This document shows positions 1 to 64,000 of a stretch of 64,000 bases of DNA, piece after piece. Origin of the DNA: Octopus bimaculoides (taxonomy: Eukaryota). The position numbers and the translations under genes are program-made. Under the pieces are notes generated by a model. It had not been told where the DNA came from. It saw only the letters and a list, made by a program, of their open reading frames with translations, and did no database searches. The stretch lies in assembly GCF_001194135.2 (NCBI RefSeq), contig NC_069006.1, forward strand, positions 22,964,976 to 23,028,975, in the 5' to 3' direction. Positions within the stretch are counted from its first letter, which is position 1; each line of letters opens with the position of its first letter.

Positions 1-137
1 TTAAAAAAAAGAATAATAAAAACATCAGAGAAAACTTATTGTATTATTACAGTTTTATCAATAACATACCTGCAAATTTACCTGCAAAAGGAAAAGAAAC
101 TATAGAACAAACGAAGGGATCTCTTGCGTCGCAGATC

Positions 138-343
138 GATCTGCTAGAAATAGCAGCAAAATATCCCTTTTTAGAGAACTAGATAATTCTTTAATATATC
201 ATCAGCAATAATGAGACTAGTAAAGAACAATAGATACTTCAAATATTCAAATAAAAGGTTTGCATAATAAGTAATAATAAAGTGACATTACTCTTATGTA
301 ATAGTTTAAACGAGCAATTCCTCGCTGCTATTTCTAGCAGATC
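138..343. repeat. 20-bp inverted repeat from a dispersed repeat family
   Basis: GATCTGCTAGAAATAGCAGC at 138-157 and its reverse complement at 324-343; related CTGCTAGAAATAGC-type motifs near 8285, 10380, 37843, 55262. Confidence 0.75.
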
Positions 344-489
344 TTGAAAACCTTAATGAAAAGAGTTCCTTCAGATGAAGAAAAAGAAGTAATTTAATAT
401 ATTTTCTACTTATGAATATGTAAAATATGCATTTTCTCAGTATGGTATACACTTGAAATTTTCTCCTGAAACCGAAAAAAAAAAGAGGT

Positions 490-2800
490 TCAGTCGTTTA
501 GAGAAAGTGATTTACTGAGAAAGGAAAACAATGGCAACTATCTTACCTTCTTGTTGTAGCCCGTCCTTTCTTTTTTCTTTTCTTCTTTCTTTGGAAGATG
601 AATTTGTCACAAAAACTGAACAATTTTATCTTTGGTTACTCGACGAGGACTTTTGGGATCAATATTTATAAAATGAAATAAACGGTCAAACAGTTTCCAA
701 GATTGCAGTGTCCCAAAAGGAGTCTGTCGAACAGCTTCCAAGATTATAATTTCCGAATATCATTGATAATTGCCGAAGAAGAGTATAGTCTGCATCAATC
801 AAAATGACGGGAGCAAAATGCCGAACTTGAAAGCATTACAGCTATTCTATCTCTTACGCTCGGTTTTCAAATCTAGCAAAAATCGATTTTAACAAGGTGT
901 CCTTCGCGCTTAATACAACTAATTCAACTTCTTTGTAAAAATCTGAAAGTGGTAATTAAATAAGCTGGAAGAATTTACCAAAATCGACTCAAGTGTATCA
1001 TCTCTCCTCTTGGAGATATGGACGTGTCAAAAGAAATTAGCAAACCGGAAGCGTATAAGGTTCTTCACGCTTGATGTAACCGAGATCACCGAGTTAACAT
1101 ATTTAAGTTATCGATTAGAGAAAGTTAATGGAAAAAGAAAATAATGAAAAGCAATGAAAAACATGTTACCTTTTTGTTTCCGACAACTTTTTCTGATGAG
1201 GACTTCGTCACAGAAATTGGAAAGTTTTATCATGAGTTATTCTACGAAGAAGGAAACTTTTGACCCTCCTCCAAGATTACGGTTTCCCAGTATTGTTTAC
1301 AATATAATTGCATAAGATTATCGTCTACATTAATCATCAAAATGATAAAGAGAGACGAGGCAGAATGCATTAACAGAATTTAGTCTTTTTCGTTCTGTGT
1401 TCAATTCTTGTAAAAATCAACTTCAACAACTTTATAGTTAAAAATAATTTAACATATGTACTTTAGACGATCTTTCGATACTAGGCCGGAATATCGGCCT
1501 TTTCCGTAAAAAGTGTCCGTTATTCCGGCCTAGTATCGAAAGATCGCCGAACTTTAAAAGGGTTAATGAAGTAAACAGCAAGAATTTACCGAAGGCAATT
1601 CAAGTGTATCTCTTCCTTTGGACACATGGCCTTGATAAGAAGAAATAATTCCAGTTTGCCTTTTTACAAAGGAAAAAAAAAAAAAAGAAGTTCCTCATAC
1701 CTGACAAAGAAATCGCCTTGTTAATCTATATTCCATTTAAAATTTAGTAGAAAAAGAGAACAACGAAAAAATATCTTACCTTGTTTCCGACCACTTGAGT
1801 GATGGCTCAGTCACAGAAATTGAACAATTTATCTCCATTATATCTGGGTTTATTCTACGATGACTTTTAGATTTTTATTTGAGAAATAAAAGTATCTAGA
1901 TTCAAAAGTGTCATTGATAATATAATAATTACCAGCTGTCATGGTAATCGCTTCAAAATATTGACAATATAATTGACCAAGAAAAGTGTCGTCTGCTTTC
2001 AGTCAAAATGTCGGAGAACCACAGCGGAATGCTGAACTTGTTGTATTAGGTCGTTTTTCTTTTTAACGTTCAGTATTGAAATTTTTTAAAAATCGATTTT
2101 GATATTCTTGATTTCGGGATTAATAATGTAATTAAACTTTCTGTGGGATTTCGAATTGGGAATAAAATAAGCAAATAATAAAGTAATCAAAATCGACGCA
2201 ACTAAGTGTCTATCTTCTCTTCGACACGGCCTTGTAAAATTATATGTACATAAATATATTATGCACTTGCAATTTGTCCTTGATTCTAAAATGTTTCTTC
2301 ATGCTTGACGAAGAGGTTCTCTCGTTAGTTTATAAATGTATTTAAGTTATTGACTGGTGAAAGTAGTCTAACTGGAAAAAGTAAGCAGTAAAAGAAAAAC
2401 AAGCACATTACCCTCTCCGCGCATCTTGTGGAAAATGACTTCGTCACTAGAAACGAAGAGGTTTACCTAAATTATGCTTGGTTTATTTTTCAAGGAATTT
2501 TATACTTTAATTTGTGAAATATAAAACCTTGTCTAATAACCACAGAGATTATAGTTGCTAGGTATTATCAATAATACAATTACGTAAAAGAATTATCGTC
2601 TGCATTCAGTAAGAACAACGGAGATAGCCGAACTTACACTTTACTGTTTCGGGTCTCTTTTAAAGTTCTATGTTCAAATATTGAAAAATCTAATTTTACC
2701 ATTATTTTCTTCGGGGTTAATAAAGTAATCCCTCTTTTTATAAGATTTAAAAGAGGTAATAAAGCACCGATGATATACTGAAATCGACTTAGCAAAATCC
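490..2800. repeat. Degenerate tandem array, about 4 units of 610-632 bp
   Basis: Collinear anchors: TTACC at 543/1166/1776/2408; GTCAC at 606/1207/1810/2443; GTCT(G/A)C at 788/1323/1991/2598; AAGTGT at 991/1602/2204. Confidence 0.85.
1468..1546. other. Perfect 26-bp stem hairpin with 27-nt loop
   Basis: CGATCTTTCGATACTAGGCCGGAATA (1468-1493) is the exact reverse complement of 1521-1546. Confidence 0.95.
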
Positions 2801-3633
2801 CCCTTCTTTGACATTCAAACTTGTCGAAAGCTATTACAAGTACTTTCGTTATGAGTGATAGTTCCAAAAACATTAATGGCGTCGTGCCATATTTATAAAT
2901 TACTATTTGCACTGTTGAATGGTAGGTAGATTGACAGAATCAGTATGGATCCAGACAAAATAAATACATTGCAGTGTTTAACTTTATTTCTTCATAGTTT
3001 GAGTTCAGATCGTGTCAGGGTCGATTTAAACTCGCTGAATTATTCTGACGAAACATGCAGCCTTGTACCATTGTTAGAAATCTTTATTATTATTTCGCAC
3101 AAAAGCGGTAGATTAGCAGAATCGTTCATACGGCATTTTTTTTTCTGACTCTTTCTGCTCGGTTTTAAATACGTGTTCTGAGTTCAAATTCCGCCATGGT
3201 CAATAAAATAACTGTCAAAGTCTGGAGTTGATACAAATATAATCGGCTATAACCCTCTTCCCAAATGTGAGAGACGTGCTTAATGTTATAAATCAATATA
3301 ATGCAACAGTATAAATATCTATAAAAGTAAAATTATATATAAACATTCCCTATTTTGGCAATATCCACTGGGATATATTTCCAAACTTTTGACTATTAAA
3401 GAAATATTCTCACTCTTCTTATATATTTATGGCTACTTAGCCATTCAAGTGTGAATTATTAGTATATCTTGACTTATGCAATTCATTCCATCAAACGAAC
3501 GACTATACATTGGCGATTGTGGAAATGGTGATAAATGTCCGTCATTCGACGATGAGGTTTCAGTTGTTCGATTAACTGAATTGCCTTCCCTTTTATTATG
3601 TGACAAGGCTGAACCTTTTGGATAAGAGGTATA

Positions 3634-3810
3634 TTCCACCCAACGGGCTTCTATACAGTTTCCGTTTATCCAATTTCAGTACAAGGCATATACATCAAGC
3701 CAAGGTAAAATAAAATATTTGCTCACGAAGTCACGCAGTGGGATCGAACCTCATAGTTACAAAGCGAACTGGAGTGGGATCGAACCTCATAGTTACAAAG
3801 CGAACTGGAG
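3634..3810 (-). mobile_element. Truncated SINE fragment with an internal 36-bp tandem duplication
   Basis: Matches the reverse complement of the 3903-4320 SINE head; AGTGGGATCGAACCTCATAGTTACAAAGCGAACTGG occurs at 3737-3772 and 3773-3808. Confidence 0.75.
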
Positions 3811-3902
3811 TTGTTGCCCTAACTTGATAAGATCAAATTAAGATATTAGCCATTGAGCTAATGTTTTTGTCTCTATTCATTGCATAGATAATTATTAATT
3901 AT

Positions 3903-4078
3903 AGGCGCAGGAGTGGCTGTGTGGTAAGTAGCTTGCTTACCAACCACATGGTTCCGGGTTCAATCCCACTGCGTGGCACCTTGGGCAAGTGTCTTCTACT
4001 ATAGCCTCGGGGTGACCAAAGCCTTGTGAGTGGATTTGGTAGACGGAAACTGAAAGAAGCCCGTCGTATAGATGTGTG

Positions 4079-4109
<31 letters not shown>

Positions 4110-4320
4110 TTGTGTGTCTGTGTTTGTCCCCCCACCATCGCTTGACAACCGATGCTGGTGTGTTTACGTCCCCGTAACTTAGCGGTTCGGCAAAAAGAGA
4201 CCGATAGAATAAGTACTAGGCTTACAAAGAATAATTCCTGGGGTCGATTTTCTCGACCAAAGGCGGTGCTCCAGCATGGCTGCAGTCAAATGACTGAAAC
4301 AAGTAAAAGAGTAAAAGAGT
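3903..4320 (+). mobile_element. Full-length tRNA-derived SINE with internal microsatellite
   Basis: A-box-like TGGCTGTGTGG, B-box-like GGTTCAATCCC, internal (TA)/(TG) tract, (AGAGTAAA)n tail; many copies in the window. tRNA-derived SINEs are known in octopus, but I cannot assign the family. Confidence 0.9.
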
Positions 4321-4440
4321 AATTAATTAGATTATTTTTTTCCCTATTGTAAGTATGACATAACTTTATATATAATTACATATGTATGTAATTTTATGTC
4401 TTTTATTAATTGCTTCATTTATTTTCTTTACTTTATCCAG

Positions 4441-4585
4441 GACAAAGACTTTGAATTTGATGATCATGATCCCTTTTTAATGAGTGATGCGAGATCAAGA
4501 ACTTTTGTAGATGATGAAGATGACGTTGATGGCTCTGGTGATGAAGTTAGTGGTGACGGATCCTCTGTAAATAGAAATTATCCAG
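4441..4585 (+). CDS. HSPG2: Exon: perlecan domain I acidic / GAG-attachment segment
   Basis: ctttatccag|GAC...CCAG|gtaaga; DKDFEFDDHDPFLMSDARSRTFVDDEDDVDGSGDEVSGDGSSVNRNYP; two SGD motifs after an acidic cluster; phase 0 to 1. Confidence 0.9.
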
Positions 4586-4907
4586 GTAAGATGCTATAAT
4601 GTTCCTATCAAATGTGTTTTACGATTTTCTAAACAGGTGTAGACCCTTTCAAAAGTAGCATTGGAAAATTCATTCAGAATACTTCTTTTAGATTTCCTAA
4701 TCATATATTACTTATTGTTAATTATCCTTGATGCTTCAAATGTATTTATACTGGAAACAAAAAAAAAAAAATAAGACTGGATGAGCTCCAGAGATTCCAT
4801 ATATATGAATAACATTATTGGATACAGGAAATCATAATATTTGGTGGTGGTTATAGTTATTGACAATATAAGAAAATTTCAATTTTTACATCAAACATAT
4901 TTCTTAC

Positions 4908-5005
4908 ATGTGGCTGTGTGGATAGAAGCTTACATCCCATTCATGTAGTTTTGGGTTCAATCCCATTGCATTGCATGTCGAGCAAGTGTCTTCTACTATA
5001 GCTCC
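4908..5005 (+). mobile_element. SINE head fragment
   Basis: TGGCTGTGTGG...GGGTTCAATCCC...GCAAGTGTCTTCTACTATAGC. Confidence 0.8.
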
Positions 5006-5189
5006 TTATTAATTAACACACTCATCAGTTCAATTTCTACTCATTTATAATTTTCTTCTAAAATTTTCTTTGCTTCTTGCAACTTCTCAATAGTTTTTGA
5101 CTTTCTTAATTTTCATACTTAGGGAAAAAATGAAATTTTCTTCAACTCTGGACTTAAATTATACTCACCAACTTTTTCTTTCTTTTCAG

Positions 5190-5355
5190 ATTTTTACCGG
5201 ATAACATTCAAAGTACTATACCTTAGGGATTTACATGGATTACAAAATACATCTAGCCTACACTACCGTCGTATTTCAGAACAGATCCAAACATTTGTAT
5301 CTCAGCTCTACAACAACAAAGTTCGTGTCAACATTATTGGCTATACAGTCTCTAA
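5190..5355 (+). CDS. HSPG2: Exon: SEA domain, N-terminal half
   Basis: tcttttcag|AT...TCTAA|gtaagt; (D)FYRITFKVLYLRDLHGLQNTSSLHYRRISEQIQTFVSQLYNNKVRVNIIGYTVS; phase 1 to 2; the ORF track reports a different frame here. Confidence 0.85.
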
Positions 5356-6393
5356 GTAAGTTTTCTTTCCATCTTTCTCTCTTCTTCCTTTTCTTCTTTT
5401 CTCTCTTCCCTCTGATCTCAATCAAATAAATGTTGTTTTGATTTTTAATAGCTTCATCATTGAAGAATTGAGGTTATTAATTGTTTGTTCTGCGAAAGGC
5501 ATCAGAGACAGCTTCTTATCATGTACAATTTCAGCGGGAGGATAAAATATTGGTAGATTGTATATAATATGTGTGTGTGCTACCTTTCATAAGGCAAATC
5601 TTAAACAGTTTGTGTCAGAAAGGGCATCTGGCTCTAAAACACTGCCTCAGAAAGTCCTCTGTAATTCATACCAACATGATAAAGCAGATGTAAAGGGTCA
5701 ATACATATATACATCAAATGGCTGCAACTGAGATGCATTTCACCCCACTGTACCAGGAATCTCTGTCCCCCATTAGCTATGGTCAGTCCTCAATTTCATG
5801 GCAATAAAAATCTCTCACATTCTACAAGACTCAAGTGAAGCCCATAAGAGGTACTGTTCTCACATTTGGGATGATGCTGTTATGCACATAACTATGTTGG
5901 ACTTCATCTAGAGAAGAGCCATTCAGCTGATTAGCATTAAATCATTGACAGGCAATTTCCAGCCTCTAGTCTACAGACATGTTGTTTCTCAAATCTTCTC
6001 TTTGTTCATATCTTTCCTACTGGTTTTGACTAACAGCAGTTCAGAACAACATTAAAGGAATAAATCTCACTGGTTTTAGAGAGCCTACAAAGGCCATACA
6101 CACTACCCCTTCTCTTGACTCAGCAAGTTAAAAAAAAAAGCATCTGCAAGGTATAAGAGCAAAGATATGTAGGGAAATGCTGTATTGTAAAACCTGGTCA
6201 ACCCAAGCAGCACCACTGAAAACTGAGGATGTAGAACTGACAATGGAGACAACTCAGTAACAAAAAAGACTTAAGGCATTTCATGTTAGTTTATTCTAAA
6301 TAATTGCTGTTGTTTGCACAGTTTTTCATTGTTTTCATTAAATGCTATTGAAACTAGTTTGATAATTTCCTTTACTTTGTTTCCATATTTCAG

Positions 6394-6542
6394 TCGAAAT
6401 GCCTATGTTTCCATGGATTTAGGCACAAGTGAACTCACCAATGCAAAAGAAATCAAAAACACACTCTATTCAGAACTTTCAAGAGGTCGACTTGGAAACT
6501 TTACTGTGTCCACAGAAAATTTTAGTTTCAATGCACTTGGAG
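6394..6542 (+). CDS. HSPG2: Exon: SEA domain, C-terminal half
   Basis: catatttcag|T...GGAG|gtatag; (N)RNAYVSMDLGTSELTNAKEIKNTLYSELSRGRLGNFTVSTENFSFNALG; resembles the end of the vertebrate perlecan SEA domain as I recall it; phase 2 to 1. Confidence 0.88.
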
Positions 6543-7604
6543 GTATAGAATCTTTTGCTTTCTTATGTATCTATATATATACACACACACACGTGTGTAC
6601 GTGTGTGTGTGTGTTTGTGTGGTATGGGGGAGGTATGCATAAAATCCCAGATTTAAAACCAAACATACACCCAGTGGTATCATAGAACCTATTTTGCTTA
6701 GAATGATTGAAATACACATTTAAGCCAAGTAATGTATATGAAACCTTAGGTATGGTTTTAAAGTTCAAGATATCTCATAATCACACATATGCTAGTAAAC
6801 AAAATCTTGAGTGTTATCTTAAAGCATATTGTTAAAGAAAGATTCTTACCAAGAACATGTAGACTTAAAAAAAAAAAATAATCAGAGTTACAGAATGTCA
6901 ATCATTTCATTTATAGTGAGGAATAAAAAGATGAACAATGGNNNNNNNNNNCTTTCTTTAACAATATGAACATTTTAGGCATTTCCTCTTCTACAAAGAG
7001 AAAGATGAAAAGGAATTTTTAGCCTGGTAGTTGTTTTTCACTCATCATGCCAATTGAACTTATCAACATTACATAAAGGCATCTTTTAGTTAATTGCTGT
7101 GAACACGCACCCTCACGAGATTCCTTAGATTCTGCACTTTGCTATAGGCTTAGTGTAGTCACTAGATTTCTCTGTTGAAGTAATAACTTTACCTCGTGAG
7201 TTACCATTTCTAATATAAAGCACTTTTTTTCTGCTGCAAAGGTCTGTCTTCTATACAGAGTACCATAATGAAACACAGCTAAATGTTAATTATGTCTTTA
7301 GATCTACTTTCCGCTAAATAATATTTACTTGTCTAACTATAGGGTAATTGTATTTAATTATAGGATAATTATTGTCATGTAATTTCCTGAAATATATGTC
7401 TAGCATTAATGTATTATAAAAACAGTTGAACAGTGATTTAGAAATTCTGAGGTTTAAATTGTAGCAAATGCTAATAATTTCTTTATAATAATTGTACTAG
7501 TCTTTATTTATACTTTTATATACATACATTCTTACATACATAAATACATATATGCATTCATGTATACTTATATATGCACTCATGTTTACATGTTTATGTG
7601 TATA

Positions 7605-7633
7605 CATCTATATCTATCTATCTATCTATCTAG

Positions 7634-7706
<73 letters not shown>
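7605..7706. repeat. Compound (ATCT)n(AT)n microsatellite
   Basis: Direct reading; other long (AT)n at about 12610-12654, 15195-15250, 24955-25028, 47873-47925, 48614-48654. Confidence 0.95.
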
Positions 7707-7708
<2 letters not shown>

Positions 7709-9189
7709 TGCACATATGTGTGTGTGTGTATACAAAGTATGGATACACTCATAGACATACATGCAAATGCACACATACACATACACACACACACACAACC
7801 AGGCTCATATATGTATGCTTATATGTTTTAGGCATATGTGAACATGTCATTAAAAGTCATCAAGAAGTGGAAGTTTCAAGTACAGAATATATGACTACAT
7901 AACTATATCGGTAGTCTTCCTTATGTTACCAAATATTTAAGCTGCTAAATATATTGGTAAGCTACAAAATTAGGAAAAAAAAGATGTAAGATCTTGAAAG
8001 AAAGCAATAAAAAATATCTAAGACTTTCCAAATTCAGCATTTGATTATGTAAGTGGTCTACAAGATCTCCCAACCTCCTATAAATAGCAGCAAATCTCTT
8101 TGTAATCCTGCCCTGCTGTGAGGACAAACTAAATAATATAGTCCTTTGGTTTACTAGATACCCTTAAAAATCTGGGATGGTTATGGCTAGAATGTCCCTT
8201 TGATTATAGGCCTGCTCGAGGAAGCTAAGCTGGAACAACATATATGTTGTAAAAGGAAGCCTCTATGCAGTTGCTTGGCCTACAAGAAATAGCAACCAAA
8301 TCCCTTAAGAATCACACACTTGCAATTAACATTGAACGATTTAATCTCTGTTGAGCGATTAAAAGGGATGGTCATAACTGGATAAATGTCTGACCATAAG
8401 TTTACTTACTAGCTGTTACTTCAAGCTAAACAGTATCAATGTATTTGTTATTGGCTAAATTTTCTATAGGGTAATTTTCTTTATTAATTTTAGTTAAATG
8501 ACTGGTATGCTTATACATACATTTAATCGTATCTAAGTGCATTAGTAGCATAAGAAATGAGTAAATGTGTGTCTATGCATTTTTCTTTATTCTTTAATAT
8601 ACTTTGATAAAATGTATGTGCTGGCCCTTCCATACATACACATGCAGTAAAGAGAAAATATCAGAACAAGTTATTGTGATATGCTACAGCACTGGGACCC
8701 AAACAATATATTGTGATACTGTTCTCTGATGAGATGCAACTAAGTGCACTGTCAAGAAATTAAAAAAATGAAATAAAATCTATCTTTAAAAATTGCAAAG
8801 TACAAGCTTGGATTCTAAATGAAAAATTTAACTTTGCTTCATTTATTAAATGTTGAAGTAATTAATTAATAATTTTCTAAAATATAAATTATTTCTATGT
8901 ATAAGCTACAATTTTTTAAAAAAACTTTTTATCAGAAATATACCAAAGCATTTTTATTTGCACTGAAGCATACCACGGACAAAAGAAATGCGTGATCCAT
9001 TGCTCTATAATCCATTGCTCTATAATCTAGATGTATCTAAAACGATTTTAGAGATTACTCTCAATTCTGAGACTTAATGAATAAAGTAACATGTACACAT
9101 GCCTACATGTACACATGCCTACATGATTGTGTGTACATATACAACAGTAGACATACAAGCATAGACTAAGATGAGCATGATGGATCTTA

Positions 9190-9220
<31 letters not shown>

Positions 9221-11106
9221 ACATCTTTCTATCTCTCTTGCATAATAACTTAAATGCAGGCCACAAACATACATACACATAGTTTTTATGTTCTTGTTGT
9301 TTTTGTTAACTCATAGTTTCTACAAGAGTGAATTAAAGCATGACCAACGTTTTTTTTTTTTTTTCTCGGAATGGCAACCACTGTCACTCTTCATAACTAA
9401 CCTCACAACAGCCGTCTCACTGAATTAATCAAGCATCAAACTGTGTGGATATTTCTTCTCACCATTTAACCCTATTTTCCAATTTTATGTTATTTTATTT
9501 TATCAAATTTTACATTTTCAGTTGTCTTCTTTTTCTTTGCTTGTCTAGCTTAAAGCATTGTTCTACAATATTAGTCTTTACTAGTATTTTATCACTCTTT
9601 AGTGAAGGGTTTGCTTCTGTGTATAATGGAAGCCATATCATCTGTTAGTAAGAGCTCCTCCATTGGAGGGTGATTCTGCAAGAGAAAATGAGAGAGAAGC
9701 AAAATTGACTCTGTATGTGACTGGCCTTTTAGTTTATTGTCCCCTAAGGATGAAAGGCAAAGTTGATCTTGACAGAATTTGAACTCAGAATTCAATAAAA
9801 AAAATGGAACAGTTACTACAAGGCATTTGTCCAGTGCTCTAACAAATCTACTAATCAACCACCTTCTCTATAGGTGTATAGTCTTGGTTATTTAAAGTTA
9901 TTATGTGAAGGTGCCTAGCTTATTGGTTAGTCTAACAAACATTAGATTATGTGCTCAGTTCTGAAACTGTACACTATAATGTCTTCTTGAGCAAGGCACT
10001 TCATATTGTTTCAGTTTACTCTGTTGAAAATGAGTACCAGAAGAAGCTGGGAGTTAACCCTATGGTAACCTAGCATACTGTTTAGGAGGATTCTTGAACT
10101 CTCTGTTGCTTACATACCTCAGAAATCAGGACAGTTTCTGGCCTCTCAAGCCCGCACACCCGTGACAAAGTTTTTAAAAATTTAAACTATTTGATATGGA
10201 AATGGGCTGTATTTGTTTCTCATATCTTAGTTATGCTTTATGGTTGATCTCTGATTAGATTAGTCTTTCTTTAATTCTTTAGAAATTAAATCACCCATAA
10301 TTTTTTCCCCCTTCTTTTACATATCTAAACATTATACAGTAATACATCCAATGCAGGAGTTGCTATATGGTTGCTCAACCTGCTAGAAATAGTAGTTAAT
10401 TCCCCTCAAATTATAAAAAAGTGTTAGCAAGACACATCAGATAAGGTAGTCTTACATGCATAATGATTAAGGACAAGAATGGTTGGAATGGTATTACCTG
10501 TAGATCTGCTAAATAAAAGCTGGCCATGTGTGTATAAATAACGATATTAACATTTTTAAAATGTTCTAGCATGGGTGGGAAACAAAATTTTTTAAAATTA
10601 AATTCATAAAACAAAGTGTTAGTATCATATAGAATCATCATCACCATCACCACTACCACGTACCATCATGATCATCATCATTATAATCACCTTATTTTTT
10701 GAGCATCCATGAATTAAAACTATATTTTAAGCTGTCTAATATCTCTTATGATTTAAAATGCTCTATTCTTAAATATATATGTATTCCTCTCGACTGAATA
10801 CCTACTCAAGACCATGATCATTGCTACATGCATCATGAACACTGTCAAATGTATCACCTACATGGTGGCATGCCCTGGCAGAAATAGTAAACAAGTCTCT
10901 CTCCAGCTTTAGCCTACCATCTTAAAAATGGGAATAACAAACTGAATAATGTAGTCCTAATATGACACTAAAAACAAAAATGTCATGATGGCCACAGTTG
11001 GAATGCCTTTGATTCCAGTGTTACTCAATCAGCACCATCCACGTCTCCATCTTTTTTGTCATTTCTGTCAACTACTGTCATTATGTTTATTATCATTACT
11101 ACAGAC

Positions 11107-11333
11107 ACACCAACACCACCACCACCACCACCACCACCACCCCCCCATCATCATCATCATCATCATTTTCTGTTATGATGCTGAGACATTTCATCTTTGA
11201 GATGGTTTCAATGTGTATGTGTATTTATATGTAGATGCATTTATATAGATACAAACATGCACACTCACGTGCGTGTGTGCATGTGTGTGTGTGTGTGTAT
11301 GTGTGTGTGTGCGCGCGCGCGCGCGCGTGTATG
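11107..11333. repeat. (CAC)n/(CAT)n tract, then an alternating (GT)n(GC)8 tract
   Basis: Direct reading; (GC)8 at 11311-11326. Confidence 0.9.
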
Positions 11334-12607
11334 TTTCATATGACACAAATCAAGGGTGATTCCAGAATACAAACACTAAATATTGCCTGTGACATTTACT
11401 CTAATGCTTGAACATGATTACTGACCTTTGCTCCTCTTCCACCTCAGCTGGCACTTTCTCCTCGCCCACTTGTTTTTGTAATTTTATGTGTGATCCTACA
11501 AAGCCCTTTTTTTTTTTTTACTTCTAACTGGTAAACTTTGAAGAATATTTCACACTTAACTGCCTTACCTTTTATTTGCTATCAGCTTATGTAATCACCT
11601 TAAGGAGTTAAAAGAAGTGTGTGTGTGTATACTCACACAAATATGTGTACACATTTATGTGTGTCTCTATACACAGTTACATGTGTGGGCGTGTGTTTGT
11701 ATGTATATTTATGTGTTTGTGTATATATATGTATGTGTGTGTGTGTATGTGTGTGTGTATATGCATAAAACTGAGAATGTTAATCACATTTGTGTATGTT
11801 GTTTGTTCAGTAATATGTAATGTTTGGATTGGTTTAACTTTTCTACTTATCTTTTAACTGTTATTCCCTGCTGCCTGCTCAATTATTTTCTTTTAGCTGT
11901 AAGTACTTAAAGCGTCTGCGAAGTAATTGCTTTGACAAAGTTTACCATTTATTTTTATCTGTCGAAAAGCAAGGGAACAGTCAATGCTTTGTTCACAGAT
12001 TTCATCTTAGATAATATGCCATCATATCTAGAAAAAGAAAGTTTGTCTTTCAGTAATTTAATGCTGTGGAAAGCAAGACATAATCCTCATTAACAGCTGT
12101 AAAAAAATGTGGAGAAATTATTTAAGTATTTCTTTTGTTCTGTAAAATATTCTAATGCTCTATTCTAACAAGAGTACAATATTTTACATTTATTTAGTGA
12201 TTCTCTCACTACTACTTCAGCAGCAAATATGGTGAAATCTTATACATTGATGAGAAGGTTGGATAAAACCGAAACATATTCAAAGTTGTCTCTCATACTT
12301 GCAAATAGTTAAAATGATATTAAGTCTATAACTAAATATTGAGGTTTTTACATTGACTTTAATATTATTGTTCAAGTGGGTGGCATCTTCAAGTGATTTA
12401 TTTTCTGTAAAACACATGAGTGCCTCAGATACATTGACACAAATAGATATATCATAAACAGGTGTCAAGGTTTCAAGCCTTATTGTCAATCAGTTTGAGT
12501 ATGATTGAGTAAATTTTTTCTTTTCAGTTTCCCCAGTGTGTGTGTGTGTGTGTGTAGTCATACATATCACACATGTATATGTGTGTATATACATGCCTGT
12601 GTGTATA

Positions 12608-12654
<47 letters not shown>

Positions 12655-12973
12655 NNNNNNNNNNNNNNNNNNNNNNNNNNNNNNNNNNNNNNNNNNNNNN
12701 NNNNNNNNNNNNNNNNNNNNNNNNNNNNNNNNNNNNNNNNNNNNNNNNNNNNNNNNNNNNNNNNNNNNNNNNNNNNNNNNNNNNNNNNNNNNNNNNNNNN
12801 NNNNNNNNNNNNNNNNNNNNNNNNNNNNNNNNNNNNNNNNNNNNNNNNNNNNNNNNNNNNNNNNNNNNNNNNNNNNNNNNNNNNNNNNNNNNNNNNNNNN
12901 NNNNNNNNNNNNNNNNNNNNNNNNNNNNNNNNNNNNNNNNNNNNNNNNNNNNNNNNNNNNNNNNNNNNNNNNN
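12655..12973. other. Assembly gap
   Basis: N run; further gaps at 6943-6951, 21294-21302, 26255-26656, 43938-44395; any could hide exons. Confidence 0.99.
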
Positions 12974-12998
12974 ATATATATATATATATATACACATA

Positions 12999-13037
<39 letters not shown>

Positions 13038-14525
13038 ATGTATATATATATGTGTGGGTGTGTATGTATGTATGCTTGTATGTATAAATGTCAAATATAA
13101 TTTTTAGTGTCAAATTTTGTATATACATATATGTGTTGATGCTGAAACTTTGAATATTTCCCTTGAGTACATGATTAAGTTGTTTAATAATTGAAAGTGT
13201 GTAAGTAATAACAGTTTAAAATATCAGTTTCAAATTGTGTGTGTGGGCATACATACATATATATGTATATATATATAGGTATACATATGTGTGTGTGTGT
13301 GTACTAGCATGGTGCTATCAAGAGAGATCAGATATGAAGATATGAGTGAATGACCCTGATACACTTACCTCATTCTCAGTAAAAATATATGAAAATTAGC
13401 ATTATGTGTAGCATAGTTTCTTAACATCATGTGCTGTTTTGTTTTCTTTTACTAATTACTTAATTGCACTTAACTGTTGCACATTTGGAATGTGTGTGGC
13501 TTGTTTATGAGTGGTCAGTTTATTTTCATATTTTATTAATTGAAATATCAAGTATTACAAGAGAGTAAGTGCGTGTATGTCGTGTGTCGAGTGAGAGAGT
13601 GTAAATAAAAATATATTTAAAGTAAATGAAATTAAATTTTTCCCTACTAAAAATGCAGCCGTTTAATTTATTTAAACTGCCTTTTTCACTTAATTGCTGT
13701 GATGTTAGAAATGTGGAATTGTCTTTTTTTACGCTCCATCTAACCTGCTGTTTTTTGGTAGTTTTCTAATTTCTGTCTTTCTTTGATTTAACTCTTTTTG
13801 AATCTACGTGGATGTAACTTGCTCTTTCTCTGATGTATATTCTCTTCTTTCTCTTTTTTCTCTTCACTTTGCTCTTTCTATCTCTAACATAGAAGTTTTT
13901 CTGGTAATGTTTTCGTTTTCCAAGTGACACAAGAATACTGACCTTAGAAATTTGAGGATTATTTTGATTGAAGTTTATTTTGTTTTTCATTTCAACAAAA
14001 ATATTTTTAATTTTAAATTGGCAAAACTGATTTTTTAAAAAATTTTAAACTAAAATTAATTTACACAGAAAAATATGAATTACTGAAATTTTAAGAATAT
14101 CAAAATCAAAACTTCGAAGAGAATTAAAAAAAAAATGAAATTGAGATTTGAATAAATATATGTATATATATATATATATATACATTTCATGATATATTTA
14201 TTTGAATTTCTGAATTTGTTAGAATTTAATATTCAAAATTTTTCCGAAGTCGTTAGGTGAGGAAAACCAGTTTAGTAATATGAAATTTTGAATATATAAA
14301 GCAAAAAAAGAAATTTGATAAAAACTTGAATTAAAATTTCCATTTCTGATACATATATCTCTGTTCTCCACTCAACACTTTGGTTGTGCATGTCGAAACA
14401 TCTAGTTAGCATGCTATCATCTCTTTGCATGGTGTTTTTTCAGTAGTTGCTCAACTGACTAACGTGGTAATTCTAACCAAAAGAAAGCAAAAGAGATCAA
14501 AGAACTTGACTTTGTTTACTTCCAG

Positions 14526-15032
14526 ATATATATTGTCCACAGAAAGTTGGTCGTCAACCTGCTGAACTGACATGGACTGGGCCAAATCTCGCTCACCTCA
14601 TGGTGAACAACCTGTTCCCTTGTGACGGATATGTCACCAAATGGGCGTATTATGTTGCTGTCCCCACCAAAGAGTTCGCTGCTTCCATATGGCGTCCAGT
14701 TGATGAGTTTAAATTCTATCTCTTACACAAACAACTGATGCCAGCTACAAAAGTTGGATTCAACGAATTTACCTTACCAACTCCAGTCCTTGTTGAAAAG
14801 GGAGACTTCATTGGCCTTCACTATCCAAGAGCTGCTAAACAGGGAGCAATTGGTGGGTCAACGAGTGGTCGTAGTGACACACCTGCTGCCGAGTTATACG
14901 AAGCCTATTCTGGAGAACTGTTTGAAGAACTTATGACACCTCACGCTGAATTTGACATGAAATGGCTTGGTTTCCAGAAAGGCCAAAAAACATTTTCTAT
15001 TCAAGCTATCATGGATTATACTGGCATTGAGG
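14526..15032 (+). CDS. HSPG2: Exon: 169-aa domain of unknown function between SEA and the LDLa array
   Basis: tttacttccag|AT...GAGG|gtacag; TGACTAAC branch point at about 14456-14463; 507 nt, open, phase 1-1; DIYCPQKVG...NLFPCDGYVTKWAYY...SIWRPVDEFKFYLL...LPTPVLVEKGDFIGLHYP...QAIMDYTGIE. Confidence 0.85.
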
Positions 15033-15191
15033 GTACAGTTTCTTTACTTAGATTACCTTCTAAATTGTTATCACTGTTGTTTCATTTCACGTTACCCTCC
15101 AATGATTATGATTTTACTCTTTCTTTCACTTCAAAACTTCAGAATAGTTTCATTTTTTCTTCACTTTTATCTATTTCTCTCTCTGTATGTT

Positions 15192-15256
<65 letters not shown>

Positions 15257-15289
15257 CATACATACGCACATTAGAGGCACAATCACAGC

Positions 15290-15385
15290 TGTGTAGCTGC
15301 AAAGTTTATTTTGCAATGATGTGGTCTTTAGGTTCAATCCATAATGCAACTCCTTGGACAAGTACCTTTTACTATAAGCTTAGGT
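15290..15385 (+). mobile_element. Diverged SINE head fragment
   Basis: CAGCTGTGTAG...GGTTCAATCC...GGACAAGTACCTTTTACTATA. Confidence 0.65.
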
Positions 15386-15854
15386 TGGTGTATGTTTATA
15401 GTGGCTTGGTATAAAAGTGCTTATCGTTTATGTTGTGTTCTTTTTATGTCTCATAACTTAGTACTTTGACATATATAGATCAATCAAATAAGTTCCACAC
15501 TGAAATAAGTACTGGGCTGTTACCAGCTTGATGGCAATCCAATGATTAAATCCAGTAAAAGACTGACCCATAGTTGAATGAGATTGTAATTGGAAAGGAA
15601 GGGAGTGATATATCTGTATTCAATTTCTGTTTTCAATTCTTGCATAGATTAGATAAAAAATATTAAATCAATATTGAATTGGGATTTTCAGTCAGATCTA
15701 TTTTCTCTTGCTGACTGACCCCTTACTTATTTTTTAGGTAAGGAATTTTTATTCCAGAGGAATACAAGAGTGGACAATTTTGTTGTCCAGAAATATCAAC
15801 ACACTTCACCAGTTGCAGTGTAGCCATGAGTGGTGACATCACTGTCCATATCCA

Positions 15855-15902
<48 letters not shown>

Positions 15903-17389
15903 TGTGTCTGTGTCTGTGTGTGTGCCTGCATGCACACACACTAGATTTCTTTCAATTTCTGTTTTCCTAATCCTCTTCCTTACAAAGTATTGAATCAGTC
16001 TGGGGCTATAGTAGGAGATACTTTGTGAAACTGCCATGCAGTGGTATAAAATGAAGAACCATGTGGTTCTAAAGTTAGCTTCTTCACCACACAGTTATAT
16101 GAATATTTCCTACAAAAATCATAGATGAAGAGAGAACCTAAATCAAAAGCAGAATGCTTAAAATAATTATGGATCAAAGTAACAATTAAGAGCAAACAAT
16201 AATTACTTTTAAATGTTATTGCTAGTAGTTGATTAAATTGTGGCTAAGTGTCACGATGTTATATTCTCTGTTGACTGAGCTTTTGGCTAAATGCAAGCTG
16301 TCTAAGATTCAATTTTGATTCATGGGTGTATTTCACATCAGCTGTGTTAATTTGTTTCATGAGAAATGCACTAATATCTCGCAATCTAATTATCGTTTTG
16401 TGTAAATGTGAATTGTTGTGTTTAATTAAGGAATCAATTAATTATAACAACACATTGATGAGTTTACCAAACGTGTATGAAATTTTGTACATTGTTTGAG
16501 TTTTGACTCTTATATGTGGCTGTAGCTTAGTGGTTAATGAATCAATGTCTTAAAAAGGAGGAAATGGGATCACTTCTCATCAGTCATAAAATAAATGCTT
16601 TTGAGAGAAAATCAGGGTTGTAACAGTTTTTAGGTGTACCCCCAGTAAGGCCTCAGTTCAGTGACTGAAATCAGTGAATGAATGAAATATTCTAATTAAG
16701 GATTATATGGGTTTCAGAAATGTACAGATATTGACCCAACTTTTAGGTGAATGGTTGAATACATAAATAAGTTATGTTTGTTTGAAGTGGTAACTTCTAT
16801 TTCTACATGTGAGTTTATCTTTCAGCGTAGAGTTTCATTGTTGCATATGATAAGATCTGTAATTTTTGCTGTTGGAAAAAGTTTGCTTTGTGACCACATA
16901 GCTCTGGTTTTGGTTGAACTGCGTGATACTTTAGCCAAATACCTTCTACCAAATGTCTTCTATTGTAACTTGAAACTGACCAATATCTTGTGAGCAAATT
17001 TTTATTGACAGAAACTCTATGGAAACCTATCATGTGTGTGTGTGTGTTGGCACAGGTGGTTGCATACACCAGTCTCTTTGAACAGTGTAAATTGCTCATT
17101 TTCATTGTAAGGGAAGATAACTTCGTATGAAAGGACGTAAATCAAGATTAACTTGGACATAGAGTGCAACAGGTTTACTTCCATGGCTAAAAAGCAAAAG
17201 AAAAACAAAACGACTTGGCAGTGGCACCTTAGTATGATCACAATACAATGTTGTTGTTGTTGTTGTTGTCAAAGAAAGACACCCAAATGAATGGTATGAA
17301 GTCACCAATATATTCCAATATCTGGCCCAAAATGTATTGATACCTTACTATACCTTTTTAATTCATCCTACAATGGCCTCTGCTTCTCT

Positions 17390-17590
17390 CATCAGGCAAC
17401 TCAGCCAACATGTCTGTCTGTCTTATTATTGCTCATATAATGTCAACCCTCATCAACTCTAGGCCCTGCACTAACCACTGTGTGCAGTCTTTCCCTTCCA
17501 GAATCTCAGCTATCTGGAATTCAACCCTGTCCTGTTTTTTCTACTGTCATCAACCTTCAGCTGATCAAGAGAAATATTAAATAGATCATT
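17390..17590 (+). mobile_element. Degraded CR1/L2-type LINE 3' fragment
   Basis: QSF-PSRISAIWNS...INLQLIKRNI resembles the SFFPR...WNSLP...FK terminal motif of CR1/L2 ORF2; similar relic near 33750-33930. Confidence 0.45.
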
Positions 17591-18251
17591 CTCACTACGA
17601 ATGCCAGGCCGTATCTAAACCAGTCCAACAAAAACATTTAAAAAAAAAAAGGGGTGAAGTACATTTCTCAACAACTGAAGCTAGTCTGAAAAAAGACTTG
17701 GTTTGTTGAAGTGTGTGGAATTAAATGTCCTCACTGAAACAATAAAACATTTGCAATGGATATGAACTAACAACTCATAAGGCAGCAGTTCAATATGTTA
17801 TCCAAAAGAGTTTGTTGGTGTCAATAAGTTTAATTGTTTTGATGCTTGAAGAAGTGTCATGTTTTGGAAAGACACAGTTCTTTTGACAGAATAGAAGTGT
17901 AATGGTCAGTGGAATGAGAAAAGAAGTGAATAAGTTAAAAAGTAGGGAGGGTAAAGTGAATTTGGAGGTGATTGTATTTCACTTGACTATTTCAGCTCTA
18001 CTTAACCCTGAATTCAAATGAAGAATAACAGGTTTATTGCTGTCTATTTATAATATATATTTTACTTGTATCACAACCCTGCACTATTTCACCTGTTATA
18101 TCTGGTTCCTTAATAAACCACCACCAATCAACTTTTGTCACTTCCCAGTTTCTGTTGATTGCATTCTTTGATTTTCTCTGAGTTTGAGTTAGCCCAAACT
18201 AACTGTATCACTTAAACTCACTTGCTCTTTCTCACTCTATTGACCTTTCAG

Positions 18252-18269
18252 GAATTGGCCTCAGGCGTG
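18252..18269 (+). CDS. Candidate 18-nt frame-preserving microexon (GIGLRR)
   Basis: CTAAC at 18199-18203, polypyrimidine tract, ctttcag|GAATTGGCCTCAGGCGTG|gtaaaa; phase 1-1; no expression evidence. Confidence 0.35.
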
Positions 18270-21177
18270 GTAAAAGACTCGACATGTCTTTTTTTTTTTT
18301 TTTTTTTACTTCACTGCATACTTTTTTAGTTAACTTTTTGATGCTATCTGTATTGAAACGTTAAAAGTTAAAACTAACTATCGTTTTTCATGTGGATGGA
18401 ATCTCAGAATTATTTTATTATTAAAACATTTCTGCTTTTTCTATATCAACAAGTGTATAAGTGTCTGCAGTTACTTAAAGATTTTTCTTGTCTCTACTTC
18501 AGCAAGTAAGGTGCAGTATGGCAAGTATGGAGTTCATTTTGCTGGAGAAATCTTAAGATTCAAACATGTCCAGAATTGCTTCCCATACTTGCCATCAGAT
18601 TTTAACATTGGTCAACGCATGATAATTGCTTTTCTCTAGAGATTTTTTTTTTTTTTCGACCTTTCTTACCATCAGCACACACAGTTGTTTGTTGCTATTA
18701 TACAAATCAATATGAAACTGGTCAGTAGACTATACAGATATAAATCTAATAAACTACATTATTATAAGGCTGTTTTTGTATATTATGTATATATGTGCAT
18801 GTATATCTTCATCATTCGTTCACTATCCTCTCTGTGTTGGACTTAATCTGTTCACTGGTTTAACACGACCACGACCACTACCAGTGGTTCTCAGCCATGC
18901 TTTTTTCATAGACCCCTTTGATTCCTATTTTACTTGGATGGACCTTATAGCCATATTATTAGGAATTGTATGAAGAAATTGTTAAAATATTTTGTGTGTA
19001 TTGTAGAAATATATCCAATTTATTGCACATAAATTTTAACAACAAAATTTTATGTGGACCCTAGTTGAGAATCCCTGACCCTTAGCACAGGCACTCTGTT
19101 GCAAGCATTTGGGTGAGGTCTGCAGTCTTGGAGGCCTAAAAAGATGGCAATGGGCACTGTTATTTCTTGTCTAAGTTATGTGAAAAACAAAAAAAGACCC
19201 ATAAACATTCTTTCCCTTGATATCTTCTCTCTTTTTAACAGCCTCATAAGTTTTGGAAAGCTGCCCTTTTCTTCTCCAGCTTGTAAAAGCAAGAATAACT
19301 ATTTTGTTTTGTAGTTGCCACCTTCAATGAATACTTTTTATAATCTGTGTTAAAATGAGGAAACTTGTATGCTGTCACTCACCTTGCTATCTCAGATCAC
19401 ACCTTTACATCATACTTAAAATTGTGGAATAGTCATTGTTAGGAAATCTTTCATTATAGGTATGCTTGCTTAGAGTTGATTTGGAGTTAAACAAGGAGAA
19501 AACATTCTATAATATTGTAAAGTACAGCTTCCATTATCTGTAATCTGAAGAGATGCCTATTTACAATCCTACAATAGAGATATCTTACGGTTTTCTAGTT
19601 TTATGTAATATTGACTATAACATAAGATTGTAAAATTCTTCTCTACACTTTTGAGTATATTCTCATATTTGAATCTTTTCTAGAATTGTAATCTCATGTG
19701 GGTATTTACAGTTTAGTATGTATTCTTTGGAGTTATCTTGAATTTCAGCCTTTTCCTTTTCGTTTTGTTTTTTGTGTGAGTTAGGTATGTCTAGAAATTC
19801 TCCTACAAATCAGTTTTTGGTGTGCTTTTTTATTTATTTTACTTTTTATCTATAAATAACTTTTGGATGATCTCCAGAACTTCAACTAAATTATGAGTGA
19901 TGTTGAGAAGTTAACAAATAAGAATTGTTTACAGTTAGCAACTGGCATTTGTGAAAGTTATCCAGAAATTCATTTATAGATCAGGATTATCTCAAAGTTC
20001 TCCTGTAGGTAAACCTTGAGTGTCTATTCGTTTTTCCTGCAGATACAGAATTGTTTTGGGAAGGTTTAAAATTACTTCTTGAAGTATCCTTTTGTGATTT
20101 CTGGAATTCCTCTCACATAAATGTTTTGACCAATACCTAATGAGTGGAAGTTGATAAGCTAAAGTGGACAGAAGCCTGTTTGTGAGTATCTGTGTATGTA
20201 TGCATATATCTTATGCTAATATATATATATGCAAAAGATAAATGCATCTGTGAGAAAATTGAAAATGATGCTTTGAAATAAAAATATCCTGTGTGGTATT
20301 TGTATCCTATTGAGCTACACAGACTCCCTCTTGTTACACTCTTGTTACAATCAGAAGTGTTTTGAAGTGATAGCTTATTAGAAAGCTCTAATTAACAACA
20401 GTATTTTGGACCTATTGTGATGTAAAATAAAATATTTTTTTTTTAAAATACATTTTGGGAGGTGGTCTAAGAATTTTAGTGCCATTACTTGCTATTGTTT
20501 CTCTCTTGTTATCAGTACTTACAATCTTTGGATAATCCTTTCTACTATAGGCACAAGACCTGAAATTTTGGGGGAGGGACAAATGGCTTATTTGATAATG
20601 CATCAAAGCATTGTTCCACATCCTGTCACTGGAATTTCATTGTGTCTAGAGATGGGACTCATATTGCCCAGTTCACCTCATTATCTCTGGTTAGAATTCT
20701 TTGCTACTATGCACAGCAACTTTGCAGTAAAATTGATGAACTTATTAGCTTACAGAATTCCAAGTTCAGTTCTTCTGATGGATTTGAGCCATATGAGATA
20801 TCCTAACCATGTAGTTCTACTTGTATTGCTAAGCAAGGGTAGTCTTAAAAATAATCAACTGGAATTCCTAAATTACAGCTGTTTAGATTTCAACATGTTC
20901 CAAAAGTACTTTGAATTAATGTTGAACATTATATGTTTTATATGTTTAGTATAGGTCTTATCTAAATTTTAGGAGAAAACTGTATCAAATGTTTCTTACA
21001 GGCTAATGTATATTTTTTAATATACACTCATGGTTAAAATGTTTTTGATTTCAATTTTTTGTCTACACACCCAAGATTTATCTCTCATTCAATTCTTCAT
21101 TTCATCATTGTCGAATCATTACTCTCTTTATTTTCATTTCATTACATTTCCTCTGTGTATGCACGTGTGAATGTATA

Positions 21178-21212
<35 letters not shown>

Positions 21213-21682
21213 TGTGTGCGTGCGTGCATGCATGCATGTGTGCGCATGTGTGTGTGTGCGCGTATATTTCACTCATAAAATCATTATAAATTGNNNNNNN
21301 NNNTATATATGATTACTTACTTTTGTCATTATTGTATAACTAATGTGTGTGGATTACTGTCTTTTTATGAATATATTTGTTAAAGATTATTATTTCTTCA
21401 TCATCATCATCTTTTAACGTCTGTTTTCCTGCTAAAAAATATCTTATGTTTAACTTCATTGATATTACTTTATATTTTATTGTTTTTCAATGGAGTTATC
21501 GATAATATTATTACTATTTATGCAGTGGCATATAAGGTGCAGGCAATTTTAAAACACCTTTGATTTATCATATTAATAGCTTTTGTTTAGGCCTAATTAT
21601 TACAGTCACCATTGATTTCTCTACTAATATAACACTATTAACTTTTTCTGACACATTACTCTCTCCTTTCAATCTCATCAAG

Positions 21683-21814
21683 GCCCTCACGTGCCACAGC
21701 CTGGGTCATGTTCTCCTGATGAATTCAAGTGTCGTAATGGTGCTTGTATTCAACTGAGATACTACTGTGATCATGAACTTGACTGTTCTGATGGATCTGA
21801 TGAAGAAAACTGCC
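21683..21814 (+). CDS. HSPG2: Exon: LDLa repeat 1
   Basis: catcaag|GC...TGCC|gtaagt; [44 protein letters not shown]; only the AAG acceptor is in phase; 132 nt. Confidence 0.88.
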
Positions 21815-21989
21815 GTAAGTGTCATTATGCTATCTCTCTTCATGTTGTGTGTGCATGTCACTCATTTTCACCGTGAGCATCTTCATTGTTGTCATTACCA
21901 CCACTATCATCAGTATTGTCATGATATCCACAATCATGATCATTGCAGAAATCACTGAGTGGAAATGTTATGATTTGTTTGTGGGTGTC

Positions 21990-22080
21990 ACCCAAAGTAG
22001 AAGTAGACCAGGCATGACTTGGGAGGAAGTGATGAGATTAGATCTGAGAACACTGGACCTCACAGTTAAAATGATGTAGT
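21990..22080 (+). mobile_element. Degraded RTE-type LINE ORF2 C-terminal fragment
   Basis: RSRPGMTWEEVMRLDLRTLDLT resembles the GRPRKTW...DL..LGL motif after the RT domain of RTE-clade LINEs (from memory). Confidence 0.6.
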
Positions 22081-22742
22081 ACTAGTACAACTCGGGTAAT
22101 ACTGAATTGTAGAATATCCAACTTTTTACTGTTTAGGAAAATAGGACTTACACAATGATGTCTGAGATTAACCACTGGGTAAGCACTAGTAAGCACTGTG
22201 TGTGTGTGTGCAAGCCTAAAGAAATCTAAGCTTTACTTAGGCCTGTATTCTGGGAAGCAGCTTCCCATACACCAATACATGGTCAGTCCTGACTGATGAA
22301 AACTTCAGACAATATTGATAATGATGATAAGCTGAAAGATGGCAAGCCAAGGTTTCACCCAGCAGTGGCTTGACAACAGCTGAATAGAAACTGTTTTAAC
22401 CGTTTTGTTACCATATTCCTGTTGAGCTGCTCTGTGTTTCTTTCAATTAATTTTAAATATAACAAAGAATTTAGTAAAATAACTTAGTTATCATTAAGTT
22501 AGTGTTAGGAACATAAATTTTGACTAAGGTTTGGTGGAAGATTTTAATTCAGAACTTTTGAAAACAAGACATTTGTACTTCAGAGCCAGAGTCGGTTTCA
22601 GGCAGGTTGATATCAAAAGAGTTAAGCTGTTGTAGGCATTCTGCTTTGTCTGTCTATAGAATGATATTTTTTAAAGAATGTGTCCCATACTAGTAAGTAA
22701 TGAAAAGAATTATGCATTTCATTAATGTTTTCTTTTTGACAG

Positions 22743-22853
22743 CAACTCGTTGCAGGGAAGATGAATTTAGATGTAGGAATGGAGACTGCATCCCATACAC
22801 AAAGTTCTGCAATGATGTATATGATTGTGCTGATGGAAGTGATGAGGAGTGTC
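22743..22853 (+). CDS. HSPG2: Exon: LDLa repeat 2
   Basis: ttgacag|CA...TGTC|gtaagt; TRCREDEFRCRNGDCIPYTKFCNDVYDCADGSDEEC; 111 nt, phase 1-1. Confidence 0.93.
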
Positions 22854-24414
22854 GTAAGTGTTACATTGTATTTTTTCTTAATGCTTTTCTCACTATTTGA
22901 TTATGTGTGCACCACACTCAGGGTTTTACAGTTACCAGTGAAGTAACAGAACATAACATCAGCAATTTGAGCGTTAGAAAAGCCCTCCTTTCTCATAAGA
23001 TAAAACTGCTGATTCACAACAGACAAGAGTCACATTAGACAGATTGGGTGTTGTAACAATTCTAAAACAAAAATCCTTTTGTTAGTCTGAAGATTTAAAT
23101 AAAACAAACACACACACATACATTTGTATATATGTGAGTGTATGTCATAATTTCTGCTTCTTTGACCGAGACCTTCTGAGCAAACCAGGATGATGAGACA
23201 TTTACATTCTTTGTGAGCATTACTTCCTCAGTCTCTGCTCTTTTGAAGTTTAATGGGAAAAACACATCCTTACTTGAAAGCAGGTAAAGATTAGTGACAG
23301 GTGGAATATCTGGCCAAAGAATACCACCTTCAATAAGTATCTGTCAACCCATACCAGCATTGGAAAAGACAGATGATTGAAGGACAGCACAGCAGTCTCA
23401 TAATCCAAGGCAATATGTAGTCTTTTACTGTTTTACTTGTTTTAATTGACTATGATTATGCAGAGGAAGTGCCTTGGAAAGTTTTTCTAATTGAACATAC
23501 TGACCTCTGTACTTATCTTAAAGTCTGGCACTCATTTTGTCGATTTCTATTTTATCAAAGTATTGAAGATATGGAACATAAACACAGAGAACTGTTTTTT
23601 AAGTGGTATCAATATAAAGACAGGCATAGAGAGGCAAAAACAATCAAACACACACACTCACACATGTGCACACGTGCACACACACAACACACACACACAT
23701 ACACATGTGTGTGTATGTGTGTGTGTGTGTGTGTGTATGTATATATGTATGTATGTATTGATAGTTGTATATGAATATATATAAAGGCACTTCAAAGAAG
23801 ATGTGGGAACAAAGTATGCTTTCAAATATGTTTTCCTTTCCAGTAAACTTAAGAATAAGAAAAAATCAAACTAAAATGTTTTTCCTTTCCCTTTCATTTT
23901 TTACCCACTCTCTGTCTGTCTGTTTGTCTCCGTTTTGTAATATATATCTGTGAACAACTGTGGTGCAAAGTTTCTGAGAAGATAGGAAATTCCTATTGAT
24001 TGTTTAGGTGTAGTATATTTTATAAACAAAGATAAACATTCATTGAAACAGAATGTATGATAGTCTGTACCATTCTGTTTCATTATAAAAGCTCTGTGTG
24101 TCTGTGTAGCTGTCTGAGTGTGTATGTGTGGGGGAACACCTAAAAAAATGTAAATTGTCTTTTATATGAAATGCTTTCCCATGTTAAGAAATGTCAATTC
24201 TTTGTAGCAAATGTGTTTCTTAAATAAAGATAAACATTCCTTCATTCTTTGATATTGACTGCTATACAGCTCTCTATCTGATTACACACACACACACATA
24301 TATATTTGTTGTGTGTGTATACATACACACACATACATATACAGACATGTATGTATACATGGAATACATGAATATATATATGTGTGTGTGTGTGCATATT
24401 ATGGATGTTAACCT

Positions 24415-24525
24415 TAACCATGCGGCCTTCGGTTCAGTCCCACTGCGTGGCACCTTGGTCAAATGTCTTCTACTGTTACTCTGGATTGATCAAAGCTTTG
24501 TGAGTGGTTTTGGTAGATGGAAAAC
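24415..24525 (+). mobile_element. SINE fragment
   Basis: GGTTCAGTCCCACTGCGTGGCACCTTGG...AAAGCTTTGTGAGTGG. Confidence 0.8.
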
Positions 24526-24955
24526 ATGTATGTGCAGACTCGACTTATTACCCAGTTGAGCAAGACCACCTGGTCCTTCGGATCCCTCAGCAGAGTTTAC
24601 TCCTTTGTAAGCATTCCACTCCAGTTCTCTAATCTGAGGATGACTTCTCCATGTCCTTCCACCATCTTGGAAGCCCCCCACTGATGAAGGCAAACAAATC
24701 AAAACTTCGAAGTTACTGTCAACCTTTACTTTATAAAAGTTAATAAATATTTACTCTACTAAAAAGTATTGAGCCATTTGCCAGTTTAATGTTTTCTTGT
24801 TTTTATAAATAACTTGACATAAAAACTAATATTAGTGTGTGTATATATGTATATATATATGTATACATATACATATATATAATACAAATAATAAATGAGT
24901 ATATGCATATATACGTTCATGTATGTACATACTTACATCTACCTGTATATATAGA

Positions 24956-25032
<77 letters not shown>

Positions 25033-25112
25033 TTAATGATTTTGCAGAAGATTTTGATTATTTTCCTGTTTGTTAAATTGCAATGGTACAATATTCTCTT
25101 TTTCATTTTCAG

Positions 25113-25226
25113 CTAAAACTTGTGGTGCTCATGAATTTAGGTGTAATGATGGATCTTGTATCAAAATCTCCCAGCGGTGCAATAGAAAAAATGACTGTTC
25201 TGATGGATCAGATGAAACAGGTTGCG
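25113..25226 (+). CDS. HSPG2: Exon: LDLa repeat 3
   Basis: ttttcag|CT...TGCG|gtatgt; [37 protein letters not shown]; 114 nt. Confidence 0.93.
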
Positions 25227-27014
25227 GTATGTATTTAACATTGAATCCTTTTTATTACTCTCTCTGTTTTCCCCTCTCAATCACACACACACATATAAAC
25301 ACACTGGCATTTATTATCAAATGGGACAGGCTGACATTCCCTGCTTGACAATGCTAGAAGTTGATTATATTGTCTGAAGTTAGCAATGTTAGTTTTTTTT
25401 GTTTTTTTTTTCTGAAGGCTGGGTGAGGGAGTCATTTTTATAGCCCAGTAGAAAGGAAGGCTTTTGTGCCTATGATCTTCCATGGCTCTGGGAGTCTGGT
25501 AAGATTGATAGGTTTGATGTTCAGTTTGAACAGTTCACAAGACAAGGATGATTCATAGTGTAAACTTAATAGTGGTGGTGGTGGTGGTGGTGGCAGTAAT
25601 GGACATGGTGACAGCAGCAGCAGTGGTTGTGGTGGTAGTAGTGTAGGTGCAGAATAGCTGAATGGTTATGATGTGTTCTTCACAATCACAAGGAACAAGG
25701 TTCAATCTTATTCCTATAGCCATGGATCGACCAAAGCCTTTTGTGTAAAATAAAGTAGATGTGAACTGCATTGGAAGCTTATCAGATGGATGTACCTGTA
25801 ACTCATATATATATGGAAATGTTTACAACAGTGTCCTTCTGGTTATAATGAAAGTTGGGTTACTGATTAGAAAGTTGCCTTAAATATTTAATGATAATAA
25901 CAAAAACATAAAGAAAAATATTTATAATAATAAAAATATTAATATTGTTTCTTTTCTTTCTAGGGAAGTATTAATTCCCATACATTCTTCATTGCAGCAT
26001 CTGAACTTGTTCTTATCTTTCGAAAATATTTAGAAAATATGTTTTGTCTATGAATTGATGAATATATAAATAACTATATTAATATATCAGTAGTGAGTTG
26101 TTTAATGCAAGAGATAAGTCTTCCAGCAAACTTGAGACCGTTGGAGCTGGTATCTTTACCTGGGATCAAACCAGCTCACATCGCTGATACAATTGAGAAA
26201 TGTATAGTGGCCTTTTCTATGACTTTGTATTTGAAAATAACAAATTTACTTTATNNNNNNNNNNNNNNNNNNNNNNNNNNNNNNNNNNNNNNNNNNNNNN
26301 NNNNNNNNNNNNNNNNNNNNNNNNNNNNNNNNNNNNNNNNNNNNNNNNNNNNNNNNNNNNNNNNNNNNNNNNNNNNNNNNNNNNNNNNNNNNNNNNNNNN
26401 NNNNNNNNNNNNNNNNNNNNNNNNNNNNNNNNNNNNNNNNNNNNNNNNNNNNNNNNNNNNNNNNNNNNNNNNNNNNNNNNNNNNNNNNNNNNNNNNNNNN
26501 NNNNNNNNNNNNNNNNNNNNNNNNNNNNNNNNNNNNNNNNNNNNNNNNNNNNNNNNNNNNNNNNNNNNNNNNNNNNNNNNNNNNNNNNNNNNNNNNNNNN
26601 NNNNNNNNNNNNNNNNNNNNNNNNNNNNNNNNNNNNNNNNNNNNNNNNNNNNNNNNTATATATATGCACACATGCATAAATATGTATGCATACAGGCATA
26701 ATATGTGCATAAAATGAATACCTACAAATAGGTATGTGTATATAAGTATATATTCTTAATAGAGTAAATCTTTTTAATTTTACAATATTATTGCTTCCTA
26801 GTTTTTATCTCTTTCTAACTTCTTATTCTTGACTTCAAATAAATGATTCCTCACCACCACCACCACCGTTCTCATTACACTCATCATATCTTAAACACCT
26901 TCTCAATTTCAGAACATAAATTAAGGTTTTTTTTTTTATTATTTGTTTGTTTTTATTGTCATTTTTTTTTTATTTTATTTTATTTCTCACTGTTGTCATT
27001 GCAACACTTTATAG

Positions 27015-27131
27015 CAACCACTCCATGTCGTCGTGATCAGTTTAGATGTGAAGAGGGTCACTGTATTGATGGCCGTTTTCGATGTGATGGAATCAACCAT
27101 TGTCCTCTCAATACTGATGAACTTGATTGTC
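27015..27131 (+). CDS. HSPG2: Exon: LDLa repeat 4 (atypical acidic motif)
   Basis: tttatag|CA...TGTC|gtaagt; TTPCRRDQFRCEEGHCIDGRFRCDGINHCPLNTDELDC; 117 nt. Confidence 0.92.
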
Positions 27132-27339
27132 GTAAGTGATATATAAAAAAAAAAAGCACAAAAATCAATCGAATTACTGATGGGTAATTTGATAACAATC
27201 AGAGGTTTCTTCCTCAAGATGAAATTTTGAAACTGTTTTTTTTTCTGCTGATGCCGATGCTAATGATGCTATCACTGCTCCTAATTATGGTTTGTTGTGG
27301 TTGTTGTTCTTGATGTTGATGTTATTATTCCTCTTGTTC

Positions 27340-28230
27340 TTGCTGCTCATGTAATTTTGTGACATGTTCTTGTCTATATGATCCTTCATCTTTTCATACT
27401 CGTGTGAACATGCACTCTTTCTTCCTCCCTTTTCACCTTCTACCTTCACTACAATTCTTCTACCTTCCACTGCCACTATTTTCACAATCCTTTTCCTTTG
27501 TTTTGTCTTCTGTCTTTACCCTTTGTTTTACACCTCTGTTTTGCCTGCCACCAACATTGTTTTATACTGTTATACCACTATCTTTATCTTTTTCTACTAG
27601 TTTTCTTTCATCCTCTTTATTACCTTTAGTCTAAATTACCTATATTATTCCTCCTTTCACACCTCTCCTTTACCTTCCACTCTTTATCCTCTTCCTCTAT
27701 GTTTCTATTATCCACTATATATGTTCACTCTCCCCTCAATCATCTATACCTTATATTTATCTGTTTTTGTCTTTCACACTGTCAGTGTCTCTATTACACC
27801 TCTCACTTTCTGTTGAACTCTTCAACATTTTTGTTTGCCTTCCAATGTTTTATCCTTAATTTTCCTGTATTTTGCCCTCCATTCTGTTACCCCTGTTTCA
27901 TCCTTCAAACTCTCAGTGTTAATTTACATCTTGTCCTGTTTTACTTTCTATCACTTTAGTTTACTCTTCATCTGTTTCACCATCAATTAACTCTGTTTTA
28001 CTCTATACACACTCTGTGTCCAACTATCAAATCTATCTTTCTCTCTTTTAACTTTCATCTCTTCAGTTTTGTTCACTCTCAGTTACTTCTGTCTTACTCT
28101 TCACATCATATTCCATTTTCTCTTTCCACCCCTGTTTCCTCTCTTTTACTCCTCCCAAATTACTGACTTTATGTTATCCTGCAATACCTCTGTCTAAACT
28201 TCCTAACTCTGTTGTTCTATTTTTATCCAT
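27340..28230 (+). repeat. ~900-bp pyrimidine-rich low-complexity tract
   Basis: Strong C/T excess on the + strand, very few G. Confidence 0.8.
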
Positions 28231-31200
28231 TCCGCTGGCGTTCCATGCTCTAGAGTACAGAATTTTTTGTTACAATATTTCAATGTAACAGATACTTCTG
28301 TATGAAGATCATGTGGAATATTAATATCCCTTGGTAGTGCAGGACAGAGCAGGACTATATGTTACAATATTGGTTACAATATTGCAACAAATAGTTTTGA
28401 ATGTGTACACTTACAAAAAATGTGAATATCCATCTTTTGTGAGGATTATTTCACTTTAATGAAGAAACAACAAAAATTAAATAATGACTTCATTTTTTTA
28501 AATGTTCAATGCTTGTTTTTGCTTCCATTTCAAAAGTTTCAGCACTTTGCACTTCCTTTGGACTGCACACAGTTTACTGTTACCAATTTTGACTGTTTTA
28601 TGAACATTTCAGCACTTTGCACACCGTTTGGACCACAACCCCTTGTTACCAAACATTTACATTATGTTATTTAAGAAAATCACTTTGCACCTGTTTTGTT
28701 TAAATATTTTTTCACGTTGTTTAACTTTTTTTGTTTTGTTTTTGAAATTTGTATTGAATTTCTGACTTCTGAATATCTGAACTTTTCTTAATGGAGATCT
28801 ATATTTTATTTATTTCTCCTTTTTTTTTTTTTATCTGTGAGAAACCATTTCTGCATGCTATTTTTCTGAAATGACTTCAATACACTTTAATGCACTCACT
28901 GCACCCTGGTTTTGCAGTTTTCATTCTCAGGAGCACTTTTCTGCCTTTCTCATAATATTCTGCTATATAACTTTCACATAATATTCTGCTACTTTTTAAT
29001 AGTTGCTCCTATATTGTGGTTCCCAAATGGTGTGGTGCAAGATGTAGCTAAGCATCCTGTAATAATAATAATAATAACATTATATTTAAAACATGAGTAA
29101 AATACAAATTGAAATACTAAATAGAAAGTTTTCATAACATTGCTTCATTTATTGAATAAAGAATCAAATAGTTAATTTATAGCCTAAAATATATAATATG
29201 TATTTTTAATACACTTTTTTGACTTCATGTATAAACTGCACCAAATTATTTTCATTTCATCTAAAGTGCACCACAAGCAAATATGTTTGGAAACCACTGT
29301 TGTTATATGTCTAATACTCTTTGATTTTTGGTTATGCTCACACACGTGATATTCATTTCTCTCTCTTACTAGTTCAATCCAATTTGTTATCTCACTTGTT
29401 CAGTTTTTTTTAAAACCTTGTCAAGATTTCATTTGTCCACGAGTAGTAGAACATTATTATCCTTGCTCCTTCTCAACTATGTAGATATTTGATGAAAGGT
29501 GCTCAGTAGATTCAGATAATTTAAGAATTAATCATAATAAAAGCAAGGATATTTGATAAGTTGATGAGAAAGGAAGTCAAGTTGAATAAAAAATGAAATT
29601 CTGAGTAAATAAGAGTAAGTGAACCATGAGTTAATTGTTCGTATTTTGTGTGCCAGTTTCAAGGAAAATTAAAAGCTATAGCACTGCATAGTTTCCTTTT
29701 AGTTATTTATTCAAAATTATTTTATATATATATATATATATTAACATTTCAACCAATATATAAACATTTATTTTTATTATAAATCATAGCTTAACAATAA
29801 AATAATCATTTGATTAATGAATTGTAAAATATGCAAAATATTTGATTCTAAATAATTGTATATAACTGAGGGAGAAACTCCTATTAATACAAATCAAATT
29901 CATTGAATATGAATGATAAAATGTTCATTTATAAGAAATGCTGTAAAGGTCTTCATAAAATAAGCTTTGAAATTCTAGTTTTTTTTTTTGTTTTTTTTGA
30001 TATAGTGATAATTTTTCTAAAGTCATATTCTGTTTATTTACTAAATTTTAATAGACTTGTTCTCCAAATAGCTAAATTCTTATCTTAAAGTTCTAATTAA
30101 CTTATCAAAGAAGGTAAGATGTTCAGGAGAAACATAAATTCCTTTGTGTTTGTTTTGCCTTGTGTTTAAAACACATGAGCACCAAAACTGCTTGGCTCAA
30201 AGTACAGTGTTCTACTGCCATGTATAGGTTGGACATCAACAGATGTTTGCCATTGGATCAAGAGGCTAAATATATATTTACATTCTGAGGTTGACAATAT
30301 CCTATTGTTTAGTATTTTGAGCAAGTATCTTTTACTACAGCCTTGGATTGACTCATGTCTTGTTTGTGGAACTTGGTAAATAGAAACTGTGTTAAAGCCT
30401 AATGGCTGAATTATACCAGTGAGTCAAAGGTTCAAATTTGAAACTGAGTCTTGCTGACTCTGTCTGAGAATTATTTTTTAAGGGTACATGTGTCTGTAAT
30501 TTATGCACTTGTTCAATGAGGTTGATAGTTTGGTTGATTAAACAAACTCAAAAATTCAGACTCAGATGCATTCCAATGACTAAAATGATTAAAAGAGTAA
30601 ATGCATGTGTAATTAGACTCTGTAGATAATGAGCTATATGAACTAATGGTTCTTTTTCCTAGTTGCTTATAGAATAATCTAATATGAATTATTTCATTAA
30701 TGCATAGAAATTCTAATATTCACTTACCAGAGTTTAATTAATTGTGAGAAAAAATTGTATATGCTCATAAACTATTTTAACTGTTATATTTAATTATTTT
30801 TACTTAATAAATTCACCTGAATAAAAGCACTAATTCTACTGTAGTGTGACTTTAACAGTATCTCAATTATATAGAAATCTAGTTTATATATATAACATCA
30901 AATGTATCTGCTTCTAATTTATATTTCTAACTAATATATAGCTTTTACAATCAGAATAACGAATGTGTCTTAAAGTAGTTTTTTTTTTTTTAAATCTAAT
31001 GTTCATTAAATCAATATCATAGCTGCAATATTAACTTAGAATATTGCATTTAATCCAGGTTAATATTTTTCAATAACTAACTGCTTTGACTTCTAAAGCA
31101 TTATTATCTACATATGAATATATCTAATTATGTTAATATTCCATCTGATGCAAATATTATACTTTTTCTTAATATTATATATCTGCATTGTTACATATCA

Positions 31201-31249
31201 AAGAACTTTTATATTCTAAAAAAATATCCTAAATTGTATTTCATTTTAG

Positions 31250-31372
31250 CAAACCGCACTTGTGCTGCAAATGAATTCTCCTGCAAAGTTGGCCCATGTA
31301 TTGCAATAAGTTTGGTCTGTGATAACAAAAGGGATTGTGAAGATAGATCTGATGAAACTCCAGATGCCTGTG
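31250..31372 (+). CDS. HSPG2: Exon: LDLa repeat 5
   Basis: attttag|CA...TGTG|gtaagt; NRTCAANEFSCKVGPCIAISLVCDNKRDCEDRSDETPDAC; 123 nt. Confidence 0.93.
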
Positions 31373-31662
31373 GTAAGTATCCTGCCTACTGTTGCAATAA
31401 ATTTTTAAAGCCAGCTGTTTTCATGTTACCTTTACCTAATCCCACTCCCCTCATTCATTTCTCTATCCTCTTCTCATCATTCATACTATGTCCGTTGACC
31501 TCACCTCACTCAGAGTGCCTGCTGAAAGCTGTACAGGCCATGTACAAAGACACTGTCTTTGTACAATCACAGGTCAGCGAAGAATTTGATGTGTCAAAAT
31601 TTGAAATTTCAATTGTTGTTGTTGTTGTTCTCATCATCATCATCACCATTATCTCTCTTCAG

Positions 31663-31776
31663 CCTCAGTATGCAAACCAGGTGGTTTCAGATGTCGTGAT
31701 GGAAGCTGTATTGACGAGTCCTTCCACTGTGATCGTGTACCTCAATGCCGAGATGGCTCTGATGAGATTAACTGTG
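31663..31776 (+). CDS. HSPG2: Exon: LDLa repeat 6
   Basis: ctcttcag|CC...TGTG|gtacgt; SVCKPGGFRCRDGSCIDESFHCDRVPQCRDGSDEINC; 114 nt; a second in-frame acceptor lies 6 nt downstream. Confidence 0.92.
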
Positions 31777-31916
31777 GTACGTAAATCATTTAGTGTGTTG
31801 TGTGTGTGTGAAGTCAAATTTTTGTTCTTTTGGGAGAGGAAAAAATCCCCTTGATCTTTGATTTTGAATATTCTGGTGTCCTCATTTTTTAAGTAAAATG
31901 TTTTTTAATGGTTCAG

Positions 31917-32030
31917 GTACTCAATGTTTATCTGGAGAGTTCCATTGTAAAACTGGAGAATGTATTCAAGGTGCTAAAAAGTGTGATGGTCGTGCAGATT
32001 GCTGGGATAGTTCTGATGAAGAAAATTGCC
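31917..32030 (+). CDS. HSPG2: Exon: LDLa repeat 7
   Basis: ggttcag|GT...TGCC|gtgagt; [37 protein letters not shown]; 114 nt. Confidence 0.93.
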
Positions 32031-32200
32031 GTGAGTATTTTTCTTTTAATTATTTCTTCATTTTGGCTATCACCATTAAATAGTAACGTTAACATTTGTT
32101 ATATGGTTTTACATTATTCTTTCTAGTACTACCTTACCCATTTCTCTCCTCACTTCCTCATTTCACTCTAATCACTTTGTATTCCTGTCTCACTTCTTTC

Positions 32201-32254
32201 TTCTTCACACCCTCATTCTTCTTCACACCCTCATTCTTCTTCACACCCTCATTC
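32201..32254 (+). repeat. 18-bp tandem repeat, 3 copies
   Basis: TTCTTCACACCCTCATTC x3. Confidence 0.9.
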
Positions 32255-32688
32255 TTCTTCTTCTTATTCTTTTGATCACATTGTCCTGAACAAACAGAGA
32301 TAACATTGAGTAGTGAGGACTCTTGTTTTGCTGAGTACAAGGTAACCTCACTAGCACTGGTACCACAATAAAATGATCCCAGTTCACCCATTAAAATAGT
32401 TTGTGGAAGAATATAGACAATGTAGGTAGGGCCAAGATAATCCCTTATGTCTTGTCTTATCAAGAACATGACAACTCCTAGTGGCAGTACCATGATAAAA
32501 TTCACCCAATGCATGCTGTAAAATAGTTACTGTTAGGAATGGAAAAATCTAGCTGTAGAATCCATGCCAAAAATAGAATGTACAAGTGAAACATGATCAC
32601 TTGATTTATCTAGGAATGTAGCAACTCTGAATATGATCTGACTTGTAGCAGGAAGACTCATCCAACTTATGCCATCATGGAAATTCAG

Positions 32689-32719
<31 letters not shown>

Positions 32720-34222
32720 ACTGATGATATATACTCTTTATAATTGTCTAAGTTGTATTGAATTTTGTCTGCATTCACTATATTTACCAATGATAAAATT
32801 GCCACTGCTATGTCAAAAAAAAAAACCTTGAAGGAATCTAATTATACATGAATCTAATGTATGTTATCTAATAACTGTGAATTCAACATACATATGCTTA
32901 TGCATAGACCTTTGTGTTAGGATATTTGGTTTATATATTTCTTACCATTATATGCTAGGTACAAGTAATTAATAGCTGTTACTTCTGATATCTTCTTCAT
33001 ATTCCTGCTGATAAAAAAATGTCTGCTCTTACCCTACAAAGCCTTATGGTAGTTATTGTGGTAGACGAAATATAGTACAAATGATTTTTAACCATTTCAA
33101 CACCTTAATTATGGTAATGGTACTTCTTTCTAAAATAGGTGCAAAGTCAAAATTTCAGGGAGAGGTGTCAGTTGATTGAATCAGTAGCGAACAGATGTAA
33201 AGCAAAGTTGATGATAGTGGAATTTGAATTCGGAATGTAAAGTGTTGTAACTGGTTACTGCAATGCACATTGTCTGACGCTCTAATGGTTCTGCCAAATA
33301 ACAACAGCAATAATATATGATGATGATGATGATTAACAACAGTGCAGCAAAGCCTCTGATTCAAGTGCAACTATAGAGTTGATTATATTGACTCAAGAAC
33401 TCAACTGTTTATTTTATTGAGTTTTGGGGGGTTGAAACAAATAAAATCAAACATGGCAGGATTTGAATGCAAAACATCAAAAGGGATGCAATAAAATACT
33501 GCAAGACATTTTTTTTTGACACTTTGCCATTTCTGGCATCGTACTGTAACCATATATAGAGACTATCCTCTATCCTCATTGCAAGAGGTGCTCTCATTGT
33601 GTCTTTTTCGGAGTTAGTGGGTTGTGAGAGGTCAAGTACCTAGCTTTATAAGACAATTAAACAATAATTTCAATTATTTGCAATATTTATCCTGGACAGC
33701 ATCCAAAATAAACCACTTGACTGTTTGATGTCAAGTCAACCCTTGCATATTCTCAGCTTCTGTCCCACAAATGTACTGTCTCCCTATCTCTGCTCCTTAG
33801 TGCTAGCTGGTCTCATGACATCTCCTCCTCTCAGACACTCCCAACTCTTTCATCTCGCTTCCTCTCACATATTTTTCCTGTAGCTGTTGACTTAAAACTG
33901 CTTTGGAAAGCTTCCATCCAGTTCATTGCGCAATTTAACACTGCCAACTGAATCTTGAGTATCTTTTGTGGTGTCTGCTCTGTTCTAAGTATTCAGAGCC
34001 CATCTGTGATCAGACGATAATTTCTTTCTTGCTACCAGTCTCCAAGGCCCTGAAAAGGCTTATAGGTGCTCCTTTTTTTCTTATTTGATTAAGCAATACA
34101 ATTTTTTTAAATGTTTGTGTCTTTGTTTATATCAGTTTGAATGATTGTATATGACCTCATGTCTGCCTGTGTCTGTTTTGTCTTCATTTGTATAATTATT
34201 CAATTGTATTCTTTGGTTCCAG

Positions 34223-34342
34223 TATTCTGCAAGAAACGAGATGAATTCCTATGCCGTGAGGGAACTGTGTGTCTTCATATTTCTCAAGTCTGTGATGAAG
34301 TCATTGACTGTCCGGACAGTAGTGATGAGACAAATTGTCGTT
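34223..34342 (+). CDS. HSPG2: Exon: LDLa repeat 8
   Basis: gttccag|TA...CGTT|gtatgt; FCKKRDEFLCREGTVCLHISQVCDEVIDCPDSSDETNCR; 120 nt. Confidence 0.92.
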
Positions 34343-36825
34343 GTATGTTTCTGCTCATAGCATCCATTTACAATAGTGTTTCATCAGAAAAACTAAATAT
34401 GACAGTGGAAAAAAGAAAGAACTTGGGGAACATTGTTAATGTTGTTATTGTTGCATTAAACATAATGATGGGCATGTGGATTACAGTTCTGTCTAAATTG
34501 ATAAAAATACATTTTCCACTGCTAAAGGAATGCATTATATTGAATTAAGTACCATACTTCAAGACATAGTGTTTGCAGTAAATACAAAAACTACTGCAGC
34601 AATAACTTCAGGCCTTGGTTGGCATGAAATTCACCTTAAGATGTTTGCTTCACAAGTTCTTTGTTCTGGATTGTTTAATCTAATTATATGGCATCTTAGG
34701 CAAATGGATTCTACCCTTGCCTCAAGTTGACCAAAAATTTGTGGTTGAAATTTTTATAGACAGAAAGTGTGGGAGTACACTATTGGGACTGTTACTACTC
34801 GTAATTTGTTACCCATTTTAATACCATCACCTGGCCTGTGTGGGTCTTTGGCAGTATCTACTCAATTGCAAACATTCAGTTCAGTTTGAGAATAACTTCC
34901 TCCCTTCCACAAACCAGTCATAAAGGCTCAGAAAAGAGTTGTAGGTGCTGCCTTTACTCTTCTAATAAAAAACCATTAATCCCTTCCTCTATTACTTCAT
35001 TCCTAAGTTCTTGGAGGCAAACAGATTTGTTATGTATTACCCCTTGAGAGAGTACTATTCATTATTGTTTGTTCTCAGTATTACTGACCTTGACTGCATT
35101 TTACTGCATAAACAACCACTTATAAGAACAAAATAGGATGAGTGCACAGCTAAGCTTAAAACTGAGAAGACCTTTTGCATAAAGTGGTCCTATCAACTAC
35201 AGAGAAGTCACACCTGTTTTATTGTAATGTGTTGGTTAAGTCTAATGTTAACTAATGTTTTTAGACCCAAATTAGCTCTGGTTAGACATAGCCATGATCA
35301 AACAAATTCCAACTGTGGCCACACCTCTTGAATTTCAGTATAAAATAACTCCTATTCAACTGCTATTTGGCCCACTCAGCACATCTATAAATACACACTG
35401 ATTTGCATAAGCAGTGTTAGTCTGGTAGCTACGTCAATTAATTAAATACCAATAATTTATATATGTGTGCAGACGTATGCTTGTGTATATATGTATACAC
35501 ACAGACACACACATGCACACACCATTCTTTTAGTTTAATTGACAATCTATATTTTACCCCCAGTTTGAAGGGCATCACTGAATGTAATTACATCTTGCAG
35601 AAAGGTGAACTGATCACAATTTCCCCATTTTCAGATTTTCTCTACACTTTAGAGGTTTCAAATCCAATTTGTCTCAGCCATTATAAAATCTAGTTTTTTT
35701 CCACTGTTCATATTTCTTTTTCATCCTGTACCATTACATGATACCCAGCATGACACTCAACCAGCCAACCATCTGTCAATCTATCTATGCATTTGTCTGT
35801 CTATCTCATGGTCAACCAGTCAGCTTTGTTTGCCACAATGTCTGTCTGAGAGATGTACATTCAGTTTTAGTCTGCATCATACTCAACCCTTCATTCATGA
35901 CTTCTTTCTCATTTCTTGCTGACTGCCTGACAGAACCATACATTACTGGCTCATTTTATTGACCATTCTTTGCATGATTCGATAATATATATATATGGAT
36001 GTATTTATGTATATATAGCGAGTGAGATTGATTAAAACTGCTACATGATGAATATTTGGTTTATGTAGTTAAAAAGAGATGGAATGAAAATGGGGAGTTC
36101 ATTTATTTTCATGTCTTTTGGGTTGCATTGATTCATATATTATTATATATTTTGAAAATGTTTTTAGCCTTATACATTGGAAGAAATGTTCCAATTGCTT
36201 GTGTCTAAGTATGTTTAATATTTTAAAGTTTATTTTTCATAATATACATAGTTATCAATTTCAATAATTTAAATAAATAACTTAGTTATTTGAGTTGCAT
36301 TCCTGGACAAGGTACATAACTCTGCTTGCTTCAGTTATTTGCCTGACTTAATTAGTGGCTGAAAGGGTATAAGAAATGGCATAACTTCACCTTGTAAAGC
36401 CATCCCTTGTCCTGTTTGCATGAAAAATAGAAAAAAATAAACGGATGTAAACCAACCCCTCAAAAGTAAATAAGAAAATGTTGTATGCTTTATCAAAGAG
36501 AGTCTAAAGCATTTGAATGTACTCCTTTGACTTGTTACTTATTCTCTTTAAGTGAACCATATAAGTAAACATATCTAATTTCTGCTACAGTTTTGAAACT
36601 AGTATTTCTCCCTTGGTTTTGTAATAGCATTGTCATTCTTACCACCTACCCCATCCCTCGCTGAATCCCTCAAAAATCTGCATGGCCATTATATGGAAGA
36701 ACTTCTTTACCTTGACTGTAGAACTGATTCATTGGTTTAACTTGTATTTCTTGTCGTCTACTAAAATGCTGTTTGTAGATTAGTTAATAACATTCTATAT
36801 CTTCTACATTATTATGTATGTACAT

Positions 36826-36869
<44 letters not shown>

Positions 36870-37621
36870 ATTCTTTTCTTTTAGGTCTCAGTCAGTGGAC
36901 TGTGGTACAAAACAATGTGAATAAATAAACATTACATTTGACAGAGTAATCTGAATGCAGAATGGCTAATGGCTCATCTGCAACAGGCAAGCTACAAAAA
37001 TGGATTTACTTAGTCCAACATTGAGTGCATATAGGTGCAGAGGGATCTTCAACAGACTAAAATTTCATGATTAAAACTTCATATTCTCTTATTAAATCCA
37101 CTTGGCATTCAGTTGAATTTTTTTGAGCCAATGTTGTACACATTTCTCTGTGTCTTCTTTGTACATAACATGGTCAGCAGAAGTACATGAATTTTTGCAT
37201 TGGAAAACATCCCAAAGAGTGTTCCCTGTTACACAGTCACACATGGCATGGTGAGAGCAGATGTATCTCCATGTGTTGAGTGTCATTTCACCTTTATTAG
37301 TTGACTAATGTTTATCCACTTAACCCAATTTGCTACCATTTCCATTGTATCTCCCTAACACTGATGTACACACATGCACACACACATATGCACATTCACA
37401 TATGCCTTAATTTGACAATGATTTATACAAAATGCTGTTATTAATAATTTCTTTACATTTCTCTTTTTTGTAAATGATATTTATCATGAAATTTCTCTCT
37501 TCTAAGCACAGATTGCAATTCCCATCAAAATAATTATATTTTCTTCTTTTCAAGAATCAATAAATTCAATGTGATTGTTATTTCAAATACTTATCTCGTT
37601 TTCATTTTTCTTGTTCTTTAG

Positions 37622-37735
37622 CCACAGTTTGTACTGCTAACCAGTTCCAGTGTGATGGCCGCTGCTTAGACTTGTCTTTGATATGTAATGGTCAAATTGA
37701 TTGTAGAAATGGGTTTGATGAGTCAGAATGTTCAG
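37622..37735 (+). CDS. HSPG2: Exon: LDLa repeat 9
   Basis: tctttag|CC...TCAG|gtaatt; TVCTANQFQCDGRCLDLSLICNGQIDCRNGFDESECS; 114 nt; absent from the ORF track. Confidence 0.92.
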
Positions 37736-37899
37736 GTAATTATTTCAAGAAAACCCTTATTATATCTCAAACTCCATCACAAACTATCAATATATCCATC
37801 TGTATAAGCCCAAGAAAAATACTTCTGCATGTTTACTTGACCTGCTAGAAAAAGCAGCCATATCTCCTTCTTATTATATCCTACCACACGCACCACTAC

Positions 37900-37957
<58 letters not shown>

Positions 37958-38533
37958 ATATACACACTCAGAGTAAAGGGTAAAGACCCCCTTCAGTCAT
38001 GAACCTTAGGAGATAGGCCCCTTAGATACTAACATGGGCTGCCATATATGGATTCTGATGGTGCAGGGTTCCATTTGCCATCAGGCAAGCTGGAAACCTG
38101 GTCAGTCTGCCACTGACTACAAGCAACTTTACACGATTTATTGTACTCCATTTATAGATTCAACTTTGTTGGAACTTCTGTTTTAAATATACTTTAGATT
38201 GGCAAAAGTGATAGAGTGCTGGAAAAAATTATTTAGTTACCACTCTTTACATTCTGAGTTTAAATCTCACTATCATTTTTCTGAGTTTGGTAGAGAAATG
38301 TAGTAGGTAAAATACTGGAGAAGATTTAATCAACTACACCTTCTCCTAAAATTTGTAGCTTTGAGCCACTGTCAGAAATATAGAACTAGGATCTATTGAA
38401 TTTTCCAATAATGCACCTTAAATGTGAATGGAATTATAATTAAAGACTACCCTAACAGAATTTTCCATTCCATTCCATTTACTGTGGAATTAGAAAACTT
38501 ATTTTTGCATTTGTCAAATTCCTATTTTTCCAG

Positions 38534-38641
38534 AATGTAATGAACAACAGTTTACATGCAGAAATGGTGACTGCATTCAAAAATCAGCAGTTTGCAATGG
38601 AAGACAAGACTGCCGTGATGGTTCTGATGAACAGGACTGCG
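38534..38641 (+). CDS. HSPG2: Exon: LDLa repeat 10
   Basis: tttccag|AA...TGCG|gtaagt; [35 protein letters not shown]; 108 nt. Confidence 0.93.
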
Positions 38642-38652
38642 GTAAGTATACA

Positions 38653-39026
38653 TTCTTTTACTCTTTTACTCTTTTACTTGTTTCAGTCATTTGACTGCGG
38701 CCATGCTGGAGCACCGCCTTTAGTCGAGAAAATCTACCCCAGGACTTATTCTTTGGAAGCCTAGTACTTATTCTATCAGCCTCCTTTTGCCGAACCGCTA
38801 AGTTACGTGGACATAAACACACCAGCATCGGTTGTCAAGCGATGTTGGGGGGACAAACACAGATACACAAACACACACACACATACATATATATATATAC
38901 ATATATACGACGGGCTTCTTTCAGTTTCCATCTACCAAATCCACTCACAAGGCTTTGGTCGGCCCGAGGCTATAGTAGAAGACACTTGCCCAAGGTGCCA
39001 CGCAGTGGGACTGAACCCGGAACCAT
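38653..39026 (-). mobile_element. Near-full-length copy of the same SINE, antisense, 5'-truncated
   Basis: Reverse complement aligns with about 3947-4320 at high identity, tail included; starts about 12 nt after the LDLa10 donor. Confidence 0.92.
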
Positions 39027-40108
39027 ATGTATATTTTTTTAATTGTGTGTTGTTTTCTTAACTCAGTTTGATACCAATCTACTTAAGATTGCATTTGGTT
39101 CTATAATACAGACTATCTCATTTAGAAATGTTCATATTGTAATTAATTTACCCCAAATCATAGAGTTATTTTTTTTTTTAATTTAATTACTTTTATTTTA
39201 CATTATGGATTTTGTGAAGAATAGCCTTATTGGCACAGGATGGTTTTCAGTGTGACCCCATTGACTCATTGCATTTGTAATGCAAAGAAAGACAAGCATA
39301 CTCATGTTTGTCTAACTCTGGCTGAACAAATACCATAAAGAATTTTTGTTTAAAAGACCCAGTTTATAAATTTCTTTTTTTTACTGACCAATATATATAT
39401 ATTGGCAGGAGATACAAAAATGTGATGGGTATCTACATAGTTTCTGTTTACCCATTCTCAAGATATTCATCAGCTTGAGTCTATGGTAGAAGATAACTAA
39501 GTTGCTGTGTGGTAGCCTTGAACATGGAACTCTGTGGTTGAAAATTGCACTAGTTTATTACACAGCCAAGCCTGCACCCTTTAACCACACAGGCTTCAGG
39601 AACCTTCTGTAAAGTTATGTTCCAAATAGTTTAACAATAAAAGTTAATAGTTTTACTTTATCCCTTCAAATTCTCAATTATTTTAACAAGCTGATTAAAA
39701 CACATTTTAAATTTCAATAGAAACATAGTCAAAGATAGATTAACACAATCTCCCTCTACCCTATCCTATTAAAACTTAATTAATTTTACTAGCATTGTAT
39801 TTTTTTTTTTACCCTTTTCATGCTAGCCTACTTGAGACTGCCCTTATTTCTATGATACAAAACCTGTTTTCAAGTGTTCATATTTAAATTGAAACCTCCC
39901 ATCACAGTTCTAAGAAAAAAAAATTTAGTTCTGCTCCAAACATTAGCTTTAATGGAAAAGTTATTTTACTAAATCCCTTGAAACTTTTATTTTCAAAATT
40001 AATTGAAACACATAAGTAGAATTTTTAAATATACGATAATAAAATGATTCGTTCTTTTTAAACTATTCCCCGCATCACTATTATTTCTATAAATCTTTAT
40101 TCTTCCAG

Positions 40109-40216
40109 GATGTGGTGAGGGACAGTTTTCATGCAGAAATGGACAGTGCATTGTAGAATCTTTAGTTTGCAATGGAAGACGTGACTGTTCTGATGGATCT
40201 GATGAATACAACTGCA
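40109..40216 (+). CDS. HSPG2: Exon: LDLa repeat 11 (recent duplicate, copy 1)
   Basis: cttccag|GA...TGCA|gtaagt; [35 protein letters not shown]; 108 nt. Confidence 0.92.
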
Positions 40217-41175
40217 GTAAGTTATCTCTATATATTATGGTTTTATTTCTTCTTGAACATCCACATTGGAATTCCTTCTTACCCAGAGATTAGGTATCTG
40301 ATGATACAGAGATTAGGTCTGTTATGTTTATGATAGAGAGATAGTCCTTTGAATGACATTGATTTATGTTAGAGTGACAGGCTTTTGAATAACACAGATT
40401 TATGTTACAGATAATCTCATGAATAATAAATTTATGATGCAGAAATAGTCCTTTGAATATAACAAATTTATGTTATAGAGAAAGTGTTTTGAATGGATAG
40501 AAGTTATTCAGTATTGCACACTCCATAAAGCAGGAGTGATTAAAAACAAACTTTTATATATATTGTAAATAAGGTGTAGTAGACGTAAAATTGCAAATTG
40601 GATGTGGTACAAGAATACCTGACAAAATCTACTACTGGTATTCTGAAGTATATTTGAACATTACATTTAATATTATGTCTCAGTTCAATAGCTGTTAGGA
40701 ATAGGTACTATTTGAAAATCACACCTGCATTCTGTCTAGTAGGGGATTGGCATCCTATCTTCTAGTGGACTTGTCTTTCTTTCAATAAGTGCCTAAAAGA
40801 GAGTCAAACACTGTGTTTTTTAATTAAACAGTGCCAATAGAGTATTAAATTTACTAGCATTGTATTTTTTTTTTTTTACCCTTTTCATGTTAGCCTACTT
40901 GAGACTGCCCTTATTTCTATGATACAAAACCTGTTTTCAAGTGTTCATATTTAGATTGAAACCTTCCATCACAGTTCTAAGAAAAAAAAATTTAGTTCTG
41001 CTCCAAACATTAGCTTTAATGGAAAAATTATTTTACTAAATCCCTTGAAACTTTTATTTTCAAAATTAATTGAAACACATAAATAGAATTTTTAAATATA
41101 CAATAATAAAATGATTTGTTCTTTTTAAACTATTCCCCGCATCACTATTATTTCTATAAATCTTTATTCTTCCAG

Positions 41176-41283
41176 GGTGTAATGAGGGAGAGTTTACATG
41201 CAGAAATGGACAGTGCATTGCAGAATCTTATGCTTGCAATGGAAGACGTGACTGTTCTGATGGATCTGATGAATACAACTGCA
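41176..41283 (+). CDS. HSPG2: Exon: LDLa repeat 12 (recent duplicate, copy 2)
   Basis: cttccag|GG...TGCA|gtaagt; [35 protein letters not shown]; 108 nt. Confidence 0.9.
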
Positions 41284-42349
41284 GTAAGTTATCTCTATAT
41301 ATTATGGTTTTATTTCCTCTTGGCACTATGAGCAAATCATTTAGTTTCTTGAATGATTCTGCTCCACTTTTTATTCTGAAACACTCTGTTTGTTTTATTT
41401 CTTTCCACCCTAACATGAAAATTGATCACTGATATATGAATACATTTTCTTCTTTCTCTCTCTTGATTGGATATTATTGCTCTTATATCATTTTTGGTGA
41501 CATTTGGCATTTCTTCCCCATTCATGGGACTCCCATGCCGCCCATGAGGGAACCTCTACTTAGTTGTTTTTATGTAGCTGTTTTTACAAGGTCACCTCTC
41601 ATGCTAAAAATAGCAGTCAGATCTCATTCAAATTACACCCTATTGGCTTCAAAAAGGACATGCTGAATAAGCAACAATGATATGTAAAAATGGTTTAAAA
41701 TTACTGTTGTTGTTGCTTAGTAGCTCCTGCCCCAGCCAGCTCTGTTTGCATTTGACCAATGCTAGAACAGACATAACTGATAAACTTCAGCATTTAATTT
41801 AGTGTTTCTAACTGTGATATCCTGTCTTTCTTGTGGCTGGAGAGCATGGTATCCTTAGATATATGAAGTTGTATGAGTAATATTAATTTGATTTGATTTT
41901 GACTACTATGGCCAACAACTCTGGATAGATTTCAATATTGTTAGACCTGCTCAGCTTTCTTCATACTTGCCAAATTAGTGATAAAACAGAGTCACTAAAT
42001 GAGTAGATATAAGACAATATATCATTAAGGCTTATATAAGGTGGCAAGCTTACAGAATCATTACTGTGCCAAACAAAATGCTTGGTGGCATTTCTTGCAG
42101 TTCTTTATGTTCTGAGTTCAAATGTCACCAAGGTCAGTTTTGCCTTTCATCCTTTTTTGGGGTCTGCAAAATAAAGTACCTGTTGAGTGCTGGGGTCAAT
42201 GTAATGTTGATGTAATCAACTGATCCCCCCCTCCCTTCAAAATTGATGGCTTTGCACCAAAATTAGAAAGAAAGAATGTTTAAGGCTGAAACAATTACAC
42301 CAGAAACCTTACACTGCTTGTCATGATTATGTTTGCGCACATTTTTTTT

Positions 42350-42836
42350 ATCTTTCTTGATCACATTTCACGAGGCTCATTATTTAATTATATTTCACTG
42401 TTTTGTTACATAATTTCAATTCACAATGTTTTGTTATTTAGTTACACTTCTCAATGTTCTGTTACTTAATTACACCTCACAATGTTTCATTACTTAATTA
42501 CATCTCACATTGTTCTGTTTTTAATCACATTTCACAATGTTCTGTTATGTATTTACACCTCACAATATTCCATTACTTAATTACATCTCACAATGTTTCT
42601 GTTACTTAATTACACCTCACAATGTTTCATTACTTAATTACATCTCACAATGTTTCATTACTTAATTACATCTCACAATGTTTCCATTACTTAATTACAT
42701 CTCACAATGTTTCTGTTACTTAATTACACCTCACAATGTTTCTGTTACTTAATTACATCTCACAATGTTTCTGTTACTAATTAATGTTTCATCACAATGT
42801 CCTTGTACTTAATCACTTCTCGATATTTTCTGTTTC
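42350..42836 (+). repeat. Minisatellite, 28-29-bp unit, about 17 copies
   Basis: TTACTTAATTACA(C/T)CTCACAATGTTTC(A/TG); homogeneous at 42570-42780, decayed at both edges. Confidence 0.93.
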
Positions 42837-45059
42837 ATAACCACATCTCGCTCCTTCTGTTACTTCAAACACTCTTTGCTGTTAGTTATATTCACTGGGG
42901 CATACACTCACAGTGTGCTAGGAATGCCCTCCTAACACACACACACACACACACTAATGCCATAGAGAAAAGAAAAACAATGCTATAAGCTCTATTTTTC
43001 TAGAATATATTTGTCTTCAGTATTTTACAAATTATTAGTAAACGTTTGAAGCCAAGTTTCTAAGTTTACAGCTTATCTAACCTGTTACTGATCACCAGTG
43101 TCACATAGAATAGTTTCTGAATGAGTAGTCACCTAACCTGATCGAAATAACAATCAAATCTCTTTTATATTATACCTTAACATTTAAAAAAGAAAAAAAA
43201 AAGGAAGAACACACTGGATATACACTCAGTCTGAAATACAAAAGATCGGATGATTATGGCTGGAATGTCTTTCATCATAGATCAACTCAACCAAGGATGA
43301 TCTGAGACTAAACAATACTACAATATAAAGCCTAACAGTTTAAAGGCAGCATACAATTAGTCATAGTGAGTATTGTTGAAATGTCATAGTTGAGTGGATT
43401 TGGCATTGAATTATCTGCTGATAAGTTGACAGTTCAAACCCACTGCAGGTGTTTCATGGTGTTTCAGACTGAAAACATCTACTGTGCCTCCGCTGTTGGC
43501 AATGTGTACCTGATTATTTGGGGTTATAACCTGCACTACATTAGTAGGTTCTATTCAGGTGGAGATTACTCGTTCATCAGCTGACAGTTTTAAAAGTGTT
43601 TCAAGGCTAAGATATAGCTGGAGTTTAAAAAATAGAGAGAGAGTTTGTAAATATCTACCCACTTCCCAATTAAAAAAAAAAAAAAATCATCGAATCTCTA
43701 ATCATTGAATCTTGAGCAATTTTTAACTTTCACATTTTTATCTTTTTATCCATTTTTTCTTGTCATTCATTTTCTCTAACCTTTCACATTTTCCTCTATT
43801 TTTCTTAATCTTCTATCTCTTAATTTGCATCTACTAAATTTGCATCACAGTTACTTTGGACATTAACATGAAGATATTTATTTTCTTCTATCTTAAATTG
43901 GAGATTTTTTTTCTCCTTCTCTCTTTCTCCCTTGTCANNNNNNNNNNNNNNNNNNNNNNNNNNNNNNNNNNNNNNNNNNNNNNNNNNNNNNNNNNNNNNN
44001 NNNNNNNNNNNNNNNNNNNNNNNNNNNNNNNNNNNNNNNNNNNNNNNNNNNNNNNNNNNNNNNNNNNNNNNNNNNNNNNNNNNNNNNNNNNNNNNNNNNN
44101 NNNNNNNNNNNNNNNNNNNNNNNNNNNNNNNNNNNNNNNNNNNNNNNNNNNNNNNNNNNNNNNNNNNNNNNNNNNNNNNNNNNNNNNNNNNNNNNNNNNN
44201 NNNNNNNNNNNNNNNNNNNNNNNNNNNNNNNNNNNNNNNNNNNNNNNNNNNNNNNNNNNNNNNNNNNNNNNNNNNNNNNNNNNNNNNNNNNNNNNNNNNN
44301 NNNNNNNNNNNNNNNNNNNNNNNNNNNNNNNNNNNNNNNNNNNNNNNNNNNNNNNNNNNNNNNNNNNNNNNNNNNNNNNNNNNNNNNNNNNNNNNACTCG
44401 ACATTTTATATAATATATAATAGAAATCTAAAATTCATTTTTCCTGTTATTGTCATTTTCTGCACTGTGGTTCATAGATTAAAATTTGGTTGATAGAAGT
44501 GAAAAAGCTATGTACAAGATATAAAATTCATAACTGAAATGGCAATAAATTAAAACACTTTTAATGTTAATTCATTACCATTCAATATATGATACTAGGC
44601 ACTTGTATAATATGGAATGTTAAGTGTATATTAAATTGGTTTCAGCTGTTTTCTAATTATCCATTCATTCAGGATGTATGCATTTGGCATTAAAGTAAAG
44701 GTCATTTGATACCTTGTTATCTCAGGTTCAATTCTTGACAGGACAGTTTAAGTTTTCCACTTTTATTTGGAGGTCAGTCAATAAAACATGTTAAGTAGTT
44801 GATTTTGTTTCATCAATTTTTTTTTTTTTTTTTTTTTTGATAAATACACTGTATTTTGTGAAGAATAGCATTGTTGTATTATAGGTTTAAGAGGGCAATC
44901 ACTGGTTCTCAGCATTTCTGATACTGAGGGTAGCAAGAAGTGCGAGTGTGTGTGTACAATTCAGGTGGAATAAATACTTGAAGTGTTTTTGTTGAAACAT
45001 CAGTTTATCAAAACTTTTCCTGCTGATGTATATATCTTTCACCAGCAGACACAATTACA

Positions 45060-45195
45060 CATATGATGGGCTTCTGTACAATTTCTCTTCGCCAGTTTTC
45101 ACAGGCATTAGCCAACTTGAATCTATGGTAGATGACATTTGCCCAAGGTGTCACACTGTGCAGCAGATCCCAGAACCATATGTTAGCAAGCAAAA
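45060..45195 (-). mobile_element. Diverged antisense SINE fragment
   Basis: GACATTTGCCCAAGGTGTCACAC...CCCAGAACCATATG matches the reverse complement of the SINE head. Confidence 0.7.
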
Positions 45196-45976
45196 CTCCT
45201 GAATCCCTAAACCATACCTGCATCCACACTTGGAGTTGATACAACTGACAATGATATGTTGCCCAACACAAGATTAAATTTGCACCTATCTAAAGAGAAA
45301 TTGTAATTCTGTAGTAGAAGTGGTGCTAAAATTTAAACCAATTATTACTTTATATCTCATAGACAACAGATTACAAATTTGGATTTTTCTAAACTGTTTG
45401 TCTCGTGTATTGTGGTTTTTGTTTTTGTAACATGTTTTGAATGCAAGATCTTTTGTTGTCATTCTGAGAATAGAAAATTGACTAAAACAGACAAATACGT
45501 CTAATAGAATATTGCTGTTTCGATTTGTTTTCAAGTTTAAATTTAATCATGGTCTTTAGCAATAATCAATCAACTGCACTCCATCTCCTATATAGAGTGG
45601 TCATGGGTGAAGTCAAATGACAATTATTGCATGTACTATAAAAAGTTAGTAGTAGCAGTAGTTGCAGTAGCAGCACCAGCAGTGGTTGTAGTAGTAGCAG
45701 TAGTAACAACAGTAGTTGTTACTGTTGTAGTTTGTAAAAGATGAAAGCATTTAGATTGCTTAGATTGCTATTACCAACTTCAATGCCAGTTATGATATAT
45801 ATCAAAAGTGTCATTGTTTTTTTTTACTCTGCTTTTTCTAATTTTTAATGCAAAATCTTGAACTGATAAGATACTATCAAGTGAGTGTATGTGTGTGTGA
45901 GAGAGAAAGAAAGAATGTTATATGTGTGTATTTTTTTTAATGTTTGATAGTTTTTACTTATAAGTATACATCTGCA

Positions 45977-46019
<43 letters not shown>

Positions 46020-47567
46020 TCAGTATGTAAAAATATATTTGGTTTTTATGGCAAATTTTTATGCTTAAAATACTTCTAGTTTTGCTTAATAATAATAATA
46101 ATAATGATAATGATAAACAAATTAAAAATAATAAAGCCTTATAGTTAGTGCACTTTGCACAGGCTACGCATAAATGCAGTCAGTTGTGCAGTGAAGGCAC
46201 CATGGCCAAGTGTCTTCTGCCATAGCTTCACATATTAACCAAAGTTTTGTGAATGATATTTGGTCAACAGAATTTTTGTGGAAGTTCATCAGAGGGATCA
46301 TTCCTATTTTTGGTAGTAAGCTAATTCTCCTTCAGAGAGACTTAGAAATATTAATATTTATGTGTATATATATATATCAAAGAGCTAAACAATAAAACTG
46401 ATCAAAATGTTGTTTAGATGTAAATATTAACCCTTTAGCACTTAAATCGTCCACATCCAACTGAAATATTTCACTTGTTTTATGACTAAGCTGGCCAGAT
46501 CCAGCCTTTCACACCTATTCGGTAATATCATTTTAAAAAAGAACAACCACATTATTGAAATCTCAAAACCACTAGATAATGGATGATTTATTCAAAATGA
46601 TGTGGTTGGATAAGCATTATATTTGTCAGAGTAATCTGAATGCTGGAGGGTTGAAAAATATTTCAACTCCAAAGATAAGGTTAATTAGCAAAATTAAAAT
46701 TGTGTTAACAATAACTAATCTCAGATATTAAGTCCAAGAAAATTTGTTCTGAAATGTATATTTGAAACTGTTAGTGGCCTTATGCGTGCAATAGATTATG
46801 CATGGTTTTATGTTGCTGTCTTAGTTGACTTTGTCCTTAGTAATTCTGTATAAGGTCTTGTAGTTTGTTCTGTGAAATAATTGTGAGGTTAAAACCACTA
46901 AAGCAAATATATCAACCTGACAAGTGAAATGTCATGATTTGAACCTAATCGAGTCTTGTCAGCTTTATTGTACACAACATCGCATGTTCTCTTTGATCAA
47001 TTTGTATATAATCTATGAATATCATATTTTTATCAACTACTTTTATTGATTTCATGAAAAGAATGTGAGTATAAATATGCAATACTCTTTACAGTTGATG
47101 AGTTAATTTTGTACAAAATTATATATAGTGTTGGAATTTTCCATAGACCACATATTGTTGGCCAAAAAATTGGGAATTTTCCATAGACCCCGTATAAAAG
47201 TCAACCCTAGTATTTCCTGAACAACAAGACAACATTTGTGAGTCAAGGTACCATAAAATTTCGGCTGTTTTCATTATGCTAGTGCTTGCCATACGAGCAC
47301 CAACAATTTGACCTCTTTGATAGATCTGTCATTTTAATTACCTTTTTCTGATATCTGAAAAGAAACAGCAATTTTAGCAAAACATATTAAGCAACACTAA
47401 CGATAAATCAAAAACATAAAAATAAACAAGCTTTTGACAGTTTTATAGATATTTCAAAATTATGATGTTATGATGCTAGGTGTTTCCATTATTTTATCCA
47501 ACCCCTGTATATATATATATATATGTGTGTGTGAGAAAGTTGGTATGTGAAAGCACGTGGTTGGATG

Positions 47568-47864
47568 TATAAAAGATAATAAGAGTGAAAAAACTACAGA
47601 AGGCTTGTGTTACATGGTTAAAGTATATATTTAAATTATGTCAGAAAAATGTTATAAAAATGTTATAAAATCTTTTTGGTATATAAACATTGTATTTTGA
47701 GAAATAACCGGTTTCGTGTTGTCTTTTCAAATTTCTCTACTTCATTGTAACGTGAACGAACACGTTACAAGATTTTATAACATTTTTCTAACATTTTTCT
47801 GACATAATTTAAATATATACTTTAACCATGTAACACAAGCCTTCTGTAGTTTTTTCACTCTTAT

Positions 47865-47875
<11 letters not shown>
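47568..47875. mobile_element. MITE / foldback element with 107-bp terminal inverted repeats
   Basis: 47568-47674 and 47769-47875 are reverse complements with 1 mismatch; ends in TA next to (TA)n; internal 10-bp hairpin at 47745-47770. Confidence 0.88.
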
Positions 47876-47927
<52 letters not shown>

Positions 47928-48075
47928 TGTATGTATGTATACACACATATGTATATATTTGTGTAAGATATATTTATGTATTTGGTTCCATTGTTACAAA
48001 AATAATAAAACTTGGATTTTAAATATGATTTGTATGATAAGGTTCTTAATGTTTCTTTTTTTTTTTCCTTTGTAG

Positions 48076-48192
48076 AGTTTTCAACTTGTTCTCCTGATCA
48101 GTTCACCTGCTCTAATGGTGAGTGTATATCATTAGCTAGCCGATGCAACCGTCAATACGATTGCCGTGATGGAAGTGATGAACTCAACTGCA
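48076..48192 (+). CDS. HSPG2: Exon: LDLa repeat 13
   Basis: tttgtag|AG...TGCA|gtaagt; [38 protein letters not shown]; 117 nt. Confidence 0.93.
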
Positions 48193-48610
48193 GTAAGTGT
48201 AAACACTCTTACAACATATCTTTCTTGCCTTTCTCCCTCATCTCTCTCTCTCTCTCTCTCTGTTAGCCTTTCTCTCTGACTCTTTTATCACTGATATTTT
48301 ATTTATTTGCTTGTTATTGTTGTCATTGCCTTCATTATTCCTGTCATCATCATCATCATTGAAAAAAATCTCAGGTCCAGTGCTATGGACACATAATCCT
48401 TGACTTGTCTAAGAAACAGTAGCACCAAATAAAAACTAACTTAGACCGTGGTGACTAACAGCTGATGATGGAAGTATGTTGGATTGTTGGTATAACTGTT
48501 TTTGTATATGTGGAATTGTGTTATAACACATCCTTTTGATAGATTGTGGTGATTTTTCCAATTCATGTCAGCATCAAAAAGCAAGTGTAAAATGATGATG
48601 GTGTTGGTGA

Positions 48611-48660
<50 letters not shown>

Positions 48661-48922
48661 TATAACCCCAAGTTTTGCAGTTTCCATTCACTACATTTCA
48701 TATTATAAGATATTGGTGTATTCTATGATGACATTCAAGGTAATCAATTTCATAAACATGTATTTCCAGAGCAAATCCCTCTACTATCCTCTACTATCAT
48801 ATTTTTGTGCTGCTAATTTTTTATGGGAAAACTCCTGAGTATTGCATTAAATTAGTTATGAATGTTTAGCTTTGCATTAAAATGAGATACCATTACTTAT
48901 TAAATTGATTCAAAATTTACAG

Positions 48923-49039
48923 CTACTACAAGGTGTTCATCAAACCAATTCCGTTGTCATGATGGGAGTTGTATTCCTGCTGAAAGACGCTGTGACCGAC
49001 GCTATGATTGCCGTGATCGAAGTGATGAAAGGGGCTGTG
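48923..49039 (+). CDS. HSPG2: Exon: LDLa repeat 14
   Basis: tttacag|CT...TGTG|gtttgt; [38 protein letters not shown]; 117 nt; weak donor. Confidence 0.9.
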
Positions 49040-50255
49040 GTTTGTATTCATTTTTTTTTATATTGTTTCTCTTTTCTTATTATACAGATCTGGATTGCAT
49101 AAGATAGTTCAGTATGTTGACATCTCTCAGTCACAATGTCTTCTTCATATTCCAACTGAAAACAAAGGCATAACATTTCTGTAGTTTTAATTTACAAGTC
49201 CTAACTGCAGCTGAGGAAAGTCTTGGAAGAAATTAAAAAATATGGATCTCTTTCATGGACAATTCTACAAAAGTATGATGTATGAAATTGACCCCACCAC
49301 CTGACAAGTACTTTGCTTTAATAGTGATTTCTTACATCGGCAGAAGGCCAGAAATTTGTATTAGGAGGGATTAGTCAGTTATATTGGTGCCGTTACATTT
49401 TTGGCTAGTACTTTATTTTATTGACCCTAAAACATTTGATTTTAGTTGGACTTGAACTTAGAACATAAAGAGCTAGAGCAAATACCACAAGACATTTTAT
49501 CCCCACACTGCCAGTTACTCTACCTAATAATAATAATAATAACAATAGGCCACAAATTTGAGACGACAGGCTAGTCAGTTGTACTGACCCTAGTACTTGG
49601 CATACTTAATTTTATTAACCCCAGCAGGAGGATTGGTAAAGTTGACCTCAGCAGGATTTGAGCATAAATAGGCAGAACAAATATTGCAAGACATTTTGTC
49701 TGACAGTGTAAGAGCTCTGCCAATAACAGAAACATATAAACTGTAGCAGGACTCATAGCATTGCACATGAGATGTGGGTTGGATCTGTCTGCTAGAAACA
49801 ATGCACATGCTATGCAAAACTCTTTCAGTTCAGTAACTCTACTCAAACTCACGACCCACAACACATACCTTTTATAATAACCATCCACTAAAATAACTCA
49901 ACACATACTCTACACAATCAAATACTTCCATATGACCAGTAGTAGGCAATATAACACCAACAACTCATACAACTTGTATTCTCCACAGCTGCAATCTGTT
50001 AATACTGCAGAAACCGCATCACATACTCTTCATAATCACCAACTGACACCAAAACCCTTGACATGAACCACACAGCACATATTCAACTCAAATAACACTT
50101 ATCGAAATCACTCGACTCATATTGCAAGTACTCTACATAATAATCAAAATATTAAAATATCAAGCTCAATTAAGAAATCAAACCTCATAACAAAGATGAA
50201 GTTGACACAGCATGCAAGCACAAGTTTACATCCTCAAAAAAAAGAAAAGACAATG

Positions 50256-50295
<40 letters not shown>

Positions 50296-50357
50296 GAACA
50301 TAGTTACCTTAGTACTGTAGTAAGAACTTGCATAAAACAGTTGCTGTTACTCATGAT

Positions 50358-50421
50358 GTAGTAGTAGTAGTAGTAGTAGTAGTAATAGTAGTAGTAGTAG
50401 TAGTAGTAGTTGTAGTAGTAG
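50358..50421. repeat. (TAG)n microsatellite
   Basis: Direct reading. Confidence 0.93.
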
Positions 50422-50605
50422 TTTAGACACATGACCAGCAATTTTGAAAGAAATGGAGTCTGTACTAGGCTGATATTTATTTAACAATCCTGGAAGGATG
50501 AAAGGCAAAGTTGACCTTGGCATGAGTTGAACTCTTTACACCTAAGTTCAAAATCCCATTGAGGTCAATTTTGGGGATCAATGAAGTGAAGTACCAGTCA
50601 AATAC

Positions 50606-50631
50606 TAGGGTTAGGGTTAGGGTTAGGGTTA
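50606..50631 (+). repeat. Interstitial telomeric repeat (TTAGGG), about 4 copies
   Basis: TAGGGTTAGGGTTAGGGTTAGGGTTA. Confidence 0.9.
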
Positions 50632-52228
50632 TGCATCTGTATTGAGACGTATATGAGTCTGTATGTAAAACTCACATGTCCACATGATGATGTGCTCTCC
50701 ATAATTTGTTCTTGTAATTTTGGTAAAAATCTCACCTGCCATATGGTTTCTGAAGCATTATGCACTATTTCTTTACTGCATATTAATTTCATGCACTTTT
50801 AACTACTTAATTTATATTGCAACTCTGATTATGTATTTTTGAATGTGCTTGCCTATTAAGCACTTTTTTTTTTTTAATTCAACAAAGATGTTGAAGATAA
50901 AAATAAACCATATTCTCAAAATATACTCGCAAAATTTTGATAAAATCTCACATGCAATTTGTTTGAAACACTATGCACCATTCTCATCATGTTAAGCAAT
51001 TTCATGCACCACTCACTCACTTAATGCACTCTCACCTCATTTAATGTTGCATCCCTGATGATTTAGCTTTAAGGGGTTAAAGACCAGACAAACTCCCCAC
51101 TGCATTCCATATTTAATTTGTCCTTTGTCCTTGCTATTTTACGGTGGGGAAGTTTGATTTGAAGGACATGTGGTTACTTTTTCCAGCAGGTCAAATAACT
51201 CTGTTGAAGATCCCTTCTTGATTCATTCAGAATCACTTGTTATATTGGAGAGATTTGTTTTTATATTGAATATTGAATATCCTCAGTCAGCTTTGTTTGT
51301 GTTAACCTATGGCATGCAAACAGCTGACAAAGTCCTGGCCAACACTTGATAAACTGATATAAACTGCATGACAAGTTGGTTCTATTTTGTATAATGGATT
51401 AGTCAGCGAAAGAAAAGCAGTACATGACACATTTAAGAGTCTTTTATGATTGGTGGAAGGAGTTTAATCCACTAAAGGCACCCAAAGGCTCGATGGTTGA
51501 AGAACTTTGTTACTTAACAAAAGTTGATATTCCTTTATTATCAGCAAAGTCTTTAAGTACCTTTGGACCAGTTTCTTCTAATGGACAAGTTGGTGCCAAC
51601 ATACTCAATGTAGTAAACCAAGAAATTTTAATTAATTAAGACTACTTCTGGTGGTCAGGAGAAAGAATTATTTACTTATTTACTTCTAATCAAGAAAGGC
51701 AAGGAGAACAACTGTGAAATGTTAATTAGTTAAAAATAGAATATTGTTAATGCAGTAGTTAGTGAGTTTGATCTTAGCATTACTGTGACACTCTGGATAT
51801 GTGTTGGTCTTGTTAAACCAAAGCATACCCAGATGTGTCACTGCACTGCTAAGAAAATGGTGATGTGGATGGCATATTGCACTGCTAGGCTTGGGAGTTT
51901 GGGTATGATATTAGTTGTTCAAAGCATTTCCGGATAGAACACTTTATTCTACATTAACTCATTTCATCAAATTATTGTGAATAGGCAGTAACTATCCTTG
52001 AGGAAAATTAACTGTTATGACCAAGAATCCTATTCACTGAGAGATTTGTGTCTTATTCACTTTAGACTAAAGAAATCAGAACAAAGTGCTGATCCTTGAT
52101 ACCATGAACATTTTCTATTTTAAAAAGAAAATAAGCTTTTTATTAATAGATTTGACCCTGAAGCCACTTTATAGCTGTTCTTTTGCTTTCTGCATAATAC
52201 AACAACTTTTGTTATGTTGTTCTTAAAG

Positions 52229-52336
52229 GATGCTCAGCTGGCCAATTCGAGTGCCAGAATGGATTATGTATCAACGAAAACAAAATCTGTGACTCCAATG
52301 ACGACTGTGGAGATCAGTCAGATGAAATAGACTGCA
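52229..52336 (+). CDS. HSPG2: Exon: LDLa repeat 15
   Basis: cttaaag|GA...TGCA|gtgagc; [35 protein letters not shown]; 108 nt; absent from the ORF track. Confidence 0.92.
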
Positions 52337-52432
52337 GTGAGCTTTACAAGATATTTTGTGATTTGTTTGCATGCTTCTTGGATTTTGCTGCAAGTTTACT
52401 TAACCTTGCTTTGATTGTTTTTCTTTTGTCAG

Positions 52433-52476
52433 ATGAACATTATAACGTAATGAAGAGTCTTAAAATGGCTGGATAA
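52433..52476 (+). CDS. Candidate alternative terminal exon ([14 protein letters not shown])
   Basis: CTTAAC branch-like motif at about 52399-52404, pyrimidine tract, ttttgtcag| 96 nt after the LDLa15 donor; in-frame TAA at 52474-52476; AATAAA at 52924-52929. Confidence 0.4.
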
Positions 52477-54175
52477 TATATTGTCTCTTTTCTCTTTTTT
52501 TTTCTTCACACACACACACACACACATCAGAGTGAGTGTGAAGAGCATAAATAACCAATGTCTTTTTTCCCCATATAAAACATGAAAGTGCTCTATACAC
52601 ATTCACTGTAGACCTCATATACTGTAATGTGTGTGTGATGTATGTAGTTTTCTTTTTATCTGTTTTAAGTATCTTCATTACAACCAAAATCCACTGAAAA
52701 CCTCTTACCAATAACTGTCTGAATCTAACATAAATTGTTTCAATAATTGACATGTTCTGTTTAAAGGGTTGCCTGCGTAACTGTCTTACTTCTTATCAAG
52801 TAATTCAACAATAATTTCCTTATGTAGACAGTGTTTCATTGCTAGTAATTCCCTTAATGTTATATAAATTACCTTAATGAATGCTTGTATTTGCTAGTAT
52901 TATATAAAACATATCTGTAAATGAATAAAATTACGTTAAAAAACCCTGGAAACTACCTTAAATTTGCTTGCATTTACATTTATATAAAACGTGCTAGTGA
53001 ATCCACAGAATTGTATAAAATACCCTGAACTTGCCTGTGTTATATATAACAAACTGTAAATAAATCTATGAAATTACATAAATTACCACTGTAACAGCCT
53101 TAAATTTGCTTGTGTGATGTGTATATGAAATGTGTAAACATATGTACAAAACTGTAAACTACACCAGTAAGTGCCCAGTGTTTGCCTGTGAATATAAAAA
53201 TGTGCTAATAAATGCATAAAATTATATAAGCAATACAACCCTACCATAACTACCCTGGATTTGCCTGCATTATATTATCTATAGATATATATATATTCCC
53301 CAAGTAACTGTTCTTTGCTTGCCTATATTTAATAAACTTCCTCTCTATTTTCCAAACAATTTTACTAACTGTTGTTTGTTTTGTAAATTACTTAAGATAT
53401 AAACTTCCCCAGTAATAACACTGTTGTATTAATTGCTACAGCAATTGGTTGATGCTGTATATATTACCCTATTATTTTCTCAATATTATGTGAATAACTT
53501 ATGTTAAGAGGAACATGTAGGAATGTATCTTATAATATGAATTATTTATCTTAAACAAGTTTAGTAATTTTATAATATAAAACTGTTTTACTAATTAACT
53601 AAAATTATATGAAAATATGAATTTTGGAGAGGATTGAACCCACTCTCATATGGCTATGAAGTAAATTTCTTAACCCATTGATCCTTATGCCCATTGATCC
53701 TTATTTGACACTTTTTATACCAGTATGTTTCAGCCTAAAGTATTCATATTTGAATAAAAACCTTCTTTTATATAAGCAAATAAAAAGTTAATGATTAAAA
53801 GTTTACTTAGTTTTACTAAATACCTCTATATTTTTTATGCTAATTATTCAAAAATTAATTAAAACCCATGGATAGTGTATTTCATTATGAGAAGAATAAA
53901 AAGTTATTCAGAACTGATACAAGGCTAAACAAACGACATCAACTAATGTATAAAATCACCACCATTGTGCTTATTTTATTGACAACTAATTGAAACACAT
54001 AGGCAGTTTACTCATAAAAAAATATAGTAAGAAAAATGAGATATTTCCATATTTACATTTGTAAACTAGCTTAGCATCTGCTCAATGTTATATGGACTAT
54101 TATAGAAATTATTTGATCTTCTGAAATATTCTTAAATATTTGTCTAAAATATTTTCTTATTTTTGTACTTATCAG

Positions 54176-54300
54176 TATCAACAGTTACTGTCAGAATAAA
54201 CCCACCTAATATCAGGGTAAAAGCTGGACGTCAAGCAATATTTACCTGTGATGTTCTGGAAGCAGAAGCCTCAGAAATCAACTGGCTCAGGCAGTCTGGT
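54176..54300 (+). CDS. HSPG2: Exon: Ig1 (type A) N-half
   Basis: ttatcag|TA...GGT|gtaagt; STVTVRINPPNIRVKAGRQAIFTCDVLEAEASEINWLRQSG; 125 nt, phase 1 to 0. Confidence 0.92.
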
Positions 54301-54710
54301 GTAAGTTTTTGTTTTGCCCTCTCCATAATTCACACCATCACTAACGCCATTAAATATTAAATTCTACACTTATTTTTTTTTTTTGCAATAGCTTTAGTAG
54401 ATAGCAGGCTCATCTATAAGAAAACTAACGATTATTAGTGTCAACAAAAAATAATTTAAAGTTTCCCACAAATAGAGAAGAGAATTCTAACATTTCAGGT
54501 TGTGTCTTTTATTGGAGAAGAAATGAGAAGTGTATTGGAAAGCTGCAGTAGCTTTAAATAAGTTTGAAGACTGTTAGAAAGAACATTAGATAGATAACTA
54601 GAAGAGTTAAAGATTGAGTAAAAAACAGGTTACATGCATGTGCATGCTGTTCCACACATATACACACACACAACACGTTCATATCTTTCGTTTCTATCTA
54701 TCCTTTTCAG

Positions 54711-54858
54711 AGAGCAATTCCACCATTGAGAAGTCACATTGATGGCAACAGACTTATTATTTATGAAACTCAACCATCTGATGCTGATGATTATATCTGC
54801 AAAGCTATTATCCGAGGCCAGAAATTTGCCAAGACAGCAAACCTTATTGTAGAACTTG
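54711..54858 (+). CDS. HSPG2: Exon: Ig1 C-half
   Basis: ttttcag|AGA...CTTG|gtaagc; RAIPPLRSHIDGNRLIIYETQPSDADDYICKAIIRGQKFAKTANLIVEL; 148 nt, phase 0 to 1. Confidence 0.92.
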
Positions 54859-57204
54859 GTAAGCTGGAAATGCTTTTTGTATTATTTTCTCATTAGAAAT
54901 GCACATTTCATCATATACTAAAAAGGTTTGATAATATGTAATTGGTTTTTAAGAATTGACAGCACAAAGTTTCATGAACCAGCTCAAGGTACCTCTCCAA
55001 TGTGAAGAGCAGCTCTATGGCCACTTGACCTGCAAGTAATAGCAGTAAGCCAAGTCACCCACAGATCATGCCTAATGCTTTGAAAAACATATTTTAAAAC
55101 AAAAGGGAATGGCCTGTTGGTTAATGTAATACAATCCTAGATGGGATGGTCGTAACTAAAACACCTTTGATCATAAGTCTGCTTGCTTAGGACTGACCTG
55201 GAACTTAGTAGTAATAACAAAAGTTGAGTGAAAATCCAGCCAGGAAGGGAGCCTCTACATGGTTGTTTAGCTGCTAGAAATACTAGCCAAAATTCTATCA
55301 AATCATAGCTTAACTTTTGTAAATTAAGAAGACATTAACACGGTGTCGTTAATCCTTATTTACAAAAGAAGTAAAAAGGAGAAACCTGCCTTCATGAGGA
55401 ACGCTTCACACTCTGATAGTTCTTAAAATATTAAAAAAAAAAAGGCAAGGGAGACAACTTTGAAATTTTAGTTATCTACAATTAATTTTTGGAAATGGAA
55501 TGCAGTGGGACGTGAATCTGACCTCTGTAACATGATGACAACTCTAGATATGCAGTTTTAATAAACATCAACAGTGAAGCATGGTCTGTGATTGATCTTA
55601 GATGGACTAAAGAGATGTAGGTTATTCAGGAGTGAACATGAATGACAAAACTTAACAGACAGACAAGGATAAAATGCTCAGGGGCTCCTGATGCATGAAA
55701 ACTTAATAGTAAAGTGGGTGTTAGCATATTTGATATAGTTAGCCAAGAAATTTTAATTAGAATTGCAGCGTTAGTGATGAGAACAAATAATTATGTAAAT
55801 TACTAACTGTGGTCAAAGTTAACATCCACTGCTGCTGTTTCATTGTATACTTGGGTAGAAAATATATAATTTTGTGCACTTCATTTTATGGCCTTATTAT
55901 CTTTTCACTTCTTTAAACCATAGTCGTCACCTGCAGGCAAATATTACCTGAACCTAGTGGGTATGTTGCAAAATTTTTGTTGCAGATTTATGTTTATTTA
56001 ATCATATTCAAATATAATATCTTTGGCTAGTGGAATGAACTGACAATGTTCAGAGACATAAAGAAAAGCCTGTGGCAAGGAACAATATATAAATATGTTG
56101 AGTTAAAGGCAATTAAGTACACTTTGTAGTTGAATGTTTTGAAATATTGAAGTTGTACTTGTTTGGCAAGTCATTTGATGCGAGACTGCATGTTGAGCCT
56201 GACACAGTTTCATTGTGCAAGAGTCATATACTCACATACACAAAAAAATTAACTGTTACAATTATTTTTATATTTTCATATGGTCTGTATAAAGTTGTCA
56301 AAATGTTTTGAGACACACTTCTGTGACTTGGTCATTGACTTTGGTCTGGAGAAAGGTTTGGGCTATAGCCTTCTTGAAATAAAATAATTAGAAACTCCTT
56401 AAGCATTTCGCCCAGCGTGCTAACGTTTCTGCCAGCTCACCGCCTTATTGCATTCCTGAAGCTCTATGCCAGTCGTGTACTTACTCATATTTGTGGCAGC
56501 ATTCACTGTGGGTGAGTCAAGCTGGCTCCAAGTTTCTCACGTCCATCACGAATGCTGACCACATCTGATGGTCAACCACAGTTGAGGCTGTAATGGATAC
56601 TCACTCCTGGTTCCACTGCTGAAGACCATAGACACAGGGACCTGATTGTCCCAGTCACGTCTTCAGTTGTCTTCCAACACTTTTGCACCAGCCTGGGAAG
56701 GGAACTGAGTTGACAGCCTTGCGAATGAATTTCCTCTGTCAGCCTGTTCCAGTCATGGGCAACCTGTGGCCTGCAGCACTTTCTGAATGGCATGCCTTCA
56801 ACTTTCTTAATTGTCCAGCCCACCCGAGGATGAGCCATGTTTCATGCAGCCTGCTTTTCAGAAAAGGTTGCCTGTGCAGTTGAATTAGTAATGATAATAG
56901 CTTCAAAGCAAAATATTAACTATAGCTAACTAATGTTCTCTAATTTATTTAATTATTGGGGACCCCATTAAAGACTGTCATGATAAAGCAGTGCTTGGAA
57001 GGAAGATGTGTAGCGTGTGATCGTTGCATTGTCCATGACAGAAATTTATAAAATAAGTGTCAGCCTGAAAAACTTATTGAAGGCCATGCTGCAGCTTGAC
57101 GACAGTCCAATGACTAAAGCCAGTGAAAGAATGGAGGAACACATTTACATGTATGGATGGAATTTATAGAATTCTCATTGTACCATTTTCCATTTTCTTT
57201 TCAG

Positions 57205-57329
57205 ATGTTCCATTCATAGTAACCATCTCACCACGGTCACTTAATGTTCGAGTGGGAGAAACTGCTTCCTTTGTATGTAATTTTGGTAGTGGCCACTCTG
57301 GAAGCATACAGTGGAGCAGAAGTGACAGA
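57205..57329 (+). CDS. HSPG2: Exon: Ig2 (type B) N-half
   Basis: ttttcag|AT...AGA|gtaagt; VPFIVTISPRSLNVRVGETASFVCNFGSGHSGSIQWSRSDR; 125 nt. Confidence 0.93.
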
Positions 57330-57599
57330 GTAAGTGATCTTAAGCAATTCATTTTCTACCCATGCCCTTTTAGACTAATTACATCCTTTCTTTTATTTTA
57401 AACTACCTCCAAATTCTGATTATATTTGAAAATTACTGAAACACACTTGCTATCCACTCATTAGAAAAATAGTCACAAAAGAATTAAATGGCTTTCCAAT
57501 CATATATTTAATTAAACATAAATAAATGAAGAGTTGTTTCCCAAATGTGTGTGTATTTTTATGTATTTCCTCTAATCTAGACCACAACCTTCATTTCAG

Positions 57600-57747
57600 C
57601 AACGTTTGAGTCCACGAGCTGTTGTTCAAGGTGGTTATTTGACCATCAACTCCGTGACCCCTTCTGATGCTGGAATATATACTTGCATTGGCTATGACGA
57701 CAAAGGTGGCAGAGTATCTGAGACAGCTGAACTCATTATTAAGACTG
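57600..57747 (+). CDS. HSPG2: Exon: Ig2 C-half
   Basis: atttcag|CAA...ACTG|gtaagt; QRLSPRAVVQGGYLTINSVTPSDAGIYTCIGYDDKGGRVSETAELIIKT; 148 nt. Confidence 0.92.
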
Positions 57748-57839
57748 GTAAGTTGTTTTCTTTTAATTATTTATTTATATGTTCCTTAATAACCGCTTTT
57801 ATTTTTACCTATTTTAACAAGATAGTAAATTGGCAGAGT

Positions 57840-58450
57840 CATTAGAGCTTGGAATAAAACAAAATCCCTTGTGTACTTCTTACAGCTTTCTGAGCTGAGT
57901 TCAAACTCTACAGAGGTCAACTTTGATTTTAATGCTTACCGGGTTGATAACATAAAATTTTAGCAGTGCTTGACTGGTACTTCTTTTGTTGGCCAGTAAT
58001 AATAATAATTATCCTTTCTTATTTTGACATGAGACCAGCAAACTTGAGGGATGGGGAAGCTGATTACATCTATCCCAATGCTCAACTGTTACTTAATTTA
58101 TCAATTCTGTAAAGATGAAAGGCAGAATAGGTCTCAACGGAATTTGAATTCAGATTGTAAAGCCAGAAGAAGTGCTGCTACGCATTTTGTCTGTCACAGT
58201 AACAATTCTGTCGGCTTTCTGCCTTAATGGTAATAATTAGCTTCAAATTTTGGCACAAGGCCAGCAATTTTGGGGAGGGGGTAAGTTGATAACTTTGACC
58301 CCAGTATTCAACTAGTGCTTATTTTATTGACCCTGAAAGGATGAAAGGCAAAGTTGGCCTCCACAGAATTTGAACTCAGAACACAAAGTTAGAATAAATG
58401 CCACAAAGTATTTTGTCTGGTGCAGTTACAATTCTACCAGCTTGCCACCT
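57840..58450. mobile_element. Cluster of a second short dispersed repeat family, both orientations
   Basis: Core GATGAAAGGCAAAGTTGACC...GAATTTGAACTCAG in + at about 58339-58381 and in - at about 57888-57930; other copies near 9748, 42100(-), 49630, 50486, 59860, 61680(-). Confidence 0.75.
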
Positions 58451-58482
58451 TGGTAAAAACAAGAATAAATTTCTTATTCCAG

Positions 58483-58607
58483 AAACTACCGTTAAAGTTC
58501 AGATCACACCACCCTCCATCAAAGTAGTTGCAGGATCCCGTGCAATATTCACCTGTGGTGTACCAGGAACTCGTCCTTCAAGTATAGAATGGAGAAGAAA
58601 ATCTGGA
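58483..58607 (+). CDS. HSPG2: Exon: Ig3 (type A) N-half
   Basis: attccag|AA...GGA|gtgagt; TTVKVQITPPSIKVVAGSRAIFTCGVPGTRPSSIEWRRKSG; 125 nt. Confidence 0.92.
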
Positions 58608-58701
58608 GTGAGTAAATGTTTTTGTAATTTTAATTTTTTAAATTTCTTTTTTTATAACGAGGTACAAATGACTCAGTGTAATGACCACCTTTCAATTTCA
58701 G

Positions 58702-58849
58702 AGTCCAATTCCTTCAGGAAGAACCTCAGTTGATGACAGCCGTCTTGTCATCTATGATACTGAAATGACCGACACTGATGACTATATCTGTGAAGCAACC
58801 ATTCGAGGTCAAAAGTTCACTGGTTCAGCCAGCCTAATTATTGAATTTG
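58702..58849 (+). CDS. HSPG2: Exon: Ig3 C-half
   Basis: atttcag|AGT...TTTG|gtaagt; SPIPSGRTSVDDSRLVIYDTEMTDTDDYICEATIRGQKFTGSASLIIEF; 148 nt. Confidence 0.93.
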
Positions 58850-59551
58850 GTAAGTGTTGTAAATATTTGTTATACTAGCTTAAATATTGGGTGAATGGGG
58901 TTGAAAGGCCTAATTGAATAATAATTGTAATATTGTTTTTGACTGGAAGCCAGTTCCTTGTTCCTATTCCAGTCAAAGGCAAACGTGGAATATAGCCATA
59001 GAGCCATATCATGTCCAACTGTGGCTATGTGGTTAAGAAGTTTTCTTTTTGACTATGTTGTTATTTGTTCATTTGTACTGTGTGTTAGAATGTCATCAAG
59101 CTGTAGAAACCATGCCAAAGCAGACAACAGTGTTTGGTATGGTCTTCTGACTTGCCAGCTCCTGTCAAACCATCCAACCCATGCCAGCATGAAAATGGAT
59201 GTTAAATAATGGTGATGTATCATTTACCATAACCTTGGTTTGACTAAAGCTTTGAGAAGGAAACCTTCACAGCTGTGAGGAGAGCCATCAGATTGAGGAA
59301 ACATTGTTGCGTTAGGATAGAAGAATTAATCTGAATTAGTTCAGCATCACCTACTAGACCATTGGGTACCTTTAGCAGAGTCCACACTCTGTTGTTGCTG
59401 GTCTAGCAATAACTTCCCCACCTCCTCTCACCAATCATGAAGGCTATGAAAATGGCTGTGTGGTGACTGCCATATTCCTTCCATAAAAAAACAACTACAG
59501 TAACAATATCAATAATAACATTGTTCTGTACTGGATTATCTTTATTTTCAG

Positions 59552-59676
59552 TTGTACCATTCCTTGTGACTGTCAATCCACGATCTTTGAATATTAGACA
59601 AGGAGAAACTGCCAAATTTATGTGTCAGATAGGAGCAGGTTATACTGGATCCATGGTGTGGAGTAGAAGACCAGCT
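59552..59676 (+). CDS. HSPG2: Exon: Ig4 (type B) N-half
   Basis: ttttcag|TT...GCT|gtaagt; VPFLVTVNPRSLNIRQGETAKFMCQIGAGYTGSMVWSRRPA; 125 nt. Confidence 0.93.
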
Positions 59677-59933
59677 GTAAGTTCAGCTCTTTATAGAATT
59701 TTGTTTTGTTCTTTTTATGTTATATTGGCTTTTTAATTATGTATTGTTTGTCATCGAAAGAATTTCTAACATAGGCACAAGGCCTCACATTTCATAGTTG
59801 GATACAGTGAGTTGAATCAACCCTAGTACTTTTGGTACTTATATTTTATCAAATAAGAATAAAAGGTGAAGTTGGCATTAGTGAGATTTGAACTCAGAAT
59901 GCTCACTGGAAATATCAATATTTCTTTACACAG

Positions 59934-60081
59934 CAGCCTCTCAGCTCTCGTACTACACAATCAGAAGGTGTTTTGATGATTAACTCAGCAACAGCCGATG
60001 ACAGTGGTGAATATATTTGTACAGGACATGGACCAGAAGGTCGAACAACAACGTCATCAGTCCAGTTGGTCGTTGAACGAA
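59934..60081 (+). CDS. HSPG2: Exon: Ig4 C-half
   Basis: tacacag|CAG...CGAA|gtaagt (NAGNAG acceptor); QPLSSRTTQSEGVLMINSATADDSGEYICTGHGPEGRTTTSSVQLVVER; 148 nt; absent from the ORF track. Confidence 0.92.
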
Positions 60082-60378
60082 GTAAGTCGTGTTTTATTAA
60101 TTTTCAAAATTAATTTAAACAAATTTTAGCAAAAACAATGTAACAGAAGCACTAACAGTTAAATTTGGTAGATAGAAAAAGTGCAAAAACCAGTTGGATA
60201 TATGTATGCATGCTTGTGTGTGTGTATGTGTGTGTGTTGCATGTGGCAGAATTGGTAGATCTTTGAACAAACATACCTTGTGGTGTTTGATTACTGCTTT
60301 CTCCCTCTAATTTCAAGTCCCACTTATTTTATTTTTTTGAAACTAAATGCTTTACTTTATTATATTTTATTGTAACAG

Positions 60379-60503
60379 GCTCATCATATACAATCAACAT
60401 CAACCCACCAAGTATCAATGTGCGTGCAGGATCTCGAGCAATTTTCACCTGTGATGTTGTGGAAGCACGTCCCTCAGAAGTCATTTGGTCAAGAGAGACA
60501 GGA
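60379..60503 (+). CDS. HSPG2: Exon: Ig5 (type A) N-half
   Basis: gtaacag|GC...GGA|gttagt; SSYTININPPSINVRAGSRAIFTCDVVEARPSEVIWSRETG; 125 nt. Confidence 0.91.
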
Positions 60504-61005
60504 GTTAGTAAATTTACTGTTGTCTGGTTTTATTTTCATACACCACCACCACTACCACAATCTATGCCACAAACACTACAAATACTATCACAGCTACTAC
60601 CACCTGCCAACCCTTATTAACACCAAAACCACCACTACTGCCCATATAGACACCACTATTGCCACCATTACTATCACACCCTCCCATCACAACCACTAAC
60701 ATTATTACCCTGCTTAAGATCCTTGGATAACTTAGTAAATCTACTTTATTGCAAGCATTTGGACCAGGTCTTCAGTTTTAGCATTAATTTCAGTCTCTGG
60801 ATTCACTCCTTTATATATTTAATGCTTTGTGTTATAAATGGAGAATAATTCAGTATCACACTGGCCTTTACAAAATAAAAAATGTGAGTTACATCATTTA
60901 ACTCTACTGTTTGGGATTCATTTTTAGAAAGATATGCATGAAATAGTAAGAATAAATGAATTTTTTTATATCATATACATATATACGTTTATATATATAT
61001 GCGAT

Positions 61006-61160
61006 CTATGGCTGTGTGGTAAGAAGTTTGCTTCCCAAACACATGGTTCTGGACTTAGTCCCATTACCTGACACCTTTGGCAAGTGTCTTCTGTTATAGC
61101 CTCAGTTCAACCAAAGCCTTGTGAGTAGATTTGGTGGACATAAATTGAAAGAAGTCCATC
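61006..61160 (+). mobile_element. SINE head fragment
   Basis: TGGCTGTGTGGTAAGAAG...GGCAAGTGTCTTC...CAAAGCCTTGTGAG. Confidence 0.8.
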
Positions 61161-61422
61161 ATGCATACACACACATAAAATATATAGTAATCAAAATGAA
61201 CTGAATGGAGTCAAGCTAAATTATGTGTGTGTGCATGTGTAGAAATAATTTTATATGAGTTCTCCACATGCTTTCCCTAAACATCAAGGAGAAAATTGTA
61301 CAGTGTGATCAAAACACAATATAATGCGGGTAGGGGATAGAGTGTTGTTCTTCTTTTTTAAATTTCAAATTTCTACAAAGTGAAGCTTTTCATATAGTTC
61401 ATTACAATTATGTTTTTTGCAG

Positions 61423-61570
61423 TTGCCTATTGCTGGATCGAGGAGCTCTATAGAACGAAACCGTCTTGTTATTTTTGACACTGTACCAGAAGATTCAGAT
61501 AACTATATATGCACAGTCACAGTTCATGGCCAAAGGTTTACCAACAGTGCTAAATTAACTGTTGAATCCG
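61423..61570 (+). CDS. HSPG2: Exon: Ig5 C-half
   Basis: tttgcag|TTG...TCCG|gtaagt; LPIAGSRSSIERNRLVIFDTVPEDSDNYICTVTVHGQRFTNSAKLTVES; 148 nt; absent from the ORF track. Confidence 0.93.
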
Positions 61571-62117
61571 GTAAGTAATAAAGCGTTACTTTAAAGTTAT
61601 TTGTTTATATATATATATGGCAGAATTGTTAGAGTATCAGAAAAAATGCTTTGCTTTATTTGTTCCAACTCTTTTCGTGTTCTGAGTTCAAATCTCACCA
61701 CAGTCAGCTTTGCATTTCATCTCTTCAGGATCAATAAAATATTAGTCAAATTGACCATGTGCTAAAATTACTACTGCTGCTGTTGTTTTTGTTGTTGTTG
61801 TATACATTGGTAGGTCATTAAAATAATCATGCCAGATTGTTCATTTACAAAGTCAAGTTATGTGATAGAAAAAAATTTTAAAAAAGGAAAAATAAAACAA
61901 AAGAAAACAAAGAAAAAGGAAAGAAAATTCACAGGGACAACACTCTTTTCAATACATGTGACGTACCAGTTAAAACAATCTTTTGCAGTTCTTAGACACA
62001 CCAATACAAATATACTTTTGTATACACACTAGGTGTATCACTCCTTGGACTTACAACACAGGATTGTATACTATTTACAAATACATCATTGCAATTATGT
62101 AATTTTTCCTTTTTCAG

Positions 62118-62242
62118 CTGAACGTTTGTCTGTCTCTATCCAACCATATCAGTTGACTGTTGATGCTGGAGAAAACGCAAAGTTCATGTGTCAAATCGAA
62201 GGAGGACGCAGTGGAACTTTACAGTGGACAAGAAACAACAAT
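62118..62242 (+). CDS. HSPG2: Exon: Ig6 (type B) N-half
   Basis: ttttcag|CT...AAT|gtaagt; ERLSVSIQPYQLTVDAGENAKFMCQIEGGRSGTLQWTRNNN; 125 nt. Confidence 0.93.
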
Positions 62243-62429
62243 GTAAGTGATACTACAGTATTTCCTGTTTCTACTTTTAAAATATATTTACATGTTTTTA
62301 ATTGGCTCAGCATAGGTGTGTGGTTTGTAGCCTCAGGCTTGGTTCCTTGGGCAAGAGTCTTCTTTTACTATAGACTCAGAATTGACCAATTGTGAGTGAA
62401 ATTTGGCAGAAACTATGTGGAAACTTTCC

Positions 62430-62466
<37 letters not shown>

Positions 62467-62495
62467 TGAACACATGTATGTATGTTTTTACAAAG

Positions 62496-62565
62496 TATTG
62501 GTCAGCATGAGGTTATGGTAGAAGACAAATTATTGGTCAGCATGAGGTTATGGTAGAAGACAAAT
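62496..62565 (+). repeat. 35-bp perfect tandem duplication
   Basis: TATTGGTCAGCATGAGGTTATGGTAGAAGACAAAT x2. Confidence 0.92.
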
Positions 62566-62729
62566 GCTTATCTTAGCAGTAGAATCAAATCTTGAGCAAC
62601 ATGGTTGCAATGCAAAGTTCTAAAGATCACTGTTATTGTCTGCATTGATTATCTCTTGACAAAAACTTATTTCAGTTTTGTTGTTTTCTCTTTGTATGTT
62701 ACTAATTTACCAATTTCTAAATTTTACAG

Positions 62730-62874
62730 CGACCATTGAGTTCTCGAACCACATCTCAAGATGGTATTCTGATGATCAATTCAGTCACCATCGATGATGC
62801 TGGAGTATATGCTTGTACAGCATATGGTGATTCTGGAAGAGCTTCTAAAACTGTAGAATTGGTAGTTGTACCAG
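62730..62874 (+). CDS. HSPG2: Exon: Ig6 C-half
   Basis: tttacag|CGA...CCAG|gtttgt; RPLSSRTTSQDGILMINSVTIDDAGVYACTAYGDSGRASKTVELVVVP; 145 nt. Confidence 0.91.
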
Positions 62875-63377
62875 GTTTGTGAAGTTGTTTTTTCTCTGTC
62901 ATTAACAAAGTTTTAAAGTTTTAAATCATGGATTACTAACTATTTGAAAATAATATTAAAAAGTACAAACATATTAGAGTGCTTACCACTTGGTCAAGGA
63001 AGCAAGCTATACTACAACGATTGTTTTACACACTTGAACAAAGCATTTTAGTTTGATGGTTTCAAAAAAATATGATTAAATAGATAATGTTTCCATATGT
63101 TCATTGATGTTTATAAAGCTTAAGCCAAATTCAATGAAAATTAACTTTAAAGATGAAGTATTTAAAATTACTAATTAGGAAGGTTGTGGTAAGAAAAATA
63201 ATCGTCAATATTTCAATTGACTATTATTTCATTTAGTGGTTAGGTTTTTTTAAATTGCATGATTTACAAACTCTGTATATATCTCCAGGTTATGAAAATG
63301 ACTTTGTGTGCTGTTCAATGACGTGTTTATTCAATCGTTCCATTTGTATACACATTGATTTCTGATGTTTCTTGCAG

Positions 63378-63502
63378 GTCCGAGTATAATTGTTACAGTA
63401 GACCCTGAAACACTGACTGTCCGTGCTGGACAATCAGCCAAATTTGTGTGTGATGTCCAAGATGGCAGTGTTAACACCTTGCAGTGGACCAGAGGCGGAA
63501 GA
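63378..63502 (+). CDS. HSPG2: Exon: Ig7 (type B-like) N-half
   Basis: cttgcag|GT...AGA|gtaagc; PSIIVTVDPETLTVRAGQSAKFVCDVQDGSVNTLQWTRGGR; 125 nt; partner exon not in the window. Confidence 0.92.
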
Positions 63503-64000
63503 GTAAGCAGGCTTTCTTTTTTCCTCTCTTTCTTTCTTAGTGCATATCTAAACACTTCTGGACATTTTCCTGTTGATCAATATTCTGGACAAGCTAGAGA
63601 TTTCAGACAGGGGATTCAAATGTTAAGTGTGGATGTGTCATGGTCATATTCAGCCTTAAGTAGAAAGCCAGTGAACAACTAACAAAAGTTTTACTGAACA
63701 GCAATAAGATATTTTTGGTCTTTTTGATAGTTTTAAAATGTAATTTCTCCAGTGCATATTGTTAGTAATAATACCAAAGTCGCATTTAGCAACAGACTTC
63801 TTAAGATTGGTGTGATGGAGGGAATAAGTAAATTTTGCATTTTTACTTCCAAAGTTAAACAGTGTGCATTTATCTACAGCCAGCTTGAGTTGCTAATCAA
63901 CAATCTGTCACTGCATTATGTCCAGGTCAGACAGCAGGAAGGAGCTAGAGTGTATAGGATACATTCTTTTGGTTTCAAGGTACAGCTTAATGTCATCCAT

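What the first reader, a model, noticed from the sequence alone, without database searches (positions are those of the whole stretch)
14526..15032. Unknown 169-aa domain inserted as one intronless phase 1-1 exon between SEA and the LDLa array
Seen: a 507-nt open exon with a TGACTAAC branch point, valid splice sites and symmetric phase 1 ends. It is about three times larger than any other exon and intronless, while the smaller SEA and Ig domains are each split in two. The protein has alternating hydrophobic beta-strand patterns and 2 Cys. Established: vertebrate HSPG2 goes from SEA to LDLa repeats with no such domain. Inference: an exon-shuffled beta-sandwich module, possibly glycan- or ligand-binding and possibly lineage-specific. 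The motif order (G-Y-V-T-K-W-A-Y-Y...SIW...GFNEFTLPTPVLV..GD...HYP) reminds me of the mostly bacterial DUF4082 family; that is recollection only, but if real it would raise capture from an intronless or horizontally acquired source.
Basis: partly seen in the sequence, partly recalled or inferred. Interest (0 to 1): 0.85.

Follow-up and report, generated by a model that had tools for sequence, protein, structure and literature searches.

The report
Extra beta-sandwich domain in invertebrate perlecan
The 507-base exon is real and encodes an uncharacterised beta-sandwich domain that mollusc and ribbon-worm perlecans carry between their SEA domain and LDL-receptor repeats; it is distantly related to the mostly bacterial DUF4082 family but was not recently captured from bacteria.

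Summary
Observation confirmed. Window 14526-15032 (+) is an open, phase 1-1 exon with AG/GT splice sites. It joins in frame to the SEA exon ending at 6542 and the first LDLa exon starting at 21683. The spliced product of five exons aligns end to end with the scallop perlecan-like protein XP_060073482.1 (E 1e-59).

The domain is not peculiar to this genome. It occupies the same position in annotated perlecan-like proteins of bivalves, gastropods and a nemertean. It also occurs in other secreted architectures in annelids, nemerteans and a brittle star. 163 cluster representatives match it.

AlphaFold2 gives a confident all-beta model (pLDDT 96.6). Its nearest folds are phage tail and receptor-binding jelly-roll domains.

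The window copy has no Pfam hit, but some relatives reach the DUF4082 threshold. Bacterial proteins are significant distant homologues.

Recent horizontal or intronless capture is not supported. The single-exon, phase 1-1 structure is shared with a bivalve and a nemertean, and the closest relatives are all animal.

The most likely function is an extracellular glycan- or ligand-binding module; this is inferred, not shown. Interest is moderate.

The parts
4441..4585 (+). Exon encoding the acidic N-terminal region with Ser-Gly motifs (DGSGDE, SGDGS) of the type used for glycosaminoglycan attachment; ends in phase 1
   Evidence: Sequence read. Weak but collinear tblastn matches to the N-termini of mollusc perlecan-like proteins. 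Part of the end-to-end alignment.
5190..5355 (+). Exon encoding the N-terminal half of the SEA domain (phase 1 to 2)
   Evidence: sequence, AG/GT. Pfam SEA E 8e-4 on this piece alone. Aligned to the SEA region of P0008.
6394..6542 (+). Exon encoding the C-terminal half of the SEA domain (phase 2 to 1)
   Evidence: sequence. tblastn matches to the SEA C-terminal region of five orthologues..
14456..14463 (+). TGACTAAC branch-point-like motif about 64 nt upstream of the exon
   Evidence: Identical in the related-species contig L001.
14526..15032 (+). The finding: a single phase 1-1 exon encoding a 168/169-aa DUF4082-like beta-sandwich domain with conserved Cys3 and Cys32
   Evidence: open frame, splice sites. 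(163 homologous cluster representatives). (family alignment). (AF2 pLDDT 96.6). (single HSP, collinear with orthologues). (no indels, conserved splice sites in a related species).
21683..21814 (+). First LDL-receptor class A exon (phase 1-1), spliced directly to the domain exon
   Evidence: sequence. Pfam Ldl_recept_a 47.7 bits on the spliced product. In the scallop protein the first LDLa starts 7 residues after the domain.
22697..52473 (+). Array of at least 13 further LDLa exons, roughly one repeat per exon
   Evidence: Cys-pattern scan of open frames. tblastn with P0008 and P0151.

Best explanation
Exon 14526-15032 is a genuine coding exon of the perlecan (HSPG2-like) orthologue of a spiralian animal, probably a mollusc.

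It encodes one complete extracellular domain of about 165 residues. The domain is a jelly-roll-type beta-sandwich whose N-terminal segment is probably pinned by a Cys3-Cys32 disulfide.

The domain belongs to a sizeable animal family that has no Pfam model of its own. The family is a divergent branch of the DUF4082-like superfamily, which also includes bacterial surface proteins and resembles phage tail receptor-binding domains in fold.

The domain was already present between SEA and the LDLa array in the common ancestor of molluscs and nemerteans, on a symmetric phase 1-1 exon. It is therefore an old, exon-shuffled part of spiralian perlecan rather than a recent insertion.

Inferred mechanism: it acts as a lectin/CBM-like binding module next to the glycosaminoglycan-bearing N-terminus, adding a glycan or matrix-ligand binding site to perlecan. 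Because both ends are phase 1, skipping the exon would keep the frame (G + GC = Gly) and give the vertebrate-like SEA-LDLa arrangement. Regulated inclusion is therefore possible but untested.

Shown: the exon, its fold prediction, its homologues, and its position and gene structure in other species. Inferred: the disulfide, the binding function and constitutive inclusion.
For: Exon and junctions:
- Open frame and splice sites.
- The spliced five-exon product aligns without junction gaps to scallop XP_060073482.1 residues 32-407, E 1e-59.

Same position in other perlecan-like proteins:
- Ylistrum: SEA 90-182, domain 198-363, then 18 LDLa, Ig, laminin B and laminin G.
- Also Tubulanus, Bulinus, Mactra and Elysia.

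Family size, conservation and fold:
- 163 representatives at E<=1e-3 and 57 at E<=1e-10.
- G8, C32 and D93 are invariant.
- AF2 pLDDT 96.6, pTM 0.91, all-beta.
- Fold neighbours are phage tail or minor-tail proteins. The best is Caulobacter phage Kronos, E 4.2e-6, TM 0.61. Also Bxb1 tail tip TM 0.55, Cwp84 lectin-like domain and CBM32.

DUF4082 and bacterial links:
- DUF4082.
- Bacterial homologues: Ca. Entotheonella LamG protein with 3 copies (hhalign probability 95.7%, E 9.5e-9) and an Acidobacteria PMT_2 protein with 2 copies.

Gene structure and constraint:
- Single exon and phase 1 are conserved in Mactra and Tubulanus.
- Against a 94%-identical related genome the exon has no indels, while the flanking introns have four. 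Splice sites are identical. There are about 12 synonymous and 13 non-synonymous codon changes, giving omega of roughly 0.3-0.4 by hand count.

Partner domains in paralogues are often carbohydrate-binding: F5/8C, SUEL lectin, AbfB, LamG, PAN.
Against: - No transcript evidence for this species was available. The only close relative found is a genomic contig.
- The function is inferred only from fold neighbours and domain partners. No PDB structure matches at E<=1e-3, and no ligand-binding residues could be mapped.
- The window copy departs from the family consensus at several well-conserved positions (YYR to YYV, WRQ to WRP, LPR.G.NWANL to LTWTGPNLAHL). Its binding properties could therefore differ or be lost.
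- The C-terminal perlecan hallmarks (laminin B, Ig array, laminin G) lie outside the window. Orthology rests on the N-terminal 366 residues and the LDLa array.
- An assembly gap (12656-12973) lies in the upstream intron.
Confidence: 0.65

Rival explanations
1. Recent capture: the exon was acquired by this lineage from a bacterial (DUF4082-bearing) or other intronless source and inserted into the SEA-LDLa intron.
For: - The domain is on one large exon, while neighbouring domains are split or small.
- There is real remote homology to DUF4082 and to bacterial proteins.
- Fold neighbours are phage tail proteins.
Against: - The same domain occupies the same position in bivalve, gastropod and nemertean perlecan-like proteins.
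- Intron position and phase are the same in Mactra and Tubulanus.
- Bulinus has introns inside the domain.
- The best matches are all animal (E 5e-34 to 1e-20). Bacterial ones are at 1e-15 or worse, cover only residues 17-110, and lack the Cys pair.
- Composition and codon evolution look like ordinary host exon sequence.
Confidence: 0.03
2. Ancient horizontal origin: the whole animal family derives from a bacterial DUF4082-like gene transferred into an early bilaterian or spiralian. It then gained an N-terminal disulfide-stapled extension and was exon-shuffled into perlecan and other matrix proteins.
For: - In named hits the family is seen only in Spiralia plus one echinoderm, and in bacteria including the sponge symbiont Ca. 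Entotheonella.
- From memory only, Pfam DUF4082 is mostly prokaryotic.
- Bacterial copies lack the Cys pair.
Against: - Only about 30 of the 163 hits could be given a taxon name, so apparent absence from other animal phyla is not established.
- The patchy distribution is equally explained by an old domain lost in several lineages.
- No phylogeny could be computed, because the script machine was lost.
Confidence: 0.15
3. The domain is a passive structural spacer or an oligomerisation/protein-protein module, not a glycan binder.
For: - Jelly-roll folds also include TNF/C1q-like oligomerising domains and PHR domains, which appear among the weak PDB matches.
- No binding pocket was demonstrated.
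- The window copy has lost several consensus residues.
Against: - TNF-like matches have a TM-score of only 0.26-0.30, against 0.52-0.65 for phage receptor-binding or CBM-type domains.
- Paralogue partners are enriched in lectin-type domains.
- Strongly conserved polar and aromatic motifs (NN.F.C.G, W.YYR, VWRQ, GDFIG.HY) exceed what a spacer needs.
Confidence: 0.2
4. The exon is an optional cassette, alternatively spliced, rather than a constitutive part of the protein.
For: - Symmetric phase 1-1 ends mean that skipping keeps the frame.
- The branch motif is rather distant (64 nt) and the donor is the weaker GTACAG.
Against: - All orthologous gene models examined include the domain.
- Sequence constraint and intact splice sites are seen in a related species.
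- No RNA data either way.
Confidence: 0.2

Closest known systems
Pfam PF13313 DUF4082 (domain of unknown function; mostly prokaryotic surface proteins, by my recollection)
   Same: Collinear sequence similarity covers most of the domain: family member residues 32-141 against profile 25-132 of 143. Some family members reach the curated cut-off (29.3 and 36.6 bits against 28.4). The consensus scores 15.4 bits. Both are uncharacterised.
   Different: The window copy and 31 of 37 family members do not match the model. The animal family has an extra N-terminal segment (C-P-x-x-V-G-R-x-P-x-x-L-P) and a conserved Cys pair that is absent from the bacterial relatives. It occurs in secreted metazoan mosaic proteins on a phase 1-1 exon.
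Perlecan / HSPG2 domains I-II of vertebrates (SEA followed directly by LDLa repeats)
   Same: Same order of an acidic Ser-Gly region, SEA and an LDLa array. The orthologues continue with Ig, laminin B/EGF, an Ig array and laminin G.
   Different: An additional 165-aa domain lies between SEA and the first LDLa. The LDLa array is much longer: at least 14 repeats in the window and 18-21 in the scallop and snail proteins, against 4 in human by established knowledge.
Distal beta-sandwich domains of phage tail fibre, minor tail and baseplate proteins (e.g. Caulobacter phage Kronos A0A386KRM5, mycobacteriophage Bxb1 tail tip 9d93, Douge gp20 8zdp)
   Same: These are the best structural neighbours of the AF2 model: Foldseek E 4e-6 to 1e-3, TM 0.52-0.65 over 160-180 columns. 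Such domains typically mediate host-surface recognition.
   Different: Sequence identity is only 9-17%. No solved structure matches at E<=1e-3. The biological context is entirely different.
Galactose-binding-like jelly rolls (CBM32, F5/8 type C)
   Same: General beta-sandwich topology, extracellular use, and co-occurrence with an F5/8C domain in a Tubulanus paralogue.
   Different: Structural matches are weak (TM 0.3-0.35, partial) and there is no sequence match. Not a member.

Membership tests
Perlecan (HSPG2 / trol / unc-52 orthologue group) | N-terminal region collinear with accepted or annotated perlecans (Ser-Gly acidic segment, SEA, LDLa) | tested here: met
   The 366-aa spliced product aligns end to end with XP_060073482.1 residues 32-407, E 1e-59. 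LDLa scores 47.7 bits. SEA scores only 17.6-23.8 bits, below the cut-off of 26.4, but the SEA passes in orthologues.
Perlecan (HSPG2 / trol / unc-52 orthologue group) | Array of LDL-receptor class A repeats (domain II) | tested here: met
   At least 14 LDLa exons on the + strand between 21.6 and 52.5 kb.
Perlecan (HSPG2 / trol / unc-52 orthologue group) | Laminin B / laminin EGF domain III, long Ig array (IV), laminin G / EGF domain V | not testable with these tools
   These parts would lie downstream of the 64-kb window. They are present in orthologues P0008, P0012 and P0014.
Pfam DUF4082 (PF13313) | Score at or above the curated gathering threshold (28.4 bits) against the family HMM | tested here: not met
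   The window peptide has no Pfam hit even at E<=10. The family consensus scores 15.4 bits.
Pfam DUF4082 (PF13313) | Homology to the family by transitive or profile evidence | tested here: met
   6 of 37 aligned relatives hit PF13313, best E 6.6e-6. Members 7 and 23 give 29.3 and 36.6 bits, and the Tubulanus perlecan copy 26 bits. All are collinear from profile position 25/26. These relatives match the window copy at E 1e-22 to 1e-26.
Pfam DUF4082 (PF13313) | Shared three-dimensional fold with a bona fide DUF4082 domain | not tested
   No structure or model of a bona fide DUF4082 protein was on hand. Only the AF2 model of the window copy was made.
Carbohydrate-binding modules / lectin-type jelly rolls | Demonstrated or residue-level predicted sugar-binding site | not testable with these tools
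   Only fold-level resemblance and domain-partner association.

The most novel reading that the evidence does not exclude
The animal family is the product of an ancient transfer of a bacterial or phage DUF4082-like adhesin domain into an early spiralian or bilaterian genome. It was then fitted with a disulfide-stapled N-terminal extension and spread by exon shuffling into perlecan and a dozen other matrix, lectin and receptor architectures. This would give spiralian basement membranes a glycan-recognition function that vertebrate perlecan lacks.
Probability: 0.12. Interest if true: 0.65.

Novelty: new variant of a known kind. Interest (0 to 1): 0.4.

Why it matters
Perlecan's N-terminal architecture is usually described from vertebrates, flies and nematodes. 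The one perlecan-evolution paper I read (PMC4398486) does not cover lophotrochozoans and mentions no such domain.

The results show that spiralian perlecans carry an additional conserved folded module next to the glycosaminoglycan-bearing end. The module belongs to a family of about 160 sequence clusters that Pfam mostly fails to annotate.

That gives curators a clean seed for a new family or an extended DUF4082 model, namely alignment A1 plus a pLDDT-96 model. It also gives matrix biologists a specific testable element: what the domain binds, and whether the exon is ever skipped.

It is not a case of recent gene transfer, and the sequences already sit in public gene models. The value is therefore annotational and evolutionary rather than surprising.

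Tried and rejected
Searches that found nothing useful:
- Direct Pfam and PDB sequence searches with the window peptide found nothing.
- A profile search of PDB sequences gave only noise, with LexA at E about 1.
- The word-indexed homologue search was nearly blind to this family, giving 1 hit and then 5 hits. The exhaustive HMMER search was what opened the family up.
- NCBIfam gave nothing relevant.
- Two literature searches on perlecan evolution and domain architecture turned up no paper describing the domain; two of the listed papers were opened and say nothing about it.
- The literature has only two passing mentions of DUF4082.

Steps that failed or were blocked:
- The exact ORF of the window is not on record elsewhere.
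- The run accessions of the related-species contig appear in no paper. The source organism therefore stays unidentified.
- The scallop locus was too long to fetch.
- The script machine was lost. As a result no phylogeny, formal dN/dS or automated exon maps could be made. Mactra and Tubulanus exon structure was instead read from ORF lists and sequence, and substitutions were counted by hand.

Ideas rejected:
- Serglycin hits are artefacts of my Gly-Ser linkers.
- The FG-GAP/PAAR protein P0095 (9 short stretches) is probably a repeat-motif artefact (GDF.G), not a family member.
- ORFs in the two flanking introns have no Pfam domains, so there is no nested gene.
- The many-frame 'ORFs' at 12.5-13.1, 26.1-26.7 and 43.8-44.4 kb are runs of N.

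Full report
**1. The observation**

Reading the sequence shows a pyrimidine-rich tract and an AG at 14524-14525. An open frame follows from 14528 for 168 codons. A GT lies at 15033-15034.

The exon is therefore 14526-15032 (507 nt), with two leading bases and one trailing base, so both ends are phase 1. The peptide has exactly two cysteines, at residues 3 and 32. TGACTAAC lies at 14456-14463, about 64 nt upstream of the exon.

The upstream exon ends at 6542 with a single G before GT. The downstream exon begins at 21683 after an AG and reads in frame into an LDLa repeat.

In DNA of 32.6% G+C, an open run of this length is not expected by chance. The only other ORFs of at least 200 aa are artefacts of N runs, or cover LDLa exons.

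**2. The gene around it**

A cysteine-pattern scan and tblastn with orthologues show at least 14 LDLa exons on the + strand from 21.6 to 52.5 kb.

Upstream, weak but collinear matches to mollusc perlecan N-termini, together with direct reading, give three exons:
- 4441-4585: an acidic region with DGSGDE and SGDGS motifs.
- 5190-5355: the N-terminal half of SEA.
- 6394-6542: the C-terminal half of SEA.

All phases are compatible: 1, then 1-2, 2-1, 1-1 and 1-1. The conceptual product of these five exons (366 aa) aligns end to end, with no gaps at the junctions, to residues 32-407 of P0008. P0008 is XP_060073482.1, 'basement membrane-specific heparan sulfate proteoglycan core protein-like' of the scallop Ylistrum balloti. 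The alignment has 33% identity and E 1e-59.

Pfam finds LDLa (47.7 bits) and a sub-threshold SEA (17.6-23.8 bits against a cut-off of 26.4) on the window product. In the scallop protein the first LDLa starts seven residues after the domain. No exon is therefore expected between 15032 and 21683, and ORFs in both flanking introns have no Pfam match.

**3. The domain is a family**

The word-indexed search found only one close relative. This is a 1-kb genomic contig from a sequencing run, 92% identical at the protein level.

The exhaustive HMMER search found 163 cluster representatives at E<=1e-3, 57 at E<=1e-10 and 5 at E<=1e-30. Named members are listed.

Perlecan-like proteins with the domain between SEA and LDLa, or just before LDLa:
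- Ylistrum (4494 aa: SEA 90-182, domain 198-363, 18 LDLa, Ig, laminin B, laminin G).
- Tubulanus polymorphus, a nemertean.
- Bulinus truncatus.
- Mactra antiquata.
- Elysia marginata.

Non-perlecan secreted proteins:
- Owenia: Kringle x4 - domain - Methyltransf_FA - AbfB; domain - SUEL lectin - CUB; domain - VWA.
- Tubulanus: domain - F5/8C - ShK x3.
- Lineus: two copies plus PAN.
- The brittle star Amphiura: domain - HYR x6.
- Unnamed contigs with Sushi/HRM combinations.

A 37-sequence alignment, A1, shows invariant G8, C32 and D93, and a near-invariant C3. It also shows the motifs NN.F.C.G, W.YYR, VWRQ and GDFIG.HY.

**4. Fold**

AlphaFold2 with A1 gives pLDDT 96.6 and pTM 0.91, with about twelve strands and almost no helix.

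Against the PDB, nothing reaches E<=1e-3. The best matches are jelly-roll domains of phage tail and baseplate proteins (Douge gp20, Bxb1 tail tip at TM 0.55), a cyanophage capsid protein and the Cwp84 lectin-like domain. CBM32, TNF-like and PHR domains match much more weakly.

Against predicted viral structures, ten matches have E<=1e-3. All appear to be phage proteins; those that carry a name are tail, minor-tail or fibre-type proteins. The best is E 4.2e-6 with TM 0.61.

The domain is thus a beta-sandwich without a solved close relative. Its nearest structural analogues are surface-recognition modules.

**5. The DUF4082 question**

The window copy has no Pfam hit at all. However:
- 6 of the 37 aligned relatives hit PF13313, with best E 6.6e-6.
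- The family consensus hits at 15.4 bits, residues 33-100 against profile 26-91.
- In a scan of concatenated members, member 7 gave 29.3 bits over residues 32-141 against profile 25-132 of 143. Member 23 gave 36.6 bits, and the Tubulanus perlecan copy 26 bits. The cut-off is 28.4.

Independently, bacterial proteins are significant hits. One is a Candidatus Entotheonella LamG-like protein with three copies (E 3.6e-15; hhalign probability 95.7%, E 9.5e-9 over 107 columns). Others are Acidobacteria PMT_2-domain proteins with two copies.

The bacterial copies align only from about residue 17-26 onwards and have Thr where the animal family has Cys32. By Pfam's own criterion, though, this copy is not a DUF4082 member. 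The animal family is a distinct branch with an added, probably disulfide-stapled, N-terminal segment.

**6. Recent capture is not supported**

- In Mactra the whole domain lies in one open frame. It is preceded by ...tttcag|AT, which is the same split GAT codon and phase 1 as in the window.
- In Tubulanus the domain is likewise one open frame, preceded by ...tttacag|GC and ending ...TAC G|GTGAGT, again phase 1-1.
- In the gastropod Bulinus the domain is interrupted by at least two introns.

The single symmetric exon is therefore ancestral to molluscs plus nemerteans, not a mark of recent arrival. All of the closest relatives of the window exon are animal.

Compared with the 1-kb contig of a related species, the exon has no indels, while the flanking introns carry four. 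The splice sites and the TGACTAAC motif are identical. By my hand count there are about 12 synonymous and 13 non-synonymous codon changes, giving omega of roughly 0.3-0.4. That is moderate purifying selection.

**7. Mechanism**

Shown: a folded, conserved, secreted-context beta-sandwich located immediately after the GAG-attachment/SEA region.

Inferred: it is a binding module, most likely for a carbohydrate or other matrix ligand. The reasons are as follows:
- Its structural neighbours are receptor-binding or CBM-type domains.
- Its paralogues are combined with lectin-type domains (F5/8C, SUEL, AbfB, LamG, PAN).
- A bacterial relative is fused to a glycosyltransferase-family membrane domain.
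- Its conserved positions are polar or aromatic rather than merely hydrophobic core.

I put roughly 0.4-0.45 on glycan binding specifically, about 0.2 on a purely structural or protein-protein role, and the remainder unknown. Exon skipping would preserve the frame, so regulated inclusion is possible but untested.

**8. Novelty and verdict**

The sequences exist in public gene models, and the fold class and the DUF are known. What appears undescribed is the family itself as an animal extracellular module, and its fixed place in spiralian perlecan. It is absent from most Pfam annotation and from the literature I could search.

I rate it a new variant of a known kind, with interest 0.4. The source organism could not be identified. 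Three assembly gaps lie in introns of the gene.

Noticed in passing
window 12656-12973, 26255-26656, 43938-44395: Three runs of N (assembly gaps of about 320-460 bases) lie inside introns of the gene. The first is flanked by (TA)n and (TG)n microsatellites. They generate spurious ORFs in all six frames in the ORF list.
   Followed up: yes
window 40093-40290 and 41160-41429 (also 38494-38691): Two LDLa exons are nearly identical, including their flanking intron sequence (translations [46 protein letters not shown] in both). This indicates a recent tandem duplication of an exon-plus-intron unit of about 1.07 kb. A third, more diverged copy lies 1.6 kb upstream.
   Followed up: no
window 42380-42865: Intronic minisatellite with a 28-nt unit (TTACTTAATTACATCTCACAATGTTTCTG), about 14 copies at 84% match, with higher-order periods of 57 and 111.
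   Followed up: no
window 4441-4585: The N-terminal exon carries Ser-Gly dipeptides in an acidic context (DDEDDVDGSGDEVSGDGSS), the classical glycosaminoglycan attachment type. It is conserved in position with scallop and clam perlecan-like proteins and precedes the SEA domain as in vertebrate perlecan domain I.
   Followed up: partly
L003 (Bulinus truncatus contig JAGDYQ010000358.1) and proteins P0010, P0014, P0151: Three annotated gene models on one Bulinus contig each contain a nearly identical copy of the domain. One is a 669-aa SEA-domain-LDLa x6 'hypothetical protein'. They may be tandem paralogues, haplotigs or a fragmented perlecan model. In this snail the domain is split by at least two introns.
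   Followed up: partly
P0002 (Owenia fusiformis CAH1786992.1), residues 407-572 and 976-1025: This annelid protein combines four Kringles, the domain, a Methyltransf_FA (farnesoic acid O-methyltransferase-type) domain, an AbfB arabinose-binding domain and the start of a second copy of the domain. It is an unusual mosaic suggesting a carbohydrate-directed secreted protein.
   Followed up: no
window 31090-32080: Three LDLa exons are packed within about 1 kb (31.25, 31.67 and 31.92 kb) with very short introns. Elsewhere in the array introns run to multiple kb. One 254-codon open frame runs through the first exon and its intron.
   Followed up: no

What the first reader, a model, noticed from the sequence alone, without database searches (positions are those of the whole stretch)
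54176..63502. At least seven Ig domains directly after the LDLa array, built from an alternating A/B cassette
Seen: each Ig is a 125-nt plus 148-nt exon pair (one 145) with a phase-0 internal intron and phase-1 flanks. Ig1/3/5 share AGxxAIFTC, RLxIxxT, DxD(D/N)YIC and GQ(K/R)F. Ig2/4/6 share GExAxFxC, (Q/R)xLSxR and DxGxYxC. Ig7 is B-like, giving A-B-A-B-A-B-B. Type A domains replace the canonical F-strand Gly of DxGxYxC with Asp in all three copies. Established: vertebrate perlecan has one Ig between the LDLa block and the laminin-type domain III. Inference: tandem amplification of a 4-exon unit created a new Ig arm, or this is a perlecan-derived protein lacking domain III.
Basis: partly seen in the sequence, partly recalled or inferred. 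Interest (0 to 1): 0.7.

Follow-up and report, generated by a model that had tools for sequence, protein, structure and literature searches.

The report
Expanded Ig arm in mollusc perlecan
The window holds the front half of a perlecan (basement-membrane proteoglycan) gene in which one immunoglobulin module found in related animals has grown into a string of at least seven, a real but unsurprising lineage-specific variant of a well-known modular protein.

Summary
Thirteen exons on the + strand (54176-63502) encode six complete I-set Ig domains and the first half of a seventh. Each domain is a 125 + 148 nt pair (one 145), with a phase-0 internal intron, phase-1 flanks and AG/GT at every boundary. 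Types A (Ig1/3/5) and B (Ig2/4/6) form two clades (bootstrap 100%).

The gene is a lophotrochozoan perlecan orthologue. An acidic Ser-Gly exon, a SEA domain, an unnamed 169-aa beta-sandwich domain and 15 LDLa exons precede the Ig block, collinear with scallop, snail, clam and nemertean perlecans.

Those relatives, and nematode, bee and mite fragments, have one Ig in the arrangement LA-array - Ig - LA×3 - Ig - laminin domain III. Type A is the best match to that single Ig. The conserved LA×3-Ig core and domain III are not in the window and probably lie downstream. So the vertebrate "one Ig before domain III" is the wrong comparator, and "lacks domain III" is unsupported.

The copies are old (dS ≥ 1, introns unrelated) and under purifying selection. 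Amplification as a 4-exon unit is plausible but unresolved.

Verdict: a new variant of a known kind, of modest interest. I infer that the block is a rigid Ig spacer or binding arm.

The parts
4441..4566 (+). Acidic Ser-Gly exon (DVDGSGDEVSGDGSS). It is a candidate glycosaminoglycan-attachment region of perlecan domain I. The exon limits are approximate.
   Evidence: One search shows the ORF. In one search, tblastn aligns it with residues 32-77 of scallop perlecan P0011 and with the N-termini of snail and clam perlecans.
5123..6544 (+). SEA domain split over two exons, inside ORFs 5123-5356 and 6290-6682. The exact splice sites were not determined.
   Evidence: Pfam SEA gives E=1.6e-4 and 22.2 bits, below the gathering score. 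The C-terminal half (6395-6544) aligns with the SEA C-termini of four lophotrochozoan perlecans.
14526..15032 (+). Single 507-nt phase 1-1 exon encoding an unnamed 169-aa beta-sandwich domain ('UNK') between SEA and the LDLa array.
   Evidence: One search shows the splice sites. Pfam finds nothing. The exhaustive search returns 163 homologues, including perlecans with the domain at the same position. The AF2 model has pLDDT 96, and no close PDB fold was found.
21683..52336 (+). Array of 15 LDL-receptor class A exons (108-132 nt each, all phase 1-1). Three assembly gaps in the window could hide further exons.
   Evidence: One search gives the exon table. Pfam Ldl_recept_a finds 15 stretches at E=5e-153.
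54176..54300 (+). Ig1 (type A), first half-exon, 125 nt
54711..54858 (+). Ig1 (type A), second half-exon, 148 nt; carries DADDYIC and GQKF
57205..57329 (+). Ig2 (type B), first half-exon, 125 nt
57600..57747 (+). Ig2 (type B), second half-exon, 148 nt; carries DAGIYTC
58483..58607 (+). Ig3 (type A), first half-exon, 125 nt
58702..58849 (+). Ig3 (type A), second half-exon, 148 nt; carries DTDDYIC and GQKF
59552..59676 (+). Ig4 (type B), first half-exon, 125 nt
59934..60081 (+). Ig4 (type B), second half-exon, 148 nt. A tandem CAG|CAG acceptor would also allow a 145-nt form starting at 59937.
60379..60503 (+). Ig5 (type A), first half-exon, 125 nt
61423..61570 (+). Ig5 (type A), second half-exon, 148 nt; carries DSDNYIC and GQRF
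62118..62242 (+). Ig6 (type B), first half-exon, 125 nt
62730..62874 (+). Ig6 (type B), second half-exon, 145 nt; carries DAGVYAC
63378..63502 (+). Ig7 (nearer type B), first half-exon, 125 nt. Its second half lies beyond the window end.

Best explanation
I could not verify the species.

The module order is: acidic Ser-Gly exon, SEA, an unnamed beta-sandwich domain, 15 LDLa modules, then at least 7 I-set Ig domains.

In other protostome perlecans the long LDLa array is followed by one Ig, then a highly conserved LA×3-Ig core, then the laminin-like domain III. Here that one Ig has been expanded into an alternating A-B-A-B-A-B-(B-like) array.
- Type A is the descendant of the resident Ig.
- Type B is a second, generic I-set type of uncertain origin. 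It is either a much-diverged copy or a copy of a domain-IV-type Ig.

The expansion arose by old intragenic tandem duplication of two-exon, phase 1-1 Ig modules. All copies have been kept functional since.

Inferred function: the array is a stiff rod about 25-30 nm long (about 4 nm per Ig; the per-domain length is from general knowledge). It lengthens the N-terminal arm, moving the glycosaminoglycan-bearing end and the LDLa array further from the laminin-like core, and it offers extra protein-binding surface. Because every Ig pair is 273 nt with phase-1 flanks, any Ig can be skipped in frame, so the length could be tuned by splicing. The alternation keeps neighbouring domains below about 31% identity, which is known to disfavour misfolding between adjacent repeats (general knowledge, Wright et al. 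2005).

Shown: the gene structure, the domain types, orthology of the N-terminal half, one Ig at the equivalent site in relatives, and the age and constraint of the copies. Inferred: what lies downstream, the mode of amplification and the function.
For: **Gene structure.** There are 29 phase-compatible exons giving a 1325-aa open frame. Pfam finds 15 LDLa stretches, and I-set at E=1e-74 with 6 stretches plus 7 Ig_3 stretches.

**Orthology.** The 169-aa domain retrieves perlecans with the domain at the same place:
- XP_060073482.1, Ylistrum balloti (4494 aa): SEA, LDLa×18 in Pfam (19 in my local map), Laminin_B×3 and LamG×3.
- Bulinus truncatus, KAH9488651/2.
- Tubulanus polymorphus, XP_074655735.1.
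- Mactra and Elysia.

The acidic Ser-Gly exon and the SEA half align collinearly with these N-termini.

**One Ig at the equivalent site.** This holds in scallop, snail and nemertean. It also holds in nematode, bee and mite fragments and in P0155.

**Type A is that Ig.**
- The A-profile scores 43, 49 and 38 bits on that Ig. It is the only Ig in each relative where A clearly beats B.
- The NJ tree places the A clade among those Igs.
- The shared motifs LRINPEAQRVRAGNEAIFEC and YADDYIC point the same way.

**Core missing from the window.** The conserved LA×3-Ig core is not there. In scallop, Laminin_B starts about 95 aa after the core Ig.

**Old copies under constraint.**
- dS is 1.0-2.2 and dN/dS is 0.16-0.45 within each type.
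- There is no intron similarity.
- Every complete domain keeps its Cys pair and Trp.

**Exon-level duplication is active in this gene.** LA11 and LA12 share 97-98% identical flanking intron.
Against: **Downstream is unseen.**
- The window ends inside Ig7, so the total Ig number, the downstream LA×3-Ig core and domains III-V were not observed. An attempt to extend the sequence failed.
- No cephalopod perlecan was available for comparison, so I cannot say at what taxonomic depth the expansion arose.

**Homology support is weak in places.**
- Support for A nesting with the resident Ig is weak in the tree (about 22% bootstrap) and rests mainly on profile scores.
- LDLa modules could not be matched one-to-one between species, so positional homology rests on module order and counts.

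**Comparator quality.**
- The relatives are computational gene models that could have missed Ig exons.
- Scallop and snail also have early Igs inside the LDLa array that are absent here or hidden in assembly gaps.

**Function and splicing.** Neither was tested.
Confidence: 0.62

Rival explanations
1. The gene is a perlecan paralogue or a truncated perlecan-derived protein (SEA-UNK-LDLa-Ig only). It would end in an Ig tail and lack the LA×3-Ig core and domains III-V.
For: - No LA×3-Ig core or laminin exon is in the window.
- Relatives have extra gene models with UNK plus LDLa only, such as Bulinus KAH9488649 (669 aa) on the same contig as the perlecan models and Owenia partial proteins. UNK-LDLa paralogues or split models therefore exist.
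Against: - The window simply stops in mid-domain, with no terminal exon, stop codon or 3' end visible.
- The N-terminal order (acidic SG, SEA, UNK, about 15 LDLa, A-like Ig) matches full-length perlecans module for module.
- The short relatives are marked partial or are probably fragmented models.
Confidence: 0.13
2. The Ig pairs are alternative exons, either mutually exclusive or freely skipped cassettes. Mature proteins would then carry only one or a few Igs at this site, as in other protostomes, and the array would be a splicing menu rather than a long arm.
For: - All Ig pairs are the same length and phase (273 nt, phase 1-1), so any subset can be spliced in frame.
- Relatives have one Ig here.
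- Alternative splicing of perlecan Ig exons is known in C. elegans unc-52. PMC6266596 lists its splicing regulators.
- A tandem CAG|CAG acceptor lies at Ig4.
Against: - Co-inclusion keeps the frame, so nothing enforces exclusivity.
- The shortest intron is 94 nt, so there is no steric block.
- Unlike Dscam-type arrays, the two half-exons alternate rather than forming runs of the same half.
- A and B differ by about 70-78%, which does not look like interchangeable variants.
- No transcript data were available.
Confidence: 0.15
3. The repeat is an artefact: duplicated haplotigs, assembly error or decaying pseudo-exons.
For: The window has five N runs, and one very recent local duplication at 97-98% identity around LA11/LA12.
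Against: - There are no N runs between 54 and 64 kb.
- The copies are only 54-64% identical in DNA and have unrelated introns. Assembly duplication would give near-identity.
- All 13 exons keep open frames, canonical splice sites and conserved structural residues, with dN/dS below 0.5.
Confidence: 0.02

Closest known systems
Lophotrochozoan perlecans: Ylistrum balloti XP_060073482.1, Bulinus truncatus KAH9488651/2, Tubulanus polymorphus XP_074655735.1
   Same: - The N-terminal order is the same: acidic Ser-Gly region, SEA, the unnamed beta-sandwich domain, then a long LDLa array (6-18 modules) followed by an A-like Ig.
- The scallop Ig even shares the Gly-to-Asp change (YADDYIC).
   Different: - They have one Ig at this site, followed by LA×3-Ig and domain III. 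The window has at least seven Igs in two alternating types.
- Scallop and snail also have one or two early Igs inside the LDLa array, which are not seen here.
Vertebrate perlecan/HSPG2 domain II (four LDLa plus one Ig) and Trichoplax perl (three LDLa plus one Ig)
   Same: LDLa modules are followed by Ig upstream of laminin-like domain III, and domain I has SGD motifs and a SEA module (PMC6266596, PMC4398486).
   Different: - The vertebrate single Ig corresponds to the conserved core Ig, which is not in the window.
- Vertebrates lack the extra upstream Ig, the long LDLa array and the unnamed domain.
Nematode UNC-52-type perlecan N-terminus (Ig-LA×3-Ig), e.g. Caenorhabditis tropicalis fragment P0160
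   Same: It has an Ig upstream of the LA×3-Ig core. That Ig groups with type A and with the molluscan resident Ig in the tree.
   Different: That Ig is single, and the fragments recovered show no long LDLa array and no A/B alternation.
Perlecan domain IV Ig array (21 Ig in human, about 38-40 in Trichoplax)
   Same: - It is a tandem I-set array whose number varies between lineages through intragenic recombination (PMC4398486).
- The B-profile scores best on scallop domain IV Igs.
- A two-exon-per-Ig gene structure is reported for human HSPG2. That is from my memory of Cohen et al. 1993 and was not checked here.
   Different: It lies after domain III, not inside domain II, and no regular two-type alternation has been described for it.
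Drosophila Trol (perlecan)
   Same: It is said to have a greatly expanded domain II with many LDLa modules and interspersed Igs. This is from memory only; the papers read here do not give the architecture.

Membership tests
Perlecan (HSPG2/UNC-52/Trol) | Domain I: Ser-Gly(-Asp) glycosaminoglycan-attachment motifs followed by a SEA module | tested here: met
   - DVDGSGDEVSGDGSS lies at 4441-4566.
- Pfam SEA gives E=1.6e-4, which is below the gathering score.
- Both exons align collinearly with the N-termini of four lophotrochozoan perlecans.
- Actual glycosaminoglycan attachment cannot be tested here.
Perlecan (HSPG2/UNC-52/Trol) | Domain II: LDL-receptor class A modules followed by Ig | tested here: met
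   There are 15 Ldl_recept_a stretches, then I-set Ig domains in the same frame.
Perlecan (HSPG2/UNC-52/Trol) | Conserved LA×3-Ig core next to domain III (Ig with PTPLIVWRLNWGNIP...AYTCEA) | tested here: inconclusive
   No window LDLa or Ig matches it. The window ends inside Ig7, so the core may lie downstream.
Perlecan (HSPG2/UNC-52/Trol) | Domain III (Laminin B and laminin-EGF), domain IV (Ig array), domain V (LamG and EGF) | not testable with these tools
   These would lie outside the 64-kb window. The attempt to reach flanking sequence failed. All are present in the scallop orthologue.
Perlecan (HSPG2/UNC-52/Trol) | Orthology marker: the lineage-restricted 169-aa domain between SEA and the first LDLa | tested here: met
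   The exhaustive search puts this domain at the same position in scallop, snail, clam, sea-slug and nemertean perlecans, at 35-37% identity (28% for the clam).
I-set immunoglobulin domain | About 90 aa with the B- and F-strand Cys pair, the C-strand Trp and the DxGxYxC tyrosine-corner motif | tested here: met
   - Pfam I-set gives E=1.1e-74 with 6 stretches.
- Cys, Trp and Tyr are present in all six complete domains.
- Type A has Asp in place of Gly. Among 96 Ig domains of relatives this position is Gly in 89 and Asp in 2, both of them in scallop perlecan domain II.
Mutually exclusive exon arrays (Dscam type) | Runs of same-type alternative exons, with a mechanism that forbids co-inclusion (frame break, steric limit or competing RNA pairing) | tested here: not met
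   The half-exons alternate a, b, a, b. Co-inclusion keeps the frame, and the shortest intron is 94 nt. RNA pairing and transcripts were not examined.

The most novel reading that the evidence does not exclude
The A/B Ig arm is a cephalopod-specific (or coleoid-specific) innovation of perlecan domain II. It would have been built by recruiting a domain-IV-type Ig (type B) next to the resident Ig (type A) and amplifying the pair. It would be used, perhaps with regulated exon skipping, to change the reach or ligand repertoire of the N-terminal arm in the basement membranes of the cephalopod closed vasculature and large nervous system.
Probability: 0.12. Interest if true: 0.5.

Novelty: new variant of a known kind. 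Interest (0 to 1): 0.3.

Why it matters
Perlecan is a core basement-membrane component in all bilaterians. Its modules differ in number between lineages, but the variation described so far concerns domain IV Igs and LDLa counts. An expansion from one to at least seven Igs inside domain II, in two alternating types, adds a third variable region. It also gives a clean natural example of how phase 1-1 two-exon Ig modules multiply while neighbouring domains stay dissimilar.

If the expansion is specific to cephalopods, it would be a candidate matrix adaptation worth testing. If not, it is simply part of the known plasticity of this protein.

The side finding may be of equal value for annotating invertebrate matrisomes. 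It is a confidently folded domain, unnamed in Pfam, that is conserved at the N-terminus of lophotrochozoan perlecans and has bacterial relatives.

Tried and rejected
- **Word-indexed protein search with the spliced 586-aa Ig protein.** It returned only three distant hits (Robo-like), so no cephalopod orthologue is in that collection.
- **PDB sequence search with Ig1-Ig2.** The hits were generic I-set proteins (Robo, sidekick, NCAM, perlecan 1gl4 at E=2e-9), which did not discriminate.
- **Exhaustive search with the spliced sequence.** I used the single-exon 169-aa domain as an orthologue anchor instead, and that worked.
- **Third word-indexed search, with an Ig-LA×3-Ig profile.** The 120 best hits listed were all fragments under 650 aa. 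They were useful for the Ig-LA×3-Ig pattern but included no cephalopod and no full-length protein.
- **One-to-one matching of LDLa modules between species.** It was unresolved because the modules are too short and too alike.
- **Testing the 4-exon-unit model by congruence of the A and B sub-trees.** It was unresolved.
- **Extending past the window end by exact look-up of the ORF spanning 63365-63682.** The ORF is not on record.
- **Literature on cephalopod or mollusc perlecan architecture, and on the SRA run of the related contig.** I found nothing relevant.
- **Trol architecture.** The papers available do not state it.
- **tRNA scan.** It found none.
- **Assembly-artefact and pseudo-exon readings.** I rejected both.

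Full report
**1. The observation**

The region 54176-63502 on the + strand holds 13 exons. Each has an open frame, an AG acceptor with a polypyrimidine tract, and a GT donor (10 of the 13 read GTAAG). They pair as 125 + 148 nt, with one second exon of 145 nt, so each Ig is 273 nt with a phase-0 internal intron and phase-1 flanks. The last exon (63378-63502) is the first half of a seventh domain. Its partner is not in the remaining 498 nt of the window.

The spliced 586-aa product scores E=1.1e-74 on Pfam I-set (6 stretches) and gives 7 Ig_3 stretches. A local profile finds exactly these 13 half-exons, at E 1e-15 to 1e-19, and nothing else Ig-like on either strand of the 64 kb.

The two types are well separated:
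- A-A identity is 51-53%, B-B is 45-47% and A-B is 22-31%.
- The A|B split has 100% bootstrap support. In a larger tree with 33 other perlecan Igs, the A clade has 99.7% and the B clade 89%.
- The Ig7 half-domain is closer to B (34-44%) than to A (27-32%), and the A clade excludes it. It does carry some A-like residues (RAGQSA, CDV).

**2. What the gene is**

Fifteen LDLa exons lie upstream of the Igs (21683-52336). Each is 108-132 nt and phase 1-1, and Pfam finds 15 Ldl_recept_a stretches.

Further upstream lie three more parts:
- an acidic exon with DVDGSGDEVSGDGSS (4441-4566);
- two exons of a SEA module (Pfam E=1.6e-4, below the gathering score);
- a 507-nt phase 1-1 exon (14526-15032) encoding a 169-aa domain with no Pfam match.

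The frame stays open across all 29 exons from 14526 to 63502, giving 1325 aa.

It returned 163 homologues. The long ones are annotated perlecans:

| Species | Accession | Notes |
|---|---|---|
| Ylistrum balloti (scallop) | XP_060073482.1 | 4494 aa; Pfam finds SEA, 18 LDLa (19 in my local map), 3 Laminin_B, laminin EGF, many Ig, 3 LamG |
| Bulinus truncatus (snail) | KAH9488651/2 | perlecan models |
| Tubulanus polymorphus (nemertean) | XP_074655735.1 | 1751 aa |
| Mactra antiquata, Elysia marginata | - | partial |

In each, the domain sits between SEA and the first LDLa. tblastn of their N-termini against the window aligns the acidic Ser-Gly exon, the SEA C-terminal half and the 169-aa domain in the same order. 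The window therefore holds the 5' half of the perlecan orthologue of a lophotrochozoan.

A genomic contig from a public sequencing run (SRR11869384) is 89% identical over 991 nt, introns included. A close relative has therefore been sequenced, but I could not name the species. It is consistent with 33% G+C and abundant (CA)n repeats, but it is unverified.

**3. How the Ig block compares with relatives**

Local profile maps give these architectures:

| Species | Architecture |
|---|---|
| Scallop | SEA-UNK-LA5-Ig2-LA11-Ig-LA3-Ig-[domain III]-Ig×12+-LamG3 |
| Snail | UNK-LA4-Ig-LA14-Ig-LA3-Ig-[domain III] |
| Nemertean | UNK-LA6-Ig-LA3-Ig-[domain III] |
| Clam (partial) | UNK-LA2...LA13-Ig |

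Fragments from nematodes, a bee, a mite and an unnamed metagenomic protein all show Ig-LA3-Ig.

Protostome perlecans thus share a core of three conserved LDLa modules plus a very conserved Ig (PTPLIVWRLNWGNIP...AYTCEA). Domain III follows this core directly; in scallop, Laminin_B starts about 95 aa after it. One further Ig lies upstream of the core.

None of the window's LDLa or Ig modules corresponds to the core:
- Ig identity to the core Ig is 16-28%.
- No LDLa module has its best match there.

Type A is the best match to the single upstream Ig:
- The A-profile scores 43, 49 and 38 bits on it in scallop, snail and nemertean. It is the only Ig in each protein where A clearly beats B.
- The nemertean Ig begins LRINPEAQRVRAGNEAIFEC, against VRINPPNIRVKAGRQAIFTC in Ig1.
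- The scallop Ig has YADDYIC.
- The NJ tree nests the A clade among these Igs, though with weak support of about 22%.
- The number of LDLa modules before that Ig is 16 in scallop, 18 in snail and 15 in clam, similar to the 15 here.

Type B is different:
- Its profile scores best on domain IV Igs of scallop (up to 47 bits).
- It sits next to the second domain IV Ig in the tree, again weakly.
- A+B monophyly has 3% support.

B is therefore either a strongly diverged copy of A or a domain-IV-type Ig brought in by intragenic recombination.

**4. Age and mode of the expansion**

- Within each type dS is 1.0-2.2, which is near saturation.
- dN/dS is 0.16-0.45, and third-position identity is 41-51%.
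- The introns share no similarity.

The duplications are therefore old, and the copies are under purifying selection. They are not assembly duplicates or decaying pseudo-exons.

The alternation suggests amplification of an A+B, four-exon unit, but the evidence does not settle this. Branching within A and within B is unresolved, and the closest pairs (Ig1/Ig5 and Ig4/Ig6) do not mirror each other.

Exon-level duplication is demonstrably active in this gene. A segment of about 480 bp that includes the LA11/LA12 exons is duplicated. The flanking intron is 97-98% identical and the exon 92%.

**5. The Gly-to-Asp change**

Among 96 Ig domains of the collected relatives, the position is Gly in 89 and Asp in only 2. 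Both Asp cases are in scallop perlecan domain II, and one is the orthologue of type A. The substitution is therefore unusual for I-set domains in general. It is a feature of this particular perlecan Ig in at least bivalves and this genome, not an innovation of the amplified block. Snail and nemertean keep Gly.

**6. Likely function (inferred)**

A run of seven or more I-set domains without linkers should form a rod about 25-30 nm long, taking about 4 nm per Ig from general knowledge. It would lengthen the N-terminal arm between the glycosaminoglycan/SEA/beta-sandwich/LDLa part and the laminin-like core, and it would add binding surface.

Three structural points bear on this:
- Adjacent domains are at most 31% identical (about 44% for the Ig6 and Ig7 first halves), whereas same-type domains are 45-53% identical. 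This fits the known tendency of tandem-repeat proteins to keep neighbours dissimilar to avoid inter-domain misfolding (general knowledge).
- Every pair is in-frame and symmetric, so regulated skipping is possible. This is the basis of the splicing-menu rival, which only transcript data can settle.
- Nothing in the structure enforces mutual exclusion. The frame is kept on co-inclusion, and the shortest intron is 94 nt.

**7. Comparison with the known, and novelty**

Variation in perlecan module number is well documented for domain IV, with 21 Igs in human and about 38-40 in Trichoplax, attributed to intronic recombination (PMC4398486). The vertebrate domain II has four LDLa and one Ig (PMC6266596).

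The new element here is an expansion inside domain II, at the site of the extra protostome Ig, in two alternating types. The papers I searched do not describe this. It is absent from the four lophotrochozoan proteins and from the ecdysozoan fragments I recovered.

Three limits apply:
- Genome annotations of cephalopods very probably already contain this gene model, which I could not check.
- The relatives are computational models.
- The downstream half of the gene is unseen.

I rate it a new variant of a known kind, with interest 0.3. It is a sound, modest piece of matrix-protein evolution rather than a surprise.

**8.

The new Ig arm relative to other lophotrochozoans stands. The vertebrate comparator is the wrong homologue, "lacking domain III" is unsupported, and the four-exon-unit mechanism remains plausible but untested.

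Noticed in passing
window 14526-15032 (+): A single phase 1-1 exon encodes a 169-aa domain with no Pfam match. It is conserved at 35-37% identity (28% in the clam) between SEA and the first LDLa in scallop, snail, clam, sea-slug and nemertean perlecans. It also occurs in multi-copy proteins of annelids and nemerteans and in Candidatus Entotheonella 'LamG-like jellyroll' proteins. AF2 gives an all-beta sandwich (pLDDT 96, pTM 0.91). Foldseek finds no PDB match with E below 1e-3; the best TM-scores are about 0.5, to a phage fibre and the Cwp84 lectin-like domain. It looks like an uncharacterised lectin-like module.
   Followed up: partly
window 4441-4566 and 5123-6544 (+): A perlecan domain I equivalent: an acidic exon with two Ser-Gly-Asp-type motifs (DGSGDEVSGDG) followed by a two-exon SEA module. 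This is notable because the review read here (PMC6266596) says Drosophila and C. elegans perlecans lack domain I. The scallop orthologue also has a SEA module (Pfam E=3e-9).
   Followed up: partly
window 39775-40255 and 40842-41322 (+): A very recent local duplication carries the LA11 and LA12 exons. The flanking intron is 97-98% identical, but the exons are only 92% identical (9 differences in 108 nt, changing 6 of 35 residues). Either the exon diversified faster than its intron after duplication, or the intron has been gene-converted. Assembly error is not excluded.
   Followed up: partly
window 59931-59936 (+): A tandem CAG|CAG (NAGNAG) acceptor lies in front of the second exon of Ig4. It could add or drop one Gln, giving a 148-nt or 145-nt exon.
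   Followed up: no
window 58016-58451 (+): Two tandem copies of a 210-nt unit (70% identity) lie in the intron between Ig2 and Ig3. A 35-nt ×2.2 repeat lies at 62490-62565 in the Ig6 internal intron.
   Followed up: no
window 56572-56838 (-): An 88-aa ORF with an unusually high G+C content lies inside the 2.3-kb Ig1-Ig2 intron. It may be a fragment of a mobile element. It was not identified.
   Followed up: no
window 6942-6951, 12655-12973, 21294-21303, 26255-26656, 43938-44395: Five N runs (assembly gaps). Two of them (about 400-460 nt) fall inside the LDLa array, so one or two LDLa exons, or an early Ig half-exon, could be missing from the count of 15.
   Followed up: no
L001 1-1010 (Logan SRR11869384) vs window 14229-15214: A genomic contig from a public run is 89% identical across exon and introns. 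The encoded domain is 92% identical. A closely related species has therefore been shotgun-sequenced and could be used for comparative annotation.
   Followed up: partly
P0013, P0017, P0154 (Bulinus truncatus, one 503-kb contig): Three neighbouring gene models (KAH9488649, KAH9488651, KAH9488652) each start with the 169-aa domain plus LDLa modules. They are either tandem perlecan paralogues or split or duplicated models in that assembly.
   Followed up: no
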